Part shown: positions 1 through 64,000 of the stretch, piece after piece | How positions within the stretch are numbered: position 1 is the first letter of the stretch | How the letters are laid out: every line of letters begins with the position of its first letter | Virus record (IMG/VR): IMGVR_UViG_3300011258_001374 | Coordinates: 1 to 64,000 of that record | DNA from: a virus | Length of the DNA stretch: 64,000 nt | Direction: 5' to 3' (one strand) | Position numbers and translations under genes: made by a program | Notes under the pieces: model-generated | Told to the model about the DNA's origin: nothing | What the model saw: only the letters and a program-made list of their open reading frames with translations | Databases searched by the model: none

Positions 1-17
1 AGAATGCTTCCGCCCGT

Positions 18-1925
18 GTGGGCATCGACGTTGAGACCAAGGACCCAGATATCCGTGCGATGGGCTGCGGCGCGCGACGCGAAGACACTAAGCTCGTCGG
101 GTACAGCTTTCAGATCGAGGGCGGCCCAGGATTCTACGTCCCGATGCGACACCAGGGCGGCGACAACGTCGAGTGCGAGCAGAAGGCGCTCGCCTATCTG
201 CAGGCTCAGGCTCGGTCGTTCACAGGCCAAATCGTCGGCTGCAACCTCGGCTACGACTGCGACTGGCTCGCGACGGAAGAGGTCGACTTCATCGAATCCG
301 GCTGTACGTGGCGCGACATCGGGGTCGCTGAGCCGCTCCTCGACGAGCTGCAATTCAATTACGGGCTCGAGGCCATCTCCCAGCGCTACGGGCGTGAGGG
401 CAAGGACGAGAGCCTGCTCAAGCAGGCCGCGGAGCACTACGGCGTTCACCCCAAGGCCGGGCTCTGGAAGCTCCCCGCCCGATTCGTGGGCCCGTACGGC
501 GTTGTCGATTCCAGTGAGCCTCTGGCCATTCTACGCCTCCAGGAGGCACGAATCGAAGAAGCGGGTCTCTGGGACATCTTCAACCTCGAATGCCAAGTCC
601 AGCCCATTCTGACGCTGATGCGCCGCCGTGGCGTGCGTATCGACGAGGACCGCCTGGCACAGGTTGAGGCGTGGGCCCGTGGGGAAGAAAACGCAGCTCT
701 GGAGGAAATTCACCGGCTGACCGGTGTTCGGATCGGAGTCGGCAAGGGCAAGGGAATCATGTCCCCGAAGGTGGTCGCCCCGGCGCTGGAGTCGATCGGC
801 GTGACCCTCAAAAAGACGTCGAAAGGCCAACCGAACATCGACAAGGACGTCCTGCAGGCCATCGATCACCCGGTAGCGGAGCGAATTCTCTGGGCTCGCA
901 AGACCAACAAGCTTCGAACGACGTTCGCCAAGTCGATCCGCGACCGCCTCGTGAACGGACGGATTCACGCGACGTTCAACCAGCTGAGACGCAACGAGTC
1001 GGACGACGAAGCGTCGATGGATGACGGTTCGGGAGCGCGCTACGGCCGCCTGTCCAGCGAACAACCGAACCTCCAGCAGCAGCCGGCTCGCGACGAGTTC
1101 GCGAAGATGTGGCGCGCGATCTATCTGCCCGAGGAGGGCATGACGTGGGGCTCGCTGGACTATTCGCAGCAGGAACCGCGGATGCTCATGCACTACGCGG
1201 AGAACGCGAAGCTCAGTCGAAACGCCCACGCCGCAGCGCACGGTGCCGCCGAGCAGTATCGCAACGATCGCACCACCGACAATCACGACATGGTCGCGAA
1301 GATGGCTGGCATCCAGCGTAAGGCCGCGAAAGAAATCTTCCTCGGAAAGATCTACGGCCTGGGCGGAGCGAAGCTGTGTCGGAAGTTGGGCCTCTCCACC
1401 GCGTGGGTCGTCTACGGCAAACGCTGGGCGGACACTCAGTACTTCGACATCTCTGATCGCATGAGCGCCCAGGCGTACGCAACCGAGTGCGGTGGTCGCC
1501 TGATGGAAGGCGCGGGCAAGGAAGGGCGTGAGCTACTGGCGACGTTCGACGAGAAGCTCCCCTTCATCAAGGAACTGGCGAAGCTCGCGAAGGAGACGGC
1601 CGACAAGCGCGGCTACGTCGTGACCATCCTGGGTCGACACTGCCACTTCCCAGTTGGGGTCAGCGGCAAATACGACTGGACGCAGAAGGCGCTCAACCGC
1701 GTCATCCAGGGATCGGCAGCCGATCAAACCAAGAAGGCGCTTGTTGACGTGCATAACGCGGGGCACTATCTGCAGCTCCAGGTACACGATGAACTAACAG
1801 GTAGCTTTCACGGTGAGGGCGATGCAGGTCATGCTGCTGAGATCATGGAACACTGCATCCCGCAGCTCACGGTGCCTTCGAAGGTGGACGTCGAGCTTGG
1901 GCCCAGCTGGGGAGAATCGATGTGA
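18..1925 (+). CDS. polA: DNA polymerase I family A, 3'-5' exo plus polymerase domains; 5'-partial, frame open to window start
   Basis: Pol A motif B RKAAKEIFLGKIYGLG and motif C LQVHDELT; N-terminal exo DxE motif (GIDVET); stop overlaps next ATG (ATGTGA). Confidence 0.9.
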   Translation: MGIDVETKDPDIRAMGCGARREDTKLVGYSFQIEGGPGFYVPMRHQGGDNVECEQKALAYLQAQARSFTGQIVGCNLGYDCDWLATEEVDFIESGCTWRDIGVAEPLLDELQFNYGLEAISQRYGREGKDESLLKQAAEHYGVHPKAGLWKLPARFVGPYGVVDSSEPLAILRLQEARIEEAGLWDIFNLECQVQPILTLMRRRGVRIDEDRLAQVEAWARGEENAALEEIHRLTGVRIGVGKGKGIMSPKVVAPALESIGVTLKKTSKGQPNIDKDVLQAIDHPVAERILWARKTNKLRTTFAKSIRDRLVNGRIHATFNQLRRNESDDEASMDDGSGARYGRLSSEQPNLQQQPARDEFAKMWRAIYLPEEGMTWGSLDYSQQEPRMLMHYAENAKLSRNAHAAAHGAAEQYRNDRTTDNHDMVAKMAGIQRKAAKEIFLGKIYGLGGAKLCRKLGLSTAWVVYGKRWADTQYFDISDRMSAQAYATECGGRLMEGAGKEGRELLATFDEKLPFIKELAKLAKETADKRGYVVTILGRHCHFPVGVSGKYDWTQKALNRVIQGSAADQTKKALVDVHNAGHYLQLQVHDELTGSFHGEGDAGHAAEIMEHCIPQLTVPSKVDVELGPSWGESM

Positions 1926-2158
1926 TAGACGAACCTGTTTGTTGGTGTGGAAAGCCTATGAGGGGTCATGGTCGAGACGACCATCGGGCAGAGCGTATGG
2001 AAGAGCGAACGGTCTTTCAGTGCGCCGCAAGGGGTTGCGACGGATGCACGGTCTGTCAGCCAGAGGTTGACGAGGGCGTGTGCCACTGCGGTACTGACAT
2101 GAAAAACCACCCGTTCGACAACCACCAGCCAGTCCGAATGGAACCTAACGATGGGTGA
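1922..2158 (+). CDS. small Cys/His-rich zinc-finger protein
   Basis: 78 aa with CWCG, CxxC, CHCG clusters; start overlaps polA stop, stop overlaps next start (translational coupling). Confidence 0.4.
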   Translation: MIDEPVCWCGKPMRGHGRDDHRAERMEERTVFQCAARGCDGCTVCQPEVDEGVCHCGTDMKNHPFDNHQPVRMEPNDG

Positions 2159-2567
2159 GTACAACTATCGAAGCACGGTGATGAAGGCCCTGAAGCGGTT
2201 GCGGTCCGATCCCCAGGCGGTTGAGAACTCAGCGAACCCCGGGTGCCCGGACGTCGAATGCCTGCGCGGCTGGATCGAGCTGAAGTACGCGTCTGCTTGG
2301 CCCAAGCAGACGGACACTGTCGTTCGGATCGATCACTATACACAGCAGCAGCGGAATTTCCTTCGGAGACGTTGGAACGCGGGAGGAGGTGCGTGGCTTT
2401 TACTACGGGTTGGATCACGAGGCAAGGTTGAAAACCTGCTCTTTGACGGTTTAACGGCGAATGAGTTTGTCGGTCGCGTTCCGCGCGCTACGCTCGTGGA
2501 CCTCGCAATAATGCATTCATATGGAAAGATCGCCAGCGCCGATCTAGACGAGATGCTCAGACGATGA
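2151..2567 (+). CDS. VRR-NUC domain nuclease (PD-(D/E)XK)
   Basis: GCPDVECLRGWIELK matches the VRR-NUC G.PD...E.K signature; 138 aa; coupled to flanking genes. Confidence 0.7.
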   Translation: MGEYNYRSTVMKALKRLRSDPQAVENSANPGCPDVECLRGWIELKYASAWPKQTDTVVRIDHYTQQQRNFLRRRWNAGGGAWLLLRVGSRGKVENLLFDGLTANEFVGRVPRATLVDLAIMHSYGKIASADLDEMLRR

Positions 2568-4915
2568 CCGATACCCCAGCAGCAATTGAATTCTTGAAGC
2601 AGTGGGAGCCTGAAGGTCCCTGGGTTCTGACTTCAATCGCTATCGACCGAAAGGCGATCACAACGGCCACCTTCGACCTAACAACGCTAGATGAGTGCGT
2701 TGAGTGGATCGATCTATACAACGGTGTTCGCAACATCTACTTCCATGTCAACCCGACCGTCGGCCCGATGGACAAGAAGGCCCAGCGGGAGGACATGGCA
2801 GAGATGAAGTGGTTACACGTCGACGTTGATCCGCGTGACGGCGCCGACCTCCAGGACGAGCGTGACCGCGCACTGGCGCAGCTGATGAATCCCCCAGGCA
2901 ACGTCCCGAAGCCCACGGTGATCGTGTTCTCCGGCGGCGGCTACCAGGGATTCTGGCGACTCCAGGATCCGTTCCAGATCGACGGTGACATCGGACTCGC
3001 GGAAACGGCCAAGCGGTGGAACTTGCAGCTTGAGCTGCTGTTCGGCGCGGACAATTGCCACAACGTTGACCGACTGATGCGGCTCGCTGGGACAACCAAC
3101 ATCCCCGACGCCAAAAAGAAAAAGAAGGGCCGAAGCGAAGAACTGGCCAAGGTAATTCTGTTCGATCACTCTCGCATCTACCCCATCTCTCAGTTCACTC
3201 CGGCCGCACCGACACAAGGCGGCGAGATGTTTGGCAGCTCCACACAAGAGGTGGAGATCAGCGGAAACATTCCTCGCGTCGCCACGATGGAAGAGCTGGA
3301 TGAGTGGGACGTGCCCGACCGCGTCAAAGTCATCATCGTGCAAGGCCGTCATCCAGACGAGGGACCCAAGGACGACGACTCGCGATCGAGCTGGCTGTTC
3401 GACTGCGTTTGTAATCTGGTTCGCTGCAACGTGCCTGACGAGGTTGTCTTCTCCCTGATCACGGATCCAGACTTCGGCATCAGTGAGTCGGTGCTCGACA
3501 AGGGTGCCAACGTTGAGAGCTACGCGAAGCGACAGATTGGGAAGGCAAAAGAATTCGCCATCGATCCGAAGCTCGCCGAGATGAACGATCGCTATGCGGT
3601 CATCGAAAACTTCGGGGGCAAGTGCCGCGTTGTTGAGGAGCAGCTCGATCCAATCCTGAAACGCTCACGCCTCACCTCCCTGAGCTTTGGCGATTTCAAG
3701 AATGCCCACATGCACAAGAGCGTTCCGGTCGGTGAGGACAAGGACGGAAACCCGAAGTTCATGCCCCTGGGCGACTGGTGGACGAAACATCGGGAGCGCC
3801 GACAGTTCAAGCGAGTCGTCTTCGTTCCGAACCAGGAGGTTCCCGACGCATACAACCTCTGGCGCGGATTCGCCTGCGAAGCTCGCCCGGGCAAGTGGGA
3901 CAAGCTCGAAGCTCACATCCGGGACAACATTTGTCGGGGTAACGATGGCTTGTTCAAGTACCTGATGGGCTGGATGGCTCGAATGATTCAGTTCCCAGGT
4001 GAGCCTGGACAGACAGCGATCGTTATGCGTGGCGAGCAGGGAACGGGAAAGTCGTTTCTCGCGAAGCAGCTGGGTGCCCTGCTGGGCCGACACTATATGC
4101 AGGTAGGTAACTCCAGCCAGCTGGTCGGCAACTTCAACGCCCATCTGCGCGACTGCGTCTTCTTGTTCGCGGACGAAGCTTTCTACGCTGGGGACAAGAA
4201 GCACGAAGGTGTGCTCAAGATGATCGTGACTGAAGACACGATGTCGATCGAGGCCAAGGGAGTTGATGTCGAGGCTGCGACTAACTGTCTGCATCTCATG
4301 ATGGCATCGAATCATGAATGGGTAGTGCCTGCGCACAGCCGAAGTGAACGCCGATTTCTAGTTCTCGATGTGAGCGAGAGCCACATGCAGGACACGACCT
4401 ACTTCGGAGCGATCCAAGATCAGATGAATAACGGTGGCCGAGAGGGATTTCTCTATTCCCTCCTGGACTACGATCTGTCAGATTTCGACGTCCGCACAGT
4501 GCCCAGGACGAAGGCGCTGGAAGAGCAGCAGTTCCAGGGCTACGACGTTCAGGAAGAGTGGTGGTACACGAAGCTATGCGACGCGGTCATGCTCAACGAA
4601 GACCCGAGCAACGTGCCGTGGCCTAACGTAGTCCGAACCGATGAACTGTACAATGACTACCTCGAATACACCAAGCGAAACAGCTTTCGAAATCCCAAGA
4701 ATAAGGTTCATTTCGGTCGCTTCATCACCAAGATCGCCAACCCCAAGAAAGGGCAGTCCTCTATCTCCACCGGTCGCCGCAAGGTCTATCAGTTTCCCGA
4801 CGTCGAAGAGTGTCGCCGCCGCTGGATCGAGATCTACAAGCAAGGTGAGTGGGTTGGTGAAGAGCCGGAAGAAACGATCGAGACGCCCGTCCTGGACCAA
4901 GAAGAGATCTTCTGA
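2564..4915 (+). CDS. bifunctional primase-polymerase (AEP) / SF3 helicase, D5/P4 primase-helicase type
   Basis: AEP motifs WLHVDVDP and SGGGYQGFW; C-terminal Walker A GEQGTGKSF and Walker B VFLFADEA; 783 aa. Confidence 0.85.
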   Translation: MTDTPAAIEFLKQWEPEGPWVLTSIAIDRKAITTATFDLTTLDECVEWIDLYNGVRNIYFHVNPTVGPMDKKAQREDMAEMKWLHVDVDPRDGADLQDERDRALAQLMNPPGNVPKPTVIVFSGGGYQGFWRLQDPFQIDGDIGLAETAKRWNLQLELLFGADNCHNVDRLMRLAGTTNIPDAKKKKKGRSEELAKVILFDHSRIYPISQFTPAAPTQGGEMFGSSTQEVEISGNIPRVATMEELDEWDVPDRVKVIIVQGRHPDEGPKDDDSRSSWLFDCVCNLVRCNVPDEVVFSLITDPDFGISESVLDKGANVESYAKRQIGKAKEFAIDPKLAEMNDRYAVIENFGGKCRVVEEQLDPILKRSRLTSLSFGDFKNAHMHKSVPVGEDKDGNPKFMPLGDWWTKHRERRQFKRVVFVPNQEVPDAYNLWRGFACEARPGKWDKLEAHIRDNICRGNDGLFKYLMGWMARMIQFPGEPGQTAIVMRGEQGTGKSFLAKQLGALLGRHYMQVGNSSQLVGNFNAHLRDCVFLFADEAFYAGDKKHEGVLKMIVTEDTMSIEAKGVDVEAATNCLHLMMASNHEWVVPAHSRSERRFLVLDVSESHMQDTTYFGAIQDQMNNGGREGFLYSLLDYDLSDFDVRTVPRTKALEEQQFQGYDVQEEWWYTKLCDAVMLNEDPSNVPWPNVVRTDELYNDYLEYTKRNSFRNPKNKVHFGRFITKIANPKKGQSSISTGRRKVYQFPDVEECRRRWIEIYKQGEWVGEEPEETIETPVLDQEEIF

Positions 4916-5148
4916 TGCGTGCCGCGCTGACATTTTTGTTGGCAATTTCTACGCTAAGCTGTGTAGCCCCGCACAAGCCGTGCGTCACGGAGCTGCAGCT
5001 GGGCGTTTATGGCTCTGAGTCAGAAGGAACCAGCAGGGGAAGTGCAAATAGGCAGGGCCAGCGAGATACGTGGGATAACGATGACACCACGGTCGGCGGT
5101 TCAGCTACACTCATCATAGACTTAACAGGATCTTGCGAAGGAGAATAG
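4915..5148 (+). CDS. small secreted protein (N-terminal signal peptide)
   Basis: MRAALTFLLAISTLSCVAP signal-like N-terminus; ATG overlaps primase stop (TGATG); 3' end carries the AAGGAG RBS of the next gene. Confidence 0.4.
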   Translation: MRAALTFLLAISTLSCVAPHKPCVTELQLGVYGSESEGTSRGSANRQGQRDTWDNDDTTVGGSATLIIDLTGSCEGE

Positions 5149-5150
5149 AT

Positions 5151-5675
5151 ATGCCGCACTCAGAAGCTCACCCGGAGCCATGGCCCGACACGCCCTGGGT
5201 TATTCGAAAGAGGAACGTACGCCTCAAGCACGAAGCGCCGGAGACGATCGATTTCTATCGGTGTCAGTACCCCAACGGACTTGAGGTCACTGCTATGCGG
5301 CAAGGTGCTCTGTACGGACTCAAGCGAGGGCAGGGCGCGACGTTCAGTCTGGAAACCGACGCAGAAGGGATCCACCACGGTGTGCTCCACATGCACCTCG
5401 TGCCTGGGCAGCCCGCTGACGGAGAGGTCAGCTGCCAAGCGGGAAAGTACGAGAACAATCGCGAGTTGGCGTACAACCGTGACGCCTATCGCATGTGGAA
5501 GTTCCAGAACCCAGGGCAAGAGCCCGAGCTGAACGTTCTGTGGAGCGAATGGAGCAACTCACAGCCGCTCGGTGTCGTCGAACCTGACCCCGTGCCGGAA
5601 CCCGGCCTCCTTCTGATGCTTGCAATCGGAATTCTGGGCCTAACGGTGGCAGGATGGCGTCGAAAGACTCCGTAA
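5151..5675 (+). CDS. PEP-CTERM-tailed protein without an N-terminal signal peptide
   Basis: C-terminus PVPEPGLLLMLAIGILGLTVAGWRRKTP (PEP motif, hydrophobic span, basic tail); AAGGAG RBS 8 nt upstream of ATG 5151 (track started it at TTG 5133). Confidence 0.5.
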   Translation: MPHSEAHPEPWPDTPWVIRKRNVRLKHEAPETIDFYRCQYPNGLEVTAMRQGALYGLKRGQGATFSLETDAEGIHHGVLHMHLVPGQPADGEVSCQAGKYENNRELAYNRDAYRMWKFQNPGQEPELNVLWSEWSNSQPLGVVEPDPVPEPGLLLMLAIGILGLTVAGWRRKTP

Positions 5676-5774
5676 AGGCGATCAAGCGAAAGGCTCGAGA
5701 GATCTTCAGGGATATGCCCAAGGGAGGTTTTCACAGCAAGAGAGGCTACCGTCGCGACGGTCGAGCCGTGGACA

Positions 5775-6071
5775 GTGAAATCGATGAAGGACTACACGAG
5801 CGTGAGCGAGAGAACCTGGAGCGAGGAGAGCCAGATCTCATTGAAAAAAGGCGAAGCCGCGATCGTGACGAGACCTGACGGTTCGATCACTCTTCACATT
5901 CCAGGCAGCATGGACGAGGTCTCCCTGGGCCACACGCACGCCATGCTGATGTCGCTTGCTCTGTCGGGCACTCCACTGGCGGAACCGATCTACCGAGCCC
6001 TGTGCAAGGCGCATGGCCTGTCGTTGGATCTGGCAGGCGCTGGTGAGAACGAAGGCGACCTACCTAACTAG
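5775..6071 (+). CDS. hypothetical protein
   Basis: 98 aa ORF with high GC3; weak RBS; overlaps an alternative 74 aa ORF at 5654-5878. Confidence 0.3.
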   Translation: MKSMKDYTSVSERTWSEESQISLKKGEAAIVTRPDGSITLHIPGSMDEVSLGHTHAMLMSLALSGTPLAEPIYRALCKAHGLSLDLAGAGENEGDLPN

Positions 6072-6079
6072 CAGTGGGG

Positions 6080-6155
6080 TGGTGGACAAGCCGGGATTCG
6101 AACCCGGAAGACAAGCCGTGCAAAGGCCGCCGTTCCCAGTTACTTACACTCGCCC
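6080..6155 (-). tRNA. tRNA-Ala(TGC)-like gene with non-canonical D-arm, encoded CCA
   Basis: Reverse complement gives acceptor GGGCGAG/CTTGTCC with a G3:U70 wobble, anticodon loop TTTGCAC (TGC), canonical T-arm CCGGG-TTCGAAT-CCCGG and CCA end; D-stem pairs poorly. Confidence 0.55.
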
Positions 6156-6156
6156 G

Positions 6157-6232
6157 TGGTAGGCCCCCTCGGAATCGAACCGAGAACCCCAGGATTAAGA
6201 ATCCCGTGCTCTACCGATTGAGCTAAGGGCCT
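6157..6232 (-). tRNA. tRNA-Lys(CTT), canonical 76 nt with encoded CCA
   Basis: Reverse complement AGGCCCTTAGCTCAATCGGTAGAGCACGGGATTCTTAATCCTGGGGTTCTCGGTTCGATTCCGAGGGGGCCTACCA folds as a standard cloverleaf, anticodon CTT. Confidence 0.8.
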
Positions 6233-6322
6233 AAACGTCCGGCGACCACCCCGCCGTCCAACCTCCGCCTCAGCGGATCGCTCGCTTACGCTAAAGCTGC
6301 AACGTGATGGTCGCCTTTTTCG

Positions 6323-6472
6323 TTACCGCTTCCCGCTCTTGCGAGAGGGAAAGTGACCGAATGCAAAACTCGGTCCGGTGTAGAACCACGCTTCGAAACC
6401 GACCGGCTTCTTCACGTAGCCCTTGAGGGCCGACGCGTTGTAGCGCCACTTGCCCTTGTTGGGTTCAGACAT
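6323..6472 (-). CDS. small hypothetical protein, 49 aa
   Basis: AAGGAG RBS 7 nt upstream of ATG (MSEPNKGKWRYNASALKGYVKKPVGFEAWFYTGPSFAFGHFPSRKSGKR); below the ORF-track size cutoff. Confidence 0.35.
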   Translation of the reverse strand: MSEPNKGKWRYNASALKGYVKKPVGFEAWFYTGPSFAFGHFPSRKSGKR

Positions 6473-6620
6473 AACAACTCCTTGGCGCCATCAGGCGCTC
6501 TATTGGATTGTCATGACGTCTCCTTCACCTTTGAGAATGCTCCTCTCGATCAGCCGGCGGTATTGTACGGAGCGTTCACCCCGCCGATCTGCAGTGCGCG
6601 TTGCAACTGAGCCCGATAGG

Positions 6621-6947
6621 CTAGCTTGGTTGTGGCGCCATCGCCAGCCCGTAATTCTGACCCCGTTTGACGACTCGCCAGCGTGTGTTGCTGGGCCGAC
6701 CATTCGTGATCGTGTCGAAAATCATCAGCTCGGACAGCTCGCCCAGGAACATGGGCCAGTCACGTCCGTCTCGGCTCGTCCAGATGAAGACGGCAGAGCT
6801 TCTGCCACGCGAAAACGTTTTGAGATCAAGAGTGAGCTGCAGGGGCTCGTCCGCGTCCCACCACTCGATGTCATCCAGCCACGGTTTGTTCTCGGGAAAG
6901 GACTGAAGCTCGTTGTTTCGGAAGGGCGCCTTTCGGTCCCAAGCCAC
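6621..6947 (-). CDS. hypothetical Trp-rich protein, possible GTG start coupled to the ligase stop
   Basis: Protein-like frame (WDRKAPFRNNELQSFPENKPWLDDIEWWDADEP...) begins at GTG overlapping the ligase TAG (TAGTG); an alternative ATG at 6752 gives only 43 aa. Confidence 0.3.
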   Translation of the reverse strand: MAWDRKAPFRNNELQSFPENKPWLDDIEWWDADEPLQLTLDLKTFSRGRSSAVFIWTSRDGRDWPMFLGELSELMIFDTITNGRPSNTRWRVVKRGQNYGLAMAPQPS

Positions 6948-7954
6948 TAGAACAGATCCGCCGCAAACTTCTTGGTCTGCACGATCGAGAACTGTCGGAG
7001 CTTCTTGAAGTCGATCGTCGGGTCCTTGAACTTCTTCACAAAGCTCGCGGCCTCCTCGTCGACCAGCTCGTGGAAGACCGTCGAGAGCAGCCGGGGGATC
7101 AATCGGCCGCGGACTGATTCCAGCCACATGAGCGCCTCAGGTGTCTGATCGTAGAGGAGCCCCTCGCCGAGAGACCAACGTTCGTCATTCTCCTCGATCA
7201 ACATCGCGAACGTGACCTTCGCGCGCGTCTTCTCGACGAGCGCCTGCGTCACGAACTCCTCGGCGATTTCCTTCTCCACCTGCCGGGAGCCCTCCCGCTC
7301 TGGGCTTCCCATCTCGCGTCGGTTCTCTTCCTTGAAGTCGTTCCGAACGCTCTTCCCCCAGACCGTCTTGCCGACGTGGTTGACGAAGTCGTAGTTCTTG
7401 ACGACCACCCCTTCCCCGACGCCACTGTTCTCGGCGATAAGGTAGGTGTTAGTCGTGTCCCGGACGTGGATGATGTCTTCCTCGGTCGGGTTGTTGATGA
7501 TCTGCAGCGGCTCAAGAACCTTCGCTCCAGCCTCACGTAGGCGATCAGCCCAGGTGTCGTAGTGCAGATACCGACCGGTGTCGGGGCAGCGCACGTCGAA
7601 AATGTAGAACTCGCGCCACGCCTCAGGTCGATAGGTCTTCAGCGAATGGGGCACCAGCCACTCGCCGTAGAAGATCGGGAACTTGACTCCGTCGTACGTC
7701 TCCTGGATGTAGTCCAGTTCCGATGCCGACCATCGCATCTCCATGGCAGAGCGAAAGCCGTGGTTGTCCGCCGCGTCGAGCTGCGACAGATCACGACGTC
7801 GACTTCCACAGCAGACGCCTCCGTTCTCGCGATCGCTCCAGATCGATGCGTTCGCGCCATCGAGCTTCGGGAAGACATAGCACTTGCCCAGGAGTAGGCC
7901 GTTCACATTCGGGTGACCGAGTCGTTCGACGTGGGTGTATTTGACGAAACCCAT
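6947..7954 (-). CDS. ATP-dependent RNA ligase, Rnl2 family
   Basis: Nucleotidyltransferase motif I FPKLDGANASIW (KxDGxN as in T4 Rnl2), motif III FYIFDV, motif IV EGVVVK, motif V VGKTVWGKSV; 335 aa, the size of T4 Rnl2. Confidence 0.8.
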   Translation of the reverse strand: MGFVKYTHVERLGHPNVNGLLLGKCYVFPKLDGANASIWSDRENGGVCCGSRRRDLSQLDAADNHGFRSAMEMRWSASELDYIQETYDGVKFPIFYGEWLVPHSLKTYRPEAWREFYIFDVRCPDTGRYLHYDTWADRLREAGAKVLEPLQIINNPTEEDIIHVRDTTNTYLIAENSGVGEGVVVKNYDFVNHVGKTVWGKSVRNDFKEENRREMGSPEREGSRQVEKEIAEEFVTQALVEKTRAKVTFAMLIEENDERWSLGEGLLYDQTPEALMWLESVRGRLIPRLLSTVFHELVDEEAASFVKKFKDPTIDFKKLRQFSIVQTKKFAADLF

Positions 7955-8238
7955 TACTCAGCTCTCCTCTTTTCGATGGCCGACCCGATCGTCGAGAACA
8001 CTCGCGTAAGCAGACCCCAAGCTAGTCCGAAGATAACGGCTCCCAAGATGCAGCCTACGAACGCCGCCGGTAGCCCCCAAAGCGGTAACGTGATGATCCA
8101 CCACGACCACTCGCCAACCTCTCCGAGGTGGAAAATCTTTCCAGTGAAAAGCACAAGGAACATCATACCCAGGAGGCCGACGCCCCTGGTTTTCGTGTTA
8201 TCGGACTCACTCATTTCGAAAAACCTCCGCTGCTTCAT
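7954..8238 (-). CDS. small membrane protein (2 TM)
   Basis: 94 aa with two hydrophobic spans (LLGMMFLVLFTG, WWIITLPLWGLPAAFVGCILGAVIFGLAWGLL). Confidence 0.4.
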   Translation of the reverse strand: MKQRRFFEMSESDNTKTRGVGLLGMMFLVLFTGKIFHLGEVGEWSWWIITLPLWGLPAAFVGCILGAVIFGLAWGLLTRVFSTIGSAIEKRRAE

Positions 8239-9457
8239 TGAATTTGTTGTGGAACTCGACGCACTTCTCCTGCACGAGCTTCGGGCGCTTCACGACCATG
8301 AACTCAGCCGTTGCTCCTTCCATGACTTCGCCAGCGATGGCGTCGCTTAGCATTAGGTACACAGGAAAGGCGGCGTCCGACAGAGCGGAGAGCGCCTGAA
8401 TCTGCTCCTTCATCTTTGCGATCCGTTTCTTGTACCGGCGGTTCGCATTCTGCGACTGCGTGAGCGAGTCCTTCATCTTGGCTCGAGCCCCCTGTTCCCG
8501 CTTGACCGCGCTGCGCAGACGGTAGTTGGAATGCCACAGGCCATCGACCACCTGTGGGAGCTGCTTCTCGCCGTACGCGGGCACTGCTGCTGGAGGTCGT
8601 TCTTCAATCACCTCCAGACCTTGCTTGGCGTACCAGTCTCGGACGTCCTTCTGGTCGCTGTTCGGACCGAGCGGATCGTCGATGATGATCATGTCAGGAC
8701 CGTATCCGCCAAACGCCTTTCCCACTCCGCCCGAGAACTCCTGGGCAGTCGGCCCTAACTTCGGCCATGTGCCTAGGGCGTTTTCACCGCTCATCTCTGG
8801 GCGCGGCTTGATGGTGGTTCGAGAGAGCGAGCCTACGCTATGTGACACGACCTCCTCGTTGCCGGACAGGTGAACGTGTACGGGCTCACCCGCTGCGGCG
8901 TCAGTTGCCGCCGTCATCTTGACCTCACCGGAGACCTCGATCTTCGCCGGATCCTCAGCGTTCATGCCCTGCACCAGTCGCTGAGCTGCTTCGTCGGTCA
9001 GGCCCAGGGGCTCCGGGTCTTCCACCCCGAAGTCGTTCTCCTCACCGAAGTTGGGGAACTCCCGCATCTCTTGTGCCATTTCCGCGGCGCGCTCACCGCT
9101 CATCCCATACATTTTGCCGAGTCGAACGCGCTTGGTTTCGTCCTGCAGGGCGATGTTCTCCTGCAATGCCTTGTCGTATGCCTTCTCGGTCGAGTCGAGC
9201 TGCTCAAGCGCAACGGCCAGCCGCATTTCCAACGTCGCGAAGCGCGCGCCTAGCTGCTGGACGAAGTCGTCGCCTGTGCCGACTGGGCTCTTCATCAGCT
9301 CCTTGAAGTCGAAGGGCTTGTACGGCATCTCCAGTTCGCGCCGTAGCTTGGCTGCCTTTTCGATATCACTCATCAACGGATCGAGCTGTGATCGATCGAC
9401 CTCAACTTTCAGCTGCAGTTCTTCCACGGTCCTCTTCGGAGGCTCTGTCATCGGCAT
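8207..9457 (-). CDS. hypothetical coiled-coil protein
   Basis: About 416 aa; likely start MPMTEPP overlapping the upstream stop (TGATG); acidic, helical N-half, Gly-rich FSGGVGKAFGGYGPDMIIIDDP segment; no recognised family. Confidence 0.45.
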   Translation of the reverse strand: MPMTEPPKRTVEELQLKVEVDRSQLDPLMSDIEKAAKLRRELEMPYKPFDFKELMKSPVGTGDDFVQQLGARFATLEMRLAVALEQLDSTEKAYDKALQENIALQDETKRVRLGKMYGMSGERAAEMAQEMREFPNFGEENDFGVEDPEPLGLTDEAAQRLVQGMNAEDPAKIEVSGEVKMTAATDAAAGEPVHVHLSGNEEVVSHSVGSLSRTTIKPRPEMSGENALGTWPKLGPTAQEFSGGVGKAFGGYGPDMIIIDDPLGPNSDQKDVRDWYAKQGLEVIEERPPAAVPAYGEKQLPQVVDGLWHSNYRLRSAVKREQGARAKMKDSLTQSQNANRRYKKRIAKMKEQIQALSALSDAAFPVYLMLSDAIAGEVMEGATAEFMVVKRPKLVQEKCVEFHNKFNEAAEVFRNE

Positions 9458-9900
9458 CAGCTTTTTCCTTTCGCCGGCATAACCAGCATCGGTATTCCGA
9501 GAGCGCAGGCCTTCTTCATGCAATCAAGCGTGCCGCTTCGGGTTGTCCTCCCGTCCCAAATCGAAAGTACGAACTCGGGCTCCCACTCTTTCAGCATCTG
9601 GCTGTTCCGACGAGGTCCAGCACCCAGGCCGTGTGCTTTCCAGTCAGCCATGAACGTTCTGTGGGTGATGCGGTCGGAGTCAGTTCGATCCACCCACTCG
9701 CGAACCATCTTGTCCGCGCCGTCAGCACCACCCTCAGCGATGTGAAGTGTGGCGTTAGGTTGATCAACGTGGATCTCGGTGCGATTCATGGCCATCTGCC
9801 ACATCACTCGCTCCATGAGCTTGTCGAAGTTGCCAGTGCTGCAAGAAAAACTTCGGCTGCCAGTCACCACCAAACGAAATGGGTTGTTAGGCTCGTTCAT
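9457..9900 (-). CDS. SLOG-family / DUF2493-like (LOG/DprA-like Rossmann) protein
   Basis: LVVTGSRSF and EGGADGADK motifs typical of phage DUF2493/SLOG proteins; 147 aa. Confidence 0.5.
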   Translation of the reverse strand: MNEPNNPFRLVVTGSRSFSCSTGNFDKLMERVMWQMAMNRTEIHVDQPNATLHIAEGGADGADKMVREWVDRTDSDRITHRTFMADWKAHGLGAGPRRNSQMLKEWEPEFVLSIWDGRTTRSGTLDCMKKACALGIPMLVMPAKGKS

Positions 9901-10005
9901 TTCTTTCCTCGCATTCGCATGAGACCGTTTAGCTTCGAGCGCAAGTCATCACGCTCCGCAATCAACTGACTGCGCCGCTTGGTCTGTACTCGCTCCAAGG
10001 ACTTT

Positions 10006-10347
10006 TCAGTCTGGAGAGTCAGTCTCGCTAGGCCGGACATGGAAGGGCTTGGGTGCTGTGTATTTCGGAACATATTTTCTCACACATGTGACGGATGCCT
10101 GCGATCCGATCATCTTTACGTCGACGATCGAGACATGGCATAACATCCGAGGTGTTTCGTATTCGAAGATTCTCAAGCTTTCCGACTCGATCTCGAGTAG
10201 CAGCCGGGCCTCTTGTGCCTCCGCTTCGGGAATGACCACCAGGGACAGGAACGCCAGCATCAGAAATACCAAGATCCAGCCCAGTAGGGTGAACGTGTCG
10301 GGCCGTTTCACGGGGCCGGAGTTTTCACGGTGAGCGCAGCGACGCAT
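10006..10347 (-). CDS. hypothetical membrane protein
   Basis: 113 aa; hydrophobic segment LLGWILVFLMLAFLSLVVI. Confidence 0.3.
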   Translation of the reverse strand: MRRCAHRENSGPVKRPDTFTLLGWILVFLMLAFLSLVVIPEAEAQEARLLLEIESESLRIFEYETPRMLCHVSIVDVKMIGSQASVTCVRKYVPKYTAPKPFHVRPSETDSPD

Positions 10348-10544
10348 TCAGGGACCTTGACCTTCCATCCGTACTCGACCAGCTTCTCGCAGGCCAGTTC
10401 AGGATCATCAGGATCCACCTCGAACGCGGCCATGGTGTACCCGACACACGCGGAGATGGTGCCCCAGAAGAGTAGTCCGGACACTAGGGTTATGATCAAC
10501 CCGATTCGTTGATTTTTTCGATCAATCGTTTTCGCGCCTGTCAT
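10308..10544 (-). CDS. hypothetical membrane protein
   Basis: TM segment IGLIITLVSGLLFWGTISACVGY; start taken at internal Met. Confidence 0.3.
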   Translation of the reverse strand: MTGAKTIDRKNQRIGLIITLVSGLLFWGTISACVGYTMAAFEVDPDDPELACEKLVEYGWKVKVPECVAALTVKTPAP

Positions 10545-10803
10545 TCCAAACTTCCTTTCCTCTGTATGCCATCTGCTGCGCGTAAATAACATACGCGTCT
10601 GTATCCTCGACCGGTTCAGCCTTCCTTCGCGTCTCGGGCCCCTTCTTGGGAAACGAGAACAGAAGCTGCTGCAGGTTCATCATCGTCTCAACGGAGGTCG
10701 AGGTGGCCAGCGTTGTTACTGCGTACTCAGGTACCTGCGAGGGCTTTCTTCGTTCCTCATCCTGCAGCCGCCTGACCTGTCCCGCGTGATTCCAGAGGTT
10801 CAT
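10522..10803 (-). CDS. hypothetical protein
   Basis: 93 aa ORF in an operon with neighbours; stop overlaps. Confidence 0.3.
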   Translation of the reverse strand: MNLWNHAGQVRRLQDEERRKPSQVPEYAVTTLATSTSVETMMNLQQLLFSFPKKGPETRRKAEPVEDTDAYVIYAQQMAYRGKEVWNDRREND

Positions 10804-11351
10804 TCGTTGTCCGGCATTTCTACGTTGACTACCGCTCCGGCATGGATCATCACGGTGCCTTCGGTACAGCTCTTCAGTCTCATTGCTTCGACAGCCACGC
10901 CAAATCCCTTTAGGCTTTTCTGCGCTTCCGCTGTAAGTTTGTTGTCGAACTTCGCTCGCCCGTCGTTGATCTGCCCGATCGGTGTGGTCAGCACAGCCTT
11001 CCGCATGCCCGCCTGGGCTAGTTCAGCCATGTTTTCTTCAGCGTCGTGGTTCTCGACACAAAACTTGTACAGGTTCTCGATGGTGTAGACAACAACGCCG
11101 TCGACTACGATGGTTTTTCCCTCAGTCGTCTGGATCATCTGCTGCTCCAGACTCACGATCTGTCGAACTACAGGATAGACGTCCATCTCCGTTGTGACGG
11201 GCCACCACCAGTGGAGACCGGGCCCAACCTCCCGGGCTTTCGCCTTGGTGAATTTGACCGCCCGCTCCGTCACTCGCACCAGCTGAAGCCGGGGCACGAG
11301 CCGCGCGAGATACCTGATGAAATCGCCTATCCATCCGAGAGCTGCATCCAT
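10800..11351 (-). CDS. SPFH/band-7 (stomatin/prohibitin/HflKC-like) domain protein
   Basis: VRVTERAVKFTKAKAREVGPGLHWWWPV ... TEGKTIVVDGVVVYTIEN ... MRKAVLTTPIGQIN ... GFGVAVEAMRL follows the band-7 consensus. Confidence 0.6.
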   Translation of the reverse strand: MDAALGWIGDFIRYLARLVPRLQLVRVTERAVKFTKAKAREVGPGLHWWWPVTTEMDVYPVVRQIVSLEQQMIQTTEGKTIVVDGVVVYTIENLYKFCVENHDAEENMAELAQAGMRKAVLTTPIGQINDGRAKFDNKLTAEAQKSLKGFGVAVEAMRLKSCTEGTVMIHAGAVVNVEMPDNE

Positions 11352-11355
11352 CGGG

Positions 11356-11814
11356 TCATCCTAGCAGATTCCAGATGTCGTCAATAGAGAGCGGCAGAGA
11401 GTCCTGAAAGTACCTAGATTCGATCTCACGCTTCATGCTCAGATCTTTTCGGCGCTCCTTTCTCAGCTCTTCCTCGAACGCCTCTTCCTCTGGGCTCAGG
11501 ATCTTGTTCTTGACCCTCATGTCCTCAAACTGATTCGGTGGTACGGCGATCTCATGCATGAACTCGCTTACGGTAGTTCTATCCTCAGCCCACGCTTTGT
11601 TAATTCGTTCGTAGGCGTCGAGTAGCAGATATCTTGCCTGCTTTCCGGAAACCTGTTTGTTAATCATCTTTCTGCTTATCACCATTCGCAGAGCTTCCTG
11701 CACTAAGTCATGCTGATCGTCATCCTGTATGTTGAAGGTCGTTCGACAAACAACAGTGAGCTTGTCGATCCAGGGCTGAATCTGTTCGTTGGAAATGACT
11801 TCAGATTCCGTCAT
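11356..11814 (-). CDS. hypothetical protein, possible sigma-70 region-2-like motif
   Basis: 152 aa; HDLVQEALRMVI resembles ECF sigma region 2.2 (DLxQE); weak. Confidence 0.3.
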   Translation of the reverse strand: MTESEVISNEQIQPWIDKLTVVCRTTFNIQDDDQHDLVQEALRMVISRKMINKQVSGKQARYLLLDAYERINKAWAEDRTTVSEFMHEIAVPPNQFEDMRVKNKILSPEEEAFEEELRKERRKDLSMKREIESRYFQDSLPLSIDDIWNLLG

Positions 11815-12370
11815 ACCCTCCCTCGTATTCGTAGTCGGGGGTGGGTGCCTCGTTCAAAAGCTCAAGCTCATCGGATGCAGACGTGACCGCAGCCTTGCCG
11901 TGCAGGCACAGGCATGGGTAGTTCGCAGGAACTTCAGAACAGAGAGGATAGTCGTAGGTCCAGCACGATCGTCGATCGTTGTTGCTCTGGCCTCCGCCCT
12001 CACAGCTGTTTCCCATCAAACACATCGCCATGAAAACCAACACGATCACGGATGCCCAGGTGCGACCTGCGACGATGTCGCCGGCCATGCGCTCGCTGAT
12101 CTTCGTGCCTTCGCGCGCCGCGTGAGGACCGACGCCGTCCTTGAGTCGCTGCTTGAACAGACGGACTTCGTCCTTGTTCGTCTTCTGATAGCCGGCCTCG
12201 CGCGTGCGTGACTGGTGGTTGAGTCGAGAGGCCAACGAAGGGCCGCCTTGATTTCGGATCTTGTTATTCGGCATTTTCTTGTGACTCCTTAAGTGCTCGT
12301 TGCCAGCGTCCCATGAAGTACTCAAGACGCTCTCGAATGTTTTCCGGGTCTCCGGTGAATACCGCAGCAT
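11801..12370 (-). CDS. hypothetical Cys-rich membrane-anchored protein
   Basis: TM segment WASVIVLVFMAMCLMG followed by a CEGG...CWTYDYPLC...CLCLHG cysteine cluster. Confidence 0.4.
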   Translation of the reverse strand: MLRYSPETRKTFESVLSTSWDAGNEHLRSHKKMPNNKIRNQGGPSLASRLNHQSRTREAGYQKTNKDEVRLFKQRLKDGVGPHAAREGTKISERMAGDIVAGRTWASVIVLVFMAMCLMGNSCEGGGQSNNDRRSCWTYDYPLCSEVPANYPCLCLHGKAAVTSASDELELLNEAPTPDYEYEGGYDGI

Positions 12371-12406
12371 CGATACTCTGCAGCGCTTCCTCGTCAGACG
12401 GATGGA

Positions 12407-12862
12407 TCATACGAACCTCACTCGGTAGTGAATATCCCCGGGGATGAAATTCTCCAGATCGATGAAGTCAGGGTCGCTGGGCTCGAGGCCGTCCAAGCCC
12501 AGGTGCCTGAGCACGCCCTGTTCCCACTCAGGGCCTCCGAGTTCGCCGCCGAACAGATGGCCGAGCATCTCATCAGCGCAGCCAGAGATGCCGCACGCAG
12601 CGTCGAGAGGGAAGGGCTTGGAGCCTTCGAATTCCCCGACGCGGACTTCCAGACGGACGATGTCCCCGTGTCTGATGGTTCCAAAGGAAGGATCAATTTG
12701 AGCGCAACAGAACGAGAATCCAAACTCAGCGCAGGAGAGCCAGAGCTTTCCTTCCTGGAACTTGTGCGGGGCCTTGCGTCCGACGAACGGAGTCGCAAAT
12801 AGAATCGGAGAAGTGACGACAGGTGACGACATAACTAAATAACCTCTGCTTGTATGTACCAC
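12407..12862 (-). CDS. possible dCTP deaminase/dUTPase-superfamily protein
   Basis: AQIDPSFGTIRHGDIVRLEV resembles the G.IDPGF...LE motif of dCTP deaminases; weak. Confidence 0.3.
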   Translation of the reverse strand: MVHTSRGYLVMSSPVVTSPILFATPFVGRKAPHKFQEGKLWLSCAEFGFSFCCAQIDPSFGTIRHGDIVRLEVRVGEFEGSKPFPLDAACGISGCADEMLGHLFGGELGGPEWEQGVLRHLGLDGLEPSDPDFIDLENFIPGDIHYRVRFV

Positions 12863-12894
12863 TCTTCGGAAGGCAGTGACGGGAACTTTATCGC

Positions 12895-13302
12895 TTATCC
12901 CAATGTTGCCATCGAGTTGCTATCCAAACGAGACTTCGGGTACTCCTTCGGAAGGCTCATGAGCGTACCGTCAGCTTTCTTCCAGCCGCGTCTCATCCCG
13001 ATGATCGCACGAGCAAGCCACATCGTTCGATAGATCAGCTCCTCGCTGTAGTGCTCGCGCAGCTCTTCGAGGACGTCTCTTGCGGTGTACGAGTCGCACT
13101 CCACCTCAAGAAACTCACGCGCGATCAGACAGTGCTTGCAGGTCTTGAACCGGGACCAGCGTCCGTCGTAAAGCGAACTGACCTGCTCATAGGTCTCGCC
13201 ACGTTCAATCGTGCGAAGGCACTCGCAGCACATGTGCGTCTTGCGAGCCTTAACCTGCTTGGCATCCCACACATCAGAGGGGTCGCAATCTATTCGGCAC
13301 AT
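12895..13302 (-). CDS. Cys-rich (zinc-binding) hypothetical protein
   Basis: CRIDCD, CCEC, CKHC clusters; 135 aa. Confidence 0.4.
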   Translation of the reverse strand: MCRIDCDPSDVWDAKQVKARKTHMCCECLRTIERGETYEQVSSLYDGRWSRFKTCKHCLIAREFLEVECDSYTARDVLEELREHYSEELIYRTMWLARAIIGMRRGWKKADGTLMSLPKEYPKSRLDSNSMATLG

Positions 13303-13474
13303 AGAAATCTCCTGGGCCTCACACCCGTCCGGACGTTCATCTTGTTTGGCTGTACGGGAGAAAGTTACGCTCCCGCCCCAGGCGCTCTTCGGATTTGGTT
13401 ATTCCACCCGGGTGGCCCTAATCCAGTTTGCGTCAGCCCTGTGATCATCTTTAACGTCTAAGTTCGACCACGAA

Positions 13475-14026
13475 TTAGTTTGACGATAGGCCTAACATGT
13501 CGTTCAGCTTCTGGAGGGGAAGAGCTGGCAGCATTGGCGTTGTGCCTAGTCCCTGGGTGAACTGTTCGATCTGCGGCCACTCCTTGCGCAGCTTTTTGAT
13601 CGTCGTGAAGTGACGCAACTGAGCGCGAACCTGATTGCGGACGTCGGTCATTTCAACTCGGATCAACTCCTTGTCTCGTTCAAGCGAGTGAAACTGCTTG
13701 GTCAGAGGGCTCGTCGCGGGGAAAGCAAGATTGCCTTCTCCCCATCGCATGTGCTCGGACAAAAAGCGACGAGGCTTTTCATCCTGGAACTGAGCGTGGC
13801 TGTTCCTGCCACCAAAGGTCAGGCGAATTTCTGACGATTCCTCAAGCCACCCCTTGGGCAGACCGTTCATCTTTTCTTGAATTATGCCGTTGTAGGTAGC
13901 GCTGTACACAGCCTCGGCCAGTTCGAACTCACGCCTGGTGTGTTCGTCGAGCGTCGCCTGAAAGCGGTGCGCGATGAGACGTTTGATGATCTCATCTCGC
14001 ATGGTCTGGTTGAGTCGGTCTGACAT
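13475..14026 (-). CDS. hypothetical protein
   Basis: 183 aa ORF, coding-like composition; no motif recognised. Confidence 0.4.
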   Translation of the reverse strand: MSDRLNQTMRDEIIKRLIAHRFQATLDEHTRREFELAEAVYSATYNGIIQEKMNGLPKGWLEESSEIRLTFGGRNSHAQFQDEKPRRFLSEHMRWGEGNLAFPATSPLTKQFHSLERDKELIRVEMTDVRNQVRAQLRHFTTIKKLRKEWPQIEQFTQGLGTTPMLPALPLQKLNDMLGLSSN

Positions 14027-14115
14027 CTGTATCTCCCTGGGCCTCAGGAAAAACGGGCCCTTCCAAAATTCGTCTTGTCTTTTTTCAAATAAATTCGATA
14101 ATTGACTTCAAAATG

Positions 14116-14400
14116 TTAGTTTGCATTGTCTGCGCTGCAGCACCCGTCGCAGCCATGAATGCCCATCGCGGCACTCTTTCGAACAGTTGTCTTGAGGAAT
14201 GCAATATCGTCGGGATCTGGGTGTCCAATGCTGTGGGGGCATATCCGTTCCATGATCTGTCGATCGTTGCGCCAGTGCTGCGGCCAGCTACGCATGTGAT
14301 GATCGCTCGGGTTGTGAACAGAACATGTCTGGCCTTCACACCCCGCCGGATCGTGACAGTAGATCTGTTCGCCACCCTCAAGCTCCGTTGGTCCAGCCAT
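14116..14400 (-). CDS. small Cys/His-rich protein, possibly HNH-like
   Basis: CHDPAGCEGQTCSVHNPSDHH...CPHSIGH; stop overlaps next start. Confidence 0.3.
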   Translation of the reverse strand: MAGPTELEGGEQIYCHDPAGCEGQTCSVHNPSDHHMRSWPQHWRNDRQIMERICPHSIGHPDPDDIAFLKTTVRKSAAMGIHGCDGCCSADNAN

Positions 14401-15605
14401 CAGTACTGCCCGCTGGGCTTGAAGATTCGCCGCTTGTCGATCGAGGTCTTCACTCGCTCTGTCAGGCTGAAGAGCAGATCAACAACCTCCTCGTCGTAGC
14501 AGGATGAGAACGGCTCCACATCGTGTTGGTGGCAGACCAGGGCGGGAAAGATCTTCTTGGCGATATCGATTGCCTCGCTTTCGAAAACGCTCTTGTCGAC
14601 AGCCACCCCATTATCCATCACCTCGGCATAACGCCCAGAGTGCAGGCGATCGACCACGAAGATGTCGCTCATCGCGACTTCGACGCCCATCAGCTTGATG
14701 AACACGAACGCCTGGGACAGCTTGTCGTCGTACGACTCGATGCGTTCAGTGGTGTGGTGGACAATTCTCGGCGGCTGCTTAGTCTTCCAAACCTGCAACG
14801 CAGATTTGTTGAGGTTCTCGTTCTTCCGGTTGACTCCGCAAACAGAGAGGAACTCGTCCGACACGTCTTCGGCATGACTCGAGAAATCGAGCTTCGATTC
14901 GAATTCGTTGTTGGCCAGCAGGATCTCTTCCAACAAGTCGTAATCTTCGAGTCGCGAGATCGCGCGCTCAACGCAGTGGCGGTAGTAGAAGTCGTACTTG
15001 ACCGTGCGATCTTCCGTCAGCTCCAGAGCGCTCGTGACGTTGTAGGTGAACGCTGCGTCCTCGGAGTGCTTGATTGCGCGGATGCCTCGGTAGAAGCCGA
15101 AATCGTTTCCTCCTTCGTGGATTTCCACCTCGCACCACTTGGTGATAGGCAGCCGCTCTGGACTCAGGAAGATGCTGCCCCGGTCTTCGTAGGCCTCGTG
15201 GAACTCATCCCCTTCAACGACGATGATCGTATCGAAGTCCTGCGGGCGCGGGGGCTCGTCGCTGATCGCGCCGCCCTCGTCAAGCGTGTTCGAGTGAAGC
15301 TCGCGGTAGGCCTCCCATACCTTCCAGTTTCGCCCAAGGTCGGCAGTGAAGCCCAGGTTCTCGCCGTCCATGCGAACGATTTCGACCTCTTGATCGCGAA
15401 CAGTCTCAACCACGGTGTCGAAGAAATGTGCTTCGCCCTCGCGGACGATCGTGATCGTTTGTTTGTTGCGGAGCAGCGTGGCGATGGCGAACTTCAGTCC
15501 GGTGCCAAAGAATCCGATCGGTGTCTCGGTTGCTTTGATGTTCACGCCCATCAGGCGGATCATGTTAAGGTCGATCGCTTCCTTGTTGTAGAAAAATACG
15601 CTCAC
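14400..15605 (-). CDS. hypothetical 401 aa acidic protein with Gly-rich loop
   Basis: Largest unassigned early ORF; N-terminal ETPIGFFGTGLKFAIATLL glycine-rich motif (nucleotide-binding-like, not Walker A); strongly acidic. Confidence 0.5.
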   Translation of the reverse strand: MSVFFYNKEAIDLNMIRLMGVNIKATETPIGFFGTGLKFAIATLLRNKQTITIVREGEAHFFDTVVETVRDQEVEIVRMDGENLGFTADLGRNWKVWEAYRELHSNTLDEGGAISDEPPRPQDFDTIIVVEGDEFHEAYEDRGSIFLSPERLPITKWCEVEIHEGGNDFGFYRGIRAIKHSEDAAFTYNVTSALELTEDRTVKYDFYYRHCVERAISRLEDYDLLEEILLANNEFESKLDFSSHAEDVSDEFLSVCGVNRKNENLNKSALQVWKTKQPPRIVHHTTERIESYDDKLSQAFVFIKLMGVEVAMSDIFVVDRLHSGRYAEVMDNGVAVDKSVFESEAIDIAKKIFPALVCHQHDVEPFSSCYDEEVVDLLFSLTERVKTSIDKRRIFKPSGQY

Positions 15606-15760
15606 TATTCGCTCTCAATCGTGTATTTCGGGTTTGTTTGAAGGTGCGCCAGCTCATCGCAGCAAAGGCTGTCTTGGATCATGTCCGTTTCGATGAAATT
15701 CTCAAGCCACATCTGGTCAGTACCGTCGGGCACCTCAAAGGTGATGGTGATTTTCTTCAT
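15605..15760 (-). CDS. small hypothetical protein
   Basis: MKKITITFEVPDG... about 51 aa; ATG overlaps upstream TGA (ATGA). Confidence 0.3.
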   Translation of the reverse strand: MKKITITFEVPDGTDQMWLENFIETDMIQDSLCCDELAHLQTNPKYTIESE

Positions 15761-16050
15761 GATCTCACAATCCTGATTGGTCGTAGGGTGGGAGCACGCC
15801 TGACCTCTCGGACGGCTGCCTGAATATCTTTCAGTACATCGACGGAGGGATCGTTCCACCGCATAACGGCGTGTTGGACACGATCGTCCATCTGCGTGAC
15901 CCAACGAATCTGGGTGTAGCTCTGTTGCCCCTGGTCAAAGCCCATCTGCAGGCGGGGCACAGGTTTTTCCTTAGGCACCAGCGCAACAGCCGCCGCTGCG
16001 ACGGGCAGCGCGAGCACGCCCTTTAGGAAATCTCGTCGTGAGCTGCTCAC
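15757..16050 (-). CDS. Tat-signal (twin-arginine) exported small protein
   Basis: N-terminus SSRRDFLKGVLALPVAAAAVA is a Tat motif (S-R-R-x-F-L-K) plus hydrophobic region; 97 aa. Confidence 0.45.
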   Translation of the reverse strand: MSSSRRDFLKGVLALPVAAAAVALVPKEKPVPRLQMGFDQGQQSYTQIRWVTQMDDRVQHAVMRWNDPSVDVLKDIQAAVREVRRAPTLRPIRIVRS

Positions 16051-16238
16051 AGCTGCACCTCCCTCATCTGCTCTTCCGCGTATTCGAGCTGCTGATAGGC
16101 CCTGATCAGGTTGCCATCATCTCGCAGCATTCGCATAGCGGCGTCCACGAAGTAGACAGCCCTGCAGGCGGGGCACGCGATCGGATCATTCTCGACGGCA
16201 ATGGCGCCGAACTTGATTCGCTGGCTGCAGCACTTCAT
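16047..16238 (-). CDS. zinc-ribbon small protein
   Basis: MKCC...CPAC two Cys pairs; 63 aa. Confidence 0.3.
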   Translation of the reverse strand: MKCCSQRIKFGAIAVENDPIACPACRAVYFVDAAMRMLRDDGNLIRAYQQLEYAEEQMREVQL

Positions 16239-16240
16239 AT

Positions 16241-16570
16241 CTAATCTCCGGGCGTGTATTTTCCCGCCTTAACATCCATCATTAGGCCAACGACCTTATC
16301 CGCGTCGCCTTCGCACTGAGTCACATCGATCGTCCACGTCTGACCGTCTTCCGACCATACCTCCATGTTCTTGATGCTGAGCAACAGGTCAAGAATCTCG
16401 AGTTGGTGCTTGGGCTGTCGGCACAGGGGACAAACGTGATCGGGCTTATCGTAGTTGATCAGCTCCGTCCGTAGCGCCGCAGCCGCCTTTTTGACATCAG
16501 GCGGTGCGGCGTCACGACAGGCCAGGATGACGTTAAGAAGATCACAAGTGGCCTTCTCAACCCCGATCAT
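16241..16570 (-). CDS. hypothetical protein with CPLC motif
   Basis: 109 aa; start overlaps upstream gene stop. Confidence 0.35.
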   Translation of the reverse strand: MIGVEKATCDLLNVILACRDAAPPDVKKAAAALRTELINYDKPDHVCPLCRQPKHQLEILDLLLSIKNMEVWSEDGQTWTIDVTQCEGDADKVVGLMMDVKAGKYTPGD

Positions 16571-17394
16571 GCTCGGCGCTTCCGGGCAGCAACGAGGCCC
16601 AGGGTGCCTAGCAGTAGACTCGACGCGAGTCCGGGCTCTGGGAGTTCGATCGGAACGTTTGGCGAATTTTGAGGCACGCCGTTGATCTGGTCGTGGAGGC
16701 CGTAGATCTGGAAGAAATCGAAACCGTTCGGCTGTCCGGGATCTTCGAAATCGAAGAACAATTCACGCTCAAGTCGATACGCCCCGTCGTCCCACATAAC
16801 AACGATGTCCTGACCACTCGTCTCGGGCAGGTTTGGAATCGGCGGAGGAAACCCCGATAGGCCGGTAGCGATATCCGCGTCGATGACATTGTAGTAGTGT
16901 CGGATGCCTTGTGGGTCCGTCTGTCCGGGTGCGCGTGCGTCGGAGTGGGAATATTGAAACCGGACACGCCAGAACAGACCAACAGTCTGAGAGTTTGACG
17001 CCAGCCACGTACCCGAGTCGTTGAAGTCAAGATAGATGAATTGTTCAGATCCAGCCCCGAGCATCGCGCTGCGTCGAGGATGGACGAACCAGATGCTCCG
17101 AACGGGAAATGCCGGGGTATTCACAATCCAAACTCCGGGAGGCGGAATGAAGCCCCAGCCCTGCTCGGGAACGCTGCCCATCATGGCCATCGCGCCGCCA
17201 CCGCTGAGCGCAGCTGACGACATCATCGCCGAAGGGGCTGCTACGGCAGCGTCGACCTGTTCCTGCATTTCCTTCAGGGTCATCTCAGACATCGCCGGAA
17301 GCGACGTGAGGATGAAGATTACAATCAAAATCATAATTCGCATGTTAGTTTTTCTCCTTGTTGATTTCTGCCGCGCGTGCGAGATACGCAACAC
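16567..17394 (-). CDS. secreted PEP-CTERM protein
   Basis: N-terminal signal peptide MRIMILIVIFILTSLPAMS; C-terminus LPEPGLASSLLLGTLGLVAARKRRA is a canonical PEP-CTERM sorting signal. Confidence 0.6.
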   Translation of the reverse strand: MLRISHARQKSTRRKTNMRIMILIVIFILTSLPAMSEMTLKEMQEQVDAAVAAPSAMMSSAALSGGGAMAMMGSVPEQGWGFIPPPGVWIVNTPAFPVRSIWFVHPRRSAMLGAGSEQFIYLDFNDSGTWLASNSQTVGLFWRVRFQYSHSDARAPGQTDPQGIRHYYNVIDADIATGLSGFPPPIPNLPETSGQDIVVMWDDGAYRLERELFFDFEDPGQPNGFDFFQIYGLHDQINGVPQNSPNVPIELPEPGLASSLLLGTLGLVAARKRRA

Positions 17395-17686
17395 GCTTAG
17401 CTGCTCGGGCCTTGCGGCCTGCTTGCTGCTTCTTGGTTCCGTCCGTGCGTGTGATACGCCGAAGTTTGTCGTCTCGCTCTTCCCGATCCACCAGCCGCTC
17501 CAAGCGAGTGGCCATCAAGACCGCGTATCGTCGTCGAGTGGCTCGGTTGAGCACGATCGTCTCGAATAGCGCCGTGCCATTCTTATCGACGTTTCCCGTT
17601 TTAACTGTAGTGGTTCCGAACGGACTTCCCGAACTAACCTCGTTGTACGTGGGCTGTGGCCACGCGACGTCCTTCATCTGCGTCAT
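17345..17686 (-). CDS. hypothetical basic protein
   Basis: 113 aa; basic C-terminus (RKARAAKRVAYLARAAE). Confidence 0.3.
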   Translation of the reverse strand: MTQMKDVAWPQPTYNEVSSGSPFGTTTVKTGNVDKNGTALFETIVLNRATRRRYAVLMATRLERLVDREERDDKLRRITRTDGTKKQQAGRKARAAKRVAYLARAAEINKEKN

Positions 17687-18531
17687 ACTGCTACCTCTCC
17701 TTTCAACCCAGGATGTGGGTCGTATGACCTCACTTCGAGGTGCTCTGGGCGGAAGTCAAAAATCGATTCGACCGAGTCGTCGATGCCTACCCGGGGTGCC
17801 TGTCTTGGGTGTCGCGTGAGCTGGATGCGGCCCTGCTCCATGTGGTTCTCGTAGATGTGCAAATCGCCCAAGGAGAAACACAGGCGGCGCGGTCGATACC
17901 CCGTGACGTGAGCGAACATGCGGAGGAGGAACGCGTAGCTGGCGATGTTGAACGGCATCCCAAGAAAGATGTCGATCGATCGCATGTTGACTAACATGTT
18001 CAGGTCGCCGTTCTGCGTCTGGAGCTGGAACGCGTAGTGGCAGGGCATGAGAGCCATCTTTGGAAGGTCGGCAACATTCCAGGCCGAGACCAGGATGCGT
18101 CGGCTGTTCGGATCCGTGTTGAGCAGCTCGACCGCCTGCTGGATCTGATCGATCGACTTGTGGCTCCAGTGTCCATCGTAGCCTCCGGGGCCATCGAAGT
18201 GCTCGCTCTTGACGTGCCACTTCCGCCACTGTTTCCCGTAGACGGGACCCAGATTGCCGTTTTCAGCGGCCCACTCGTCCCAGATCGTGCAGCCCAGGTC
18301 GTTCAGGTCGTTGTTATTGGTCGAGCCAGATAGAAACCAGATCAGCTCAGCGATGATCGACTTCGTGTGGACACGCTTGGTCGTGAGCAGGGGGAAGTCC
18401 TCGACCACATCCGGGCATTCCCAGAATCGTCCGAAGACCTTGCGCGTGGGTGTGGCGGTGCGGTTGTCGCTCTTCACGCCATTGAGCATAACATCGCGGA
18501 GTAGGTAGAGGTAGTTTTCTTCACCGGTCAT
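17683..18531 (-). CDS. thyA: thymidylate synthase ThyA
   Basis: Near-canonical ThyA blocks: TIWDEWA, GPVYGKQWR, SRRILVSAWNV, MALMPCHYAFQ (catalytic Cys), PFNIASYA, GDLHIYENH, YDPHPG; start at MTGEENY overlaps the dCMP deaminase stop (ATGA). Confidence 0.9.
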   Translation of the reverse strand: MTGEENYLYLLRDVMLNGVKSDNRTATPTRKVFGRFWECPDVVEDFPLLTTKRVHTKSIIAELIWFLSGSTNNNDLNDLGCTIWDEWAAENGNLGPVYGKQWRKWHVKSEHFDGPGGYDGHWSHKSIDQIQQAVELLNTDPNSRRILVSAWNVADLPKMALMPCHYAFQLQTQNGDLNMLVNMRSIDIFLGMPFNIASYAFLLRMFAHVTGYRPRRLCFSLGDLHIYENHMEQGRIQLTRHPRQAPRVGIDDSVESIFDFRPEHLEVRSYDPHPGLKGEVAV

Positions 18532-19226
18532 TTCGGAAACCCTTTGATCCCGACCGCTTCCACTCCGCCTTCTTTGAAGATCGTGAGTGATTTCTCGAGA
18601 TTTTTGACCCAATCTTCGCGCTCGAAAAATGGGCCGTCGTTGAAGTATACGAACTTTGAGATTCCGCTCTGAACAACGGCTCGCGCGCAGTCGCAGCACG
18701 CCGCGTTGGGCGCGTACATTGTCGAACCCCGCAGTGCCACGCCCTGGGCCGCCGCGTTGTAGATCGCATTGCGCTCACCGTGTTCGTACCAGAGATATTT
18801 CTCAGGGCGTTCGTGCCGCTCTTGCGGAGCCTCATCCACTCCTCTGGGCAGTCCGTTATAGCCCAGGGAGAGCAGCACCTGATGGTCGCCGACTATCACG
18901 ACGCCGACTTGGGACGAATCGTCTTTCGACCATTCAGAGATCGTCATCGCGAGCGCCATCCACCGACGAGTCCAACTGACCTTTGGCGCCATATCGCGAC
19001 TGCGAAGAAGCTGAGATCCATGCTCTGAGCAGAACTGCTCGTTCTTGTTCACGCATAACCAGCCAGCTTCTTGACACCCGCGCTCCAAGTAGTGGGGATC
19101 GCGAGCGACGTCTATGTCGATGACTTCGGAGCAACCTCCCGGCCAATCGCAACGGGCGATCGAGCGATCTTGAAGGTCGTTTCTGATCAGAGTCATACCT
19201 CGATTTCTTCCTTTTCGAGGAACCAT
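18528..19226 (-). CDS. dCMP deaminase (cytidine/deoxycytidylate deaminase zinc motif)
   Basis: HGERNAI (H-x-E) and PNAACCDCARAV (PCxxC) zinc-binding motifs; about 225 aa. Confidence 0.8.
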   Translation of the reverse strand: MVPRKGRNRGMTLIRNDLQDRSIARCDWPGGCSEVIDIDVARDPHYLERGCQEAGWLCVNKNEQFCSEHGSQLLRSRDMAPKVSWTRRWMALAMTISEWSKDDSSQVGVVIVGDHQVLLSLGYNGLPRGVDEAPQERHERPEKYLWYEHGERNAIYNAAAQGVALRGSTMYAPNAACCDCARAVVQSGISKFVYFNDGPFFEREDWVKNLEKSLTIFKEGGVEAVGIKGFPK

Positions 19227-19411
19227 TCAGCGACTTCGAACGAATCGAGAGCGCCTGCGTCAGGGGAAACACGAGACGCCGTGTCCTCCTGCAGCACCGA
19301 GATCGGAACCCAGTGGGTCTTCTTGTCGCGCTTGATCAGCACGGCCTTTCCCGAGTCCGAAATTCGTTCAACATTGACCTTCCCGAGGTCGGCGTATTCA
19401 GTCTTTCCCAT
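19193..19411 (-). CDS. hypothetical protein
   Basis: 72 aa ORF in an operon with dCMP deaminase. Confidence 0.3.
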   Translation of the reverse strand: MGKTEYADLGKVNVERISDSGKAVLIKRDKKTHWVPISVLQEDTASRVSPDAGALDSFEVAEWFLEKEEIEV

Positions 19412-19739
19412 TGATCTTCTCCCGTTTTCCGCTGTTGCTGCGGAGACTAACTTCTCGTTGACGATCCAGATCGAAGTAGATTGACGCGTCCCAGTCTAGC
19501 GGGATGCCTAACACTTCGAACTCTGCTTTCGAAAGGGTCAGGAACTTTGTGTAGGGCTCCATCCCTTTATCATGTACCTTGAAGCACTCACCATAGGTGA
19601 GCTTTTCCTCTACCACAAGACTCCAGTACCCGCCCTCATCCAACAGTCCGGACGCAGTCCAGCCTAACAATATGTAGCATGGCCGTTCCGCATCGAACTC
19701 ATCCGTGGGGGATAGCCGGATCTGTCTCTTTCGTGGCAC
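19398..19739 (-). CDS. hypothetical protein
   Basis: 113 aa ORF. Confidence 0.3.
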   Translation of the reverse strand: MPRKRQIRLSPTDEFDAERPCYILLGWTASGLLDEGGYWSLVVEEKLTYGECFKVHDKGMEPYTKFLTLSKAEFEVLGIPLDWDASIYFDLDRQREVSLRSNSGKREKINGKD

Positions 19740-19943
19740 TCAGATTTTCCTGAAGTCTTGAGGGTTGATTCCTGTTCGCCGCAACAGGTCGTAGAAATCA
19801 CGACGGTCCTTGCCTGCTATTCGAGCCGCCTTGGACACATTGCCCTCAGCGTGTGTTAGGCACTCGACTGCATACCTCCGTTCAAATTGTCGTTTCGCGT
19901 CCTTGTACTTCGGAAATCCTGTCCACTGTTCTTTGTTTTCCAC
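19740..19943 (-). CDS. small HTH protein (Fis-type HTH)
   Basis: GNVSKAARIAGKDRRDFYDLLRRTGI resembles the Fis/NtrC C-terminal HTH. Confidence 0.4.
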   Translation of the reverse strand: MENKEQWTGFPKYKDAKRQFERRYAVECLTHAEGNVSKAARIAGKDRRDFYDLLRRTGINPQDFRKI

Positions 19944-19950
19944 TGCATCC

Positions 19951-20487
19951 TCATTGGCGCATCGCCTTCAGCATTGCAGCGGCATCGGTGGCTTGATGGA
20001 TCGCATCGGCCAACGCACCGTGCTTCGTTCCGTCCGCTAGGGGCGGCTGTCGCAGGCCTTGTGGGCCCGTCTTGAACAGTGTACGCAAGCAGCATTCGGC
20101 GCGAAAGGACCAACTGGGCACCATCTCAAACGCGGCCATGCAGGATCTGATGCCTGTGAGATCGTATGTCGGTGGCTTCGCCCACACCTCGGACGCTCCG
20201 CGCATGTCCTGGTTGAACTTGTCCAGCGCGAACACCGGATGGGCTGCGTGCTCGTCCAGCTCTGGGCCCCATGGCTTGGCCTTCTGATCGAGCCAGAAGT
20301 TGATCGGTCCCGAGTTGACTTTGAGTCCCTGGGACAGCTGCAGGTCGATGTCCAGACGTACTTCCTTCGCCGTCTCGAGATCTGGCCCTAGGTCGGGGCG
20401 GAAGCGGACCCAACCGATCGAGAGGATCACTCCGCCGGGCATGTCCCCGATCGCTTCAACGTCTACCATGAATTTCTTATTGCTCAC
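19951..20487 (-). CDS. DnaQ-like 3'-5' exonuclease (DEDDh)
   Basis: Exo I MVDVEAIG (DxE) and Exo III HGALADAIHQA (H-x4-D); 178 aa. Confidence 0.5.
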   Translation of the reverse strand: MSNKKFMVDVEAIGDMPGGVILSIGWVRFRPDLGPDLETAKEVRLDIDLQLSQGLKVNSGPINFWLDQKAKPWGPELDEHAAHPVFALDKFNQDMRGASEVWAKPPTYDLTGIRSCMAAFEMVPSWSFRAECCLRTLFKTGPQGLRQPPLADGTKHGALADAIHQATDAAAMLKAMRQ

Positions 20488-20753
20488 TGAGCCAATCTCC
20501 CGAGCTGTTCGCTGAGCTTCATCGCGACCATCGAGGCCGTTTCGTCCAGCGTTAGGTTCAACGATTCCACCTCGACGTCGCTTATCGCATACGAGAGCGA
20601 ACGGGCCGCTCCGATATCCCCGTAGACGTGGATCTCTGCGACGGTAGTACTCTCCACGCGCCGGACTCCGTAGCCGCTGACCGACCCTTGCTGCATCAAG
20701 GCTTCGAACTCGTTAGTCAGAAGCGTACGGAATCTGGCGCTGGAAAAGCTCAT
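20484..20753 (-). CDS. hypothetical protein
   Basis: 89 aa; stop/start coupled to neighbours. Confidence 0.3.
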   Translation of the reverse strand: MSFSSARFRTLLTNEFEALMQQGSVSGYGVRRVESTTVAEIHVYGDIGAARSLSYAISDVEVESLNLTLDETASMVAMKLSEQLGRLAQ

Positions 20754-20754
20754 A

Positions 20755-20958
20755 CTACTTCTCGAAGATGAGAGCTTCGCCTTCGGTGCGGATCGCGATC
20801 GGGGTATCGAATCCCTGGAGCAATCGCACTCGGGTCACCTGGGCAACACCGGGGCTTGAAAGCTGGAAGGTTCGAGTTCGGAATGAGGCCGCTTCGAACT
20901 TGGCCAACTCATGGCTCCAGTTTCGATTGCGACGAGACTTTTTCGTTTTCGTGGGCAT
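20755..20958 (-). CDS. hypothetical basic protein
   Basis: 67 aa, Lys/Arg-rich N-terminus. Confidence 0.3.
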   Translation of the reverse strand: MPTKTKKSRRNRNWSHELAKFEAASFRTRTFQLSSPGVAQVTRVRLLQGFDTPIAIRTEGEALIFEK

Positions 20959-20967
20959 ATCGTTCTC

Positions 20968-21162
20968 CTAGAAAGAGCCGTGCGAGACGGCGGTTGAGAC
21001 GACGCGGATTGCGCCGTACGTGAAACCACCGAACGCTGCGGCTCGAATGGCAGTATTGATCGCCGTGTAGGCGATGATGTAGAGCAGCCCCTGATCCTTG
21101 CCTGGGGTGATCTTCAGGGTGAAGAAGGTCTGATCGAACAGACCTGCGAAAATATCAAACAT
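20968..21162 (-). CDS. small membrane protein
   Basis: 64 aa, hydrophobic (LLYIIAYTAINTAIRAAAFGGF). Confidence 0.3.
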   Translation of the reverse strand: MFDIFAGLFDQTFFTLKITPGKDQGLLYIIAYTAINTAIRAAAFGGFTYGAIRVVSTAVSHGSF

Positions 21163-21276
21163 GCATCTCTCCTGGGGCCGTATGGGCCTCGACCTTAAAT
21201 CAACACGCGCGGCAGAGCAAGGCCCCTAGCAAATAAAATGTGGTCGCGAATACACAGGTCTCAAGCCAGTCGAGTG

Positions 21277-21744
21277 TCAAACCTCAAGTCCCTTGTCTTT
21301 CTCTTTATACTTCAGGTGTTTACGTATTATTTCTGCCGGCCCCCCGTTGGCGCGAATGAAGGCCCTGTACTTGCTCACGGAGCATCCCGCGATGAATGTC
21401 GAGACGGGCACAGAGCCCAGGGCGGACTCGCGGCCATCCAGAGACTTGACGCACAGCTTCACCGACAAGAAAGCGATCGATCTGAGGACAGGATGTCGAT
21501 CGGCGCTGGCCATGCCTCGCTTCATTCGACTAACGGCCGCGTGGGTGTCGCGTATGCACTTGATGCCTTCGGTTTTGGTTGGGGACAGCTGGACGCAAGC
21601 CGCTTCCCATTGCTCCTTGAGGACGTCCAGATCCTCAGAGAATATGAGGGTCGCGTGGACCGTACCCGGGAGGGTAAGGGCCATCACAGCGATGATCAGG
21701 AGTCGTTTGAACATGGCGTGTAGTTCTCCATCCAGCTGTCCCAT
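21277..21744 (-). CDS. secreted hypothetical protein
   Basis: Signal peptide MFKRLLIIAVMALTLPGTVHA; 155 aa. Confidence 0.4.
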   Translation of the reverse strand: MGQLDGELHAMFKRLLIIAVMALTLPGTVHATLIFSEDLDVLKEQWEAACVQLSPTKTEGIKCIRDTHAAVSRMKRGMASADRHPVLRSIAFLSVKLCVKSLDGRESALGSVPVSTFIAGCSVSKYRAFIRANGGPAEIIRKHLKYKEKDKGLEV

Positions 21745-22094
21745 CCAAAATGATTTCCTAGCGGTCCGTCCGATAGGATGTTGTCTAGCAGTTCGATGTG
21801 GTCGTTGATCTCGTGCGTTAGTTTACGGGTCGCGTCGACCAAGTGCTTCGGCTCATCAAGGTCGTCGCAGGCTCGATCGATATCTTCCGACAGGCACCAG
21901 TTTACGGTCTGGTCGTCTTCCATCCGAACGAAGAACGATGTTCCCATGCCACTAACAAATCGGAATTGGTACTTGTCGCAGAAGGGAATCACGTACTTGT
22001 TTCGCAGAACGTTGGCCGCCTTCTTGGCCTCCGAGTCAACCGCCTCGTGCATCGCCTCCATCATCTCGTCGTCTTTTTCAAACAGCATCTTCAT
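21696..22094 (-). CDS. hypothetical acidic protein
   Basis: Start taken at MKMLFEKDD; 132 aa. Confidence 0.3.
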   Translation of the reverse strand: MKMLFEKDDEMMEAMHEAVDSEAKKAANVLRNKYVIPFCDKYQFRFVSGMGTSFFVRMEDDQTVNWCLSEDIDRACDDLDEPKHLVDATRKLTHEINDHIELLDNILSDGPLGNHFGWDSWMENYTPCSNDS

Positions 22095-22305
22095 CCTTCC
22101 GTCGGTCAGGTCCGGGCCGCTTGGTGTCGCGTCGATCGAGGCCGCGTGAGACCATCTCCCGAATGATCTCCGGGTCTGTTGCCCAAGGGCGCAGGCAGAT
22201 CGGGTGGTCGCGTTCAACCTGCTCCTTCAAGTCTCGAGCATTGATTTCGATCACGCTGCGCTCCGGTGCGCGCGGGCCGCCTGGGTCTGCCAGCTGAGTC
22301 GCCAA
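22078..22305 (-). CDS. hypothetical protein
   Basis: 75 aa ORF. Confidence 0.2.
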   Translation of the reverse strand: MATQLADPGGPRAPERSVIEINARDLKEQVERDHPICLRPWATDPEIIREMVSRGLDRRDTKRPGPDRRKDEDAV

Positions 22306-22478
22306 AGTTGTGCCATGCGCGCTGCGAACTCAGAGCCCGCACCTTCGGGGGTTAGGTACTTGATCTCGTATTGCCAGATCAGGTCGAGCCCGGGGACGCA
22401 TGGGGCTCCGCGCTTGAACGCATCGGCACCTGCATCTCTCATCCGGTCAGCTGCTGGGTCGGCCTTTAAAATGGGCAT
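22251..22478 (-). CDS. hypothetical protein
   Basis: 75 aa ORF. Confidence 0.2.
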   Translation of the reverse strand: MPILKADPAADRMRDAGADAFKRGAPCVPGLDLIWQYEIKYLTPEGAGSEFAARMAQLWRLSWQTQAARAHRSAA

Positions 22479-22480
22479 GG

Positions 22481-22738
22481 CTACAGTTCTCCAACGGCTA
22501 GAGAGTAGGTGTGGGTTAGGCCGCGTGGCGTGCGGATCGGGAAATCCTCTTCGACCATGAACTTGATGAACTCGAATCGCTGTTCAGGCGACATTTTTCG
22601 GTAGGCGTTCTTGCCGTCTGACATCCGGCGTGGGGATCCATCCGGGACGGTCTTGAGCGGTTTTCCGTTTCGGACGTTAGCGGCCTTGCGCGCCGCCCGT
22701 TCGTCCTGCTGCTTTCCGTTTGAGTAGCTATCGCCCAT
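22481..22738 (-). CDS. hypothetical protein
   Basis: 85 aa ORF directly downstream of the HicA-like gene; no HicB features. Confidence 0.3.
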   Translation of the reverse strand: MGDSYSNGKQQDERAARKAANVRNGKPLKTVPDGSPRRMSDGKNAYRKMSPEQRFEFIKFMVEEDFPIRTPRGLTHTYSLAVGEL

Positions 22739-22803
22739 GTCTTGGGCCTCCGTTTCGTTTGTTAGTAACCTATCGTCGCGTGTGGTGTCGAACTTTAGGC
22801 TAA

Positions 22804-23025
22804 TTATCCGATTTTTTCTTTGACCTGCCGAAGCGCCTGAGCAGGCAGCTGACCGGCATTTGTTGGGCTACCTGCCATAGGCAACTTCGTTGTCTTTCCA
22901 TGGCGTGAGACGATTAGCTTCGGGTGCTTTGCTCCGCTATGTCGTACCTCTACCGAATAGCCTGCCCGCTTGAGCGCCTTTACGATCGCCCGCTGATGCT
23001 TCTGCAGCCGGGGTGCCGCGCTCAT
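22804..23025 (-). CDS. YcfA/HicA-like small protein (mRNA-interferase fold candidate)
   Basis: AIVKALKRAGYSVEVRHSGAKHPKLIVSRHGKTTKLP parallels the HicA pattern (K..GW..VR.KGSH...HP...V..H); start overlaps the methyltransferase stop by 4 nt. Confidence 0.4.
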   Translation of the reverse strand: MSAAPRLQKHQRAIVKALKRAGYSVEVRHSGAKHPKLIVSRHGKTTKLPMAGSPTNAGQLPAQALRQVKEKIG

Positions 23026-24005
23026 GCAGCCATCACGATCTGCTCGACGATGCCCTTGGCCATCTGCACATCAATTGCATTCCCGATCATCTTCCCCGCG
23101 AGGCCCTTCGCCTTCGGGAGGACATACGAATCCGGGAAGCTCATCGATCGCGCCATTTCACGGGCGCTCAGCGTCCGCATCCGGTCGCCGTCGATGATGT
23201 ACCATTGACCGATCGACTTCGTGGTTGACGTTGGGAAAAAACCGTCAAGTGGCCTGCCTGACGACTCTGAGACGTTCGCCCAGAGGCAGCGCTCGCCGGC
23301 CTCGTTCTGGGCCTTTTTAACCCGGATACGCATCCGGGCCGACTTGGAATCGATCGGCTTCCAGTTGTGGTGCGGGGCCGCGTCGTCCTCAAGACATTCG
23401 GCGATCGTTCGGGCCGCATGGCCATACGTCGGAGAGAGGACTGGGGCCGCGTGGCCCATGCGTGCGGTGATGATCATTCTGTCGCGCTCCTGCGCGCCGC
23501 CGTACGCGGTCGCCCGGATCACCTGGGTGTGGGTCTGGTACCCGAAGGCCTTGAGCATGCCGTGATAGGCCTCGAACGCGTCCCATCGCATCATGTCCAC
23601 CACGTTCTCGATCGCGATGAACTCGGGCCTAAGGGTGTCGGCGGCGGATAACACAGCCATAGCCGTGTTGCGGTCTCGCTGCGCCTTTTCTTGGGCCGCC
23701 TGGGCCGATGGCCTAACGTTGCCGCCGGTGCCCCTTCGCGCGGGTTGTCCGCACTGAGAATATCCCTGGCACGCTGGACTCGCCAGAAGTATCCGGGTAG
23801 CCGGGACTTGCGTCCAGTCTGCCTCCTTGAGATCTTGTCGGACGTGGGCCGTGTGGGGGTGGTTGGCCGCGTGGCAGTCAACGGCCTCCTGCCAATGGTT
23901 CGCAGCCCAGAGGACGGGAACGCCTGCCATGTTCGCGCCGGTACTGAATCCGCCGGCACCTGCAAAGAGATCGATTGCGTCAAAGTTGCTCATTGTTTGC
24001 TCCAT
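23022..24005 (-). CDS. DNA (cytosine-5)-methyltransferase
   Basis: Motif I DLFAGAGGFS, motif IV ASPACQGYS (PCQ), motif VI IENVVDMM (ENV), motif VIII AQERDRMII, motif X MIGNAIDV; 327 aa. Confidence 0.9.
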   Translation of the reverse strand: MEQTMSNFDAIDLFAGAGGFSTGANMAGVPVLWAANHWQEAVDCHAANHPHTAHVRQDLKEADWTQVPATRILLASPACQGYSQCGQPARRGTGGNVRPSAQAAQEKAQRDRNTAMAVLSAADTLRPEFIAIENVVDMMRWDAFEAYHGMLKAFGYQTHTQVIRATAYGGAQERDRMIITARMGHAAPVLSPTYGHAARTIAECLEDDAAPHHNWKPIDSKSARMRIRVKKAQNEAGERCLWANVSESSGRPLDGFFPTSTTKSIGQWYIIDGDRMRTLSAREMARSMSFPDSYVLPKAKGLAGKMIGNAIDVQMAKGIVEQIVMAA

Positions 24006-24011
24006 TGTTAT

Positions 24012-24503
24012 TTATACGGTCTTGATTCGTCCACCACATCCTCGGTGGGTGTACTGTTTTGAATTCGGCAATCGTCGTCGACGTTCAATCACGTAATCGC
24101 AACGCTCGCACTCTGCAACTATCTTTAAGGGCCGCTTGGGGGGCCGCGTGATGCCGATAGACTGGGCCGCCTGGGCCGTGGCACATCGGTTGCCGCTATG
24201 TCCGAGTGCTCGGGCGTGTGCTTTCCACACCCAGTTGTGTCCGGAGGGGATTCCGGCCCAGTGGTGGGCGATTTCATGCGCAAGCGTGTCGCGCATTTGA
24301 TCCGGATCGGCAAAAACGCACTTGTGTACTTCAATCCATCGCTCGCCCGTGTTCCTATTCGAGCACGCCATGCCTAACGTAGTGCGTAGCCTAGTGTTTA
24401 CGTAAACGGGAATCGCGAGGATATCCTCGGGAATGTTGGCGAAATTTTCAACGCAGAACCGAATGCAATTGCTTTCGACTGTTCCTATGGGACGCTTGGA
24501 CAT
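24012..24503 (-). CDS. SprT-like zinc metalloprotease with C-terminal zinc ribbon
   Basis: HEIAHH (HExxH) plus downstream His; C-terminal CERC...RGCGGR ribbon; start taken at MSKRPIGTV (164 aa). Confidence 0.55.
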   Translation of the reverse strand: MSKRPIGTVESNCIRFCVENFANIPEDILAIPVYVNTRLRTTLGMACSNRNTGERWIEVHKCVFADPDQMRDTLAHEIAHHWAGIPSGHNWVWKAHARALGHSGNRCATAQAAQSIGITRPPKRPLKIVAECERCDYVIERRRRLPNSKQYTHRGCGGRIKTV

Positions 24504-24565
24504 AGTGGTTTTCTCCGTTTTTTTTTCATACGTATCGGATAGGGCCGCGTGGGCTTTAGTCTTTT
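24504..24565 (-). promoter_or_regulatory. intergenic leader of the SprT-methyltransferase-HicA operon with two direct repeats CCCACGCGGCCCT
   Basis: On the minus strand GGCCCCCACGCGGCCCTAGAAAAGACTAAAGCCCACGCGGCCCTATCC lies immediately upstream of the SprT ATG. Confidence 0.35.
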
Positions 24566-24832
24566 CTAGGGCCGCGTGGGGGCCGTGCGGGCCTCGCGTG
24601 CCGCCTGCAGGTCCCATGCAACTAACTCCGTTTGACCTACTTGCTTTCGATATACACCAACGCTGCACACTGCACCGTAAATGCCTTCTGACCGCAGGTT
24701 CATTACCGCCAACTTGCGCGTCGGTGCGAGCACGCGGTAGACCCGCGAATGATCGGCAACATTGACGCACCCTTCAGGTTGCGGGTCGATTGCCATCGTT
24801 ATGCGCCATTCTTTTACCTTGGGAATGCTCAT
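24566..24832 (-). CDS. hypothetical protein
   Basis: 88 aa from MSIPKVKEW; ATG 1 nt after the upstream gene stop. Confidence 0.25.
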   Translation of the reverse strand: MSIPKVKEWRITMAIDPQPEGCVNVADHSRVYRVLAPTRKLAVMNLRSEGIYGAVCSVGVYRKQVGQTELVAWDLQAAREARTAPTRP

Positions 24833-24833
24833 C

Positions 24834-25604
24834 CTATGCCGCCTTTCGGTTAGCGTCGCGCGCGATCTTTCGACCGAGTCCGCCGGGGCCGTGGTCAATA
24901 ATCACTCGGCCACCCGTCGCGCCGTTGCATTTAATGGGACACTCGGCGCACGTTAGGCGCTTGCCAGCTTCCGCGCTCGCAGGGCATTGACTCTCACCCT
25001 TAACCCGTTCGCGTGCATCCTCGCGGCCATCGGCTACGCGGAAGGTCGCCCAGAGGAGCGCTAGCGCCTCATCGCGTTCGGCGATCGAGTCGACCGAGGC
25101 CATACAGATTCCGCGCAACGCTGCGCCGGTGTCGCGCCATCGGTGGGTGTACCCCGTGTGTTCCGAAGCGGACGCGGCGAGCGCGTGCCAGATTACAGCG
25201 TCAACCGCTCCCGGATCGCCCCAAGCGCCCATGCGAAGCTTTAGGCCTCGGACGTATGCGACTGCGCCGCGTAGGTCGGTCGGGCGATATGCGCCGCGCT
25301 TGACTGCATCGAAAACGATCCGCGGACCGTGGGCTAAATTGACATAGCAGCGCGCCGCGCCTGATTCCTTTGCAAGCGCTGGCCGGTGCGGGCAATCGCC
25401 ACAGACCGAAACATCGGCGCCGCTTTTCGCGGAGTCACCCGGGGCAACGTCGCGCGGGATAATATAGGTCTGAATCATCGCGCCGGTTTTGGCGTTCGCC
25501 TTGCCGTGCGCGGATTTCATCGCGTCTTTTCGTCCCCGCAAAATCACATAGACGGGGGAGCCGTCGATTAGGCTAGTGCTTTCGAAGTAGATTCCATCGG
25601 CCAT
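24834..25604 (-). CDS. Cys-rich (probable metal-binding) hypothetical protein
   Basis: 256 aa; clusters VCGDCPH...CYVN and CPASAEAGKRLTCAECPIKC (7 Cys); RBS AAGGAG. Confidence 0.45.
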   Translation of the reverse strand: MADGIYFESTSLIDGSPVYVILRGRKDAMKSAHGKANAKTGAMIQTYIIPRDVAPGDSAKSGADVSVCGDCPHRPALAKESGAARCYVNLAHGPRIVFDAVKRGAYRPTDLRGAVAYVRGLKLRMGAWGDPGAVDAVIWHALAASASEHTGYTHRWRDTGAALRGICMASVDSIAERDEALALLWATFRVADGREDARERVKGESQCPASAEAGKRLTCAECPIKCNGATGGRVIIDHGPGGLGRKIARDANRKAA

Positions 25605-25610
25605 CGTTTG

Positions 25611-25685
25611 AGTTTGCTCCTTGTGTATATGTATCCTATCGGGCGCGGGGGTGTCGACCTTAAGCGTTATTTTGTTATTTTCTTG
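25611..25685 (-). promoter_or_regulatory. conserved promoter-like element, copy A
   Basis: Minus-strand CGATAGGATACATATACA...AAGGAGCAAAC upstream of ATG 25604; shares about 45 nt (ATCGG.CG.GGGG.G...CTTAAGCG.TTATTTTGTTATTT) with the copy at 27978-28070. Confidence 0.4.
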
Positions 25686-25832
25686 CGCAATCGCTTTCGG
25701 GTGTGATCGCCTGTTTTTAGGTCGGGGCTAGTATGCCTTTACGGTGGAAAAACCCGTTACAGGGGATTTAGGAGCGTGAGTTTTGGAAGCATGGAATGCG
25801 CAGGCCTCGAGCCGGAAGCGTGGGCCAAACGC

Positions 25833-25854
25833 AAAAACCCCCAACCCGGGGAGC
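25833..25854 (-). terminator. possible intrinsic terminator after the 25904-26455 gene
   Basis: Minus strand GCTCCCCGGGTTGGGGGTTTTT: short GC stem followed by a U5 tract. Confidence 0.3.
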
Positions 25855-25903
25855 AAACCAACCGGATCGGGGGCGCGGGCCATCCGCTTAATTTGTGACT
25901 GAC

Positions 25904-26455
25904 CTAGGGTCGGTCGGCTTCGCAGGCGTTCCGCCCCTTGGGCGTAATTGCACCGTTCTTGCGCATGAGACCGAGCGGCACCAGAGAGTCCCGCGTGGGC
26001 TGATAGTCCTCAATCGGGAACCGTCGCGCCCACTCATCCTTCCGCGCTCCGCTCTTATACATCGCCGTTATGCTAAGCGCGTAGGTTTGAGCGACCGTCA
26101 ATTCGGGCACCGCTTCCGCTGCTTTAGTGGCGTGGCGCTCGAATTGATCCGCCTGCAGGTAGACCGTAGGCGGTAGGCGCTTTCCCCGGAACGTGGGCCA
26201 GTTCACCAGATACGCGATCGGGTTGCCGTCGACTTGCACATCGGCCGACTGTCCGCCGAATTGGGGCGCGCCCGTGTGCGGCGGTAGCTCTACCGGTTGC
26301 CCGCATGAATCGAACGCGCCGAAACTGTCTTTTGATCCGCCAGACCAGTAGCTAGAAATCACGATCAGTTTTGCCGGTCGGATGCTATAGCTTTTCTCCT
26401 TTACGATCGAATCGAGTAGGGGGATATCGCCTTTAGAGAGTGTGACCTTGTGCAT
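25904..26455 (-). CDS. hypothetical protein with degenerate PP-loop-like motif
   Basis: LIVISSYWSGGSKDSFGAF resembles the SGGxDS PP-loop of PAPS-reductase/QueC-type ATP pyrophosphatases; 183 aa; weak. Confidence 0.4.
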   Translation of the reverse strand: MHKVTLSKGDIPLLDSIVKEKSYSIRPAKLIVISSYWSGGSKDSFGAFDSCGQPVELPPHTGAPQFGGQSADVQVDGNPIAYLVNWPTFRGKRLPPTVYLQADQFERHATKAAEAVPELTVAQTYALSITAMYKSGARKDEWARRFPIEDYQPTRDSLVPLGLMRKNGAITPKGRNACEADRP

Positions 26456-26467
26456 GATAGTTGCTCC

Positions 26468-26542
26468 TTAGCTGCGCAGCGCGCCGAGTCCGAGACAGAT
26501 TGCACTAACATACGAGATAAGTAGCGCGGCTTCATAAATCAT
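26468..26542 (-). CDS. 24 aa hydrophobic peptide
   Basis: MIYEAALLISYVSAICLGLGALRS preceded by AGGAGCAAAC and the conserved element. Confidence 0.25.
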   Translation of the reverse strand: MIYEAALLISYVSAICLGLGALRS

Positions 26543-26547
26543 TTTTT

Positions 26548-26632
26548 GTTTGCTCCTGGGCTTGATTGCCCGCCCTATATGATTCTTATCGGTCGATGCG
26601 CCGCGGGCTTGAGCGTTATTCGTCCGAATCGA
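26548..26632 (-). promoter_or_regulatory. conserved promoter-like element, copy B
   Basis: Minus strand CGATAAGAATCATATAGGGCGGGCAATCAAGCCCAGGAGCAAAC; shares GGGCAATCAAGCCCAG(A)GGAGCAAAC with copy C. Confidence 0.4.
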
Positions 26633-26921
26633 GAGAAAAAGACTTGCACACGTCTTGCGAGTGGTGCGCGTATACGGTGGCGTCCGCGTACGCTTGCGCG
26701 CGGTTGTAGTCGCCGCGATACCATCCCCACTCAGACCATTCGAAACCATCGCCTAGCGCAATCTCGTGCGCGCACGACTCGCAAACCGTCAAGGGATAGA
26801 AACGGATCGAAAGGCTATCAGGCGCCAGAACGCCGGCGATTCGATTAGTGGGGCTCGCGGTCCGCGTTTCTAGAATCAGCTGCTCTAGTCGTTGCATATC
26901 GTTTGCTCCCTTATCGTCCAC
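26616..26921 (-). CDS. hypothetical protein
   Basis: 101 aa ORF. Confidence 0.3.
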   Translation of the reverse strand: MDDKGANDMQRLEQLILETRTASPTNRIAGVLAPDSLSIRFYPLTVCESCAHEIALGDGFEWSEWGWYRGDYNRAQAYADATVYAHHSQDVCKSFSLDSDE

Positions 26922-27031
26922 ACCCGGGGCACCGAATTTTGTCGGTTACGGGGTGACTGCAGTTCGGGCACTTGGTAGCGGCGGTTTGTTTGTTGATCAT
27001 ATTAAGCTTATCGGCCGCGACCGCGAGACCT

Positions 27032-27742
27032 TTAGTCTAATTTGTCGCCGTAGGTCGGATTTTCGTACAACTCGAGAGTTGCCGCAAACTTGCCGGCTTC
27101 GGTGTCAATGTCGACGATGAATCGGCCGCTGCCCATATCTTGCGCCTCCGTTGCCGCTTCTTTCGAGGCTTCGGCGATGCGTTCGAATAACGTTCGCGCT
27201 TCCCAATGGTTGCCGTTGAATCGTTCATACGCGTTTGCGTATCCTTCGCACAACAAATGCACAAACCATTCTCGGCCGCGAGCGAAACTAGCGAGAGAGT
27301 CGCGCTCCTCTGAATCGTCTCTATGTTCCGCGATGGCTTGCCGAATTCCAGCGCGCACGATATCCCGAAACAGAGGGGCCATACCATGCGGGTCGGTTTC
27401 ATCCGTGGGCGATTTGTCGCCGATCGCGTCCCCGGCATAAGCGAACGCGCGATAGAGTTCGATGAAATCGCTAGCTATGTTTTCGCTCGGGTCCGAGTTG
27501 CCGCGATTTTGTCCCGAAAACCACCCCGATTCCCCGCGAATGAAGTAGACCGCGCCTAGCGCTCGCGTTTCGTTTTCTAGGTCCCCATCTGATTCGTGGG
27601 CTTCATGCTCTAGCGCGTCGTGCGCGACTCCGTCACCGATAAAGGCGTAAGGGTCCTCGACTCCGTCAAGCCATGCCGGGAGCCATCCATCCTCGCCCGT
27701 GTTTTCGTCCGTGCCCCAAGTGAATTCGCGTTGGTATCGCAT
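27032..27742 (-). CDS. highly acidic hypothetical protein (DNA-mimic candidate)
   Basis: 236 aa, very D/E-rich throughout; preceded by the conserved element and RBS. Confidence 0.4.
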   Translation of the reverse strand: MRYQREFTWGTDENTGEDGWLPAWLDGVEDPYAFIGDGVAHDALEHEAHESDGDLENETRALGAVYFIRGESGWFSGQNRGNSDPSENIASDFIELYRAFAYAGDAIGDKSPTDETDPHGMAPLFRDIVRAGIRQAIAEHRDDSEERDSLASFARGREWFVHLLCEGYANAYERFNGNHWEARTLFERIAEASKEAATEAQDMGSGRFIVDIDTEAGKFAATLELYENPTYGDKLD

Positions 27743-27790
27743 TTCGTTTGCTCCTCTGGGCTTGATTGCCCTTCTAACGGCCTAACCCCG
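27743..27790 (-). promoter_or_regulatory. conserved promoter-like element, copy C
   Basis: Minus strand GGGCAATCAAGCCCAGAGGAGCAAACGAAATG immediately upstream of gene 27742. Confidence 0.4.
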
Positions 27791-27842
27791 CTCACCGGTG
27801 AGGGTGGCGGGGCGTCGGCTTTTAGTACCTCGGAAGGGAGGT

Positions 27843-27974
27843 TTAGTTGATTTCCGCAAGCATCGTCGCCGAGGCTCGGTTGAGGCTCGAATCGGTGAGC
27901 GGGGCGAGGTCGATAGAGTTGATTGCGGAGAAGAGAGCGAAGGCGGTGAGGGCGAGGGCGGCAAGCTTGATCAT
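27843..27974 (-). CDS. 43 aa small secreted/membrane peptide
   Basis: MIKLAALALTAFALFSAINS signal-like; GAGGAG RBS; below the ORF-track cutoff. Confidence 0.25.
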   Translation of the reverse strand: MIKLAALALTAFALFSAINSIDLAPLTDSSLNRASATMLAEIN

Positions 27975-27977
27975 TTT

Positions 27978-28070
27978 TGTTTCTCCTCGGCGGGGCTTGT
28001 TTCGTCCGCCTTATATAATACTTATCGGCGGGGGCGTTGGGATCTTAAGCGGTTATTTTGTTATTTGTTG
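27978..28070 (-). promoter_or_regulatory. conserved promoter-like element, copy D
   Basis: Minus strand CGATAAGTATTATATAAGG plus the shared 45 nt block CTTAAGCGGTTATTTTGTTATTT. Confidence 0.4.
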
Positions 28071-28073
28071 TTT

Positions 28074-28331
28074 TTATTTTGGATTGTCGAGCGCGTCCGC
28101 GAGAGTCCGAACCAACGCTATCGAAATCACCCATTCGCCTCGCTGCTCTTCGGTGTACCCGCCATCGGTGAGAGCGCGCGCCGCGAGTTCGGCCACGAGT
28201 TCAAGGTCCCGCGGGGTGGGAATCGGGAGCGCTGGCGGAATCAAGCCCAGATAGGCTAGAAAGCGCGCGAGCGGGTTGGAGTAGTGAACGTCGGCGGTGA
28301 TTCGGATGACGCGCTCGGTTGCGGTCGGCAT
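28074..28331 (-). CDS. hypothetical protein
   Basis: 85 aa; first gene of the leftward block. Confidence 0.3.
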   Translation of the reverse strand: MPTATERVIRITADVHYSNPLARFLAYLGLIPPALPIPTPRDLELVAELAARALTDGGYTEEQRGEWVISIALVRTLADALDNPK

Positions 28332-28923
28332 GGATTCGGGCTCCCTTGGGGGTGTTTTTACATGAAACGTGAATGACGCTGAGTCATAAAACGGCTTTCC
28401 GCTTTCCTAGCTCGCGTTCGATTGAATAGGTGTGCAGGGACCATGCCAGAGCGAGTTGCGCTCGAAATGCACGGTCGATGCCTGAAATGCGTTGGGGATA
28501 CACTACAGAGTGGGGTGGGTTGCGCTTTGGGCGGTGATTCCCTCCGGATGGTGCCGCAAATTGCGGCTCGAGTGACAAATTACGTCTTTTCCCTCTGGGG
28601 TTACCGGGTAAGGCGCGCTAGGGGAGTATTTAGGCGATCCGCTAAGTGTCCGAGATACAAGGGGAATCGGGCAAAAACACGGGTAATCGGGTGAACCGGT
28701 AAGGTTTTAATTCGGTGGTGTGGGGAGGTGGGGCGGCCGGCGGCGGTTGGTGTTTTACTCTATTACTCTCTTTTAAATTTACTAGAGTTAATATAGTTAG
28801 TTGATAACCTCAATGAATTCGACGGGTTGGGTGGTTGGGTAGTGACTCTGGTAAATGGTTAGCGGATCAACATTTGCTTTTGAGTTGCTTGTCTAATCTC
28901 CCGCCTGGGCGTAGTGTCGCGGG
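28332..28923. promoter_or_regulatory. divergent early/late control region
   Basis: About 590 bp non-coding between leftward early genes and rightward terS; perfect palindrome CCGCAAATTGCGG near 28553-28565 and an AT-rich tract at 28750-28840. Confidence 0.45.
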
Positions 28924-29535
28924 ATGGAAGAAGACGAATCAGAGCGAGCGGCGGTTGAGCGCGTTGAAACGGTCCGAGGGTTAGAAGCGATCGAGCGGTC
29001 CCGTGACGCATCCGCGGACTACCACCCGGCCACATTCACGGCGCCGGACCGAGCGGCCTACCTCAATGAAATCGAAACCCACGGGGGACTAGCTCGCGCG
29101 GCCGATGTCGCGGGGTGCTCGACCACTGTTGCCCGGACCTACGCGGCGCGCGTCCCTGAATTCGGGGCCGCGGTCCGTGACGCGCTCACCCGCTACCGCG
29201 ATTCGCTGACGGCGGAGGCTACCCGGCGCGCAGTCGAAGGCGTGGCCGTCGATCGGTTCAATCGGGAGGGCGAGCCCGTTGGGGCGGTGATTCAGTACAG
29301 CGACGGCCTCCTAGGAAAGCTCCTTGATCGGGGAGACCGAATTATCGGCGATCTTCCGCAAGAACGGGGCCAAGGCGTAGGCGCTTTAGACGCAACTCTC
29401 GTTTCGAAGCTTTCTCCCGAGGGACGAAGCGCGCTGCGCATTGTTCTCTCAGAGCTTGCCGGTTTGGTGCCTAACGAAAGTGACCTGAAGAAGGAAGGAA
29501 TCTCTAGTGCAATCGATGTGCAGGCGCAGGCCTGA
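28924..29535 (+). CDS. terminase small subunit (HTH-containing)
   Basis: 203 aa, first gene of the rightward late block, upstream of TerL; HTH-like GGLARAADVAGCSTTVARTY. Confidence 0.5.
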   Translation: MEEDESERAAVERVETVRGLEAIERSRDASADYHPATFTAPDRAAYLNEIETHGGLARAADVAGCSTTVARTYAARVPEFGAAVRDALTRYRDSLTAEATRRAVEGVAVDRFNREGEPVGAVIQYSDGLLGKLLDRGDRIIGDLPQERGQGVGALDATLVSKLSPEGRSALRIVLSELAGLVPNESDLKKEGISSAIDVQAQA

Positions 29536-30132
29536 TGTGCAAGTTCCGGAACCTGCTAGAAGGGGGTGTGCAGAAGGGGGGTCTCTATAGGGGGCCTCTG
29601 GAGAGGGCACCTCTGAGGAAGGGGGTGTGCAGAAGGGGGGTTGTATAGGGGGGTTGTATAGGGGCATGCATGTAGCGCCCCACTAGCACCCCGCATGCAA
29701 CTAACCCCATGGTAGGCACCTTCTAGCATCTTCTAGCAACTAACGTGTGCCAGCATGCACGCACACAGCAGGGGACAGGCAGTACATAGGCAACCATGAG
29801 CAATGCATGTGTAGTATGTATGCAGGGTGTATGCAGGGCACATGCAAAACAAGCAACTGTGAGGCAGCACGTATGCATGTACATGCATACACTAAGCAAC
29901 TAATAAGCAATATAAGCAACACATATGCAGTGTTAGTGTGTTATGTATGCATGTAGTAAGCAAGTATAAGCATATGCTATGCAACACATGTGCAACTAAC
30001 AAGCAGTAAAGCGGAAATTGCTAGAAAGTTGCACCCAGACTGCCTATTTGCAGTACGCCAATCGACACGACCATGCTACAAAATGAATCGCCAAAATTTC
30101 ACAAAAAATTCTCCCAAACCGAGGCGCCGTAT
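29536..30132. repeat. low-GC non-coding repeat region (ATGCA palindromes, GCAACTAAC iterons, G-rich direct repeats)
   Basis: Direct repeats GGGGGTGTGCAGAAGGGGGG x2 and GGTTGTATAGGGG x2; more than 15 ATGCA/TGCAT; 8 or more AAGCAAC; GCAACTAAC x3; GC content far below the flanking ~60%. Confidence 0.7.
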
Positions 30133-30579
30133 ATGACCCCCGCAAGACCGCTCGACCCAGAGACACCGATGACCAACGAAGGACTCGAGACCTTCTGGAA
30201 CAACCAGCTGATCGTGATCAAGCCGCCCGCGCCGGCAGAGTACATGTCCGTCGACTGGCCGATCCTGATGTGGCACGACGTGTCCCCAAAGCTGAAGTTT
30301 CTCGTCGTGACCTCCAGCCAAGAACTCGCGAACCGCTACTCCCACCTAACATGTGGGATGGAAAAGCCCTGCGAGACGAAGCACCACACGCGCGAGGTGG
30401 TAGGAAACGTTTCCGGCGGGGAAATCGTGTTTTCAACTTTTGGCTCCGCCACAATGGGGAGACGGTTTGACTTCGTCCTGGTATCTGATCCGAAGGGGTC
30501 GCAGGGCGACGAGGCCCAGGTGCTACGATGGTTGCATGAAGCGGTGCGCTGCCGCCTACAGAAACCGACGACGCTCTGA
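30133..30579 (+). CDS. hypothetical protein
   Basis: 148 aa from ATG 30133 with RBS GAGGCG; coupled to the next small ORF (ATGA). Confidence 0.35.
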   Translation: MTPARPLDPETPMTNEGLETFWNNQLIVIKPPAPAEYMSVDWPILMWHDVSPKLKFLVVTSSQELANRYSHLTCGMEKPCETKHHTREVVGNVSGGEIVFSTFGSATMGRRFDFVLVSDPKGSQGDEAQVLRWLHEAVRCRLQKPTTL

Positions 30580-30752
30580 TGGCTGCGAGATTCTGCATTG
30601 TCGGAGACGGCGACGGACATTCGTTCTTGATCCCGGCGGAGCGCCGCGGAGACTGGACGCTAGACGAGGGGGATGAAGAGGAAGTGCCCACCTGGGCGAA
30701 ACCGATTGATGGCCCGCATCGGCTAACATTCACGGATCCGAAAGAAGAATAG
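30579..30752 (+). CDS. 57 aa acidic small protein
   Basis: MAARFCIVGDGDGHSFLIP...; its TAG overlaps the TerL GTG start. Confidence 0.3.
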   Translation: MAARFCIVGDGDGHSFLIPAERRGDWTLDEGDEEEVPTWAKPIDGPHRLTFTDPKEE

Positions 30753-32416
30753 TGGAAAACCTCGAACTCCTCATCCCGCTGCTCCGCGATCCCTCGCACA
30801 CCCAACGCGAGCTGGACAAGGCCGAAGCTGCGTCTTCGCTCCTGGAGTTCATGAAGGCGGGGTGGCACGCGCTCGAGCCCCAGGCGCAGTTCGTCTACGG
30901 TTGGGCTGTCGAAGCGATTTGCGAACACCTCCAAGCGGTCACCGACGGTGAGGTCAAGCGCCTGCTGATCAACGTGCCTCCTGGGTGTACCAAGTCGATG
31001 ACGACTAGCGTTTTCTGGCCGATGTTCGAGTGGGGGCCGGCGCGCATGCCGACCTATCGGTACATCACCTGCGCGTACGATCAGGCCCTGCCGATCCGCG
31101 ATCACATCCGTTCACGCGATCTCGCACTCAGCGAGTGGTATCAGGAGAACTGGGGCGATCTGTGGCAGTTCAAGGGTGATCAAAATGCGAAGGTTCGTTA
31201 CGAGAACGATCTCACTGGTTGGCGACAAGCTTCGTCTACTGGCAGTGGACTTACTGGCCATCGTGGCGATCGCATCATTCTTGATGATCCTCATGCTGTG
31301 CGAGATTTGGAGTCCGAGGTTGTCCGCGAAGACGCTCTACGATGGTTTGCCGAGACGCTTCCGACGCGCCTTAACCAACCTGCTATCTCGTCGATCGTTG
31401 TGATCATGCAGCGCATCCACGAACGAGATGTTAGTGGCCTGATCCTCTCGAAGGAGCTGGATTACGAGCACCTCTGCCTTCCGATGGAGTTCGAGAAGAT
31501 CACCCGATCGTTCTCCAGCGTTCCGCGCAAGGATGTCGCGCCCGAACGTCGCTGCCGCTTCATCGCCGAGGGCATGGCGCTGCCGGAATGGCTGACCGAA
31601 GAGGAGCTGGTCGAACGCCGCAACCAGCCGGACGGATCCGAGCTGACGCGCGTGCCCGAATCCTGGGCTCCCGAGTTCAAGCTGGTCTGGTGTCAAGATC
31701 GCCGGACCGAAGAGGGCGAGCTGCTCTGGCCCGAACGATTCACGAAAACTTCCGTCGAAGAGCTGAAGGAGGCGTTCCGATCCTGGGGCGGCTCGTACGC
31801 TGAAGCTGGACAGCTGCAACAGCGGCCGGCGCCCCGCGGTGGTGGTGCATTCCAGCGGAGCGACTTCCGGTATCTGGATATCGCGCCGCAATGTCGTGAG
31901 ATCGTTCGCGGCTGGGACTTCGCCGGCTCGGAGCGAAAAAAGAGCCCGTATACGGTCGGACTGAAGCTCGGCCGGTTCAAGGGCGGTTTCGTCATCCTGG
32001 ATGTCCTGCGGGAGAAGCTCAGCCCGTTCGCGGTGGAGGAGGCGCTCATCAACACGGCGGACGCCGACGGCTACTCGGTGATGGTCGATATCCCGCAAGA
32101 CCCCGGACAGGCAGGGAAATTCCAGAAGTCGGCGTTCATCGACAAGCTCGCGGGGCACGACGCGCACTCGAGCCCAGAGTCGGGATCGAAGGAGCAGCGC
32201 GCTCGCGGAGTCATGGCGCAGTGCGAGGCCGGGAATCTGTATTTGGTGCGCGCTCCCTGGAACGACTCGCTCGTCAATGAGCTATGCTTGTTTCCCAACG
32301 GAGAGTTCAAGGATCAGGCCGATGCGCTGTCCCGCGCCTTCATGCGTTTGACGATGCAGAAGACTGCGGTCGTTGGCTCGGCACCGATGATTATCCCGCT
32401 GAATCGAGGGCATTGA
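30752..32416 (+). CDS. terminase large subunit
   Basis: 554 aa; P-loop-like INVPPGCTKSM, Walker B-like DRIILDDPHAV, acidic nuclease-half residues; position between terS and portal; GTG start. Confidence 0.75.
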   Translation: MENLELLIPLLRDPSHTQRELDKAEAASSLLEFMKAGWHALEPQAQFVYGWAVEAICEHLQAVTDGEVKRLLINVPPGCTKSMTTSVFWPMFEWGPARMPTYRYITCAYDQALPIRDHIRSRDLALSEWYQENWGDLWQFKGDQNAKVRYENDLTGWRQASSTGSGLTGHRGDRIILDDPHAVRDLESEVVREDALRWFAETLPTRLNQPAISSIVVIMQRIHERDVSGLILSKELDYEHLCLPMEFEKITRSFSSVPRKDVAPERRCRFIAEGMALPEWLTEEELVERRNQPDGSELTRVPESWAPEFKLVWCQDRRTEEGELLWPERFTKTSVEELKEAFRSWGGSYAEAGQLQQRPAPRGGGAFQRSDFRYLDIAPQCREIVRGWDFAGSERKKSPYTVGLKLGRFKGGFVILDVLREKLSPFAVEEALINTADADGYSVMVDIPQDPGQAGKFQKSAFIDKLAGHDAHSSPESGSKEQRARGVMAQCEAGNLYLVRAPWNDSLVNELCLFPNGEFKDQADALSRAFMRLTMQKTAVVGSAPMIIPLNRGH

Positions 32417-33846
32417 TGGCAGTTGAATTTCTAAGCGGGGCACGAGCGCCGCGCGAGGTCTCTCGAACAGAGAATCCCGCACCGACCGGCATTCGCGGCA
32501 CCTCCGGCGTCCGAATCGTCGGCGGCTACGTTCAGCAGGACGAAAAGAACGCGAAGCTCCTCGGTCGCCAACGTTATGTGACCTGGGCGGACATGATCGC
32601 GAATACGTCGATCATCGCGGCCGGCGCGCGCTACTACCTCAACCTTCTGGCGAAGGCGAGCTGGACTCTGGATCCCGCGGACGATTCCGCCGAGGCCGAG
32701 CGACTCGCAGAGCGAACTTTCGAGATCATCCATGGAATGCGGCGGCCCTGGTCACGCGTTGTCCGAACCGCAGGCATGTACCGCTTCTTCGGGTTCAGCG
32801 TGCAGGAATGGACGGCTCGTCGGGAAGAGGACGGGACCTTCGGGCTCCTGGACATTGCCGCTCGTCCGCAGAACACGATCGAGCAGTGGGACACCGAGGC
32901 CGACGGCAACGTGGTCGGCTGCGTGCAGAAGAACCCGAATAACTTCGAGTTCACCTACCTCCCGCGCGCGAAGACAGTCTACGTCGTCGACGATGCGCTT
33001 TCGGACACACCGGAAGGCCTTGGGATCTTGCGCCAGCTGACGAAGCCCGCGGAAACGCTCGCTGAGTTGCAGCGCCTCGAGACCTACGGCTACGAGATGG
33101 ATCTCCAGGGTGTTCCGATCATCCGCGCGCCCCTCGCGCAGATTCAACAGAACGTGACCGACGGAAAGATCACCGAGGAGCAGGCTGCGGCTTCGACCTC
33201 CGCTTTGATCGGGTTCCTGACGAACCACGCGCGGCGCCCCGACTCTGGGCTCATGATCGATTCGGCTGTCTACACAGGCACTGGCGAACAGCAGACCCCG
33301 ACGGCGAATCGACAGTGGGACATGGAAACGATGACCTCGGGCTCGGCGGACTCCGCGGTTGCTGTCGCGACGGCGATCGAACGGCTGAACCGAGAGATGG
33401 CGCGGATCATGGGCGTCGAAGAATTGATGCTTGGATCGGACGGCGCGGGCTCGTTCGCGATGTCGAAGCAGAAGAGCGACAACTTCGCGCTCATGGTGGA
33501 CAGCTCGCTGTCGGAAATCCGATGGGCGATGCAGAACGACGTCGTGAAGACGATCTTCCGCATCAACGGCTGGAACATGGCGCTGATGCCGAAGTTCCGC
33601 ACCGAACAGATCGCGTTCCAGGATGTGGTCAACATTACGACCGCCCTTCGTGAAATGAGCGCGGCCGGCGCGATGCTGGCCCCTGATGATCCGGCGATCA
33701 ACGAAGTTCGAGCGATCATGGGTCTGTCTCCGCAAAAGGAGATCGATCTCAACGCGCTTGTTAGTTTGATGGCAAGCAACGACCCCAACGACGACATGAC
33801 TGACGACAACGCGTCAGGCGGAGGCAACAACAATGGCGATGAGTGA
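32416..33846 (+). CDS. portal protein
   Basis: 476 aa from ATG overlapping the TerL stop (TGATG); acidic C-terminus; position/size typical of portal preceding the MuF-like gene. Confidence 0.6.
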   Translation: MAVEFLSGARAPREVSRTENPAPTGIRGTSGVRIVGGYVQQDEKNAKLLGRQRYVTWADMIANTSIIAAGARYYLNLLAKASWTLDPADDSAEAERLAERTFEIIHGMRRPWSRVVRTAGMYRFFGFSVQEWTARREEDGTFGLLDIAARPQNTIEQWDTEADGNVVGCVQKNPNNFEFTYLPRAKTVYVVDDALSDTPEGLGILRQLTKPAETLAELQRLETYGYEMDLQGVPIIRAPLAQIQQNVTDGKITEEQAAASTSALIGFLTNHARRPDSGLMIDSAVYTGTGEQQTPTANRQWDMETMTSGSADSAVAVATAIERLNREMARIMGVEELMLGSDGAGSFAMSKQKSDNFALMVDSSLSEIRWAMQNDVVKTIFRINGWNMALMPKFRTEQIAFQDVVNITTALREMSAAGAMLAPDDPAINEVRAIMGLSPQKEIDLNALVSLMASNDPNDDMTDDNASGGGNNNGDE

Positions 33847-34225
33847 CTTCCTGGAAGACACGATTCTTGAAATGGTTCTGAACTCGGTGGCCTACTCCGA
33901 ACCGGCGTCGGTGTTCATCGCGCTCTTCACGGCTGCGCCCAGTGACGCGGGCGGCGGAACCGAGGTGACCGGCGGCTCGTACGCGCGCCAGCAGCTGACG
34001 GCTGGCTTCACGGTCGCAGGCACAGCGACTCGAGCAAGCAACACAGCGGCAATCACGTTCCCACAGGCCACCGCGGCTTGGGGGACGGTCACGCACATCG
34101 GGATCTTCGACGCGGTCTCCGGCGGCAACCTGCTTTTCCACGGCGCGCTCACGACCAGTAAGGTCGTCGGCGACACGGATCAGCTCGAATTCCCCGCTGA
34201 CAGCCTGGGCGTCACTCTCGCGTAA
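33833..34225 (+). CDS. hypothetical structural-module protein
   Basis: 130 aa, Gly/Ala/Thr-rich. Confidence 0.35.
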   Translation: MAMSDFLEDTILEMVLNSVAYSEPASVFIALFTAAPSDAGGGTEVTGGSYARQQLTAGFTVAGTATRASNTAAITFPQATAAWGTVTHIGIFDAVSGGNLLFHGALTTSKVVGDTDQLEFPADSLGVTLA

Positions 34226-34234
34226 GGAGTTCGC

Positions 34235-35026
34235 ATGAGCTTCGCGTTTGGAGAGGTCCGTTCGTTGCGCGTCCCACAACTGGGGGTCGAGATTGTGGAC
34301 CTGCGTTCGCTATCCAACGACGAGAGTTCTGCAGCCCGGGGGATGTGGCACACGGAAATGCAGACGCTTCTTCGGTCGGACACCGATTTTCCGTTCAAGG
34401 AAACCTGCATCAACGTGGATGCCTGCCTGGGCGCGCTTAACAACGCGTACGTCGATCATGCTGAGGCCGAACGTCGCGCTGACCGAGAGCCACTGACGTA
34501 CGAAGAGTTCAGTCGTTTGAATTTCGACACGTACCTGCCTGATTTTATTTCGAAGCCGCACCTGGACATGCACTGGTTTGGAATCCGTGCGAATGCGCAA
34601 GGAGCGATCACGGGCGCGGTGTGTATTTCCAATGTTGAGGTACTCAAGACCAATCCTCAAATTCTCACGTTGTCGGGCTGGCCGGTGGTCGTTCACCCTG
34701 CGATTCAGAATAATGCAGTTGCGGTTGTCGCGGGAATCGTCGCGCGAACGCTGATGGACAACAACTTGGTGACCGTTGATCGTGACGAACCTAACGTTGA
34801 CTTCGTTCAGTGGGATCTTCCTACACATCCTGATTCTCGGTACGAAACGCGCGGTGGAAACACATACGGGCGCGATGTGTTCGAAGAGATGGCGGATGGG
34901 GTCAAGGTCAAGTTCGCTGATCAGTCGCGGGGCAACGCGCCCTCAAAGATCAAGCGTGAGCTGGACCCGTCGGACAACGCTTCTGAATTCCCCGACTATC
35001 GTCGACCGACTCGCGGACGCGGCTGA
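34235..35026 (+). CDS. hypothetical protein
   Basis: 263 aa ORF. Confidence 0.35.
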   Translation: MSFAFGEVRSLRVPQLGVEIVDLRSLSNDESSAARGMWHTEMQTLLRSDTDFPFKETCINVDACLGALNNAYVDHAEAERRADREPLTYEEFSRLNFDTYLPDFISKPHLDMHWFGIRANAQGAITGAVCISNVEVLKTNPQILTLSGWPVVVHPAIQNNAVAVVAGIVARTLMDNNLVTVDRDEPNVDFVQWDLPTHPDSRYETRGGNTYGRDVFEEMADGVKVKFADQSRGNAPSKIKRELDPSDNASEFPDYRRPTRGRG

Positions 35027-35029
35027 TCC

Positions 35030-36394
35030 ATGGCGTCGATCAGCGTAAATCCATCCCCCACCTCTGGGGCGGATGTCCATAAGTCGTACGACACCAGTAC
35101 GTTCGTAGATCTAGGCACGCTCATCTTGGGTAGTACGGCCAAGGGCGCAACTGATCAGACAGTCTGGCTTATGTTTGAGCCTAACATTCCAGACGGTTCC
35201 ACCTTTGTTTCTGTGGAATTGGATTTGTTTCAGGTTTCTATTACCGGGTCCGCGTTGATTCCGTTAGACATTAGCGTCGGCTGGCTAGCAAACGACGGAA
35301 CGTGGAACGTTCAAACCAGCAACACAGGCTGGGATGATTACGCGGGAAACGTAGATCCAGCCACAGAGCCAGCGCTACATCCTTCCCGTGACGGATCAAG
35401 CAGCAGCGATTGGGTTAACAACTTTCCATCGTTCAGCCTGCTGACCATGACCTTTGGATCTAACGCTCCGGCATCGAGTACGGCGTTCAGCTTCGGTGGC
35501 GGGGCGGGGATTAGTCCCACATTCAGCGACGCTGACTTTCTGACCGACGCACAAGACGCATTTGACGACAACGAAGTGAATCGGACTGCCCGCGGCGTAC
35601 CGATGGCGATCGTGATTGTGCCAGAGGATGCTCAAGCTCAGCAGTGGGCCATCGCGTCAAATGAAAACGCTACGGTCGCCAATCGACCTGAACTAACAAT
35701 CGTATACAACCCTCCGGCCATTGCGTCTGAGCTTAGCTCGACCACTAGCCTCGACGCTGAACCGTCCGTCACCTACGGAGCGGATTCCGAGCTGTCCGCA
35801 CAAACCACGACGGACGCTGCTGCGGAACTGAACCTGGAAGCAGATGCCGAACTGTCCGCGCAAGCCACCCTGGATGCAGATTCGGAACTGAGCGTTGAAT
35901 CAGCCTCCGAGCTGTCTGCGCAAGCTTTCCTGGATGCGGACGGCGTCGTTGTTCGAACGTCTGCCTCTGAGCTATCCGCTCAGGCTGCGATCGACGCGGA
36001 TGCGGAAATGGGACTTGTTGCGGCGTCAGAGCTGTCCGCTCAGGCGACGCTTGATGCCGATGCGGTGGTGCCCGAATCCACCGGCGTGGAGATGGTCGTC
36101 ACTACCACCATCGACGCGGCGCTCGCGATCAATGTCGTGGCGGAGGCTGAACTGTTCGCAGCCACCACGGTTGACGCATTCTTGCGCGCGAGCGAAACTG
36201 CCTCCGACCCCCAAGAGGTTTCGTACTTGGCCAGCGAATCCTCGGTCACGTACGGGGCTAGCGAGCTATCAGTAACGAGCAAGGCCACAAGCAGTGAAGT
36301 CATGCACGCAACGGACAACGTCAGCGTCACAGCAGGATCAACTAACATCGAGGTGACAAACACCGCCTCGACGATCGAAGTGGGAGCAGAGTAA
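35030..36394 (+). CDS. structural-module protein with tandem 12-13 aa repeats (SELSAQATLDADA)
   Basis: N-terminal globular domain ending NRPELTIVYNP, then at least 8 tandem copies of ELSAQA.LDADA also seen as about 39-nt DNA repeats (35760-36060). Confidence 0.5.
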   Translation: MASISVNPSPTSGADVHKSYDTSTFVDLGTLILGSTAKGATDQTVWLMFEPNIPDGSTFVSVELDLFQVSITGSALIPLDISVGWLANDGTWNVQTSNTGWDDYAGNVDPATEPALHPSRDGSSSSDWVNNFPSFSLLTMTFGSNAPASSTAFSFGGGAGISPTFSDADFLTDAQDAFDDNEVNRTARGVPMAIVIVPEDAQAQQWAIASNENATVANRPELTIVYNPPAIASELSSTTSLDAEPSVTYGADSELSAQTTTDAAAELNLEADAELSAQATLDADSELSVESASELSAQAFLDADGVVVRTSASELSAQAAIDADAEMGLVAASELSAQATLDADAVVPESTGVEMVVTTTIDAALAINVVAEAELFAATTVDAFLRASETASDPQEVSYLASESSVTYGASELSVTSKATSSEVMHATDNVSVTAGSTNIEVTNTASTIEVGAE

Positions 36395-36747
36395 TGGCCG
36401 AAGTACTCAACCGATGTGCGGCAGAGGTGAATCTCTGCCTGCAGCGCGGAGACACGCAGGCGTTCGGCTTCACGATCCTGAATCCCGACGGAACTGCGGC
36501 CACGATCGCTGGATTCAGTTACGTCTTCACCGTCAACTCGAGTCCAGCACCTGTTGGGGCTGTACCCGCACCGACCTTCTCCGTGGCCGGAGTCATCTCA
36601 GGCAACACGGTCAGCATCAATCTCAGCCCCACGGAAGCAGACCAGCTGGGCACGCTATTCTACGATCTCCAGGAAACTGATCTCAGCGGCGGCATCCGAA
36701 CCGTGGCCAAGGGCGAAGTCGAATGGCAGCAAGACATCTCGAAGTGA
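36394..36747 (+). CDS. hypothetical protein
   Basis: 117 aa; ATG overlaps upstream stop. Confidence 0.35.
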   Translation: MAEVLNRCAAEVNLCLQRGDTQAFGFTILNPDGTAATIAGFSYVFTVNSSPAPVGAVPAPTFSVAGVISGNTVSINLSPTEADQLGTLFYDLQETDLSGGIRTVAKGEVEWQQDISK

Positions 36748-36757
36748 GGAGTGACCC

Positions 36758-37372
36758 ATGGGCACCGTATCAATTAACGGAAATTCATTCGACATCTACG
36801 GAGAATTTCTGGACGACTCAGGAGCGACGATCTCGGCGTCTACCTATTTCGCCGCGTCGCTGAACGTTGCCGCATGGAATGCTGCTTCCACAACAGACAA
36901 ACAGAAGGCTCTCGTTAATGCCACACGAATTTTCGACAAGCAGCTCTGGGTCGGTACGGTCACGGACCCGACGACCCCGCAGCCACTGGCTTGGCCTCGG
37001 ACTGGAGTGCCTACTTGTGACGGTATTGTTGCTTCGCCTACTGTTATTCCGGAGCGGGTAATCTTCGGCGCCTACGAGCTGGCGTCCGCCATCCTGACTG
37101 ATGCGTTGGTTCAAACGCAGTCCAGTACCGGCTCCAACACGAAACGAGTTCTCGCGCGCAAAAAGGTCGGTGACCTGGAAGTCGAGGATGAGACCGAGTA
37201 CTTCTCTCCGACGAACGTCGGGGCTGGAGCGGCCAGTCGATTCCCGACTCAGGTGCAAGAGTACATTCGATGCTATGTTGGCGGTACAACTGCCGGAGCA
37301 ACGGTTGCAGGAAGCAAGGCGTCTATGTTCGTCAACTTTGACTTCGGGGTAAACAGCCCCGGCACTCTGTGA
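36758..37372 (+). CDS. hypothetical protein
   Basis: 204 aa. Confidence 0.35.
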   Translation: MGTVSINGNSFDIYGEFLDDSGATISASTYFAASLNVAAWNAASTTDKQKALVNATRIFDKQLWVGTVTDPTTPQPLAWPRTGVPTCDGIVASPTVIPERVIFGAYELASAILTDALVQTQSSTGSNTKRVLARKKVGDLEVEDETEYFSPTNVGAGAASRFPTQVQEYIRCYVGGTTAGATVAGSKASMFVNFDFGVNSPGTL

Positions 37373-37443
37373 GATGCCCCGCCTGGGTCCGAGCTACGGC
37401 GACGGACCTTGGCCTAACGCGTACGACCTAATAAGGCTCCTGA

Positions 37444-38421
37444 ATGGCAGCAGCGGAATTCACACCGAGCGGACTCGACGACCTGGGCCGGACGATAGCT
37501 CTGATCGACGCAGCGGACCTGAACATCCGCCGAACGTTCCTGGAACTGGTTTCTGAGGCCAAAGGCCTACAGTCGCTTGAAGAGATCGTAGATCTCGTGA
37601 ATCAAGGCCGAACGTTCGAGGCGCTCGCCCTCATCGACGACGTCGGACCTGGGCTGAACGAGGCGATCACCCTCGCCTATGCGGCTGCCGGCGCCTCCGT
37701 CGCGGAAGCGCTCCGCGCGAGCGGCGAGCTACCCCTGATTCGGTTCGACACGCTCAGCACCCGCGGGGTCAGTCAGCTCCAGGAATCGCAGGCCCGCTTG
37801 GTGCGGCAGCTGACGGCCCAGCAGTCGAGCGCGCTTCAGTTCGCCCTCCGTGACGGGATTGCCCAGGGATTGCGTCCTGACCAGATCGCGCGGTCGATTC
37901 GCGGCTCGATCGGGCTCACCGGCCTGCAGACCCAGGCGGTCGGTAACTACCGGCGGTTGCTCACGAATTTGGATGCGAACGCCCTCCGGCGGGAGCTTCG
38001 GGACCGGCGGTTCGACGGAACCGTAAGCCGTGCGATTGCAGGCGGTAACCCGCTTACGGACCAGCAAATTGAACGTATGGTCGGTCGCTACGAGCAGAAT
38101 CTGCTAGCGCATCGCGCGACGGTCATCGGCAACTCGGAGGCGCTGGCGGCGGTGAACGCCGGCGAAGCCGAGATGTGGCGACAGGCCGTCGATCGCGGAA
38201 TCAACCCCCAGACCATCGAACAGCAGTGGCACACCTTGGTCGACGGGCGTCAGCGCGACAGCCACGGATTCATGGACGGACAGATCCGCGAGTTCGGTGA
38301 ATTCTTCTTGTCGGGCAACGGGATTTCGCTCCGACATCCGGGCGACTCGAGCGCCCCCGCACGCGAAACGGCATCGTGCCGCTGCGTGGTCTCACGACGC
38401 TTCGTGGCACCGCCGCTGTAA
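37444..38421 (+). CDS. head morphogenesis protein, Mu F / SPP1 gp7 family
   Basis: RATVIGNSEALAAVNAGEAEMW...QQWHTLVDGRQRDSHGFMDGQ matches the Phage_Mu_F pattern (aRTiartE...W...D.R.R..H..mdG). Confidence 0.7.
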   Translation: MAAAEFTPSGLDDLGRTIALIDAADLNIRRTFLELVSEAKGLQSLEEIVDLVNQGRTFEALALIDDVGPGLNEAITLAYAAAGASVAEALRASGELPLIRFDTLSTRGVSQLQESQARLVRQLTAQQSSALQFALRDGIAQGLRPDQIARSIRGSIGLTGLQTQAVGNYRRLLTNLDANALRRELRDRRFDGTVSRAIAGGNPLTDQQIERMVGRYEQNLLAHRATVIGNSEALAAVNAGEAEMWRQAVDRGINPQTIEQQWHTLVDGRQRDSHGFMDGQIREFGEFFLSGNGISLRHPGDSSAPARETASCRCVVSRRFVAPPL

Positions 38422-38471
38422 AGCGGTATCTTCCTGCCTACGGACTGCTGCCGCTGTGCGCGTCCACGGAG

Positions 38472-38876
38472 ATGCAAATCTTGAGCAAATTCACGAAATG
38501 CGAGAAGATCGCGAAGGTCGACGAGGAGCTTGGGCTCGTATTCGGCTGGGGAATCATCTGCAAGATCAACGGCGAAGAGTTCTTCGACTCACAGGGAGAT
38601 CACATCCCCGAAGACTCGATGCTCGAAGCCGTCACTGATTTCGCGAAGGGCGATCGAGTTTCCGGCGACATGCACGTCTTCAAGGACGGCATTGTCGTAC
38701 ACGAGTTCCCACTAACAGACGAAATCGCCAAGGCCTTCGGCATCACGACTGATCGCACTGGTTGGATGGTCGCTGTTCAGCCGAGTCCCGAGGTGCTGCA
38801 AAAGTTCAAGTCCGGTGAGTACACCGGCTTCTCAATCGGTGGCGAGTACATCGAGAACGAACCGGTCACGGAGTAA
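38472..38876 (+). CDS. XkdF-like prohead protease
   Basis: KVDEELGLVFGWGIICKINGEEFFDSQGDHI resembles the XkdF/S78 phage protease family; position before scaffold and capsid. Confidence 0.5.
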   Translation: MQILSKFTKCEKIAKVDEELGLVFGWGIICKINGEEFFDSQGDHIPEDSMLEAVTDFAKGDRVSGDMHVFKDGIVVHEFPLTDEIAKAFGITTDRTGWMVAVQPSPEVLQKFKSGEYTGFSIGGEYIENEPVTE

Positions 38877-38879
38877 GCT

Positions 38880-40100
38880 ATGCGAAGCGCAGTCAAGCAG
38901 CGGATGAAGAAGTTCCGAATTTCTGAACTATCAGGAGTCACCAAGCCAGCGCAAGCGCCCGCCAAGGCCTTGATCATGAAGCGCGACGATGGCGCGAAGT
39001 ACGACAAGGACGGCAACAAGATCGAGAAGCTCGGGTGGATCACTGTCGCTACGTCGGCCGACGACGGGCATGCCCACACGATGGAGCTGTTCCCCGGCGA
39101 AGATCGATCTGGCCACACCGACTGGGCCGTGGGCGTTGGTGAAGACGCCGAAGAGCATCGACACGCGTGGGTGATGGACGACGAAGGTCAGATCCAGGTC
39201 ATCATGAACGCAGGACATTTGCACGCCGTTGAGCGTGATATCGTGGTCAACGCAGTGGTGGCCATGGTTCAAAAGCAAGCACCTGACGAAGAGACTCTGG
39301 AAAAGATTCAGAAGAACTTCCCCGAGGTGAATGTTATTCCAACTCAGGAGGACATCCAAATGGATGAGGAACTGAAGAAGGCCAACGCGCGCCTCGAATC
39401 GATTGTCGCACTCCCCGCCACGCAGCGAGCAGTGTTCGACAAGTTCGACAAGGTGGAAGACCAGGATGCGTTCCTGGCGAAGTCGGCTGACGAGCGTGAG
39501 CTTCTGGCGGCGCCCAAGGTCGAGAAGACCGAGGACAAGCCTGAAGTCAAGGTCGAGAAGAGTGATCCCGACGTCGTCTACACGGCAACGGACGGAACCG
39601 TCTTCACGAAGACCGACGATCCCCGGCTTGTGGCCGCGATCATCGAAAAGGACTCGAAGGACAAGGAGATCGAACTGCTCAAGGCCCAGAAGGCTGACGG
39701 CGAGTTCGAGAAGCGAGCGGAGATCGAACTGGCGAACCTGCCGGGCACGGTTGCGCAGCGCGCGGCTCTCCTCAAGTCCGTCGAGGGCATCGAGAATCCC
39801 GAGCATCGTGAAGCGGCGCTCAAGGCTCTCATCGCCGGCAACACCGCCGGTGGCGATGTCACCAAGACGCTGGGCACCCAAGAAGGCGCGAAGGTCGAGA
39901 AGACCGAAGGTCTTGCGGGTCAGATCCAGAAGTCGGATGCGGAAGTTCAGCTCGATGACTTGGCCAAGGCCGAGGCGATCAAGCTCAACCTGCATCCGGT
40001 CAAGGACTTTGCCAAGGCGTACGACATCGTGCTCAATTCGCCTGAAGGCAAGGAACTCTACAACCAGCATCGCAACGCGATGATCGCTCGAATCAGCTAA
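38880..40100 (+). CDS. putative scaffolding protein
   Basis: 406 aa, highly charged K/E-rich with helical repeats (EKTEDKPEVKVEKSD..., KALIAG); located between protease and capsid. Confidence 0.45.
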   Translation: MRSAVKQRMKKFRISELSGVTKPAQAPAKALIMKRDDGAKYDKDGNKIEKLGWITVATSADDGHAHTMELFPGEDRSGHTDWAVGVGEDAEEHRHAWVMDDEGQIQVIMNAGHLHAVERDIVVNAVVAMVQKQAPDEETLEKIQKNFPEVNVIPTQEDIQMDEELKKANARLESIVALPATQRAVFDKFDKVEDQDAFLAKSADERELLAAPKVEKTEDKPEVKVEKSDPDVVYTATDGTVFTKTDDPRLVAAIIEKDSKDKEIELLKAQKADGEFEKRAEIELANLPGTVAQRAALLKSVEGIENPEHREAALKALIAGNTAGGDVTKTLGTQEGAKVEKTEGLAGQIQKSDAEVQLDDLAKAEAIKLNLHPVKDFAKAYDIVLNSPEGKELYNQHRNAMIARIS

Positions 40101-40128
40101 GGCTGAATTCGATTGAAGGAGAATCCTC

Positions 40129-40521
40129 ATGGCAACTCATGAAGGTGTGAAGACCGTTACGCTCATCGCTGGCGCCGCTCTGACCAATGGTCAGATCGTC
40201 GAAGTGACCGGCGTTCGAACGGTCGGCCCCACCAGCGCGGTCACCGACGTCACGGTCGGTGTCGTGGCTGAGACGGTCGCGTCTGGCGGCGATGTCCCGA
40301 TTGCCCTGTTGCAGGGCGTTGTGGAAGTGATCGCTGGAACCGGTGGAGTGACCGCCGGCAACATCTGTGTTCCGGATGCGTCCGGGACCGTGACCGAGGT
40401 CGCCAACACTGGCGCTCTCGTCGCGGATCAGATGGGCATTGGTATCGCGCTCGAAACGCGCGCGGCCGGTGAAATCTTTTCCATGCTCGCGCAGCCCATC
40501 GCGGCTCCGCACAGCGCCTAA
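40129..40521 (+). CDS. head decoration protein (DUF2190-like)
   Basis: 130 aa Gly/Val/Thr/Ala-rich protein immediately upstream of the major capsid gene, as in lambda gpD/gpE arrangement. Confidence 0.45.
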   Translation: MATHEGVKTVTLIAGAALTNGQIVEVTGVRTVGPTSAVTDVTVGVVAETVASGGDVPIALLQGVVEVIAGTGGVTAGNICVPDASGTVTEVANTGALVADQMGIGIALETRAAGEIFSMLAQPIAAPHSA

Positions 40522-40533
40522 GGAGAGTGAACC

Positions 40534-41502
40534 ATGCCGTTCATTGAGCCGAGCCGTTCCGACGTTCACGTCGACGGACCCCTCACGAACATCTCGGTCG
40601 CGTTCTTGCAGGACGCCGACAACTTTGTCGCTGACAAGGTGTTCCCCAACATCCCGGTCAATCATCAGTCGGACGTGTACTACACGTATCCGAAGGGTGA
40701 GTTCAACCGAGATGACATGCAGCTCCGGGCCCCCGGAACTGAGTCGGCCGGCGCGAACTATCGCCTCAGCCACGACACCTACTCCGCGCCTGTTCGTGCT
40801 CTGCACAAGGACATCGCGGATCAGGTCCGGTCGAATTCGGACAGCCCGCTTTCGCCCGACCGTGAAGCAACCGAGTTCCTGACGGGAAAGGCTCTCATCA
40901 ACCGAGAGATCAACTTCGCGTCGAGCTACTTCCAGGCTGGTATCTGGGACACGGACGTGACGTCCGGGCTCAACTGGGACGACGCGGCTTCCACGCCGAT
41001 CGCTGATGTCCGAACGGGCGTCCGCACCGTTCTCCAGAACACCGGGTTCAAGCCGAACACGATGGTCATGGGGCGCGAGTGCTGGGACATCCTGGTGGAT
41101 CATCCCGATCTCGTCGGTCGTCTCGATCGCGGTCAGACCTCTGGTCCGGCTCGCGTTCTTCGCGACGCCATCGCGGCCCTGTTCGAAATCGATCAGGTTC
41201 TCGTGATGGAGGCGATCCAGAACACGGCAGCCAAGGGCGCGACGGACGTTCACTCGTTCATCGGGACCGGGGTTGACGCGCTCCTCGTCTACGCGGCACC
41301 GAACCCGGGACTCATGGTTCCGAGTGCGGGATACACGTTCTCCTGGAACGGGTTCCTGGGCGCCTCGCAGAACGGCATGCGGATGAAGCGATTCCGCATG
41401 GATCATCTCGAATCCGACCGAATCGAGATCGATCAGGCGTACGACCAGAAGCTGGTGGCCTCGGAACTGGGCTACTTCTTCGACGACGTCACCGCTACCT
41501 AA
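40534..41502 (+). CDS. major capsid protein (lambda gpE-like)
   Basis: 322 aa; N-terminal region FPNIPVNHQSDVYYTYPKGEF and overall length/profile resemble Phage_cap_E proteins; followed by a terminator hairpin. Confidence 0.7.
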   Translation: MPFIEPSRSDVHVDGPLTNISVAFLQDADNFVADKVFPNIPVNHQSDVYYTYPKGEFNRDDMQLRAPGTESAGANYRLSHDTYSAPVRALHKDIADQVRSNSDSPLSPDREATEFLTGKALINREINFASSYFQAGIWDTDVTSGLNWDDAASTPIADVRTGVRTVLQNTGFKPNTMVMGRECWDILVDHPDLVGRLDRGQTSGPARVLRDAIAALFEIDQVLVMEAIQNTAAKGATDVHSFIGTGVDALLVYAAPNPGLMVPSAGYTFSWNGFLGASQNGMRMKRFRMDHLESDRIEIDQAYDQKLVASELGYFFDDVTAT

Positions 41503-41526
41503 TCTAGGTTGCACAACGCTATCGCG

Positions 41527-41570
41527 GGGCCCAGCGCAGTTCGAAATGAGCTACGCTGGGCCCTTGTGAT
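41527..41570 (+). terminator. stem-loop (attenuator/terminator) after the major capsid gene
   Basis: Perfect 10 bp stem GGGCCCAGCG/CGCTGGGCCC with 17 nt loop, followed by TTGTGAT. Confidence 0.4.
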
Positions 41571-41582
41571 GGAGGAATTCTC

Positions 41583-42539
41583 GTGAGCGACGAAACTAGC
41601 AACGACCCCAAGACGGGAGCAGCGCCTCAGGCGTCCGCTCAGCTGTCTGTTGACGTGCGAACTCAGCCCCCGGTTACGGCCGAAGAGACTGAAGATGCGC
41701 CTCGAGAAAAGTTCCAGCGGGTCTCTGTGGCCCGACACTGGCGCCAACGGTTCATTGGACTGGAAGGCAACTACGTTTATCGGAAGCCGCTGAACATTCG
41801 CGGAACCGATGGCAAGATGCGACGCGTTCGCCCGGGTGAGCCTGTCGATGTCGATGCGGACGGGCTCGTCTCTCGTCGGCTCAAGGCGCTCTGGTACGCG
41901 GAGGCGATCGAACTCGCTGACCCGACCCAGCAGAACCGACGGCGCAAGGTGGTCGTGCGCGACAACCGCGCGGCGCGCGAGTCCGCGGCGGCCCGCGAGC
42001 TGAAGGACAAGCGGGATCGGGACAGCTACCGCCAGACCCGAAAGCGACAGCGCGAACGTGAGCGCGAGGAAGAACGACAGCGGAAGCTGGCTGAAGACGC
42101 GATCCTGGCCGCGGAAGAACGCGAGCGACAGGCTCTTATCGACGAGCAGCTGGCTGAGCAGCGCGCAGAGGTTCAGGCCGCTCTCGCGAAGGAACTCGAG
42201 GAGCAGGAAGAGCTTGCCGAACTCGAACGCGAGGAAGCGGCTGAGAAGGCCGCTGCGGACGAAGAGGAACGCAAGGTCGTTGAGGCCGAGCGTCTCGCTC
42301 TGGAGCAAGAACGTATCGTCGAGCAGAAGCGTCTCACGATCGAACGCCAACAGGGTCAGGCGGAGCGCGCCGCGGCCCGCGAGGCTGAACTCGAAGCGAC
42401 TCGTCGAAGCGAAGAGGAGCGTGAAGCTCTGGCCGCCGAACGAGGCGAGACCAAGAAGAACCCGAACAACAAATCGGTGAACGCCAAGGAGGCCCGAAAG
42501 GTTCTCGGCAAACGACCCAACGACGCCCCCGAGGAGTAA
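41583..42539 (+). CDS. E/R-rich charged coiled-coil protein
   Basis: 318 aa; about 170 aa of ER/EE/RE repeats (RERERERE EERQRKLAEDAILAAEERERQ...). Confidence 0.5.
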   Translation: MSDETSNDPKTGAAPQASAQLSVDVRTQPPVTAEETEDAPREKFQRVSVARHWRQRFIGLEGNYVYRKPLNIRGTDGKMRRVRPGEPVDVDADGLVSRRLKALWYAEAIELADPTQQNRRRKVVVRDNRAARESAAARELKDKRDRDSYRQTRKRQREREREEERQRKLAEDAILAAEERERQALIDEQLAEQRAEVQAALAKELEEQEELAELEREEAAEKAAADEEERKVVEAERLALEQERIVEQKRLTIERQQGQAERAAAREAELEATRRSEEEREALAAERGETKKNPNNKSVNAKEARKVLGKRPNDAPEE

Positions 42540-42542
42540 GAC

Positions 42543-42803
42543 ATGCTCGGAGGTGGTCCCTGGACCAAGCAAATCGCCCTGCCAAACGACTTCACCGTCG
42601 TTTCGGCGGGCGTTCCTGTTGGCACGGTCGTGCTCAGCGACGAGTGCCGCGGGCTTCTGGTCGGAACGGCCGGTTCGCTGAACGTCGTGATGAAGGGTGG
42701 CGTTGTTCGAACTGGCGTGCCCTTCCAGGCTGGAATTAATCCTGGCTGCTTCGTTGAAGTTCGAGCAGGTGGAACGGCGGAGAATATCTGGGAGGTGGTC
42801 TGA
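42543..42803 (+). CDS. hypothetical protein
   Basis: 86 aa; ATG 3 nt after upstream stop. Confidence 0.35.
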   Translation: MLGGGPWTKQIALPNDFTVVSAGVPVGTVVLSDECRGLLVGTAGSLNVVMKGGVVRTGVPFQAGINPGCFVEVRAGGTAENIWEVV

Positions 42804-42994
42804 TGCTGGGCCTTCGAATCACACCCTTCGGTCAAGGCCTAACGGATCTCCGAGGTACGGGCATTAACGTCGTGATTGATCCAGACGAAGACATCCGAAA
42901 TCAGATTTTGATGACGATCACGTACACTACTCATTCCGCGAACGCATTCCCCCTTCTGCTCCCGCCACCGAGCTTTTAGACAAGAGGTCATCAC

Positions 42995-43852
42995 ATGAGC
43001 TGTAATGACATTCGCTTCCCCGCTTCCGCGGGCCTCGGAGCGCGCGGCGCGTACACGATCTTCTTCGACATTCTGCAGTTCCGGGGTACCGCCAACCGTT
43101 TGTTCACGGTGGCGGAGATCACTGCGGGCTTAGACACGACGCTGTACGAGACAGAGGCTGCGGCTACGGGCGGAGGCGATCCTACATCCGTAGGCGTACC
43201 TAACTTTCGGATGATCGACGACGGGTCGAATTTTCTGAAGTTGGCTTATTGGGATCATCTAACCGGAGCTGGTGGGACCTGGAGCGTTACGTCTCCGCCT
43301 TACGATTTCCCGTCGGCCTTTACGACTGACGGTTACAATACCGATATCACGGATGATGGAAATCATTCCGCGAACGTTCCGTTCAACACCTTCTCCGCAT
43401 CCAACATCTATCAGGTTCTTCAGGATTGCCAGATCATCGGGTTTGCTGGACAAAAGGAAGTCACCGGCATCGGGAACGCCTGGGCCTATGCCGTTTGGCG
43501 AAGTGTGAATCCGGGAGCGCCCGCTCAGCCGCCGATTGCTAGTTTCACCACTCTGCTGGCAGTTGGAACGCTGGTTCAAAGCACAGTTGGGGGATGGGAT
43601 GAAGCCCCAGCTATCTCCCCCGCTGTTCCCCTGCGAAAGGGCGATTGGTTCGGGGTCAACACGAGTGCAGTGAATGGAGCCAGTACGGCAAGCACAGCCT
43701 CGTTGGCCGCGACGGACAATAACGACCTGATCCGAATTCACAGCCACGGAATCGAGTTCGGGCGTGCAGGTGGCATCGTAGTGCCGTCTGACTTCGGCCA
43801 CTCAGCCGCGTCCACATCCATGGGCATTTCAATTGAAGTAGAGGCCATTTGA
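42995..43852 (+). CDS. hypothetical virion-module protein
   Basis: 285 aa Gly/Thr/Ser-rich; stop overlaps next ATG. Confidence 0.4.
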   Translation: MSCNDIRFPASAGLGARGAYTIFFDILQFRGTANRLFTVAEITAGLDTTLYETEAAATGGGDPTSVGVPNFRMIDDGSNFLKLAYWDHLTGAGGTWSVTSPPYDFPSAFTTDGYNTDITDDGNHSANVPFNTFSASNIYQVLQDCQIIGFAGQKEVTGIGNAWAYAVWRSVNPGAPAQPPIASFTTLLAVGTLVQSTVGGWDEAPAISPAVPLRKGDWFGVNTSAVNGASTASTASLAATDNNDLIRIHSHGIEFGRAGGIVVPSDFGHSAASTSMGISIEVEAI

Positions 43853-45348
43853 TGCAGCTGATCGAACTTGGACAAGACTGGACTTTCGACTTCGCCGTGC
43901 GAACTGGTGATGGACCTCCGGAGGACGCGGACAGCCTTCCGACGGTACCTAACACCAAAACTCAGGTGGATGGAGTGCAGACGGCGCTCACCGCCACGGT
44001 TACGCAACTCGAGGACAACACCGCAACAGACATTCCTGGCCTGTATCAGGTCGCCGTGGACATCTCTGGGCGTTCGGTCAACGAAGTCATAACGGTTGTT
44101 GTCGATGTGACTCTGGACTCGGTGAATCAATCCTCCGTGTTCACGGCAACGATCGTCCCTGCCCAGCGGGGGACGGACAGTGCCAATACGGTTGTTCCGC
44201 TGGCCGCGGCTGTGGATCAGGCGGAACATGACGCAACTCAGGCGGACATCGCCGCGCTCAACGATCTTGCGATTGCCGACGTGCAGACTGCCATGACTAA
44301 CCAGGGGTACACCTCTGCGCTGGCGACAGAGCTTGACGGGCTCGACCCGAAGCTGACCGCGGCTCTCTACTCGGACGGGATCTTTATCGATCTGACCTCA
44401 GGTACTGCAGGCACGGGCGCTTTGGTTGGAACGCAAGCGCTGCCATCAAGCAACATTACGGATGCGATCACGATTGCTGCTGCTCAAGGGCTGACAGTGT
44501 TCAAGTTCGTTGGGTCTATCGGATCGCTGTCCTTTAGCTCTGCGAATATCACCGCCTTGAATACGATCGGCCCGCGCTTCCTTGCTCTTACTCCCACGAC
44601 CGTCGACTTCTCCGCCACTGGTGCTCCACACACGTTAGGTACTTGGTCGTTCGAAGGCCCCTTCCAGATTGACACAGCGAACGTCGGAATCATGCTGGTT
44701 GTCGATTTTCGAAACATCGAATCTATTGACGTGGATGCAGCAACTGCGCTGTGGGAAGTGGACATTTTTGGTTCACGGGTGTTCGGAAATATCAATCGTC
44801 TGAACTCCTCGGCGCGAAGCATCCGACTGATCAACTGTTTCTCAGCGGAAGATGCAACGCTCACTGTATCCGCTCCCACGTTTATTTCTGATTGGGAGTT
44901 TCAGACCTATCGATGGGTGGGAGATCTGTTCTTGGAGGGATTTGTTAATCCAGGTGTTGGAGTTGACGCCACCATCGACATGCTAGGCGGCACGCTGAAC
45001 GTTGATGCCACCAACACGGAGGCCGATCGCATTCGAGTCACGGGCATCGGGAACGTCACGGGAGCTGAGGCTGCGAACGTGCAGGACGACCGAGTCACCA
45101 TTCCATCGGCATCTGATATCTCAGACTCCGTCTGGCAGGCCGTTCTTTCGACGGTGTCCGCAGCGTCAGGCGACGCGGCCGAAACCCTTCGAACGCTGGA
45201 GAAGATCTTCACGAACGATGCTACTGTCGTCGACATCGGTGGTGGAATCAATCAGGTGACGGTCTTTGACGACGACGGAACGACTGTGCTGCGTCGAATG
45301 AACGTGTCTGCTGATGGCCTGACCCGAGATGTGATCGTAGGAGGATAA
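43849..45348 (+). CDS. large structural protein (fibre/beta-rich candidate)
   Basis: 499 aa, Thr/Ala/Val/Asp-rich, low-complexity beta-like stretches. Confidence 0.45.
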   Translation: MMQLIELGQDWTFDFAVRTGDGPPEDADSLPTVPNTKTQVDGVQTALTATVTQLEDNTATDIPGLYQVAVDISGRSVNEVITVVVDVTLDSVNQSSVFTATIVPAQRGTDSANTVVPLAAAVDQAEHDATQADIAALNDLAIADVQTAMTNQGYTSALATELDGLDPKLTAALYSDGIFIDLTSGTAGTGALVGTQALPSSNITDAITIAAAQGLTVFKFVGSIGSLSFSSANITALNTIGPRFLALTPTTVDFSATGAPHTLGTWSFEGPFQIDTANVGIMLVVDFRNIESIDVDAATALWEVDIFGSRVFGNINRLNSSARSIRLINCFSAEDATLTVSAPTFISDWEFQTYRWVGDLFLEGFVNPGVGVDATIDMLGGTLNVDATNTEADRIRVTGIGNVTGAEAANVQDDRVTIPSASDISDSVWQAVLSTVSAASGDAAETLRTLEKIFTNDATVVDIGGGINQVTVFDDDGTTVLRRMNVSADGLTRDVIVGG

Positions 45349-45349
45349 C

Positions 45350-45763
45350 TTGAGCGCGCCGTTCGACTACAGTGTCCTGAAGACCGCCGCTGACGACTTG
45401 ATCGATCAGTTCGGTGAGGCTGTGACTCTGCGTCGTGCTTCGACTACCGCCGCCGATCCAACCAAGCCCTGGGAGGGGCCAATTGCGTCGGACGCGAACA
45501 CTCAAGCCATCAGCGCCAAGGCGGTGTTCTTCGACCTCAGCAACGATCCGTTCACGACCACCGGCGCCGGCATCGGCCGCGGGTCCACGCCTGTAGAAGA
45601 GCATCGCGCTCGAGTTCTGGTGCAGGCCGTCACGGCCCTGCCCGAAGAGGTCGGCACGGATTGGCTCATCGACCGCGCTGGGCGTAAATACGGGATCACG
45701 GCGTCTCGCCCCCAGAACCCAGGCGGCACGCTGCTTTACTACGAGATGGTGGTGCGAGTATGA
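45350..45763 (+). CDS. putative head-tail connector/adaptor
   Basis: 137 aa between head and tail genes; overlapping start/stop with neighbours. Confidence 0.4.
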   Translation: MSAPFDYSVLKTAADDLIDQFGEAVTLRRASTTAADPTKPWEGPIASDANTQAISAKAVFFDLSNDPFTTTGAGIGRGSTPVEEHRARVLVQAVTALPEEVGTDWLIDRAGRKYGITASRPQNPGGTLLYYEMVVRV

Positions 45764-46212
45764 GCAACATTTCTCCTCGCGCCGCTCAGGACGTGCTCTT
45801 CACGGCGTTCGCCGCCTATTGGGAGCCGCTCTTCCCTGAGGTCCCGATCGCGTATCCGAACTCCAGTTTTGATCCGGCCGCGCTCGTCCCCGACGAGACC
45901 GACGCCTGGGTGAGGGTTTTTAGCACCGGGTTCACAGATTTTGGCCACGTCCCGTACTCAGGATCGGTCGAGACGAACTTTTTCCAAGAGCAGGGCCGGT
46001 TCACCATCGAATCCTACGTTCGCCAAGGGCAGGGGCTCGCGCAGGTCAACGATCTCGCATTCGCCGCTCAGGGCTTTATGGATGGATCTCGGGTGGCCGA
46101 TCTGATCTTCAGCAATCGCACCGCGGCGCAGCACGTCGGCGGTGACGGCGCTTGGTATCAAGTGATTCAGGCCGCCGATTGGGTATACTTCACTGACAGG
46201 GTCGCTCCGTAA
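45760..46212 (+). CDS. putative head-tail joining/tail terminator
   Basis: 150 aa; position. Confidence 0.4.
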   Translation: MSNISPRAAQDVLFTAFAAYWEPLFPEVPIAYPNSSFDPAALVPDETDAWVRVFSTGFTDFGHVPYSGSVETNFFQEQGRFTIESYVRQGQGLAQVNDLAFAAQGFMDGSRVADLIFSNRTAAQHVGGDGAWYQVIQAADWVYFTDRVAP

Positions 46213-46236
46213 CTCGGACCGGCCGGGAGGATTTTC

Positions 46237-47349
46237 ATGCCTGTTGAATCACGGCCTTCTGACGCGTTCACGAAGGACAATCTACTTATCGGTTTCTCGG
46301 TCGTCGAGTTTACTCCGGCGCTGTCCGGCGGTGGATTCGGAACGCCCGTTCAGGTCGGCATTCTTGCTGGCGAGGAACTGCAAAAGGAAATCGAAGTGCT
46401 GCAGCTGCAGCGCGGCGACTCCGGAACTCTGACCGTCGATCGCGAGTTGATCTCGTCCATCGAAGTCACGTTGCAGCTCGAAGTGTTCAACTTCCGAGCG
46501 GACATCGCTGCCCTCATCTTCGGATCGACCGACGGTGTTGCGGTCTCGTCCAACCCCGCACTCGGTGTTGTGAACGAGCAGTTCACGATTCCGAATAACG
46601 GAACCGACTCCGAGCGCACGTTCGTCGATCTTGCAAATGGCGACATCGACGAAACGACTTTCGTTGGCACGTCGGTCACCTGTGACACGCGCACGGATGA
46701 AGCGGTCGCTACGGCAGACGGCACTCTGGGCGACGCCTCGGGCGACTACGCACTCGACTACAAGCCGCTGGCAGTAGGCGACGTCACGTCCGTCACCGTC
46801 GGTGGTGTGGCCTTCACGCCGATCGCGGTCGCCGCGGCTGCCTCGGGCAATGAGGTCGAAGTCGTTGTTGGTACGGGTTCGACTTCGGGGAACCTTCAGT
46901 TCTTCGTCGGTGGCGTTGCTGCGAATGTGACCGGCGCGATTCTCGCGACGTACACGCCCAGTCACGCGTTTGCGAACCTCACTGACTACGTGGTCGATCC
47001 CCTCCTGGGCCGAATCCGAATGCTCAATGTCGGTGCGGCGACGGACGCGCTCAAGGGCGGACAGCCCATGCTGGCCGACTACAGCTACGACCAGAAGTCC
47101 GCGGTGAACCTGAAGCCCTTCACGCGTACGCAGGTGGACGGCAAGGTGACGATCAAGCATCTCACCGACATCGGCGTCAACTTCATCTGGACGGTCCCGA
47201 GCGCAACGATTCTCATCACGGACGATGCTCTCACCTTCGGCGCGGAGGAGTTCGGCACGGCAACGCTGGCGCTGAACATCAACGATGCTGGCGGAACGGA
47301 CCGATTCGGTACTCTCGAACTCTCGAGCGAAACCGAAGCAGGAGCGTAA
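46237..47349 (+). CDS. putative major tail protein
   Basis: 370 aa, immediately upstream of the tail-chaperone frameshift pair. Confidence 0.45.
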   Translation: MPVESRPSDAFTKDNLLIGFSVVEFTPALSGGGFGTPVQVGILAGEELQKEIEVLQLQRGDSGTLTVDRELISSIEVTLQLEVFNFRADIAALIFGSTDGVAVSSNPALGVVNEQFTIPNNGTDSERTFVDLANGDIDETTFVGTSVTCDTRTDEAVATADGTLGDASGDYALDYKPLAVGDVTSVTVGGVAFTPIAVAAAASGNEVEVVVGTGSTSGNLQFFVGGVAANVTGAILATYTPSHAFANLTDYVVDPLLGRIRMLNVGAATDALKGGQPMLADYSYDQKSAVNLKPFTRTQVDGKVTIKHLTDIGVNFIWTVPSATILITDDALTFGAEEFGTATLALNINDAGGTDRFGTLELSSETEAGA

Positions 47350-47451
47350 ATCGCTAGCCCCCCTGGCGAGGGGCGGCGCTGGTAGCCACTAGGCCGACCG
47401 GTGTCGCCCCATCTGTTGTTATTCAATACCCCGAAATATCTCGGAGATACT

Positions 47452-47913
47452 ATGAGCGAAGGTACGACTAGCCACCCAGCAACCCTGGACGTGGCTGTCC
47501 TGAATGGCGAGCGCCACATCACCGTCCGAAAATGGAAAATGCGAGATCGTGCGACGCTTCGTCCGCGGTTGGTCGCTCTTTTTCAGAAGCTTGTCGAGGT
47601 CCAAGGAACTGCCCTTAACATGGGCATGACTGACATCTTCATGCATGCCGAAGACGAGTGTGCGGAGATCGCACGGGCGTCCTGCAGCGTGCCGGAAGAC
47701 ATCGAATGGGATGATCTCGATTGGGAAGATCTCCCTGACATCGTGCAGGCTGTGTGGACGCTTAACGTCGCCAGCCCCAACGGTGGTGGTTTGGTGGGAA
47801 AAGTCGGAAGCCTGCTCGGACCACTGTTGTCGACGACGGAGACCGAGAACAAGCCGAGTGGGCAGGACTCTGTTTCCTCGCCCGCCGGTGGGGAACAGTC
47901 CCCGAGCGCTTAG
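47452..47913 (+). CDS. tail assembly chaperone (G-like), upstream partner of the predicted -1 frameshift
   Basis: 153 aa from ATG with GGAGA RBS; slippery GGGAAAA at 47796-47802; the -1 frame stays open to 48182. Confidence 0.45.
   Translation: MSEGTTSHPATLDVAVLNGERHITVRKWKMRDRATLRPRLVALFQKLVEVQGTALNMGMTDIFMHAEDECAEIARASCSVPEDIEWDDLDWEDLPDIVQAVWTLNVASPNGGGLVGKVGSLLGPLLSTTETENKPSGQDSVSSPAGGEQSPSA
47796..47802 (+). other. candidate -1 programmed frameshift heptamer G_GGA_AAA (X_XXY_YYZ)
   Basis: Zero-frame codons GGA AAA; after a -1 slip an open 127-codon extension (SRKPARTTVVDDG...LNRGELDK) ends at 48182, giving a GT-type fusion. Confidence 0.4.
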
Positions 47914-48178
47914 TCTGTGAACTAACAGACGAACAGTTTAACGCTGCTCTTGAGATCGAGGTCAAAGCCCAGGGGCAGGAGTTCGCAATCGCGGCGTTCG
48001 GCACCCAGGCTGCTGTCGCGGACTTGCTTGCGTCGAAGGGCAAGGGCAAAGCGATGAAGACATTCCTCAAGTCGATCGGCGCCGGAAACAGCGAAACGGG
48101 GGTAAACACCCACAGTTCGGAAGGCGCAGAGCTTGGACGGCGAATTAAATCGCTGCTCAACAGAGGGGAGCTGGACAA

Positions 48179-48571
48179 ATGAAAACCCACGTTCTCGAGT
48201 TTCACAACGAGGACCGGGGCGAGCTGATCAAGATGACGGTCGGCGCCGGGGATCCAGACTTGAACGAGTTCTACCGCGCTGCAGCGATGAACTATGTCCA
48301 TCCCCGAGCGCTGGCCATGCAGCTCGGTCGCGTCTCTGAAGAGGACATGACGGAGATCCAGATGCGGGCGTACGCCTGCGGTGTGGTGATATCCACAGAG
48401 CCAGAGATGGACGAGCAGGAAGTCTTCGAGTGGTTCAAAAACAACCCGAAAGAGTTCGGTATACTGTTCGAAATCGCAGACTGCAGAGAGAACTTCGAAG
48501 AAGATGGCGATTCGGACGAACATGGGGCGCACGCAGCGCCGGTTGGATCGGGTAGCGAAGGGTCTGGGTGA
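48179..48571 (+). CDS. acidic hypothetical protein
   Basis: 130 aa, acidic C-terminus (EEDGDSDEHG). Confidence 0.35.
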   Translation: MKTHVLEFHNEDRGELIKMTVGAGDPDLNEFYRAAAMNYVHPRALAMQLGRVSEEDMTEIQMRAYACGVVISTEPEMDEQEVFEWFKNNPKEFGILFEIADCRENFEEDGDSDEHGAHAAPVGSGSEGSG

Positions 48572-48929
48572 CTTCGTTGTCGGGATCGAGCGCAATATCA
48601 TCGACGAGGTGGCAACCGAAGTCGTACTGCGCACACCTGTGGACACCGGCTTCGCTCGCGGAAACTGGATCCCTGGGCTGAACTCTCCTGCGATTGCGCC
48701 AGTGACAACTCTCGATCCTACAGCGCAGGCGTCGCCCGCTCGGATCACTGCGCTCGCTGCGTTTATTCGTATCGGTGACACGTTCTACATCACTAACAAC
48801 GCTGAGTACATCGCGTTGCTGGACGCGGGGTATTCTCCTCAGGCAGCTGCGAACTACATCGCTCGTGCCGTGTCCACTGGTGTTAAGCGTGGCATCGCCA
48901 AGTCCAGCTCACTGCGGGTGAGCGCCTAA
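48504..48929 (+). CDS. HK97 gp10-like tail component
   Basis: ITNNAEYIALLDAGYSP matches the TNN.EYA..vE.G signature of the HK97 gp10 family. Confidence 0.45.
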   Translation: MAIRTNMGRTQRRLDRVAKGLGDFVVGIERNIIDEVATEVVLRTPVDTGFARGNWIPGLNSPAIAPVTTLDPTAQASPARITALAAFIRIGDTFYITNNAEYIALLDAGYSPQAAANYIARAVSTGVKRGIAKSSSLRVSA

Positions 48930-50899
48930 TGGTCACAGAAAACATCAACATCGTCGTCACGACTCGTGGCGCCCGAGTTGCTTCGACGCAGATCCGCGGG
49001 ATCGGTCGCTCCAGCCGTGTGGCTTCCCTTGCAGTCCGCGCACTGGGCGTCGCTCTCGTCGGCCTCGCTGGCGGTGCCACTGTTGGTGCGCTCTTCCGAA
49101 TCTCCGACGCTGCGACCGAGGTCGGTAACCGCATCCGGACCGTGACCTCTTCGACGGAGGTTTTCATCTCCGTCCAGGATCGCCTCTTCGATTCAGCTTC
49201 CCGCACGGGCGCCTCGATCGAAAGCACGTCCCGTCTGTTCCAGCGTCTGACGGTCGGTACTCGCGACCTGGGCGTCGGCACCGCTCGCGTCATCAATGTC
49301 GTTGACGGCCTGAACGCGGCCCTTGTGGTCTCGGGCTCGACGGCTCGAGAAGCCGAAGCCGCGCTCTTGCAGCTCGGTCAAGGTCTCGCGTCCGACAATC
49401 TATCCGGCGAAGAACTCCGCTCTCTCCGTGAGAACCTGCCGCAGCTCGCCCAGGGACTCGCCGACGAGCTGGGCGTGGGCATTGGCGCGCTGAAGGAACT
49501 AGGCCGTCAGGGACAGCTGAACGCCGAGACCGTCTTCCCTGCGTTGGAACGTGCCATCGCTCGCTTCCAGGGGCAGTTGGCTAACGGCGACGTGGTCTTC
49601 ACTTTCGCCCAGGCGTTCAATGCCGTGCGGAACGAGGTCGTCAAGTTCTTCGCGATCATCCAGCAGGCTGGTGGCGCGACACAGGATCTGAACAAGTTCA
49701 TCTTCGACTTCGCAGACGGATTGGCGGAGCGGCTCGTCAACGCGCTCGCGAACGCCATCGACTTCGTCGCGACGCTTATCGACAACTTCCAGGCCTTCCG
49801 CGCCAACATTGGAGGGTTTGCTGCACCGCTGAACGCCCTGGGCGAAGCGTTCTCCTTCATCGGCAAGGCCGGTGTCGTTGCGATCCAGAGCCTGAACACT
49901 GGCTTCGTTGCGTTCCTACAGACGATCGCCGAAGGCAACCGGCTACTACAGCGGTTCCTGCGCGTCCTCGGTCTCGCGACCGACTTCGACGTAGACCTTG
50001 CTGACGCAACGGCCGCAGCGGCTGCGGAAGACACGGCGGCTGCGTTCGAGGGACTCGGCGAAACGATCTCCAACTTCAGCGAGGCTTCGTTCATCGAACT
50101 AGCGTCAGGTGTTGACGCGGTGGGCGCCTCTGCGACTCGTGCAGGAGATCTGGTTCGTGACGCAGCAAACAGCTTGCGAAATGCTGCTTCGGCGCCGGCT
50201 CTCGCAGATGACCCGCCGGCTGCTCCACCTGATTTCTTCGAGCGAGCTGCTGCCCGCACTGACGACATCCGAGCGGAGCGCGGAGCCGAAGAGATTCAGA
50301 TTCCCGCTGGCTTGGCGTCGGGCATTCGAGATTCGTTCGGCCAAGGATTTGCGGAAGCGATCAAAAATGGGGGCAACGTCTTCGACCTGTTCGCCGAGAA
50401 CCTGCAAGATGCTGCGGACAACGCGCTGATCGAGGGATTCCAGACCGCATTTGACACAGTCGAGGGGCTGATGGCCGAGGCCTTCGAGTCCGCAGGCAAA
50501 GCGCTTGAGGGCGTGCTGCCTGACGCGGTGAAGGGCATTGGCCCAGTGCTGACGGACGTCATCGCTGGCGCTGTCCAGTTCGTCGCCCTGCAGGCGCTGT
50601 CCGCACTCCTGGGCGGAGGAGGCAACGAAGAATCGTCCTCGAACGGAAACATCGCTTCGGCTGTCACGAGCACGCAAGCAGTGCGCGGTATTGTGGCAGG
50701 TCCGACTGAGATCGCGATTGCGAACGTCGGCCAGAACATTGAGCAGGCGTTCCAGCCCATGCTGGAGGAGACGCGCTCGCAAACTTTGGTCCTACGCGGT
50801 ATTCTGACCGCCGTCCGAGGCGGAGGCTCCGCGGGTGGCGCTGGTGCAGGAGATACCGCAGCGCTCGCCTTTGGTAGCGCGCCTCTCTCAACCACATAA
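48929..50899 (+). CDS. tape measure protein
   Basis: 656 aa Ala/Gly/Leu-rich helical protein after the chaperones; ATG overlaps upstream stop (TAATG). Confidence 0.7.
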   Translation: MVTENINIVVTTRGARVASTQIRGIGRSSRVASLAVRALGVALVGLAGGATVGALFRISDAATEVGNRIRTVTSSTEVFISVQDRLFDSASRTGASIESTSRLFQRLTVGTRDLGVGTARVINVVDGLNAALVVSGSTAREAEAALLQLGQGLASDNLSGEELRSLRENLPQLAQGLADELGVGIGALKELGRQGQLNAETVFPALERAIARFQGQLANGDVVFTFAQAFNAVRNEVVKFFAIIQQAGGATQDLNKFIFDFADGLAERLVNALANAIDFVATLIDNFQAFRANIGGFAAPLNALGEAFSFIGKAGVVAIQSLNTGFVAFLQTIAEGNRLLQRFLRVLGLATDFDVDLADATAAAAAEDTAAAFEGLGETISNFSEASFIELASGVDAVGASATRAGDLVRDAANSLRNAASAPALADDPPAAPPDFFERAAARTDDIRAERGAEEIQIPAGLASGIRDSFGQGFAEAIKNGGNVFDLFAENLQDAADNALIEGFQTAFDTVEGLMAEAFESAGKALEGVLPDAVKGIGPVLTDVIAGAVQFVALQALSALLGGGGNEESSSNGNIASAVTSTQAVRGIVAGPTEIAIANVGQNIEQAFQPMLEETRSQTLVLRGILTAVRGGGSAGGAGAGDTAALAFGSAPLSTT

Positions 50900-50914
50900 C
50901 AGATAGGAATACAA

Positions 50915-51130
50915 ATGACTCCAGCCACAGAACAAGCAATTGGAAATATTGAACGACACCTCGACCGCATCGCGACCTGCATGGAAACGCGATTGGAACT
51001 TGACCAGAAAGCGGCCGATCCAGCGATCATTCAGGAGAAGATCCAAGAGGCAGTGATGTCCATCTTCTCCGGCAACCCCCTTCTCTCCGGAGTGCTGACC
51101 GGCGCGACGACATCAAAGGCTGGAGGCTGA
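50915..51130 (+). CDS. hypothetical small protein
   Basis: 71 aa downstream of tape measure. Confidence 0.35.
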   Translation: MTPATEQAIGNIERHLDRIATCMETRLELDQKAADPAIIQEKIQEAVMSIFSGNPLLSGVLTGATTSKAGG

Positions 51131-51134
51131 TACC

Positions 51135-52925
51135 GTGCCGCTGGAATTAACAGAGCTTCGTGACCTTCGAACTTTCGTGCAAGACTTCGCGAATACTATC
51201 ATCGTGCGTGATGCTCCGATTGCTCGAAACGATGTCTCTACCGGCTGGAACATGGCTATCGCGGATGGATCAATACGAGCCTTGGCTACGATTGGGGTGT
51301 ACGATCAAATTCGTGATCGGTACATGTTCGTTATGCGTGCTGAAAAGCGTAACTCGTTGGGCACAATTTTGTTGGATCAGTGCGTGTACATGCGAGACGC
51401 GTTGTGTCTGAACAGCAGCGTAGGCTGGTATCGCGCCATGAACGGTGTTCAGATTCCGTCCATTAACGGTCGTCTCAAGGCCGGTCAGCCAAATCTCCAA
51501 ACCGGTGAGCAGAAGTTTTACGGCTTCAACGCCGGAGCTTCTTTTCGACATTTCGAAATTGATGCGCTAACAGGAAACGTGGTCGCCGGTGATGTGTGGC
51601 CCCTTTTTCTAAATGACTTCATCACGTCTGGACCTTCGACAGGAAACGCCGGCTTCTACACGGTGTCTAACTCGACCCTTAATATTTGGCAGGCTTGTAT
51701 TTTCGAAGGGATCACGGACAGCACGGGCTATGACGAGATTGTTCGTGGTGGGAACTCTCACCCGAAAGGACTAGCACTAGTTCTATGTGAGTCAACCAAC
51801 CTCGATGGAGGACTAAATACAGGTAAGCGATGGGGCTGGCTTGATCTGGATAAGAACGAGCTGGTAGGATTTATTCCTTTGCCGACTAACTCGGACAGTA
51901 CTAGCACTCAAGACTTTGCGGAAGCCACGATCGACGGTCGAGAATTCAACTGGCATCGCCTGCAGTTCATCGCAGATGAGGGATCTACTTTCGCTCAGCC
52001 GAAGGGTGAGCTGCACGTCACAAGCGACGCATATAGCTCGAACAACAACCTGGAACGTGAGAATGTGACGATCGACATTCCGAGCGGAGGAACTTTCGTC
52101 AGCAGCGTGCAACGAAACTACGTCACGGTCTACGACTTCAACCCGTTCAACGTGCAGACAGGAACCGTTCGAGTCCACAACCGCCGTACCTTCCTGGGCA
52201 TCGTCGATAACCCACAGGAACCGATCTTTCCCGGTGGGCCGGACATGACCGGCATCGACGACATCACCAACAACCGGTGCGTCAGCCTTGTGTACCATCC
52301 GCCCTCCCGGACGTACACCAGCGTAGTCAGCCGAGCCTTCGCGCATCCGAACGACAGCGATGACGGTCCCGTGTTGACCTATTCGCGAATCGCGCGATGG
52401 CGTCGATCGGTCGTAACTGATCGTCTGAGTCAGCCCACGGTCACGAGCGTGGCGACGGAAAATCGCAGCGTTCGAGTTCGCGTCCTTGCGTTCACGGATC
52501 TGGCTGCTCGTGCAGTCGGGGTCGGGATCAACTTCGCGTTGCATCGGCTGTCCACCCGAGCGGAGTCTTTCGACGGGACCGCCCTGGGCGCAGGCACCTA
52601 CACTGTGGAGGCTGATGAGATTGATGACGACGGGTTCCACGAAGTACGCTCTGGTAACGACGTGGACAACGGAGGCACGCTGCTAGTCGAGACCACAGAC
52701 TACACCGTCAACTATGCGACTGGTGTTCTAACTCCCGTGGGCTCCTGGCCTACGGATACGATCTACGTCCGGTATCGGCACCGGAATGTCCAGCTGACGC
52801 CTGCACACGGAACGTTGCTGACTAGCGGTGGCGTAACAGATGGAGACGGACAGACGTTTGCGTCAGTCCGATACGGAAGCAACGTCGAAGGCGAGATCGA
52901 CGGCATCGTGGCGACCTCAACGTAA
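51135..52925 (+). CDS. tail/baseplate structural protein
   Basis: 596 aa directly after tape measure. Confidence 0.45.
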   Translation: MPLELTELRDLRTFVQDFANTIIVRDAPIARNDVSTGWNMAIADGSIRALATIGVYDQIRDRYMFVMRAEKRNSLGTILLDQCVYMRDALCLNSSVGWYRAMNGVQIPSINGRLKAGQPNLQTGEQKFYGFNAGASFRHFEIDALTGNVVAGDVWPLFLNDFITSGPSTGNAGFYTVSNSTLNIWQACIFEGITDSTGYDEIVRGGNSHPKGLALVLCESTNLDGGLNTGKRWGWLDLDKNELVGFIPLPTNSDSTSTQDFAEATIDGREFNWHRLQFIADEGSTFAQPKGELHVTSDAYSSNNNLERENVTIDIPSGGTFVSSVQRNYVTVYDFNPFNVQTGTVRVHNRRTFLGIVDNPQEPIFPGGPDMTGIDDITNNRCVSLVYHPPSRTYTSVVSRAFAHPNDSDDGPVLTYSRIARWRRSVVTDRLSQPTVTSVATENRSVRVRVLAFTDLAARAVGVGINFALHRLSTRAESFDGTALGAGTYTVEADEIDDDGFHEVRSGNDVDNGGTLLVETTDYTVNYATGVLTPVGSWPTDTIYVRYRHRNVQLTPAHGTLLTSGGVTDGDGQTFASVRYGSNVEGEIDGIVATST

Positions 52926-54100
52926 TGGGCTTCAACGGTTTCGAGACACGTTTCTGCTACACAAATAAGACGACGTCGGGTACAGTGGCGAACGACCCGG
53001 ACAACGCCTTGGGCGGATTTCCGCCTTCGGTTGCCCAGGCGCTGAACTCCGAGCCGTACCGGTCAGAGACTTTGGATGCGACATCCACAGAGCTGACGGT
53101 AGTTACCGACACGGAGACGGATGACGGTGGCGGAGGAACAGACCCGGAGGTGGGCGATTGGTTCTTCATGGCCAACGGCCCAGCTGGGGGGAGCTACGGC
53201 AAAATCACGGCTGTCGATTACGGCACGGGCGCGATCACATTGGACCGCGCCCTTAGCGCACTGCCACAGAGCGGTGACGGATTCCGGACCAGCAAAAAGA
53301 ATAACGTCTTTCCGGACGTGACGGCCGATGAATCGATTGCTGGAACAGAGGACTTTCGAACTCTATGCCTCTACCACGCCGATGGCACGCTGCTCGCTCC
53401 TTTCGATAATAATTTTCGGTTCTGGATTCTTCCGATTAAGCCTAACGGCTGTGACGTAAAGATTGTTGCGGGTGGTGACCCTAACAGTTTCTTCTTCATC
53501 GAAACGATGGCCGACGGAAAAACCAGCCCGTTCAATCTGTTCGGGAAGGTTGAGAGCGATAACGTCAACAACCTGAACGACATGGAGTTTGCCAACGCAA
53601 ACGAAGTTCGCACGACGCCTAGCCTCGCTACTCCTGACGGCGGCGGGGGAGATGCCCTCAACAACGACTTCCTTCCGATCTACCTGAATCGAGTCATTCC
53701 CCCCGGAGCGACATCAGGGGAATGCGTATTCGCGTTGATGATCGAGGTCGACGACGCTGTGGCTCAAGATGCTGGTGCAGATCCCAACCCGTTTGTTTCA
53801 GGCTTCATCTTCAGTTGGACTATTCCCCAGATCACCTACCAGACAACTCTGGTTCAGGACCGGTTGGCCTACACCCGTGGTGGCACACGAATCACTGCTA
53901 CAGTCACGGACACGAACGACGTGCCCGTTCCAAACCTGAACTGCTGGCTGGTAGTGCAGAGCGGACCGGGAACTATCAATACGGATTTTGAAGGTCTCAC
54001 TGACGCCAACGGACAGATCACAGGTATTTACAATTCACCTGACACAATTTCAACGGACCCAGTCATTCGGCTGGTGATTCCGTCGCATACGGGGTTTTAG
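52925..54100 (+). CDS. tail/baseplate structural protein
   Basis: 391 aa; TAATG overlap with upstream gene. Confidence 0.4.
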   Translation: MGFNGFETRFCYTNKTTSGTVANDPDNALGGFPPSVAQALNSEPYRSETLDATSTELTVVTDTETDDGGGGTDPEVGDWFFMANGPAGGSYGKITAVDYGTGAITLDRALSALPQSGDGFRTSKKNNVFPDVTADESIAGTEDFRTLCLYHADGTLLAPFDNNFRFWILPIKPNGCDVKIVAGGDPNSFFFIETMADGKTSPFNLFGKVESDNVNNLNDMEFANANEVRTTPSLATPDGGGGDALNNDFLPIYLNRVIPPGATSGECVFALMIEVDDAVAQDAGADPNPFVSGFIFSWTIPQITYQTTLVQDRLAYTRGGTRITATVTDTNDVPVPNLNCWLVVQSGPGTINTDFEGLTDANGQITGIYNSPDTISTDPVIRLVIPSHTGF

Positions 54101-54694
54101 ATGGCAACCGAAGAAGGAAGCTGGGAAATTTTTGCTGAGGAATCGCAGACGCTTGAGACTACCGTCGTCATCGTAGACGCGGCCAGCACGGGCACAGTCG
54201 GAGCGTTGCGCACGCTTACCCATCCGGACACGGCGAGTTTTCCGATCACGACCTACAGTCGCAACCCCGACCGAACTATCAACTTCGATCAGGTGCCGCT
54301 TGCGCCTCCGATCTCTCAAGACTTCCTGACCCTAGGCACAACGCAGGTGTTTGTTCAGCCTACGGATATCGATGACGTGGTAGTCACCGAGCGATGGGAA
54401 GGCGGGGCCACACGAGCGAGCATGCTGGCCTCACAGTTCCGTCGTCTATACGAGATGGTGATCAACAAGCCGACGTTCGCTGATCCTGAAGTGTTTATTC
54501 AGTGGGCACCTGCGGATCGAACGGACAAGATCTACAACGTGATCCTGATGGACATCCGCGTAGGCGGTGGCTCTCGAGAACTGGACATGAAAGAAGTCGG
54601 CCTCTTCGCTGCTGGTTCGCTTGACGCTGTAGCCACCGGTTTGCTTGATCGAACCGTTGAGCTTGACCTGAAGATCGTCAGCGAGGTGGTCTGA
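54101..54694 (+). CDS. tail/baseplate structural protein
   Basis: 197 aa; contiguous operon. Confidence 0.4.
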   Translation: MATEEGSWEIFAEESQTLETTVVIVDAASTGTVGALRTLTHPDTASFPITTYSRNPDRTINFDQVPLAPPISQDFLTLGTTQVFVQPTDIDDVVVTERWEGGATRASMLASQFRRLYEMVINKPTFADPEVFIQWAPADRTDKIYNVILMDIRVGGGSRELDMKEVGLFAAGSLDAVATGLLDRTVELDLKIVSEVV

Positions 54695-54695
54695 C

Positions 54696-56582
54696 ATGCG
54701 GATTCTGTCTGCCAACTTGAATACTGTTCAGGTTCAGTTCCAACGATCAGTTGACTGGCGGGTGGAAGTGTACGATTTCGTCAGCACCCGCAGCAACACC
54801 GTGCCTGACAATATCAGTCGTTTGGTGCAGGGTGCGACGTTGGACGCTGTGACGGGACCGCTTGACATTACGAATAACGTAGTCGCTGTTGATATGACCG
54901 AACGCAGTAGCTATTTCGCCCAGGGATCGATGCAGGGCAACAGCATCACGATCAATTTTGCCGACCCCAACTTGCAGTTTGACCCGGTTGGAGGAGAGCA
55001 GTCTCGCTGGCTTCGGCAGGGAAACGCGATTCGCATCCGTGAGGGTGACAGTCGAAACACGCGCATTGTCAGCGAGCAGTTCACAGGGAGCGCGGCTTCT
55101 CTACCGCCGCTTGGAACGTACAGCTTGGCCGGGCGCGACGTCGATCGAAGCGGAACGATCGAAGTTCGTCAGGGCAGTGCCGCAGGAACCTTGCTCGTCG
55201 AGGATACCGACTACGTGGTGGACGATGTTGCGGGAACCCTGACGGGCCTGGGCACCCACTGGATTGACGCGACGGATTACTTCGTGACGTACACGGCTCG
55301 CGACATTCCAGTCCAGGACTGGCCTTTCACGTTCACGGGAACCATCATCGGGCGCGCGGGTGCTGAGCCTCGCGATCGATCAGGCAACGCCCTTCTACAA
55401 ATCGCAGCGGAGGATCGAACCTCGTCACTGCTCAAGACGAAGATCACCTCCCAGTCGTTTCCGCAAGGCACCGATCTGAACTTCGTTATGCGCGACATCC
55501 TTGAGACCGAGGTCCGGATGGCTGATGCAGAGTTCGACCTGGGCACCGTTGGGCTGGGGAATATCACCGCTCACGCTGTGACTCAGCTAGTGGATGAGAG
55601 TCCCATGTTGAGCTTGGCCAAGATCGCTTTCGGCGAGGGATTCGTTCCTCGGTTCCGAGGGGACGGTGTCCTCGAGTTGCAGCAGAGCTTCTCCGAGCAG
55701 GGCACCAACATCACCTACGACGACCAGAACATGTTCGAGGGGTTCTCCCGACCGTTCAGCCCACTGGAAGATGCGAACGAAGTCGAAGTCCTCGGGCTCG
55801 ATGCCGACCTGACGGAAATCCCTCAGCCCACGCAGGTACTCGCGACTGCCGGCGTGACGATGGGCTTCTTCGGGGGCAACGCCAGCATCAAGGTCCGGTG
55901 GTCTGACGATGACACCCAGCAGGCGCGCAACGCTCGTATCAACGTCATCAGCAGTGTCCGAGGAGCGCTCGTTCCGTTCGGCAGCGAAGAGGATTTCGAT
56001 CCCGTCTTGGACAACGACGGGGGCTCACGCAGCGGGCGCATCCGCGTTGAAGGCGCATTCTACGCACCGCTGGTCACCAGTCTGTTCGCCGCCCGGATCG
56101 CGGCCAGCTTCATCCCCGACACGTTCGCCGGGTTCGGTGGTGGCTCGACTATTCCCGTCGGTCGCATCATCGAGGGAGTGGCAGCGATTGCCATCGCGCT
56201 CGTGCAGGCGACGATCGGTCGTGGGGAGTACGAGATCCTGGGCGAACCGTACGAGTACGTTTTTCAGGAGCTGCGCGGAGTAGCTCGCGTTGAGGGTTTC
56301 GATCTGATCGATCGTCGACTGATCAGCATCGAGAATCATCTGCTGGACACACAGGCAAAGGTCGACGCAGTCGCGCTGCGCGAGCTTAAGACCGTCCGCA
56401 AGCGGGGCAACGTCTGGGGAACTTCCATGAAGCACGATCTGCGACTGGAGCCTGGGGATAAGTTTCTGCTGCCCGACGGTCGATCCTTCATCGTGACGGA
56501 GATCCAGCGGACCCTGTCGCGGGAAGACTCACAGGTTGCTAGCCTCGCGCTGTACGAGACCACCTTTGGAGTCAACCCATGA
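54696..56582 (+). CDS. large tail/baseplate protein
   Basis: 628 aa. Confidence 0.45.
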   Translation: MRILSANLNTVQVQFQRSVDWRVEVYDFVSTRSNTVPDNISRLVQGATLDAVTGPLDITNNVVAVDMTERSSYFAQGSMQGNSITINFADPNLQFDPVGGEQSRWLRQGNAIRIREGDSRNTRIVSEQFTGSAASLPPLGTYSLAGRDVDRSGTIEVRQGSAAGTLLVEDTDYVVDDVAGTLTGLGTHWIDATDYFVTYTARDIPVQDWPFTFTGTIIGRAGAEPRDRSGNALLQIAAEDRTSSLLKTKITSQSFPQGTDLNFVMRDILETEVRMADAEFDLGTVGLGNITAHAVTQLVDESPMLSLAKIAFGEGFVPRFRGDGVLELQQSFSEQGTNITYDDQNMFEGFSRPFSPLEDANEVEVLGLDADLTEIPQPTQVLATAGVTMGFFGGNASIKVRWSDDDTQQARNARINVISSVRGALVPFGSEEDFDPVLDNDGGSRSGRIRVEGAFYAPLVTSLFAARIAASFIPDTFAGFGGGSTIPVGRIIEGVAAIAIALVQATIGRGEYEILGEPYEYVFQELRGVARVEGFDLIDRRLISIENHLLDTQAKVDAVALRELKTVRKRGNVWGTSMKHDLRLEPGDKFLLPDGRSFIVTEIQRTLSREDSQVASLALYETTFGVNP

Positions 56583-57058
56583 GCAACGTCACCCAGCAGC
56601 TGATCGACCGAGACATTCGAGCCCGACAGGAAGTTCGTCGCGCCACAGTCCTGACTGAAGTTCGGCTTGTGGAATACAACCCAGGTGGGAATACGTTGGA
56701 GCGGAACCCTGTCTGGGTCGTTGACGTTGACATCGGCGGCACACGACCGGTTCGAAACGTTATTGTCAAATCTCCAACCGGACGTGGCGGTCGAGAGTTC
56801 GCTTCGTTCGGAAAGGCGATCGAGATTCAGCGAAACGCTGGAGGACGTTGGATCGTTATTGGATCAAGCGACCGCATCCGGAACACGACTAGCGTTCAGA
56901 CGCTGAGTGAAACGACTAACTTGTCCGCGGCAGCGTCAAACGAAGGCTTCACTTTCGTACGCCGACCTTACGACTTCTATCTTCTCAACGGATCATACGG
57001 CTCTGCCGGATACGGTGACACATTCACCGCTGACGCAGCAGGCAACGAGGTATTCTGA
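56579..57058 (+). CDS. tail/baseplate small protein
   Basis: 159 aa; ATGA overlap. Confidence 0.4.
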   Translation: MSNVTQQLIDRDIRARQEVRRATVLTEVRLVEYNPGGNTLERNPVWVVDVDIGGTRPVRNVIVKSPTGRGGREFASFGKAIEIQRNAGGRWIVIGSSDRIRNTTSVQTLSETTNLSAAASNEGFTFVRRPYDFYLLNGSYGSAGYGDTFTADAAGNEVF

Positions 57059-57059
57059 C

Positions 57060-58292
57060 ATGGCAACCAAGCTCGATCTTCTCAAGTTGTTCTCCACCGG
57101 CCAAGGCGTAGCGGGTGGATTGCCTAACTATGTCAACTACCCTTCGGACCACGACACCAACTACACGGCTGTCGAGACCACCGTCAACCAGATGATCGAC
57201 GAGATCAATGCCGCTCGCCTAACGGATTCGTCCATCCCTGTGGAAATGCTGCAGAGTGATGAGGTGACTGAGGGTCGATACTCTGCCGAGGACGCAGCTG
57301 TCACGCGTCCGACTGCCACCACGGTCACCGTCAGCAGCGGTCCGATCTACGTTGGCGGTCGTCGAGTTGTTGTGGTCGGTCAGACTTTCGACTTCACAGG
57401 GCTTACCGCCGACGCCACGATGTTCATCAACACTGATGAGAATGGTCTTCTGACCCTATCGACGACACCTGCTCAAGCTCATTTCGATCTGGTGAACGTG
57501 AACTGGGATGGCGCAACCCTGCTCGACACGGACGTCGTCGACAACATTTACAACAACGGCGAGACCCTGAATAACATCAAGCACGGTTACGTCCAGGAAT
57601 CAGGTGAGTTCCCCGGCAGCGTCACTGACGTCGACAACGTCGATTACCCTGGGCGACTCGCTCCCCCCATTCGGCACAAGAGCAAGGCTGGAGTGATCAA
57701 CGCCGCCGGTCTTTTCGCTGGCGACGACAATGTATTTGGTCGAGTCTCTGGGCTCGATTCCTCGAACGACACGGTCCTCGCTGAGATCCAAAACGCGTTC
57801 GGGCAAACCCTCCTCATGGAGCAGGCTCGTTGCATCGCCACGGCCACGGCTCAGGCTGCGGGTACGAGTGGTGGACTCGCTGCTCTCACCTTCGACGCCG
57901 CTGTCCGGCGCGAGCCTGCCTCCTATTTCACCAACCCGTGGTTCACAGGGACCGGCAACACGTTCACCCAGCCCGGGGCAACAGCCGCTGAGCGCTCGAA
58001 TTTCATCGGCACCTACGTCTTCCATGGATACGTCCAGTTCCCTGACGCTCTGTCGACTGGGCCCTTTCTCGTCGACGTCGTCGCTGATGGCGTGACGGTC
58101 TTCAACGCTCGCGTGGCCAAGGTGGCAGGCGGGATCACGACCGTTCCGATCTCGGGATTCTTCGAGCTGGCCGACACCGCGGCGAACACGATCCAAGTCC
58201 GCACGGCGCACTCCGCCGCGGGCGGGCTCAGCGTCGACGCTCGATTCGGGTTCATGATGATCGGTGGTCCCACGGACTACCTCGTGGTTTAA
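57060..58292 (+). CDS. putative tail fibre/receptor-binding protein
   Basis: 410 aa from MATKLDLLKLF; last structural gene before the lysis cassette. Confidence 0.45.
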   Translation: MATKLDLLKLFSTGQGVAGGLPNYVNYPSDHDTNYTAVETTVNQMIDEINAARLTDSSIPVEMLQSDEVTEGRYSAEDAAVTRPTATTVTVSSGPIYVGGRRVVVVGQTFDFTGLTADATMFINTDENGLLTLSTTPAQAHFDLVNVNWDGATLLDTDVVDNIYNNGETLNNIKHGYVQESGEFPGSVTDVDNVDYPGRLAPPIRHKSKAGVINAAGLFAGDDNVFGRVSGLDSSNDTVLAEIQNAFGQTLLMEQARCIATATAQAAGTSGGLAALTFDAAVRREPASYFTNPWFTGTGNTFTQPGATAAERSNFIGTYVFHGYVQFPDALSTGPFLVDVVADGVTVFNARVAKVAGGITTVPISGFFELADTAANTIQVRTAHSAAGGLSVDARFGFMMIGGPTDYLVV

Positions 58293-58337
58293 ACCCAACA
58301 GTTGAGGTGTCGAGCCCGGGTGAGCTAGACTCCCCTC

Positions 58338-58577
58338 ATGGAAGAGCTGCCTCACGCTGAGTTGCTACCGGACCGTAACGAAGGGCAGCGCCCCTGGACG
58401 TCTCGGCGCCGGCTCATGTACAGTGTGGTGGCGTTCTCTATGGCGTGCATCGTCTGGGCTCTCTACAAGGACACGGACACCCAGGTCATGCAGGCCGCGG
58501 TGGTCTCCGGCTTCACAACGATCTCGGCCATCACAGGCGCCTATGTCTTCGGCGCCGTTTGGAGCGACAAGCGATGA
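58338..58577 (+). CDS. holin candidate
   Basis: 79 aa with TM segments (YSVVAFSMACIVWALY, AAVVSGFTTISAITGAYVFGAVW); stop overlaps the i-spanin ATG. Confidence 0.45.
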   Translation: MEELPHAELLPDRNEGQRPWTSRRRLMYSVVAFSMACIVWALYKDTDTQVMQAAVVSGFTTISAITGAYVFGAVWSDKR

Positions 58578-59179
58578 TCCCGCCTCAGCTCGCCATCTTT
58601 GCGGCCAAGCACGCCAAGAAGCTGCTCATCGTGCTCGCGGTGCTAATCGTCATTGCTGGCGTGTGGTTCGCTGTGAAGATGCACGAACGGACTGTCGAGA
58701 AGCTCGCTGAATCTGAGGCGGCTCGAGCTGCCCAGGTGATGGCGCACGAGACGACACTTGCTAGCCTGGAGATTCAGAAACAGGCCGCTGCCCAGTGGCA
58801 GGCGTCCGCCAAGAAATACCAGGGGACACTGAATGAACAGAAGCGCATGCAAGCGGCAGCTGCAGAAGAGGGCCGACGCCTTTCAGAGACTCTTCGCGAT
58901 CATGATCTTGAACGCCTCGCTCGCGAAAAGCCGAGCCTTTTGGAGCGGACTATCAATCGTGGCACTGCTCGCATTATCGGGCTGCTCAACTGTAGCTCCA
59001 CCGCCCGCGGTTGTGACGGAGATCGTGGAGCTGCCGGACCCGACTCCGCCGATTCCGTATCCAGTCCCACTGTCTCTGGAGATGTTCGAATGGACGGTGA
59101 TGGCTCCCGGCTATTTTCGCGATCCGGACGAAGTTTATTTCTGCCTAGCGCCCCAGGGCTACGAAGCAGCAGCACGTAA
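58574..59179 (+). CDS. i-spanin (Rz-like)
   Basis: N-terminal TM LLIVLAVLIVIAGVWFAV then a long helical periplasmic domain; another-frame lipoprotein ORF overlaps it. Confidence 0.5.
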   Translation: MIPPQLAIFAAKHAKKLLIVLAVLIVIAGVWFAVKMHERTVEKLAESEAARAAQVMAHETTLASLEIQKQAAAQWQASAKKYQGTLNEQKRMQAAAAEEGRRLSETLRDHDLERLAREKPSLLERTINRGTARIIGLLNCSSTARGCDGDRGAAGPDSADSVSSPTVSGDVRMDGDGSRLFSRSGRSLFLPSAPGLRSSST

Positions 59180-59324
59180 CAACGGACAGCTGCTTCGGTT
59201 CACCAAAGAGGTGATGTGGCAGCTCCGGTACTATCACGGAGAACAGACGGAAGATGGAATGGGACGAGTCGACGAAAGCGTTGATCAACGACGTAGCAGA
59301 GAAGGCAGCGGACAAGACCGTTGA
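58902..59324 (+). CDS. o-spanin (Rz1-like lipoprotein), overlapped arrangement
   Basis: Lipobox LALSGC after a signal-like segment; Pro-rich mature region PPPAVVTEIVELPDPTPPIPYPVP; starts inside and extends beyond the i-spanin gene. Confidence 0.45.
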   Translation: MILNASLAKSRAFWSGLSIVALLALSGCSTVAPPPAVVTEIVELPDPTPPIPYPVPLSLEMFEWTVMAPGYFRDPDEVYFCLAPQGYEAAARNNGQLLRFTKEVMWQLRYYHGEQTEDGMGRVDESVDQRRSREGSGQDR

Positions 59325-59526
59325 ACGTACGATGACGACATTCGGCATTGACGTGCAGCACCCGCTCGACGTTCAGGCCGACTTTCGTTTCATCCGTGCT
59401 ATGCGTGAGACGTGGTCTTCCGCGAAGTCGCGAAGCGCCCTTGTTGCCATCGGCTTGATGGTCACGGGATTCTTCAGCTTCTTCTGGTCGGCAGTGAAGG
59501 CATCGATTGGGATGGGAACTAACTAA
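59254..59526 (+). CDS. small C-terminal-TM protein
   Basis: 90 aa; LVAIGLMVTGFFSFFWSAV TM near the C-terminus. Confidence 0.3.
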   Translation: MEWDESTKALINDVAEKAADKTVERTMTTFGIDVQHPLDVQADFRFIRAMRETWSSAKSRSALVAIGLMVTGFFSFFWSAVKASIGMGTN

Positions 59527-59541
59527 TAGCAGGGGGCTCCC

Positions 59542-61149
59542 TTGAGCGATACAAGGCCAAAGGGACTCAGCGATGAGCTGATCATCTCGAAGTGGGAACA
59601 GACGAACGGAAACGTTCGCAGCATCGCCAAACAACTCGGAATTTCTCGTGGCACGGTCTATCACTACGTCAACAAGCTAGGGCTGCGTGACGAGAAGCCG
59701 CTAGCCGGTGGAAGCATCAAGGCCAACAAGGCGAAGAAACTCGCGTTGCCGAAGGGCAACAAGGTCAAGCGCTATCTGTTGACTTCGCTTCAGAGCTGCA
59801 CCCACATCCACCCTGACGTGTGGGAGAACATCCTCGCGCTCAAAAAGTTCTGGAACGCAGAGCTTCACGTCGCGCGCTTCACCTACAACAAGAATTCCTA
59901 CGGGAAGATGTCCGTCAAGCCGGGCACCGACGAGGCTCGCGAGAGCGAACTCTGGTTCGATCCGATGGCGGAGCCGTTCTTCTCTGACGACTACCTCGCG
60001 CTCGCCCCTGGGCTCCACTGGTGTGGCCACACGAACGATCTTCCGACGACAGCGAAGCCGATGCAGGGATACGAGACGCTGACGGGCTCAGCCAGCTCGA
60101 TCTTCCCTCATGCAACGATGGATCTACATCCCGTTGCGACTAGCAAGATGGATCCCGCGAAGTTCATGTACACGACGGGAACTGTCGGCCAGATGAACTA
60201 CCTGCAGAAGAAGGCGGGCATCAAAGCTGAGCATCACCACGCGTACGGTTGCCTCGTCGCCGAGGTCAACTCCGACGGTGACTGGTGGGTCCGGCAGCTC
60301 CACGCTGGGCAGGATGGGTCGATCTACGACCTCGACGTGATCGCCCAGGGCGGGAAGGCGAAGAAGGCCACGGGGAAGACGGTCTTCGCGTGCAACTGGG
60401 GCGACATCCATCTCGAGAAGCCGGACGAGTTTCTGTTCAAGCGAACATGGGGCAAGGGCGGGATTCTCGACGAGCTACGCCCAGACGAGCAGTTCATGCA
60501 CGACCTGTTCGATCCGCCCAGGAACCACCACGACGACAAGGATCCGTACAAGCGCTTCGAGGCGTACGCGGATGAGAAGGACAGCGTCGAGCGCATGATG
60601 CGAAACGCGACGGACTTCCTGTCGATCGAATCGCGTCGCTCCTGGTGCAAGACAGTGGTCGTGAATTCCAACCACGATGACATGGTGGAGAAGTGGACGG
60701 CCTACGCTGACTGGAAAACCGATCCACCTAACGCGATCTTCTTGACGGAATGTGTTCTCGCGAAGCTGAAGGCGTTGCGGAACCAGGACAAAGACTTCTA
60801 CCTGCCTGCGTGGATCTGTGAGAAGATGGGAGTCCACAAGGAGGTAAAGTTTCTGCACCGCGACGAGGATCATATCCGTCTCGACATCCAGTTTGGTCAA
60901 CACGGCCACCTTGGTACGAACGGTGGACGCGGAGGAGTTGCCTCTTTCGCGAAGGTCAGCACCAAGATGAACGTTGGCCATATCCACTCGCCCTGGTTAT
61001 TCCAGGGGGTTGCGGTTGCCGGTATCTGGGGAGACCTTGACCAGGGCTACAACGACGGGCTATCCAGCTGGTCGCAGTCAATGATCGCCACGATGCGAAA
61101 CGGTCGACGACAAATACTCACCATCTGGAAGGGCAAGCACAAGGCGTGA
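59542..61149 (+). CDS. HTH (Fis-type) plus calcineurin-like metallophosphoesterase domain protein
   Basis: N-terminal NVRSIAKQLGISRGTVYHYVNKLGL HTH; C-terminal motifs CNWGDIH, VVNSNHDD, QHGHLG, VGHIHSP fit the metallophosphoesterase GDxH/GNHD/GH/GHxH series; 535 aa. Confidence 0.5.
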   Translation: MSDTRPKGLSDELIISKWEQTNGNVRSIAKQLGISRGTVYHYVNKLGLRDEKPLAGGSIKANKAKKLALPKGNKVKRYLLTSLQSCTHIHPDVWENILALKKFWNAELHVARFTYNKNSYGKMSVKPGTDEARESELWFDPMAEPFFSDDYLALAPGLHWCGHTNDLPTTAKPMQGYETLTGSASSIFPHATMDLHPVATSKMDPAKFMYTTGTVGQMNYLQKKAGIKAEHHHAYGCLVAEVNSDGDWWVRQLHAGQDGSIYDLDVIAQGGKAKKATGKTVFACNWGDIHLEKPDEFLFKRTWGKGGILDELRPDEQFMHDLFDPPRNHHDDKDPYKRFEAYADEKDSVERMMRNATDFLSIESRRSWCKTVVVNSNHDDMVEKWTAYADWKTDPPNAIFLTECVLAKLKALRNQDKDFYLPAWICEKMGVHKEVKFLHRDEDHIRLDIQFGQHGHLGTNGGRGGVASFAKVSTKMNVGHIHSPWLFQGVAVAGIWGDLDQGYNDGLSSWSQSMIATMRNGRRQILTIWKGKHKA

Positions 61150-61326
61150 GCTACCAGGGTCGTAGAGCGTTGCCGCCTGCGAAGGACGGTGACACGACCG
61201 ATGCGTTTAGCCGATGGCGTCGCATGCTGTGTTGTCTGAATCGAGCTGGCGTGATCAAGAAGACAAGGCGTCGCTTTCACAAGCGTGCTCGAAAAGAAGC
61301 AAAACATAAAATACGAGAGGAATAGC

Positions 61327-61818
61327 ATGAGCTGGAAACTATCACGACGATCCAAGAAAGAGCTTCTTCACGTTCACCCCGATCTGTGTCAGTTCGTTGA
61401 TTGTCTATTGGCCGAAAGTCCGGTCGACTTTGGTGTTCACGACGGTCTTCGCGAGAAGGCGGAACAGAAAGAGCTGGTTCGCATCGGTGCTAGTCGGACG
61501 ATGAAGTCCCGCCACCTGATCGGCAAGGACGGATACGGACATGCTGTCGATCTCGTTCCGTACATCAACGGCAAGCTTCGTTGGGAGTGGGAACCGATCT
61601 ACGAGCTGGCCGAGGCCGCTCGCCGAGTGTCGCTCGAGATCGAAGTTCCGATCCGCTGGGGCGGAGTGTGGGATCGCCGCCTGGGCAATCTCGAGGCCGG
61701 ATTCATGGAAGAGGAAGTCCAGGACTACGTCGCTCGCCGCAAGAAGCGCTTCCCGAAAAGAAAAGTCTTCATCGACGGTCCGCACTTTGAGCTGCCCCGA
61801 ATCAAAGCGTACCGGTGA
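61327..61818 (+). CDS. endolysin, peptidase M15 (VanY-like)
   Basis: KSRHLIGKDGYGHAVDLVP (SxHxxGxAxD) and FIDGPHFEL (DxxH) zinc-binding motifs; 163 aa. Confidence 0.7.
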   Translation: MSWKLSRRSKKELLHVHPDLCQFVDCLLAESPVDFGVHDGLREKAEQKELVRIGASRTMKSRHLIGKDGYGHAVDLVPYINGKLRWEWEPIYELAEAARRVSLEIEVPIRWGGVWDRRLGNLEAGFMEEEVQDYVARRKKRFPKRKVFIDGPHFELPRIKAYR

Positions 61819-63260
61819 GCTACGAGTATAAGACGTCCCCCTTCGCGCACCAGAAGGAGGACTTCGAACGCACTCGCGAGAAGCGCAGCTGGGCTCACTT
61901 CCACGAACAGGGCACAGGCAAGTCTAAGATCATCGTAGACTCCGCCGCCTATATGTATGAGGCCGGTGAGATCAACGGCATGTTAGTTGTGGCGCCCAAC
62001 GCCGTTCACCAGAACTGGCGGACGGATGAGCTGCCCGTGCATCTGCCGGACCGTATCGCTGAGAGAACGATGGCGGTCAGCTTCCTCAACGCCAAGAAGA
62101 AGACCAAGTGGCACCGCGATGAGCTGAAGGAGTTCCTTGCGTACAAGGACGGCTTCAAGGTTTTGACGATGCCGTACTCCGGTTTCATGACGAAGGAGGG
62201 CAAGGAACTCGCCTGGGCTTTCATGAAGCAAGGCATCATGCTGGTGTGCGACGAGTCGGGAGAAATCAAGACGCCCGGGGCGAAGCGAACGAAGAGCATG
62301 ATCGCCGCGGGAAAATACCCAGCGTACAAACGCATTCTCGACGGGACTCCAACAGCCCAGAGTCCGTTCGACGTCTACGCGCCCATTCGATTCCTCGACA
62401 GCGACTACTGGAAGGAATACAAAGTCCCGACGTTCCAGGCGTTCAAGCATCGGTTCGGCACGTTCATGGGTGCGCCTAACGGCGGTGAATTCTGCACTGG
62501 ATACATCAATCTCGATCAGCTCCACGATTGGATTCAACCGATCTCGTCTCGCGTCCTGAAAGAGGACGTGCTCGATCTTCCGGAGCGGCTGTACGCAAAG
62601 GCCGCGTTCGATATGACGCCCGAGCAAACACGCATCTACAAGATGTTGAAGGACGAGTATCGCGCCGAGATCAACGGCATGGAGTGGGACGCGGACCTTG
62701 CGATTGTTAGGCAGTTGCGCATGCAACAGGTCGCTTGTGGTTATCTCCCCACACCCGAGGAAGAAGGCCAATACGCAGAGCCTGTGCAGCTCATCGGGGA
62801 TACGAACCCACGACTGGAGCTGCAGCTGGAGCTGTTGGATCGCACGCCGCATCAGGCGATCATCTGGTGCCGCTTCACGATGGACATCGATCAGCTCATG
62901 AAGCGCCTGGGCAAGACCGCCGTTCGTCTCGATGGTCAGGTCGACGAGGGCGGCCGAGAGCGATCGAAGCGCATCTTCAAGGCAGGCGACGCGCAATGGA
63001 TGGTCGCGAACGCAGCCGTAGGTGGCACTGGGCTTACGCTCAACCACGCAAAGAGCATGTTCTTCTACAGCAACTCGTTTGTGCCCAGGCACCGCTTGCA
63101 GGCAGAAGACAGGAACCATAGAATTGGGCAGGACGTTTCTGTGCTCGTAACCGACCTGCTCGCACGCAACTCAATCGACTATCATATTGTCGACTCCCTC
63201 AGACGAAAAAGAAAAGTGTCGGCCGAGACGCTTGGAGATCGGGAAGTTGAATGGCTATGA
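61815..63260 (+). CDS. SNF2-family (DEAD/DEAH-box) helicase
   Basis: Motif I EQGTGKSK, motif II LVCDESGE, motif VI QAEDRNHRIGQ; 481 aa. Confidence 0.8.
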   Translation: MSYEYKTSPFAHQKEDFERTREKRSWAHFHEQGTGKSKIIVDSAAYMYEAGEINGMLVVAPNAVHQNWRTDELPVHLPDRIAERTMAVSFLNAKKKTKWHRDELKEFLAYKDGFKVLTMPYSGFMTKEGKELAWAFMKQGIMLVCDESGEIKTPGAKRTKSMIAAGKYPAYKRILDGTPTAQSPFDVYAPIRFLDSDYWKEYKVPTFQAFKHRFGTFMGAPNGGEFCTGYINLDQLHDWIQPISSRVLKEDVLDLPERLYAKAAFDMTPEQTRIYKMLKDEYRAEINGMEWDADLAIVRQLRMQQVACGYLPTPEEEGQYAEPVQLIGDTNPRLELQLELLDRTPHQAIIWCRFTMDIDQLMKRLGKTAVRLDGQVDEGGRERSKRIFKAGDAQWMVANAAVGGTGLTLNHAKSMFFYSNSFVPRHRLQAEDRNHRIGQDVSVLVTDLLARNSIDYHIVDSLRRKRKVSAETLGDREVEWL

Positions 63261-63412
63261 TGCGCGTTGGTGATATAGTCGTAACGCCCCTCGGATACGA
63301 GGCGAAGATCACGTCCTTCCACGGACCGTATGTCGACGTTAAATACCTGCCTGATTCGGGCTCTGCGGTGCGAATCAATACCTTCAAGAAGGAACAGTTG
63401 GTCATAAAATGA
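63257..63412 (+). CDS. small hypothetical protein (51 aa)
   Basis: MMRVGDIVVTPLGYEAKITSFHGPYVDVKYL...; ATG overlaps the SNF2 stop; below the track cutoff. Confidence 0.3.
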   Translation: MMRVGDIVVTPLGYEAKITSFHGPYVDVKYLPDSGSAVRINTFKKEQLVIK

Positions 63413-63780
63413 GCGTTGTCTACGTTGTCCAGAAGCAGATGAAGGTCGATTCCCGAACGGGTGATATGGTGTCTCGATTCGACTTGACCCAGGCCGAGAG
63501 GTATGGGACTATCAAATACTTGTTGTCGCCCAGAGCGAAGCCATACGGGGCCGGCGGAATCATCACGGAGCTATATGAAAAGCTCGACACTTTCTCTGAC
63601 TCAGACTACTTACTATTGGTCGGCAACCAATGTCTCGTCGGACTTGCTATGTCCGTCGCATCCGATCTCAATGACGGCATTGTGAACATCCTGCAATGGT
63701 CGGGACGTGATCAGGCATACGTCGAAATCAAGGCAAATATCAATGACCCAAACTACAGCACAGACTCCCCCAGCAGTTGA
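63409..63780 (+). CDS. hypothetical protein
   Basis: 123 aa; ATGA overlap with upstream ORF. Confidence 0.4.
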   Translation: MSVVYVVQKQMKVDSRTGDMVSRFDLTQAERYGTIKYLLSPRAKPYGAGGIITELYEKLDTFSDSDYLLLVGNQCLVGLAMSVASDLNDGIVNILQWSGRDQAYVEIKANINDPNYSTDSPSS

Positions 63781-64000
63781 TTACTCTGGCTACGGCCAGA
63801 CTGAAGTTAGTGGAGGGGACCTCGAACTCCTCGCCGGACTGGCAGACCGACAGCTTGACCTCGAAGCCCAGATCGCGGCGAAGCAGAAGGAGGTCAAGGC
63901 GCTTGAGGCCGAAGTTCGCGAGATCTCCTGGAAGCAGATCCCTGAGCTTCTCGACTCGCTTAACATGGAATCCTTCAAGCTGAAAGACGGCAGCTCCATC
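63743..64000 (+). CDS. hypothetical coiled-coil protein, 3'-partial (runs off window)
   Basis: ATG 63743 then an open frame to the window end (MTQTTAQTPPAV...DLELLAGLADRQLDLEAQIAAKQKEVKALEAEV...); absent from the ORF track because no stop is reached. Confidence 0.35.
   Translation, partial: MTQTTAQTPPAVDYSGYGQTEVSGGDLELLAGLADRQLDLEAQIAAKQKEVKALEAEVREISWKQIPELLDSLNMESFKLKDGSSI

What the first reader, a model, noticed from the sequence alone, without database searches (positions are those of the whole stretch)
6080..6232. Tandem phage tRNAs: canonical tRNA-Lys(CTT) plus a tRNA-Ala(TGC)-like gene with a degenerate D-arm
Two back-to-back minus-strand tRNA genes, 1 nt apart and both with encoded CCA, sit between the replication operon and the RNA ligase. 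tRNA-Lys folds perfectly. The second keeps the Ala identity pair G3:U70, a TGC anticodon loop and a perfect T-arm, but its D-stem barely pairs, so it may be a non-canonical or decoy tRNA. tRNA-Lys is the classic target of anticodon nucleases (PrrC, PARIS AriB), and phage-encoded resistant tRNA-Lys copies are a known counter-measure. Together with the Rnl2-type ligase 700 bp away this looks like a tRNA-centred counter-defence module.
Basis: partly seen in the sequence, partly recalled or inferred. Interest (0 to 1): 0.6.

Follow-up and report, generated by a model that had tools for sequence, protein, structure and literature searches.

The report
Phage tRNA-Lys plus crippled tRNA-Ala gene
A phage carries one normal lysine tRNA gene and, one base after it, an alanine tRNA gene that has lost one of its four stems; this is an ordinary kind of phage tRNA cargo, and nothing in the sequence shows that it forms an anti-defence unit with the nearby RNA ligase.

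Summary
On the minus strand, 6157-6232 is a canonical tRNA-Lys(CUU) (Rfam 63.8 bits; ARAGORN call). It is followed by one base and then, at 6080-6155, a 76-nt tRNA-Ala(UGC)-type gene. Both genes encode CCA.

The second gene keeps:
- a 7/7-paired acceptor stem with G3:U70 and A73;
- the loop UUUGCAC;
- a 5/5-paired T-arm.

Its D-stem has only 1 of 4 pairs. ARAGORN default and Rfam at its threshold both miss it.

It clearly descends from a family of canonical phage tRNA-Ala genes that share the acceptor stem GGGCGAG/CUUGUCC. The nearest member is 81% identical. A model built from that family scores it 58.8 bits, against 78-91 for members.

tRNA-Lys is conserved in a related phage. All nine differences between the two copies are either compensatory or in loops. 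That relative has a normal tRNA-Asn in the second slot, and no other copy of the Ala-like gene was found.

The ligase does have the T4 Rnl2 fold. However, only 4 of 80 loci carrying this ligase family have a tRNA nearby, and no Pnkp was found. The classic nuclease target is tRNA-Lys(UUU), not CUU.

Most likely this is ordinary phage tRNA cargo: a working tRNA-Lys for AAG, the phage's dominant lysine codon, plus a damaged or marginal tRNA-Ala. Interest is low.

The parts
6157..6232 (-). tRNA-Lys(CUU) gene, 76 nt including the encoded CCA. Canonical cloverleaf with an A1:U72 pair and anticodon loop UUCUUAA.
   Evidence: ARAGORN. Rfam RF00005 63.8 bits. The minimum-energy fold is the cloverleaf, z = -2.86. 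An ortholog lies at L022:5407-5482; its 9 differences are 3 fully compensated stem pairs plus 3 loop positions.
6156..6156 (-). Single-base spacer (C) between the CCA of tRNA-Lys and G1 of the next gene. It implies a dicistronic precursor cut by RNase P at the 5' end of the second element (inferred).
   Evidence: Sequence.
6080..6155 (-). tRNA-Ala(UGC)-derived gene, 76 nt including CCA, with a disrupted D stem. Acceptor GGGCGAG/CUUGUCC with G3:U70 and A73; anticodon loop UUUGCAC; T arm CCGGG-UUCGAAU-CCCGG; D region UGUAAGUAACUGGGAACGG.
   Evidence: Pair table. Missed by ARAGORN default and by Rfam at gathering score. Best Rfam clan match is tmRNA at 19.1 bits, ends only. ARAGORN in mitochondrial mode calls Ala(tgc) at these coordinates. 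Family model R1 gives 58.8 bits against 78-91 for members. Nearest relative is L113:650-721 at 81% identity.
6947..7954 (-). Rnl2-fold RNA ligase, 335 aa, 715 nt upstream on the same strand. It is a neighbour only; no functional link to the tRNAs was shown.
   Evidence: Pfam PF09414, 1.7e-15. PHROG 548 'RNA ligase'. AlphaFold2 model with pLDDT 87.8. Foldseek top hits are full-length T4 Rnl2, 2hvr/2hvq. Only 4 of 80 homologous loci have a tRNA nearby.

Best explanation
These are two phage tRNA genes at the 3' end of the minus-strand early operon, where it meets the converging replication operon. They are probably transcribed together. RNase P would separate them at the one-base spacer, and because CCA is encoded no CCA addition is needed.

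tRNA-Lys(CUU) is a working tRNA kept by selection in this phage lineage. It reads AAG, which makes up 85% of the phage's lysine codons. It therefore keeps lysine decoding supplied during infection. Whether that matters because demand is high or because host tRNA-Lys is depleted or cleaved cannot be decided from sequence.

The second gene descends from a widespread phage tRNA-Ala(UGC) family that shares the acceptor stem GGGCGAG/CUUGUCC. A localised change has destroyed its D stem. It has probably kept everything needed to be processed and charged with alanine: the acceptor/T-arm helix, G3:U70, A73 and CCA. It has lost the core that gives a tRNA its L shape. Most likely it is a crippled or marginal tRNA, in effect a young pseudogene, rather than a purpose-built decoy.

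Shown: the anatomy, the family descent, the conservation of tRNA-Lys and the absence of a ligase link. Inferred: co-transcription, processing, charging and poor performance on the ribosome.
For: - tRNA-Lys is canonical.
- The tRNA-Lys ortholog in L022/L023 (ligase 70% identical) differs at 9 of 76 positions. Six of these form 3 fully compensated pairs (7:66, 27:43, 28:42) and three lie in loops.
- AAG is 371 of 437 lysine codons in 26 genes.
- The acceptor pattern of the Ala-like gene retrieves 35 distinct sequences from viral and metagenome contigs. Nearly all are canonical tRNA-Ala in phage tRNA clusters with 3-4 bp D stems.
- The window copy shares the D-loop motif UAAC(U)GGGAAC and the loop UGCAC with the L113/L132/L156/L111 subgroup. 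Its best identity is 81%.
- It loses 20-30 bits against the family model, at the D stem and at 27:43.
- Broken pairs are concentrated in the D stem, p = 0.012.
- The second slot is not conserved. It holds a canonical tRNA-Asn(GUU) in L022, and nothing or other cargo in L001, L002, L004, L025 and L027.
- tRNA-like genes that the detector misses are common in phage tRNA clusters: about 26 of about 318 distinct acceptor/T-arm candidates.
Against: - If the gene were decaying neutrally, damage should be spread along it. Instead 16 of the 17 pairs outside the D stem are intact, as are the T loop, the anticodon loop and CCA. This fits a very recent single event, but it also fits selection on a D-stem-less RNA.
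- One subfamily of phage tRNA-Ala (L005, L117, L119) persists with a displaced, weak D stem that covaries. Weak D arms therefore need not be fatal.
- No diverged ortholog of the Ala-like gene was found, so its conservation could not be measured.
- A phage at 58% GC would normally be expected to supplement A/U-ending codons. A CUU tRNA is therefore not an obvious codon-compensation choice. The host's codon usage is unknown.
Confidence: 0.6

Rival explanations
1. Counter-defence module. The phage tRNA-Lys would be a nuclease-resistant replacement for host tRNA-Lys cut by an anticodon nuclease such as PrrC, RloC or PARIS AriB. The Rnl2-type ligase would reseal cut tRNAs, and the Ala-like RNA would act as a decoy.
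For: - Phage tRNAs that replace cleaved host tRNAs are established. T5 tRNA-Lys resists PARIS AriB through changes in the anticodon stem-loop (PMC11464382), and anticodon-loop changes are reported in phage tRNAs generally (PMC10264068).
- The ligase has the Rnl2 fold and is on the same strand, 715 nt upstream.
- Four of the 8 nearest relatives have some tRNA within 1.5 kb downstream of the ligase.
- A relative pairs Lys(CUU) with Asn(GUU).
- Window and L022 tRNA-Lys differ in the anticodon stem and at position 32.
- A CUU tRNA is not an obvious codon-bias supplement.
Against: - Only 4 of 80 loci with this ligase family have a tRNA within 3 kb.
- The ligase's recurring neighbour is a YAcAr/SLOG protein, not a tRNA.
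- No Pnkp or other end-healing enzyme was detected in 40 ORFs (PHROGs 11, 68; NCBIfam 52).
- T4's tRNA-Lys repair is known to use Rnl1 and Pnkp, and the biological role of Rnl2 is unsettled (own knowledge).
- The known targets are tRNA-Lys(UUU), not CUU.
- The Ala-like anticodon loop is ordinary.
- The host tRNA is unknown, so no resistance substitutions can be identified.
Confidence: 0.2
2. The Ala-like gene is a functional non-canonical RNA. It would be a D-stem-less tRNA-like molecule that AlaRS can still charge, because AlaRS needs only the G3:U70 acceptor helix. It could serve as a slow or error-prone decoder, as an alanine donor outside the ribosome, as a sponge for a tRNA-binding host factor, or simply as an RNase P 'punctuation' signal that frees the 3' end of tRNA-Lys.
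For: - All elements needed for RNase P, AlaRS and EF-Tu recognition are intact, and damage is confined to the D stem (p = 0.012).
- The anticodon stem can extend to 7 bp with a bulge when the D stem is absent (constrained fold). D-armless mitochondrial tRNAs do the same (own knowledge).
- A weak-D-arm tRNA-Ala subfamily is conserved, with covariation.
- Other RNAs with an Ala-type acceptor and a foreign body exist in phage contigs: L134 (84 nt, z = -2.8) and L016/L122.
- The Rfam tmRNA model matches the two ends.
Against: - Only one sequence is known, and no ortholog was found.
- Thermodynamics favours a rod-like misfold (-28.5 kcal/mol) over the D-less cloverleaf (-21 to -23.9), with P(T arm) about 4e-4.
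- That alternative fold is no better than chance, since 39% of D-region shuffles fold as well. There is therefore no sign of a designed structure.
- The examples with an intact acceptor and T arm were found with a pattern that required those features, which is ascertainment bias.
- There is no tmRNA body or tag.
Confidence: 0.15
3. The Ala-like gene is an attachment-site remnant, meaning the 3' part of a host tRNA-Ala carried as attP. Alternatively the tRNAs serve tRNA-dependent lysogeny by complementing a host tRNA gene that integration disrupts.
For: The 3' two-thirds of the Ala-like gene are canonical and the 5' third is not, as in tRNA gene fragments at integration sites. tRNA-dependent lysogeny is documented for tRNA-Lys in mycobacteriophages (PMC10865867).
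Against: - The 5' acceptor strand is present and pairs 7/7, so this is not a 3' fragment.
- No integrase was found among 40 ORFs scanned.
- The 23-nt T-arm/acceptor sequence occurs in no bacterial species representative. The only hits are two archaeal (Woesearchaeota) tRNA-Ala genes with other anticodons.
- The gene sits between replication and nucleotide-metabolism operons of a phage that encodes its own DNA polymerase and primase.
Confidence: 0.02

Closest known systems
Phage-encoded tRNA genes, whether single genes or small clusters, in tailed phages. Proposed roles are codon supply and replacement of host tRNAs depleted by defence nucleases (PMC10264068, PMC11555353, PMC11464382).
   Same: A canonical tRNA gene with encoded CCA at an operon end, conserved with compensatory changes in a related phage, and decoding the phage's main lysine codon.
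   Different: The anticodon is CUU, whereas the documented nuclease-evasion cases involve tRNA-Lys(UUU). The host and any nuclease are unknown, so no resistance substitutions can be named.
Phage tRNA-Ala(UGC) family with acceptor stem GGGCGAG/CUUGUCC, for example L113:650-721, L012:4440-4515 and L014:2386-2459 in viral and metagenome tRNA clusters.
   Same: Identical acceptor stem with G3:U70 and G5:U68, A73, the UGC anticodon, the UUCGAAU-type T loop and the same total length. The D-loop motif UAAC-GGGAAC and the loop UGCAC are shared with one subgroup. Up to 81% identity.
   Different: Members have a 3-4 bp D stem and score 78-91 bits with the family model. The window copy has 1 of 4 pairs in register (2 after a one-base shift) and scores 58.8 bits.
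tRNA pseudogenes and non-canonical tRNA-like genes in phage tRNA clusters.
   Same: The acceptor/T-arm helix is retained but the gene is missed by standard detectors. About 8% of such candidates in the phage loci examined here are uncalled.
   Different: Here the damage is restricted to one stem, and all identity and processing elements are intact.
tRNA-like domain of tmRNA (Rfam RF00023).
   Same: G3:U70 acceptor, T arm, ACCA end and no real D stem. It is the best-scoring Rfam clan member at 19.1 bits.
   Different: The match covers the two ends only and falls below the gathering score of 47. The window element keeps a normal anticodon stem-loop instead of the long tmRNA body and has no tag reading frame. 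ARAGORN finds no tmRNA.
T4 tRNA-Lys repair pathway (Pnkp plus Rnl1, countering PrrC).
   Same: A phage RNA ligase gene lies close to a tRNA-Lys gene.
   Different: The ligase has the Rnl2 fold, not Rnl1. No Pnkp was detected. The ligase family is rarely next to tRNAs. T4 repairs the host tRNA rather than supplying its own.

Membership tests
Canonical elongator tRNA (Rfam RF00005 / ARAGORN), applied to 6157-6232 (Lys) | Cloverleaf with four stems, a 7-nt anticodon loop containing U33, a T loop, and a score above the family threshold | tested here: met
   63.8 bits against a threshold of 29. Called by ARAGORN. The minimum-energy fold is the cloverleaf.
Canonical elongator tRNA (Rfam RF00005 / ARAGORN), applied to 6080-6155 (Ala-like) | Score at or above the family threshold, or a call by the default detector | tested here: not met
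   No Rfam match at gathering score. In permissive mode the tRNA match is outscored by a 19.1-bit tmRNA match. ARAGORN default gives no call.
Canonical elongator tRNA, applied to 6080-6155 | D stem of 3-4 base pairs | tested here: not met
   U10:G25 pairs; A11.C24, A12.A23 and G13.A22 do not. The covariance alignment finds 2 pairs after a one-base shift.
Canonical elongator tRNA, applied to 6080-6155 | Acceptor stem of 7 bp, T arm of 5 bp with a UUCRANY loop, 7-nt anticodon loop with U33, and standard length | tested here: met
   Acceptor 7/7, T stem 5/5, loop UUUGCAC, 73 nt plus CCA.
Alanine identity (AlaRS substrate) | G3:U70 wobble pair in the acceptor stem, with A73 and G1:C72/G2:C71 as supporting elements | tested here: met
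   All are present in the sequence. Actual charging cannot be tested here.
Phage tRNA-Ala(UGC) family with GGGCGAG/CUUGUCC acceptor | Match to the family covariance model at member-level score | tested here: inconclusive
   58.8 bits, E about 1e-15, establishes homology. This is 20-30 bits below the members, which score 78-91, though those are training sequences and so their scores are inflated.
tmRNA | tRNA-like ends together with pseudoknotted body and tag-peptide reading frame; score at or above 47 bits | tested here: not met
   19.1 bits, ends only, with 38 nt in place of 328 model positions. ARAGORN's tmRNA search was negative.
T4 Rnl2-type RNA ligase (neighbouring gene 6947-7954) | N-terminal nucleotidyltransferase domain with the motif I lysine (KxDG), plus a C-terminal helical domain | tested here: met
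   K30-L-D32-G33 is invariant across 31 homologues. The AlphaFold2 model (pLDDT 87.8) has full-length T4 Rnl2 2hvr/2hvq as its top hits. The sequence-only search of solved structures gives only weak hits to the Naegleria ligase.
T4-type tRNA repair system (Pnkp + RNA ligase) | A polynucleotide kinase/phosphatase encoded with the ligase | tested here: not met
   No kinase or phosphatase family was found among 40 ORFs of the window. Small ORFs were not exhaustively scanned.
Conserved ligase-tRNA gene module | Ligase and tRNA occurring together across homologous loci | tested here: not met
   4 of 80 viral loci have a tRNA within 3 kb. Among the near relatives, 4 of 8 do, with differing tRNAs.
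Nuclease-resistant replacement tRNA (T5 tRNA-Lys / PARIS type) | Anticodon stem-loop substitutions relative to the host tRNA at the nuclease recognition or cleavage site, and rescue of infection | not testable with these tools
   The host is unknown.
attP / tRNA gene fragment | Only the 3' part of a host tRNA is present, it is identical to a host gene, and an integrase lies nearby | tested here: not met
   The 5' acceptor strand is present. No bacterial genome holds the 23-nt 3' sequence. No integrase was found.

The most novel reading that the evidence does not exclude
The Ala-like gene is not decaying. It would be maintained as a D-stem-less tRNA-like RNA that AlaRS can charge, one example of a recurrent phage class of alanine-acceptor 'minihelix' RNAs with non-tRNA bodies (compare L134 and L016/L122). 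Its role would lie outside normal decoding, for example as a decoy for a tRNA-targeting host factor, as an alanine donor, or as a processing signal.
Probability: 0.1. Interest if true: 0.6.

Novelty: new member of a known kind. Interest (0 to 1): 0.2.

Why it matters
As it stands, this adds one more phage tRNA pair to a very large known set. It also shows that default tRNA detectors miss a share of phage tRNA-like genes: about 8% of the candidates in the phage loci examined here.

It would matter more if the D-stem-less alanine-type RNA proved to be expressed, charged and selected. That would point to a role for tRNA mimics in phages beyond decoding. It would also matter more if the conserved tRNA-Lys(CUU) proved to protect against a nuclease that targets the CUU isoacceptor, which would broaden the known range of tRNA-based immune evasion.

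Tried and rejected
1. tmRNA-like reading. The Rfam tmRNA match (19.1 bits) covers only the acceptor, T arm and ACCA, and ARAGORN finds no tmRNA. Rejected.

2. Designed alternative fold. The minimum-energy structure is a rod in which the D region pairs with the variable region and the 5' T stem. Shuffling the D region gives an equal or lower energy in 39% of cases and loses the T arm in 41%. The overall z-score is only -1.2. This is not beyond chance.

3. att-site fragment or host capture. The single genome-wide scan for the T-arm/acceptor 23-mer hit only two archaeal tRNA-Ala genes. Rejected.

4. Searches for orthologs of the Ala-like gene:
- exact 28-mer in viral contigs, no hits;
- D-loop-anchored degenerate pattern in viral contigs, no hits;
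- tRNA-Lys-anchored patterns in viral and metagenome contigs, no hits.
The close relatives L001 and L002 carry other cargo at this site. Conservation of the Ala-like gene therefore stays unmeasured.

5. No close phage genome in the INPHARED collection by megablast. The distant search matched only generic tRNA similarity for the Lys gene.

6. Repeats of the D-region sequence elsewhere in the window, as a possible recombination donor: none.

7. Promoter and terminator scan of 5600-7100: nothing above background.

8. Ligase-tRNA association across 80 loci: negative.

9. Enrichment of Ala identity among uncalled tRNA-likes. This is confounded because the loci were selected with an Ala acceptor pattern, so no claim is made.

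10. PADLOC scan of 10 neighbouring proteins: no hits.

Full report
**Setting**

The window has 58% G+C and is phage DNA. On the plus strand it encodes:
- a family A DNA polymerase (18-1925);
- a primase (2564-4915);
- a small protein with a PEP-CTERM motif (5133-5675);
- a 98-aa ORF ending at 6071.

On the minus strand, converging on these, is a long operon that includes:
- an RNA ligase (6947-7954);
- a Band_7 protein;
- an Nmad5 protein;
- thymidylate synthase;
- an exonuclease;
- a C5 DNA methylase.

From about 30 kb onward come terminase, a Mu-type portal, Mu F-like protein, capsid and tape-measure genes.

The contig is Logan SRR5242440_3338, 70.7 kb. The same sequence, 100% identical over 2.3 kb, occurs in ENA ERZ505368. 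This makes a one-off assembly error unlikely, although the independence of the two assemblies was not verified. No integrase was found among 40 ORFs scanned.

**The observation**

On the minus strand, 6232..6157 is a textbook tRNA-Lys(CUU) with encoded CCA:
- ARAGORN calls it.
- Rfam gives 63.8 bits against a threshold of 29.
- Its minimum-energy fold is the cloverleaf, z = -2.86.

After one base (C6156) comes a 76-nt element, 6155..6080, also ending in ACCA. A pair-by-pair check gives:
- acceptor stem 7/7, with G3:U70 and G5:U68;
- T stem 5/5, with loop UUCGAAU;
- anticodon stem 4/5 (C27.U43), with loop UUUGCAC;
- D stem 1/4, the single pair being a U:G wobble.

Standard tools do not accept the second gene:
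- ARAGORN default gives no call.
- Rfam at gathering score gives no match.
- In permissive mode the best match in the tRNA clan is tmRNA at 19.1 bits, aligned only over the two ends.
- ARAGORN's mitochondrial mode, which tolerates weak D arms, calls tRNA-Ala(tgc) at exactly these coordinates.

**What the second gene is**

A pattern was built that fixes the acceptor strands and the T loop and leaves the interior free. It retrieved 12 viral and 47 metagenome loci, 35 distinct sequences in all. Nearly all are canonical tRNA-Ala, mostly UGC, sitting in phage tRNA clusters, with D stems of 3-4 bp.

The window element is thus a member by descent of a widespread phage tRNA-Ala family that shares the stem GGGCGAG/CUUGUCC. 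Its nearest relative is L113:650-721 at 81% identity. It shares the D-loop motif UAAC(U)GGGAAC and the loop UGCAC with the L113/L132/L156/L111 subgroup, whose D stems pair.

A covariance model was built from 22 canonical members.
- It scores the window element at 58.8 bits, E about 1e-15.
- Members score 78-91 bits. Those are training sequences, so their scores are somewhat inflated.
- The loss lies at the D stem, which has two pairs after a one-base shift, and at 27:43.

Broken pairs are concentrated in the D stem: 3 of 4 there against 1 of 17 elsewhere, p = 0.012.

**Is the odd D region purposeful?**

ViennaRNA prefers a rod-like fold at -28.5 kcal/mol, in which the D region pairs with the variable region and the 5' strand of the T stem. 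The D-less cloverleaf comes to -21 to -23.9 kcal/mol, and the T arm has probability about 4e-4.

This complementarity is not special, however. Among shuffles of the D region alone, 39% fold as well or better and 41% also lose the T arm. The whole-molecule z-score is -1.2. I therefore do not read the alternative fold as designed.

It does suggest that the unmodified transcript is prone to misfolding. The 18-nt D-region sequence has no second copy in the window.

**Comparative evidence**

Near relatives were found through the primase and the ligase.

L022/L023, whose ligase is 70% identical, carry an orthologous tRNA-Lys(CUU) at the same converging junction. The two copies differ at nine positions:
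- six form three fully compensated pairs (7:66 U:G to G:C; 27:43 C:G to G:C; 28:42 G:U to C:G);
- three lie in loops, at positions 17, 32 and 60.

This is good evidence that tRNA-Lys is functional and under selection in this lineage.

The second slot is not conserved:
- L022 has a canonical tRNA-Asn(GUU) there.
- L001, L002 and L004 have unrelated DNA or ORFs.
- L024, L025 and L027 have no tRNA at all.
- L004 and L019 have other, unusual tRNA genes directly after the ligase stop codon.

No other copy of the Ala-like gene was found by any scan. Whether its D-less state is maintained over time therefore cannot be judged.

**The 'module' idea**

The ligase is indeed Rnl2-like.
- The motif I lysine (KLDG) is invariant in 31 homologues.
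- The AlphaFold2 model has pLDDT 87.8.
- Its best matches are full-length T4 Rnl2 structures, 2hvr at E = 4e-10.
- Sequence-profile search of solved structures alone gives only weak hits to the Naegleria nick-sealing ligase.

The link to tRNAs is weak, though.
- Of 80 viral loci carrying this ligase family, only 4 have any tRNA within 3 kb.
- The ligase's recurring upstream neighbour is a YAcAr/SLOG-domain protein.
- No Pnkp or other end-healing enzyme was detected.
- A scan of 10 neighbouring proteins against the anti-phage defence-system library (PADLOC) found nothing.

The documented cases concern tRNA-Lys(UUU). PrrC cleavage is repaired by T4 enzymes (PMC10264068). [quoted passage not shown]

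Here the anticodon is CUU, and the host tRNA is unknown. No resistance substitution can be named.

AAG makes up 85% of the phage's lysine codons, so simple supply is a sufficient explanation. I note, though, that a G/C-ending codon is not the usual target of codon compensation. Replacement of a depleted host tRNA therefore remains a live possibility.

**Rivals considered**

- An att-site fragment is excluded. The 5' acceptor strand is present, and no bacterial species representative carries the 3' 23-mer; the only hits are two archaeal tRNA-Ala genes.
- tRNA-dependent lysogeny (PMC10865867) needs an integrase, and none was seen.
- A tmRNA-like role has no support beyond the generic alanine-type ends.
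- A functional D-stem-less RNA cannot be excluded. All elements for RNase P, AlaRS and EF-Tu recognition are intact.
  - A subfamily of phage tRNA-Ala (L005/L007, L117, L119) persists with a displaced 3-bp D stem that covaries (CCA/UGG against CGC/GCG).
  - A few alanine-acceptor RNAs with foreign bodies exist, namely L134 and L016/L122.
  - Those examples were found with a pattern that required an intact acceptor and T loop, so they cannot be used as evidence of enrichment.
  - More generally, about 8% of acceptor/T-arm candidates in the phage loci held here are not called by ARAGORN. Irregular tRNA-like genes are thus a common feature of phage tRNA cargo.

**Verdict**

The locus holds an ordinary, conserved phage tRNA-Lys(CUU) and a structurally crippled member of a known phage tRNA-Ala family. 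The Rnl2-like ligase is a neighbour, not a demonstrated partner.

This is a new member of a known kind, of low interest. There is a small chance, about 10%, that the Ala-like RNA is a maintained tRNA mimic, which would be more interesting.

Noticed in passing
L004:8994-9073; L019:5463-5557 (also L020 and L021): Relatives of this phage carry unusual tRNA genes immediately after the ligase stop codon. One is 80 nt, with a G3:U70-type acceptor (UGGGGCG/CGCCUCA), a 13-nt anticodon loop AUCUGCAGUAUAC and T loop UUGGAGU; ARAGORN calls it 'Gln ctg' and Rfam gives 47.9 bits. The other is 95 nt, and ARAGORN calls it 'Pro agg'.
   Followed up: partly
window 9457-9900 (-), with L022:1591-2043, L024:4635-4997 and L027:3018-3449: A YAcAr/SLOG-domain protein (Pfam PF10686; PHROG 289 'GTP-binding domain') is the recurring upstream neighbour of the Rnl2-like ligase in this phage group. 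In two relatives it is directly adjacent. In the window and in L022, an uncharacterised protein of 350-440 aa sits between the two.
   Followed up: no
window 5133-5675 (+); L004:9110-9840: Phage ORFs ending in a PEP-CTERM sorting motif (Pfam PF07589, 2.6e-05) lie at or near the variable junction. This hints at a host with an exosortase system.
   Followed up: no
window 13475-14026 (-), 17683-18699 (-), 23022-24005 (-): An Nmad5 'nucleotide modification associated' protein, a thymidylate-synthase homologue with a roughly 60-aa N-terminal extension, and a C5 cytosine methylase share one operon. This may be a DNA base-modification set.
   Followed up: no
L005:82-155 (same as L007), L117:659-732, L119:2266-2339: A subfamily of phage tRNA-Ala(UGC) has the conserved segment CAUGUAC after the acceptor stem and a displaced 3-bp D stem (positions 14-16 with 21-23). 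That stem covaries between lineages (CCA/UGG against CGC/GCG). ARAGORN mis-registers these genes or misses them.
   Followed up: partly
L134:1322-1405; L016:1676-1754 (same as L122:6341-6419): These RNAs have the alanine-type acceptor GGGCGAG/CUUGUCC and a normal T arm, but a foreign interior. One is 84 nt with a 9-bp hairpin and a 24-nt loop (z = -2.8). The other is 79 nt, in a 157-kb phage that also has a canonical tRNA-Ala. ARAGORN calls neither.
   Followed up: partly
L006:1973-2039; L009:6679-6746; L113:2417-2484: Short (67-68 nt) tRNA-like genes with a CUCCAAAA anticodon loop (Trp, CCA) and a reduced D region recur in three unrelated phage tRNA clusters. ARAGORN default misses them.
   Followed up: no
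L111:4148-4303; L156:65-426: In phage tRNA clusters that contain the closest canonical tRNA-Ala relatives, a tRNA-Lys(UUU) lies just upstream of tRNA-Ala: 5 nt away in L111 and 217 nt away in L156. This echoes the Lys-then-Ala order in the window.
   Followed up: no

Follow-up and report, generated by a model that had tools for sequence, protein, structure and literature searches.

Direct-repeat arrays overlapping promoters are exemplified by the omega-repressor heptads of pSM19035 and the RepA iterons of P1 and F. Meanwhile, Chi, KOPS and the one-orientation EcoP15I sites of T7 are polar genome signals. To our knowledge, no phage member of the SprT family has a demonstrated DNA-dependent protease activity. 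In eukaryotic systems, proteases of the SPRTN family degrade crosslinks between C5 methyltransferases and DNA, for which M.HpaII (PMC6375733) and DNMT1 (PMC13112021) have served as model crosslinks. In addition, actinophages commonly encode SprT-like proteins whether or not they have methylases (PMC12363180; bioRxiv 10.1101/2025.05.26.655371), and a C5-methyltransferase homologue is paired with a CmoA homologue in carboxymethyl-cytosine hypermodification (PMC12783734).

Here, we analyzed a stretch of 64,000 nt (hereafter the window; positions 1 to 64,000 of IMG/VR record IMGVR_UViG_3300011258_001374), which makes up most of the ~70.7-kb genome of an uncultured tailed phage with genes for terminase, portal, tape measure, primase, and thymidylate synthase. 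A DNA similarity search against INPHARED found no related phage, and its sole match was 149 nt of a methylase gene. Related loci are referred to below by L numbers. The best explanation for the locus as a whole, to which we give a probability of about 55%, is a compact transcription unit together with an oriented motif that serves as the regulator site of a class of promoters.

SprT-like protease and C5 methyltransferase

The window contains, on the minus strand, a SprT-like ORF, a C5 methyltransferase, and a small overlapping ORF, which is the gene set and order that an earlier note on this DNA had described. The first ORF (24012..24503) encodes a putative zinc metalloprotease of 163 aa, and its start was chosen by a GGAG 8 nt upstream and by homologues opening with MSKRPIGT or MAKRPIGT. 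The protein matched Pfam PF10263 above the cut-off (37.5 vs. 25.6 bits), and the homologue in L033 scored 41.1 bits. It carries HEIAH, a third histidine (His89), and a C-terminal CxxC...HxxC. The zinc-site residues H76, E77, H80, and H89 were invariant in 10 homologues, in which the C-terminal motif was likewise kept. These results agree with the SprT-family assignment made previously, and the protein has the features of a minigluzincin/Spartan-like fold. Its substrate may be a DNA-bound or crosslinked protein, or alternatively a host protein.

The second ORF (23022..23993, minus strand) encodes 323 aa, or 327 aa from an alternative ATG at 24005. We found that it is a complete C5 cytosine DNA methyltransferase, as had been claimed. 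PF00145 matched it over its full length (E = 1.4e-39; 136.9 bits vs. a cut-off of 22; residues 9–324 of 324 profile positions), TIGR00675 (dcm) scored 112.4 vs. 100.65, and PADLOC labeled it MTase_II. The methylase motifs were all found, namely I (FAGAGG), IV (SPACQG, with the catalytic Cys), VI (ENV), VIII (QxRxR), and X (GNA). In motif IV, Ala stands before the Cys, where the relatives have Cys and the canonical residue is Pro, and the Cys-Gln is kept. An insertion of 13 residues follows motif IV and encodes one copy of the oriented motif described below.

No cognate endonuclease was found beside the methylase, and the neighboring ORFs gave no matches to nuclease or defence families. Because of this absence of nuclease-family matches in the neighbors, we regard the enzyme as an orphan, Type II-like methyltransferase and not as part of a complete restriction-modification system. 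A search for a characterized close relative found none, and the best solved-structure matches cover the catalytic core only. Judging from its family membership, the enzyme most likely methylates phage DNA and would protect it from host restriction. A role in carboxymethyl-cytosine hypermodification was also considered and dropped, since no CmoA-type link was found here. Palindrome statistics showed that GAGCTC, CACGTG, and GTGCAC are strongly avoided, an observation that is uninformative on the methylase target.

Promoter-like elements and the transcription unit

Two promoter-like elements of the minus strand, P5 (24531..24559) and P6 (22769..22798), enclose the three tightly packed ORFs, and the compact operon layout suggested before holds. 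P5 consists of CTAAAG-N17-GATACG and then TATGAA, and P6, which precedes an 85-aa ORF, contains CTAAAG, the −35-like TCGACA, GATAGG, and TACTAA. The window contained six elements of this kind, where 0.3 would be expected. All belong to the minus strand (28049 to 22798), and every one of them precedes an ORF. The same element was found in relatives, with five copies in L001, nine in L005/L124, five in L125, three in L122, and two in L120. Its −10-like hexamers are TACATA, TACTAA, and TATGAA. The −35-like sequence is TCGACA/TTGACA in P4, P6, L120, and L001, and CCCACG in P5. A generic sigma-70-type scan (−35/−10 with 16–18 nt spacing) gave no match at P5.

No terminator-like sites were found on the minus strand inside the three-gene unit. 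Because of this and of the tight packing between two promoter-like elements, co-transcription of the three genes is plausible. As far as can be read from the sequence, P5 is likely the start of the unit, and P6 marks its predicted downstream end. We suggest that a compact transcription unit in the leftward early/middle arm of the phage would run from P5 through the SprT-like gene, the orphan C5 methyltransferase, and the 73-aa HicA/dsRBD-like ORF, and would be closed by P6. The three genes themselves are ordinary phage equipment and form an early-gene cassette.

Upstream of the unit lies a gene (24834..25604, minus strand) for a GP88-like Cys-rich protein of 256 aa (phrog_2554, E = 9e-55). Its relatives in L005, L119, L121, L123, and L125 share 65–70% identity with it, and a scan of a genome collection with GP88 matched only two tiny MAG contigs. 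Among the relatives, SprT and the methylase usually have the GP88-like gene as their upstream neighbor.

SprT and the methylase in related phages

The earlier note had suggested that the two genes are a functional pair, in which SprT would serve the methylase as its own repair partner by cleaving enzyme molecules that are covalently trapped on the phage DNA. The SPRTN-family precedent with C5-methyltransferase–DNA crosslinks (PMC6375733, PMC13112021) speaks for this idea, and the two genes are indeed neighbors in the window, L001, L119, and L121, and more loosely in L125. The neighborhood is shared by several related lineages on no fewer than two phage backbones, and a GP88-like gene usually precedes it. 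It holds across backbones that share little else, and also in L121, where the methylase allele is only 43% identical. Furthermore, in Mycobacterium phage Newrala a split C5-like methylase lies ~0.5–1 kb from a SprT-like gene. However, SprT is kept in L005/L124 with no methylase within ~8.6 kb downstream, and in the short contig L120 there is none in the 567 nt after SprT. Conversely, in L123 two methylases come straight after GP88 with no SprT between, and of 79 other viral loci that carry methylase relatives, none had SprT within 6 kb. The partner gene is also lacking beside the SprT relatives of L029–L031 and Bacillus phage Nate and at the methylase locus of Rando14. In L001, the two genes have a promoter-like element and a 60-aa ORF between them, and the actinophage distribution of SprT-like proteins mentioned above is independent of methylases.

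Adjacency was kept in some of the relatives and was lost or not seen in others. The link between SprT and the methylase is a recurrent neighborhood that is not obligate in either direction. Because the pairing is not obligatory either way, the crosslink partnership remains an idea, and we consider it unlikely. SprT would seem to be a stable member of a recurrent GP88–SprT–methylase neighborhood.

The 73-aa and 85-aa ORFs

The third ORF of the unit (22804..23025, minus strand) encodes a basic, lineage-specific protein of 73 aa with a predicted alpha-beta-beta-beta-alpha topology (dsRBD/HicA-like). Its start overlaps the methylase stop in an ATGA (ATG at 23025–23023, TGA at 23024–23022). It had been called HicA-like, and its size, basic character, and predicted topology fit this call. 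However, HicA_toxin (PF07927) scored 14.2 bits, below the cut-off of 27 (E = 0.049), and the structural matches to HicA-like folds were weak. The 73-aa ORF is best described as a near-orphan whose HicA signals, in profile and fold prediction, are borderline. Ankyrin repeats were the only solved-structure profile match of its family and were judged spurious; large multi-repeat matches probably reflect the same ankyrin-type similarity.

It had further been suggested that this ORF could be a toxin of an addiction module tied to the methylase. The arguments for a HicA-type toxin, with either the methylase or the 85-aa ORF as its partner in an addiction or abortive module, are that HicA_toxin is the best Pfam match in two of the four members of the family (best E = 1.1e-4), that the predicted topology is alpha-beta3-alpha, that a His invariant in the four homologues would fall at the expected catalytic His when aligned to HicA, and that the ORF is translationally coupled to the methylase. 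Family searches found no HicB partner adjacent to it. The 85-aa ORF (22481..22738, minus strand), which has P6 in front as its own promoter-like element, had no family matches and is not a HicB, as the earlier note had recognized; its partial counterpart in L001 is the C-terminal portion of a 143-aa ORF. Because the 73-aa ORF is missing from L001 and L005, both of which span that position, a methylase-linked addiction module is unlikely, and we regard the toxin explanation as improbable. The ORF may be a recent, lineage-specific addition to the unit.

An oriented motif in the leader and the genes

The leader contains two exact 14-nt copies of CCCACGCGGCCCTA on the minus strand (24567–24580 and 24540–24553), whose starts are 27 nt apart. 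The first of them overlaps the stop codon of an upstream 88-aa ORF, and the second occupies the −35/spacer slot of P5. These direct repeats had been noticed before, and we found them exact and conserved in homologous leaders. They are two copies of an oriented 10–12-nt motif, sCCA(M)(R)CGGCC(C).

In the zone 21176..24580, there were 14 copies of CCANNCGGCC on the minus strand, all in the sense orientation (full form sCCA[C/A][G/A]CGGCCC). They are distributed over the leader, the SprT and methylase genes, four ORFs further downstream, and a single intergenic site, and none is in the 73-aa ORF. The whole window has 15 motif matches (3.3 expected), 14 of which lie on the sense strand at 21176–24579, within 3.4 kb. 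In an unbiased clustering scan, the 8-mers of the motif were the most clustered of the whole window. In addition, GGCCGCGTGG occurs six times (0.46 expected) in one orientation from 21535 to 24579. The previous count of at least five copies in 23.4–24.6 kb was roughly right, because four exact copies and near-variants at ~23375 and ~24141 lie there; the cluster extends to 21.2 kb.

The orientation of the motif was the same in relatives, where the sense/antisense counts were 17/0, 20/0, 18/1, and 5/0; L124 and L125 had 20/0 and 17/0. The intragenic copies were compared with synonymous-codon shuffles, giving 11 vs. 1.3, 10 vs. 1.6, 10 vs. 0.8, and 14 vs. 1.9 copies. None of 1000 shuffles reached the observed number, and the excess was 6–13 fold. 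The four lineages, whose proteins differ by 35–50%, show about the same degree of enrichment, and the positions of the copies turn over. We conclude that selection maintains the motif at synonymous sites in four or more diverged lineages.

The zone begins exactly at the first predicted motif-bearing promoter, which is in the GP88 leader in L001, L005, and L125 and in the SprT leader in the window; in L119 it begins just upstream of the GP88 leader. The motif is missing from the first 3.7–4.5 kb of the arm. After the promoters, it litters 3–6 kb in five related phages, methylase or not, at a density of ~1 per 130–250 nt.

A possible explanation is that the intragenic copies are functionless and arose from promoter-proximal arrays through slippage, gene conversion, or codon-pair bias. 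Leaders carry tandem 9-nt arrays of the motif unit, similar 9–10-nt arrays arise independently in unrelated viral contigs, and most intragenic copies are in the Ala-Ala frame GCG-GCC. However, each of the three reading frames contains copies, and the independent enrichment in four lineages with turnover of positions is hard to obtain in this way. The zone also has a sharp boundary, since Ala-Ala inside it is almost always GCG-GCC and upstream of it never is (0/32). This origin of the copies has, in our view, a low probability.

A scan of viral contigs for two copies of the motif gave 16 loci, of which one was related (the L001 phage). None of the 15 other loci shares a gene with the window phage, and the idea that the motif is a widespread element was dropped. 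The scan was rejected as evidence for it because the other loci are unrelated and those inspected (L015, L019, and L026) are 9- or 10-nt tandem arrays. A literature search for the motif strings gave no match.

Possible functions of the motif

In relatives, the predicted motif-bearing promoters consist of an upstream motif array, an A-tract, CTAAAG, the motif, CCGATAAG, and TACATA. P5 resembles this class in having the motif in place of the −35 region. The distance from the motif to the −10-like hexamer differs by ~5 nt between P5 and L120, which is unusual for a fixed-geometry activator. A combined promoter and motif scan with CTHAAGCCCACGCGGCC gave only unrelated chance matches, and no DNA-binding domain was recognizable in the conserved early proteins.

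Our best guess is that the motif is a regulator-binding site. We infer that a sequence-specific factor would bind it and control the motif-bearing promoter class, and the co-oriented intragenic copies downstream may belong to the same system as the promoter copies. Either the motif is read in the direction of transcription, or its single orientation may simply avoid GC-rich hairpins in transcripts. A promoter regulator alone does not account for the density of copies inside coding sequence.

The repeats had been taken as a possible operator or methylase target. A private operator does not agree with a motif that is zone-wide, strand-specific, and linked to a promoter class. If the motif were or contained the recognition sequence of the adjacent methylase, the cluster could be a methylation-controlled switch. 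The GGCC and CGCG cores are typical C5-methylase targets, and in the window the motif is densest in and around the methylase gene. However, L005/L124 and L120 are rich in the motif with no methylase in the stretches given above, and L121, which has SprT and the methylase, has no motif; neither has L123. The motif is also asymmetric and one-stranded over kilobases, whereas the usual C5 targets are palindromic, and in relatives the zone begins upstream of GP88, far from the methylase. We therefore consider the motif as methylase target very improbable.

Alternatively, the motif could act in the transcript or the non-template strand, as a site for an RNA-binding, antitermination, or mRNA-stability factor of middle-gene transcripts. 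The motif is restricted to the sense strand, and its zone begins at a promoter and runs with transcription. Furthermore, the reverse complement GGCCGC is depleted in the same genes (L001, 1 vs. 5.2 expected; L005, 0 vs. 3.7), which would keep the motif single-stranded in RNA. However, folding of the leader RNA was not significant (z = 0.23), an Rfam search found no RNA element, and the best-conserved copies lie in or upstream of the core promoter, where they would be transcribed only by read-through. An action in the transcript is, on balance, rather unlikely.

The extreme strand bias and the copies in all frames and in intergenic DNA would also suit a polar DNA signal, Chi-like or translocase-orienting, read by an enzyme that tracks from a genome end. 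Such a signal could, for example, halt RecBCD/AddAB when these enzymes enter at the packaging end beside the early arm. For entry from the terminase side (28.9–30 kb), the G-rich complement GGGCCG..TGG would be on the 3'-ended strand. By analogy with lambda, a G-rich strand 3'-ended relative to the entering enzyme is the canonical Chi geometry. However, the motif is limited to a 3–6-kb zone whose beginning is a promoter rather than a DNA end, and the first kilobases of the arm are free of it. Its density far exceeds known Chi densities, and two of its internal positions are variable. A Chi-like signal is one contiguous oligomer found genome-wide and oriented to replication or to the ends, whereas the motif occupies 21.2–24.6 kb of the 64-kb window. 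A polar signal is thus improbable as well. A G-quadruplex on the G-rich strand was considered too; the tandem arrays of relatives fit G3N6, but dispersed single copies cannot form one, and the candidate was rejected.

We therefore return to the regulator site of a promoter class as the preferred reading. A stronger form of it, which we offer as a speculation that is more doubtful than probable, is that phage middle genes have a hitherto undescribed cis-acting system in the motif zone, read by a transcription-tracking phage or host factor and controlling GP88, SprT, and the C5 methylase as a functional DNA-modification or maintenance module. Such a system would consist of an asymmetric motif in promoters, leaders, and synonymous sites over several kilobases, on the sense strand only. 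The tracking factor might activate, antiterminate, stabilize, or later silence the whole block.

The three-gene part of this study mainly corrects an over-reading, as SprT and the methylase are recurrent neighbors but no obligate pair, and HicA is a weak assignment for the 73-aa ORF. Should SprT turn out to process trapped methylase, it would be the first Spartan-like crosslink protease of a prokaryotic virus with a defined client. The motif is worth following for its synonymous-site selection, its one-strandedness, and its onset at a specific promoter class. If it is a regulatory code of middle genes, it would offer a manageable case in which selection at the nucleotide level shapes phage coding sequence, and a handle for finding the regulator.

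Comparison with known systems

Compared with the SprT/Spartan/Wss1 minigluzincins (PF10263), the phage protein has only 163 aa and is without the regulatory domains of eukaryotic Spartan. It shares ~27–34% identity with annotated phage SprT-like proteins, which include those of actinobacteriophages. Meanwhile, the methylase is similar to orphan phage C5 methyltransferases (PF00145; phrog_116), such as those of Acidovorax phage Acica and Pseudomonas phage vB_Pae-SS2019XI (35–42% identity). It has in common with them the catalytic motifs, the lack of an adjacent endonuclease, and an early-gene position. However, it contains SPACQG instead of SPCCQG or the canonical PCQ, and the 13-residue insertion is an additional difference.

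The 73-aa ORF resembles HicA of type II HicAB systems (PF07927) in size, basic character, a predicted dsRBD-like alpha-beta-beta-beta-alpha topology, and a conserved His. It differs in its score below the cut-off, the lack of HicB, and the weak structural matches. In addition, it is located in a phage early operon, whereas HicA is found in chromosomal toxin–antitoxin loci.

The motif shares extreme strand bias with Chi, KOPS, and the one-orientation EcoP15I sites of T7, and it is enriched at synonymous sites and in all frames. However, those signals are genome-wide, whereas the motif is zone-limited, promoter-bounded, much denser, and internally variable. Finally, it is like direct-repeat operator and iteron arrays in being composed of short co-oriented repeats, tandem or closely spaced, upstream of and inside a core promoter. 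It is different from these arrays in that it runs on densely through 3–6 kb of downstream coding sequence, on one strand only.

An oriented motif zone

The direct repeats in the leader of the SprT-like gene lead into a motif zone that is oriented, bounded by promoters and maintained by selection. Within the leader, CCCACGCGGCCCTA is present twice without mismatch, at a distance of 27 nt, and the repeats are kept in the homologous leaders of related viral loci, with three copies in L001, one variant in L005, and one copy each inside the promoter element of L120 and L125. Their absence from such leaders, which the earlier note had named as a refutation, was therefore not observed. Across lineages, the motif consensus is sCCA[C/A][G/A]CGGCC(C). 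The window has 15 occurrences of CCANNCGGCC (3.3 expected), 14 of them on the minus strand within 21176-24579, and an unbiased scan showed that the motif 8-mers are the most locally clustered in the 64 kb.

Sense and antisense counts in the related loci were 17/0 in L001, 20/0 in both L005 and L124, 18/1 in L119, 5/0 in L120, and 17/0 in L125; they were 0/0 in L121, L122, L123, and L029. A polarity of this kind bears on two other readings, that the motif is an RNA or non-template-strand element, which we regard as unlikely, and that it is a Chi-like polar DNA signal, which is less likely still. In addition, the copies occupy intergenic DNA and all three reading frames. Compared with synonymous-codon shuffles in four lineages, the intragenic motif was in 6-13 fold excess (11 observed vs 1.3, 10 vs 1.6, 10 vs 0.8, and 14 vs 1.9), and 0 of 1000 shuffles reached the observed number. 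Furthermore, Ala-Ala in the zone is nearly always encoded by GCG-GCC (8/9, 5/5, and 5/5 in examples from L001) vs 0/32 in the genes upstream of the zone, and the reverse orientation of the motif is depleted. Beside these counts, a non-functional by-product of slippage or conversion seems a poor explanation.

The onset of the zone is sharp. It coincides with the first motif-carrying promoter. L001, L005, and L125 have this promoter in the GP88 leader, and the motif of L119 first appears in a short ORF just upstream of GP88. Zone-start leaders of relatives include 3-6 motif copies, of which some form 9-nt tandems; next come an A-tract, CTAAAG, the motif, and CCGATAAG. The GP88 leader of the window is without the motif, and its zone begins at the SprT leader with the same architecture in reduced form. 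The GP88-like orthologues of the window (24834-25604) and L005 (4393-5145) are 69% identical; GCGGCC occurs 0 times in the former (0/4 Ala-Ala pairs) and 6 times in the latter (6/7 pairs). From this contrast, the zone boundary has therefore moved between lineages.

The earlier note had suggested a methyltransferase target or an operator. The first is rejected on a two-way dissociation, as L005/L124 and L120 have the motif without an adjacent methylase (over ~8.6 kb and 567 nt downstream, respectively) and L121 and L123 have a methylase without the motif. The second, an operator private to the cassette operon, is rejected because the repeats are part of the larger zone. We propose, with a probability of about 0.4, that the motif is the binding site of a putative factor governing an activator- or repressor-dependent class of promoters. 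In the promoter-like element at 24559, a motif copy lies in the slot where other element copies have a TCGACA-like -35. The intragenic copies would either be read directionally with transcription or share one orientation because this prevents GC-rich hairpins. The analysis yielded no candidate binder, and no domain was recognised in the conserved early proteins.

Near-identical tandem arrays also occur in unrelated viral contigs (L015:7130-7420, L026:1430-1740, and L019:90-245). These arrays are long, with 9-nt (GCGGCCCNC) or 10-nt (CCCACGCGGC) units, and the contigs have no genes in common with the window phage. The 9-nt arrays would encode Ala-Ala-X repeats on the opposite strand.

Promoter-like elements and genome organization

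The window covers most of the genome of an uncultured tailed phage. Its rightward structural arm includes the terminase, portal, head-morphogenesis, and tape-measure genes, and a primase is also rightward (2.6-4.9 kb). Meanwhile, a long leftward arm from about 28.3 to 6 kb includes small early genes, an Rv2179c-like exonuclease, and a thymidylate synthase, with a single tRNA-Lys (anticodon CTT, minus strand, 6157-6232) at its far end. A divergent intergenic region of 592 nt (28332-28923) separates the early (minus) arm from the late (plus) arm; its core is AT-rich (TTATCAACTAACTATATTAACTCTAGTAAATTTAAAAGAG...), and it could hold divergent promoters, an origin, or a packaging site. No nucleotide-level relative was found among deposited phages; a 70.7-kb Logan contig has an identical SprT-region protein and a 12.6-kb locus with the gene order of the window. 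In addition, three palindromes are completely avoided across the window (GAGCTC, 0 vs 28.7 expected; CACGTG, 0 vs 10.9; GTGCAC, 0 vs 7.5), which points to host restriction systems of the SacI, PmlI, and ApaLI types as a likely selective pressure.

The element CT[ACT]AAG-N14-19-GATA[ACG][GT] occurs six times in the window, vs 0.3 expected by chance. All six copies (minus strand; 28049, 27035, 26613, 25664, 24559, and 22798) are followed by a TAnnAT-like hexamer and lie shortly upstream of the ribosome-binding site and start codon of an early ORF. On the sense strand of relatives, there are 5 copies in L001, 9 in L005/L124, 5 in L125, 3 in L122, and 2 in L120. Several copies have a near-consensus -35 (TCGACA, TTGACA, CTGACA) after CTNAAG, and several have a TACATA/TACTAA-like hexamer after GATAAG. 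Because of these hexamers, we read the conserved element as the putative early promoter of the phage group. As further observations, many early genes share the ribosome-binding context GGAGCAAAC(N3-5)ATG (e.g. 23985-24006, 26891-26912, and 27739-27754), which is also seen in relatives, and a terminator-like hairpin (GCTCCCCGGGTTGGGGG then TTTTTGCGTTT; minus strand, 25837-25854) lies in the 300-nt gap between a 183-aa ORF and the GP88-like gene.

The element at 24559 is ahead of SprT and that at 22798 is ahead of an 85-aa ORF, with no terminator-like site on the minus strand between them. Thus, SprT, the methylase, and a 73-aa ORF plausibly form one transcription unit in the window phage, as had been claimed. 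However, this layout is not conserved, since a promoter-like element and a 60-aa ORF separate SprT from the methylase in L001.

Genes of the cassette

The earlier description of the layout was accurate: the SprT-like, methylase, and 73-aa ORFs and the leader repeats were confirmed, all on the minus strand. The SprT-like ORF (163 aa; Pfam SprT-like, 37.5 bits vs a cut-off of 25.6) is best started at 24503, as judged from a GGAG located 8 nt upstream and from homologues with the same first residues. H76-E77-x-x-H80, H89, and the C-terminal C132/C135/H153/C156 cluster are conserved in 10 homologues. The C5 methylase (23022-23993) aligns with PF00145 over the full length (E 1.4e-39) with every catalytic motif present, and it is an orphan since there is no nuclease nearby. 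Its motif IV (23771-23788) is SPACQG, vs SPCCQG in relatives and canonical PCQ. Compared with the Acidovorax and Pseudomonas phage enzymes, a 13-residue insertion follows motif IV in both the window and L001. A 34-nt direct repeat (76% identical) is found in the methylase (23692-23725) and SprT (24163-24196) coding sequences. It encodes GN..(S/T)AQAAQ in both and includes the motif variant CCCAGGCGGCCC, which has exactly three occurrences in the window, the third at 22274.

The start ATG of the 73-aa ORF (22804-23025) overlaps the methylase TGA. In a word-indexed search of 5.8 billion proteins, the ORF itself was the sole match; an exhaustive search of 1.84 billion cluster representatives gave three small homologues together with repeat proteins, and the latter probably reflect ankyrin-like similarity. 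The claim that it is HicA-like agrees with the predicted helix-strand-strand-strand-helix topology (AlphaFold, pLDDT 77.5) and with HicA_toxin as the best Pfam match for 2/4 family members, but the call is weak because the scores are below the cut-off (E 0.049 in the window and 1.1e-4 in the best-scoring member). Neither L001 nor L005 has the ORF, and it is free of motif copies, while the neighbouring genes have them. It is probably a small basic nucleic-acid-binding protein of dsRBD/HicA-like fold and a recent acquisition. As had been noted, the locus has no HicB. The downstream 85-aa ORF is preceded by a promoter-like element of its own, and part of it is conserved in L001, where the 73-aa ORF is missing. 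That the 73-aa ORF is a toxin or addiction component is unlikely.

The SprT-methylase neighbourhood

SprT homologues were traced to contigs, and further loci were fetched with GP88-like and methylase alignments; the lineages compared were those whose GP88-like gene is close (65-70% identity) or whose gene order is clearly syntenic with the window. The window order is GP88, an 88-aa ORF, SprT, and methylase. In L001, a different GP88-family gene, a 144-aa ORF, SprT, the 60-aa ORF, and a methylase (79% identical) follow one another. GP88, SprT, and methylase are consecutive in L119 (78%) and L121 (43%, start overlapping), and in L125, GP88 and then SprT precede 1.7 kb of small ORFs and the methylase (78%). 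L005/L124 have GP88 and SprT with no methylase within ~8.6 kb downstream, and L120 has a GP88-like gene tail and SprT with none in the following 567 nt. L123 has GP88 and two methylases (41% and 58%) with no SprT between; these tandem C5 genes (L123:1581-3471) come immediately after the GP88-like gene of this GC-rich relative. L121, L123, and L144 have neither the promoter element nor the motif, and in L144, with 8.4 kb upstream of GP88, GP88 is the only gene common with the window phage. Thus, these loci appear to have a different backbone.

Profile searches detected neither SprT nor methylase in 60 more distant GP88 relatives. No SprT lies within 6 kb of the methylase in 79 viral loci with relatives at 36-44%, no methylase lies near the SprT relatives of L029-L031 and Bacillus phage Nate, and the Mycobacterium phage Rando14 methylase has no SprT or GP88 neighbour. 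The proposed adjacency therefore recurs (the window, L001, L119, L121, and, more loosely, L125), survives allele replacement, and is more than a single synteny accident. The neighbourhood is real but facultative, and each gene persists without the other. The suggestion that SprT is the crosslink-repair partner of the methylase is biologically reasonable, because trapped C5 methylases are degraded by SPRTN in eukaryotic systems (PMC6375733); we nevertheless consider this function rather improbable.

Comparison with known systems

SprT-like proteins are common in actinophages, without an assigned role (PMC12363180; bioRxiv 10.1101/2025.05.26.655371). Outside the GP88 group, only Newrala-type mycobacteriophages have a C5-like methylase ~0.5-1 kb from a SprT-like gene. 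In Newrala, the ORFs gp88 and gp87 (1446-3450) both bear a DNA methylase annotation and seem to represent one split gene; over 186 aa, gp88 is 25% identical to the N-terminal half of the window C5 enzyme. The SprT-like protease gp83 lies 0.5-1 kb downstream of the pair, which adjoins a ParB-like nuclease domain gene. The gene cassette belongs to well-known kinds. For the motif zone, a literature search found no described counterpart, and it is this zone, rather than the crosslink-repair pairing, that is worth experiment.

Follow-up and report, generated by a model that had tools for sequence, protein, structure and literature searches.

What kind of element fills the non-coding stretch that follows the putative terminase small-subunit gene (terS), and which molecule would read it? 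This question was addressed in the window, i.e. the whole stretch of 64,000 nucleotides of viral DNA that was analysed, and in related viral contigs. A preliminary description had noticed a repeat-rich island between terS and the large-subunit gene terL and had considered a packaging-recognition site, a replication origin or a structured non-coding RNA.

Structure of the island and its flanking genes

The island (29536-30132, 597 nt) is preceded by terS (28924-29535, plus strand, 203 aa), which matches PHROG 4044 'terminase small subunit' (E 2.9e-15) and in every case immediately precedes the repeats. The AlphaFold model of the protein (pLDDT 74) contains HTH-like helices at residues 40-76, a long helix at 78-105 and a beta hairpin at 107-124. 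In a Foldseek search of the PDB with this model, the first five matches were all the small terminase Sf6 gp1 (prob 0.82, E 0.27, not significant) and SF6 G1P came next, while a sequence search of the PDB found no match and the 27 homologues (55-92% identity) are all uncharacterised. The probable identity as TerS rests on the PHROG match and on fold matches that are not significant. Further downstream, terL (30752-32416, plus strand) is supported by PHROG 38 (E 2.4e-64) and PF17289 (Terminase_6C), and it is followed by genes for a Mu-like portal (PF06074) and a MuF-like head protein, which represent a headful-type module. Both terminase genes thus flank a stretch without a conserved ORF, as had been described, but a 148-aa ORF (30133-30579, plus strand), and not terL, comes next after the island. 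It belongs to no known family, has no match in Pfam or PHROG, is present in L002, L042/L075, L006 and L047, is missing from L003, L044, L078 and L081, and is replaced by eight other genes in L073; it lies outside the conserved element.

The island had also been called low in GC. This is true for its right part (0.40 in 29801-30000 and 0.45 in 30001-30132), whereas the left part (29536-29700) reaches 0.61 and exceeds the window mean of 0.58; the whole island has 0.49.

About 500 bp of the island, beginning at the terS stop codon, form a lattice of 41 direct GCA triplets on the same strand (29536-30060, plus strand), in which the unit R-Y-R-N-G-C-A is followed by approximately four variable nt. 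The units are mostly spaced by 11 nt, but interspersed 9- and 10-nt units result in a long-range period of 10.55 bp. This is the helical repeat of B-DNA, i.e. GCA returns to one face of the helix about 40 times. GCA density peaks at 31 per 300 nt compared to a window mean of 5.2 (sd 2.9), the only such peak within the 64 kb. The island is clearly asymmetric, because the 41 GCA face only 24 TGC, 18 of them within TGCA. Pairs of GCA at a distance of 11 nt were counted 15 times, compared to 1.2 +/- 1.1 (maximum 6) in dinucleotide shuffles. The best long-range period had a power of 10.4, which exceeds the maximum of 8.6 over 1250 control windows, while the power at 11.0 bp was 0.3; long-range phase coherence lay above spacing-order shuffles as well (12/2000). 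Furthermore, runs of at least 8 nt of alternating purines and pyrimidines are approximately 9-fold denser in the lattice (13, compared to 179 in the whole 64 kb), and many units are palindromes at the DNA level (TGCA 18 times, CTAG boxes).

The different repeats that had been listed separately, namely ATGCA, AAGCAAC and GCAACTAAC, are surface forms of this one unit, RYRNGCA, which occurs once per helical turn. Their reported numbers were mostly reproduced: ATGCA (12) and TGCAT (5) add up to 17, in line with the more than 15 that had been stated, and GCAACTAAC is found three times (29697, 29736, 29992). AAGCAAC, in contrast, was counted only 3 times instead of 8 or more; it is the shorter GCAAC that occurs 8 times, and AAGCA 7 times.

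Several boxes are embedded in the lattice. The perfect palindrome GTTCCGGAAC (29543-29552) was found at the left edge just after the terS stop, where it had been reported; it is part of a semi-conserved CCGGAACCTGCTAGMA box with the counterparts gccggaacctgctagca in L006 and ggttccggcacctgctagaa in L083. CTAG boxes, which have 8-bp palindromic cores of the type TGCTAGCA or TTCTAGAA, occur between 29553 and 29738 (CTGCTAGAA at 29553, CTTCTAGCA at 29720 and 29730) and again at 30018 (TTGCTAGAA). All four window matches of CTKCTAGMA fall into the island, with a chance expectation of 1, and every relative carries 3-9 CTAG boxes per array. The G boxes (29559-29664, plus strand) consist of GAAGGGGGTGTGCAGAAGGGGGGT, found twice (29559, 29618), and a tandem AGGGGGGTTGTAT (29634-29664). 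The two G-rich direct repeats noticed before could be confirmed here, GGGGGTGTGCAGAAGGGGGG at 29562 and 29621 and GGTTGTATAGGGG at 29639 and 29652. The segment 29621-29664 is the only G-quadruplex-type motif of the window, and the G box is the best-conserved internal element of the island across lineages.

The island ends with a single-copy 3' block (30010-30132, plus strand), the only part that can be aligned across lineages. Here, AATTGCTAG opens a CTAG-centred near-palindrome, around which the units flip their orientation, and inverted TTGC/TGC units follow (30018, 30029, 30041 and 30049, with spacings given as 11, 11 and 8 nt). Then come CCAATCG, an A-rich tract AAAATGAATCGCCAAAATTTCACAAAAAATT (about 30079-30110), GAGGCGCC and the next start codon, and the block ends at the ribosome-binding site of whichever gene follows. 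It is not conserved as coding sequence, because the frame across it is not the same in L042 as in the window, and in L003 no ORF runs through the block.

Relatives and dispersed dyads

Eleven lineages with a TerS 57-92% identical to that of the window were readable, including 6-20 kb of flanking sequence. The lattice was found directly 3' of terS in all 11, with 23-79 GCA triplets, a period of 10.2-10.6 bp and a length of 0.35-0.8 kb. In the first 600 nt downstream of terS, 23-61 GCA were counted, where approximately 10 are expected, and a spacing of 10 or 11 nt occurs 8-28 times. In the comparison with related phages that had been suggested, the repeat unit and its phase are kept in 11 of the 11 lineages, although most of the sequence cannot be aligned and both the gene downstream and the early genes change from one lineage to another. 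In other words, the primary sequence of the lattice has been turned over, while unit, polarity, phase and sub-boxes were preserved. The phase coherence lay above spacing-order shuffles in L006, L003 and L078 (0/2000 each), L069 (6/2000) and L075 (102/2000), whereas the long-range phase was not significant in L002 and L073; the power at 11.0 bp was approximately zero. The turnover is rapid; near-identical strains differ by a unit-sized indel of 12 nt, and L006 shows a local tandem duplication with a higher-order unit of 53 nt.

The linkage to terS is best seen where the neighbourhood has changed. In L073, lattice and 3' block have remained at terS, although terL lies behind eight intervening genes (4.3 kb). 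L069 possesses terS (57%), terL (79%) and the lattice, but tblastn found no early protein in common with the window, and no early gene was found that is common to all lattice-bearing lineages. Conversely, no lattice occurs in phages with a TerL of 51-58% identity but another terS, which includes Shewanella phage S0112, the nearest isolate by TerL (52%). The element as a whole is passed on together with this terS family, a linkage that no other neighbouring component shares. Scanning viral contigs with the 18-nt G box recovered the known relatives and one chance coding match (L038), a scan with a terS peptide pattern gave no matches and was replaced by a protein search, and a search of GenBank phage DNA revealed no close relative. 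The contigs of about 70.15 kb that represent one relative in different samples have differing break points, which fits a circular or permuted assembly. With regard to the fixed cohesive ends of a cos site, the ends of long contigs of relatives do not lie at the lattice.

The lattice motif is also present outside the island. A zone of dispersed GCA-N8-GCA dyads and triads (23000-28900) lies on the minus strand, in the sense orientation of the early genes encoded there. Approximately 33 minus-strand dyads were found in 23-31 kb, compared to about 0 per kb elsewhere. Between 20.0 and 28.9 kb, 26 GCA pairs are 11 nt apart, compared to approximately 3 at other lags; no such excess was detected in 6.9-20 kb or 30.2-64 kb. 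Several of these sites overlap a start codon and place GCA at positions -7/+4 or -20/-9/+2 relative to the ATG (e.g. starts 23993, 24832, 26455 and 26897). A phased GCA run is present at 28433-28481, and a dyad at 28875-28888 is situated just upstream of terS. Sense-oriented early-region dyads were likewise found in L006, L073 and L075, and they are nearly absent in L069. In L075, 16 of 25 early genes have GCA at -18/-7/+4 or -20/-9/+2, compared to 7.8 +/- 2.3 (maximum 15 in 2000 trials) with random placement; 78 of the 116 dyads of this lineage are located within genes and not at starts.

Possible functions of the lattice

The earlier iteron-like interpretation survives in the sense that a protein-binding DNA element tied to terS is supported by the helical period, the palindromic units and the co-occurrence with TerS. 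We tentatively favour the view, at somewhat less than even probability, that the island is a docking array on double-stranded DNA, which would wrap one or several TerS rings and mark the pac region of a headful phage. Adjacent HTH motifs in ring-forming small terminases are about one B-DNA turn apart, and approximately 100 bp of bendable DNA would wrap one TerS ring (Greive et al., 2016, PMC4737164). Accepting such geometry here, a TerS ring with HTH domains roughly one helical turn apart would bind successive GCA units head-to-tail, and the flexible alternating purine-pyrimidine DNA would wrap ring after ring or a TerS spiral. Specificity would come from the avidity of many weak TerS-DNA contacts, and the uniform polarity of the units could set the packaging direction. 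The complex would then pass the DNA to TerL, which may cut in or near the conserved 3' block, and packaging would proceed rightwards into terL and the structural genes. TerS binding, cut site and packaging direction are what we infer from these features.

The pac assignment rests on position and geometry. The lattice begins at the terS stop in the window and in all 11 lineages, it follows terS in L073 and L069 and is missing from phages with another terS. The 10.2-10.6-bp period and the bendable alternating DNA provide the geometry, selection has apparently acted on unit, polarity, phase and sub-boxes while the sequence turned over, and the island holds the sole GCA peak in 64 kb. Moreover, the portal, the head protein and the differing contig breaks would fit the corresponding packaging type. 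However, 500-800 bp with 25-79 units represent several times the DNA that one TerS ring could wrap, and characterised pac sites are shorter and usually located inside or upstream of terS. The packaging function also does not predict the sense-oriented 11-nt dyads over the early region and start codons in the window, L006, L073 and L075. Further points against it are the above-mentioned basis of the TerS identification, the non-significant long-range phase in L002 and L073, and the chance that the binder is encoded beyond the 6-20 kb of flank covered.

The dispersed dyads would be accommodated by a regulatory nucleoprotein array, which we consider rather unlikely. Here, a phage regulator would bind GCA-N8-GCA head-to-tail, and dyads or triads at early starts would act like stoperators or start-associated operators that silence early genes; the lattice could separate the promoters on the terS side from the late operon as a barrier or insulator, it could serve a late promoter within the 3' block as its upstream element, or it could be a sink by which the switch is timed. 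In agreement with this, the dyads are restricted to the non-structural early region and point with transcription, the start registers of L075 recur at the four window starts, and the lattice lies at the early/late boundary, with the 3' block ending at the ribosome-binding site of the next gene. Precedents are known from mycobacteriophages, namely stoperators in Cluster A (PMC9283540) and start-associated sequences in Cluster K (PMC3203893). On the other hand, a Pfam scan of nine early proteins and the 148-aa ORF detected no DNA-binding domain, only SprT-like and C5 methylase domains, and neither integrase nor repressor was found among approximately 35 window ORFs scanned. No early gene is shared by all lattice lineages, L069 has a lattice with almost no dyads and none of the early proteins of the window, and two thirds of the L075 dyads (78/116) are intragenic. 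A scan for sigma-70 promoters and terminators gave nothing above shuffles, with no promoter-like match on the plus strand of the 3' block, and the window contains no further copies of the block, which a recurring promoter would be expected to show. Readings of GCAACT/TTGC as sigma-54 (-24/-12), Bacteroidetes-type or leaderless promoters were dropped by eye, because the invariant positions do not fit. Both functions may even be combined, though we regard this as improbable: one phage protein, possibly TerS, would read a code of one GCA per helical turn at two scales, shutting early genes as dimers or trimers on the early-start dyads and starting packaging as multi-ring or spiral complex on the 40-80-unit lattice.

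The same repeats could be taken for an iteron-type replication origin, which likewise appears improbable. An initiator, e.g. the primase-helicase, would act on the phased repeats, the A-rich tract would melt, and the G-rich left part may form a priming R-loop or G-quadruplex. Helically phased direct repeats are indeed followed by an A-rich stretch, the sole G4-type motif of the window (29621-29664) lies on the non-template strand for rightward transcription, and the phage encodes its own DNA polymerase A, primase (2564-4915) and helicase (61815-63260). The cumulative GC skew stops falling and begins to rise at about 25-28 kb, i.e. 2-4 kb to the left, but this says little about an origin because it coincides with the switch in transcription direction. 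The origin proposed earlier is weakened by several observations. There is no initiator gene next to the island (the distance is 25 kb to the primase and 32 kb to the helicase), and DnaA boxes are not enriched (103 matches in the window compared to 93 +/- 9 expected); the DnaA-box-like elements that had been suggested as a check were sought in 27.7-30.2 kb, and none with one mismatch or fewer was found. Moreover, 25-79 repeats are far above the number in known origins, the element tracks terS and not replication or early genes, and insertions on the terL side leave it in place.

An action at the RNA level seems still less probable. In that case, a terS-terL transcript with approximately 40 GCA sites mimicking translation starts would sequester an RNA-binding regulator or ribosomes, comparable to a CsrB-type sponge or a RegA-type target set. 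Every unit, in the lattice and in the early genes, is indeed in the sense orientation of the local transcripts, the unit of relatives is often ATGNGCAAC as at real gene starts (GCAACTNATGAGCAAC), no terminator was predicted between terS and the lattice, and the plus strand folds with a z-score of -3.1. But the minus strand comes close to this value (z -2.0), an outcome to be expected from palindromes, and many units are such DNA palindromes. The window units are not start-codon mimics, because the triplets at -4 to -2 are mostly GTA, ACA or ATA and not ATG. The structured RNA envisaged at the outset also finds no counterpart in Rfam, where a scan with permissive E-values gave no match with E<0.5, only chance eukaryotic miRNA and snoRNA families. 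RNAalifold detected no conserved pairing in the alignable 3' block (consensus -2.6 kcal/mol, 5 pairs), and the 10.5 period, kept by regular 9/10-nt corrections, has a rationale for DNA and none for RNA.

Finally, we give very little credence to a non-functional, fast-evolving satellite produced by replication slippage between two genes. The rapid turnover with the 12-nt indel between near-identical strains and local tandem duplications such as the 53-nt unit of L006 would be expected of it. Nevertheless, 11 lineages, with TerS identities as low as 57%, have retained position, polarity, unit, phase, sub-boxes and 3' block, and slippage alone would lead to a period of 11.0 instead of 10.5, whereas the power at 11.0 is close to zero. 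A spacing of exactly one turn is explained neither by primase trinucleotide sites nor by Chi/KOPS-like polar motifs or Rho rut sites, and these were dropped. The same applies to an attP or partition site, because no int gene was found among the ORFs scanned and no par gene in the neighbouring ORFs.

How small terminases select the viral genome is still argued, with wrapping and threading models being discussed, and in most known pac sites hardly any logic of the sequence is apparent. An element with one asymmetric contact in every helical turn, repeated 25-79 times beside one TerS family, would be a clean substrate for testing the wrapping model directly. If the binder is a regulator, lattice and dyads would represent a second, unrelated genome-wide punctuation of the stoperator/SAS type, in helical register and outside the actinobacteriophages. 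If the two-scale combination were true, one DNA code read by one protein would link the switch from early to late genes with the encapsidation of the genome. Phages would then have a genome-wide lattice code of a new kind, and the TerS wrapping model, which has long been debated, would have a natural substrate encoded in the sequence. Whichever reading holds, the helical phasing of a trinucleotide alone over 0.5 kb is a simple signature, and the surroundings of terS in other families can be searched for it.

Comparison with known systems

Iteron origins such as lambda ori, P1 oriR and those of iteron plasmids have helically phased direct repeats beside an A/T-rich region, as the island does. 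However, they contain 4-10 iterons of 17-22 bp, are usually located in or beside the initiator gene and often have DnaA boxes, and the island differs in iteron number and size, in its gene neighbour and in the lack of DnaA boxes. Pho boxes and other sites of the OmpR/PhoB family combine a 7-bp repeat with a 4-bp spacer to an 11-bp unit, on which winged helices bind head-to-tail. These sites and the lambda Xis micro-filament share direct orientation and one protein per turn, a unit layout resembling the lattice (approximately 7 specified and 4 free bp). They comprise 2-9 units at promoters or attachment sites, and no response regulator or Xis-like gene was identified in the window phage.

Among phage-wide motifs, the start-associated sequences (SAS) of Cluster K, whose function is not known, invite comparison with the dyads: they are confined to the non-structural half of the genome, in one orientation and in fixed register a few nt from the ATG (PMC3203893). 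The SAS motif, however, is a 13-bp GGGATAGGAGCCC in which the Shine-Dalgarno sequence is contained, and it is restricted to starts, while GCA-N8-GCA is mostly intragenic and is accompanied by a non-genic tandem lattice. The stoperators of Cluster A mycobacteriophages are asymmetric sites bound by one phage protein, which are distributed genome-wide along transcription and often at gene boundaries (PMC9283540). They are, however, single 13-bp sites for the monomeric immunity repressor of temperate phages and form no mega-array, whereas the window has 11-nt dyads and triads plus one lattice of 40 units, in the absence of repressor and integrase genes among the ORFs scanned.

Closer to the lattice in architecture is parC of plasmid R1, where 11-bp direct repeats each bind one ParR dimer cooperatively on one DNA face, resulting in a curved or wrapped complex (PMC2241845). 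But parC consists of two sets of five iterons that flank the par promoter and are followed by parM and parR. The lattice has 4-8 times more units, of which only 3 nt are invariant, and no ParM, ParR or ParA family protein is encoded in the neighbouring ORFs. The pac site of SPP1/SF6 (pacL-pacC-pacR; PMC4737164) adjoins terS as the island does and has sets of direct repeats in bendable DNA. In the corresponding wrapping model the TerS ring is proposed to touch the DNA once per turn through many weak HTH contacts (PMC4737164), to which the once-per-turn GCA can be likened. Furthermore, the cleavage region of this pac site is flanked by binding regions, roles for which parts of the island are candidates. 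SPP1 pac differs in spanning promoters and the start of terS, and its repeats, arranged in three small sets, are hardly sequence-specific in vitro; the lattice, in contrast, is located 3' of terS, extends over 0.35-0.8 kb with 23-79 units, and combines an invariant GCA with an explicit phase of 10.5 bp.

A helically phased GCA array directly 3' of terS

The non-coding island 29536-30132 extends over 597 nt from the terS stop to the next plausible start codon (ATG at 30133) and carries a run of same-strand GCA triplets, here called the lattice. The plus strand contains 41 GCA, with a peak of 31 per 300 nt that lies approximately 9 sd over the window mean and is the sole such peak in 64 kb; TGC occurs 24 times, of which 18 are within TGCA. 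The repeats named in the preliminary description are present, with two corrections: AAGCAAC was found in three copies instead of at least eight, and the low GC applies to the right half (0.40-0.45) but not to the left 165 nt (0.61). Aligned on GCA, the unit reads R(-4) Y(-3) R(-2) N G C A plus approximately four weakly constrained bases, typically as GTATGCA, ACATGCA, ATAAGCA, GTGTGCA or CTAGCA. Alternating purine-pyrimidine sequence makes up most of the units, and such runs of at least 8 nt are approximately 9-fold denser in the island than in the window.

The most frequent GCA-to-GCA distance is exactly 11 nt, with echoes at 22 and 33 nt (15 pairs at 11 nt versus 1.2 ± 1.1 in dinucleotide shuffles). 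The best period across the array is nevertheless 10.55 bp and not 11 bp (power 10.4 versus 0.3 at 11.0; maximum of 8.6 among 1250 control windows), because runs of three to five 11-nt units regularly give way to a single 9- or 10-nt unit, which makes 42 or 53 nt equal to four or five turns. Random re-ordering of the observed spacings (2000 trials per array) destroyed the phase coherence, and the power of the window array was reached in 12 of 2000 trials. Among arrays of related phage contigs, the observed power was matched in none of the 2000 trials each for L006, L003 and L078, in 6 for L069 and in 102 for L075, while the test was not significant for L002 and L073. The period of helical-repeat length is maintained across 35-60 turns. 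Since it equals the helical repeat of B-DNA, the GCA units lie on one face of the duplex, and it is chiefly from this helical phase that we take the element to function as protein-bound double-stranded DNA.

The preliminary description had also considered a structured non-coding RNA. This option was not borne out, because the island matched no Rfam family and base-pairing conserved across relatives was not found in its 3' part; the predicted folds (z -3.1 for the plus and -2.0 for the minus strand) are as expected from palindromic units. Sigma-70 promoter or terminator signals exceeding shuffles were not found either, and no par, int or rep genes adjoin the island. The only G-quadruplex-type motif on either strand of the 64-kb window (four runs of at least 4 G, loops of at most 12 nt) is situated at 29621-29664 on the plus strand, i.e. 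the non-template strand with respect to rightward transcription. The lattice is furthermore unusually rich in restriction-type palindromes (18 TGCA, 5 CTAG, 5 ATGCAT), and given the phage C5 cytosine DNA methyltransferase (23022-23993, minus strand; PF00145, E 1.3e-39) its methylation is conceivable.

Conservation among related phages and the 3' block

From TerL searches across contigs of viruses, genomes and metagenomes and from TerS-based protein and contig look-ups, we recovered 11 distinct lineages with TerS 57-92% identical to that of the window. In all 11, the 600 nt 3' of terS contain 23-61 GCA and 8-28 spacings of 10 or 11 nt, and the best periods among the relatives are 10.2-10.6 (power 21.8 at 10.5 in L082). 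This comparison, which the preliminary description had called for, revealed that the unit grammar is kept though most of the array sequence is unalignable: beyond the last 120-150 nt the arrays can mostly not be aligned, with BLAST identity of approximately 70% mainly at the 3' end, but they have in common a G box GAAGGGGGTGTGCAGRAAGGGGGG, CTGCTAGCA and CTTCTAGAA boxes and GCAACTAAC or GAGCAACTCATGTGCA units. One 12-nt array indel separates near-identical strains.

The lattice remains at terS regardless of the downstream gene. It is followed by an ORF of 148-170 aa in the window, L002, L042/L075 and L006, by a 79-aa ORF in L069 and directly by terL in L003, L044, L078 and L081, while eight unrelated genes separate it from terL in L073. 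The lattice is absent from phages with TerL 51-58% identical and a different terS, and also from Shewanella phage S0112, the nearest isolate by TerL (52%); a close relative of the window was not found among the GenBank phages searched. No early protein of the window was found to be common to all lattice-bearing lineages, and L069 has the lattice yet none of these proteins.

The sole alignable part of the island is the 3' block (30010-30132), present in one copy in the window. It opens with the invariant AATTGCTAG, which in relatives is central to a near-perfect 20-bp palindrome, GCAAnTTG-CTAG-CAAnTTGC. The units change orientation in the block (TTGC/TGC at 30018, 30029, 30041 and 30049; spacings of 11, 11 and 8 nt), followed by CCAATCG, an A-rich tract and GAGGCGCC immediately 5' of the next start codon. 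The reading frame through the block differs among relatives, some of which have none. Because it is single-copy, without conserved pairing and inconsistent in frame, we regard it as conserved non-coding DNA or a leader element, a possible place for terminase cutting, late transcription initiation or duplex unwinding. The island contains no conserved ORF: gene callers place one there in some relatives only, and those ORFs are mutually unrelated.

Directly 3' of the block, an accessory-gene hotspot is apparent (window 30133-30579; L073 11333-14903). It holds the 148-aa ORF, which has no family, in the window, the 79-aa ORF in L069 and the eight genes including Imm5-like/DUF7666 in L073, and is empty in L003/L044/L078/L081. 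The 148-aa ORF and its relatives share the motif ...G.(R/Q)FD.(V/I)I.SDPKG. The independent contigs L078 and L080 (same phage, different runs) both start 3002 nt upstream of terS, and L041 and L042 (likewise) start approximately 1290 nt upstream, 6 nt apart; these coinciding starts could reflect a repeat-caused assembly break or a physical DNA end.

Genome setting and dispersed dyads

The window (GC approximately 58%) is a segment of a tailed-phage genome with replication genes for DNA polymerase A (18-1925), primase (2564-4915) and helicase (61815-63260). At tRNA-Lys(CTT) (6157-6232, minus strand), the plus-strand replication genes converge with a minus-strand block of small genes (approximately 6.9-28.3 kb), most without assigned function, which also includes RNA ligase, thymidylate synthase and the C5 methylase. 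The plus-strand morphogenesis block comprises terS (28924-29535), terL (30752-32416), a Mu-like portal, a MuF-like protein and the tape measure. In the ORF list, the portal begins at 32284, within terL, and the two share 133 nt (32284-32416); the real portal start is probably further 3'. The divergent intergenic region 28332-28923 (590 nt), which separates terS from the first minus-strand early gene (28074-28331), may harbour an early promoter or an origin; its G skew is strong (+0.2 to +0.4), its AT-rich core (28755-28810) contains two TTACTCT (three TACTCT at the same place in L042), and phased minus-strand GCA units occur at 28433-28481.

GCA pairs at 11-nt spacing (GCA-N8-GCA dyads, often GCAAC-N6-GCAAC) also occur dispersed among the minus-strand early genes next to terS, in sense orientation. 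Approximately 33 dyads occur in 23-31 kb versus approximately none per kb elsewhere in the window, and between 20.0 and 28.9 kb we counted 26 GCA pairs at 11 nt versus approximately 3 at other lags. Their density is far higher in L006, L073 and L075 (116 in 10 kb in L075) and nearly nil in L069. Many dyads stand in a fixed start-codon register, with GCA at -18/-7/+4 or -20/-9/+2; in L075 such a register was seen at 16 of 25 early genes versus 7.8 ± 2.3 by random placement, and 78 of its 116 dyads are intragenic. Early ribosome-binding regions of the window have GGAGCAAAC in common. The start-associated cassette GGAGCAAAC...ATG (23000-28900, minus strand) is confined to the non-structural early region, and in relatives (L075 1-9990; L036 3100-12721) it reads GCAACT[CA]ATGAGCAAC. 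The cassette has GCA 11 nt apart in fixed start-codon register. A minus-strand intergenic spot at 24541-24626 carries the direct repeat TAGGGCCGCGTGGG twice (24541, 24569) beside the sole copy of GCAACTAAC outside the lattice (24618).

Possible functions of the lattice

For the lattice, whose anatomy, helical phase, polarity, conservation and exclusive linkage to terS are shown, we tentatively favour, at somewhat less than even confidence, the reading as a predicted TerS docking array by which a headful phage marks its pac region. The evidence, drawn from uncultured phages, is computational throughout. TerS has a small-terminase match in PHROG and no sequence match in PDB; its AlphaFold model (pLDDT 74) combines a long helix and a beta hairpin with an HTH-like helical portion at the N terminus, and has the Sf6 and SF6 small terminases as best structural matches at non-significant scores. 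In ring small terminases, neighbouring HTH motifs are approximately one B-DNA turn apart, and wrapping would take approximately 100 bp of bendable DNA (Greive et al., PMC4737164). The lattice is exactly the type of DNA that such a ring would favour, being deformable and presenting an identical, same-sense contact at every turn. TerS would be the binder, the lattice DNA may wrap TerS rings or a spiral, the cut would be placed in the 3' block and packaging would proceed rightwards. Supporting context comes from the Mu-like portal and MuF module and from the approximately 70.15-kb contigs of one relative, whose break points differ between samples.

The array length, the unusual location 3' of terS and the dispersed dyads argue against TerS docking at a pac region, and the dyads are the chief observation that the packaging hypothesis leaves unexplained. 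They resemble the start-associated sequences of Cluster K mycobacteriophages (PMC3203893) and the stoperators of Cluster A mycobacteriophages (PMC9283540), and a regulatory nucleoprotein array of this type is the first rival, possible if rather doubtful. A combined reading, in which one protein, TerS or another, uses the same once-per-turn code for early-gene control and packaging, appears unlikely, as does an iteron or R-loop origin; DnaA boxes are not enriched. Still less probable is an RNA sponge. Neutral satellite DNA, the last in rank, is hardly credible.

Arrays of phased repeats on which protein-DNA complexes assemble are familiar from pac boxes, parC, iterons and Pho boxes. Unusual in the lattice are its scale of 25-79 units, the invariance of a trinucleotide alone in helical register across half a kilobase, and the strict coupling to one TerS family despite sequence turnover.
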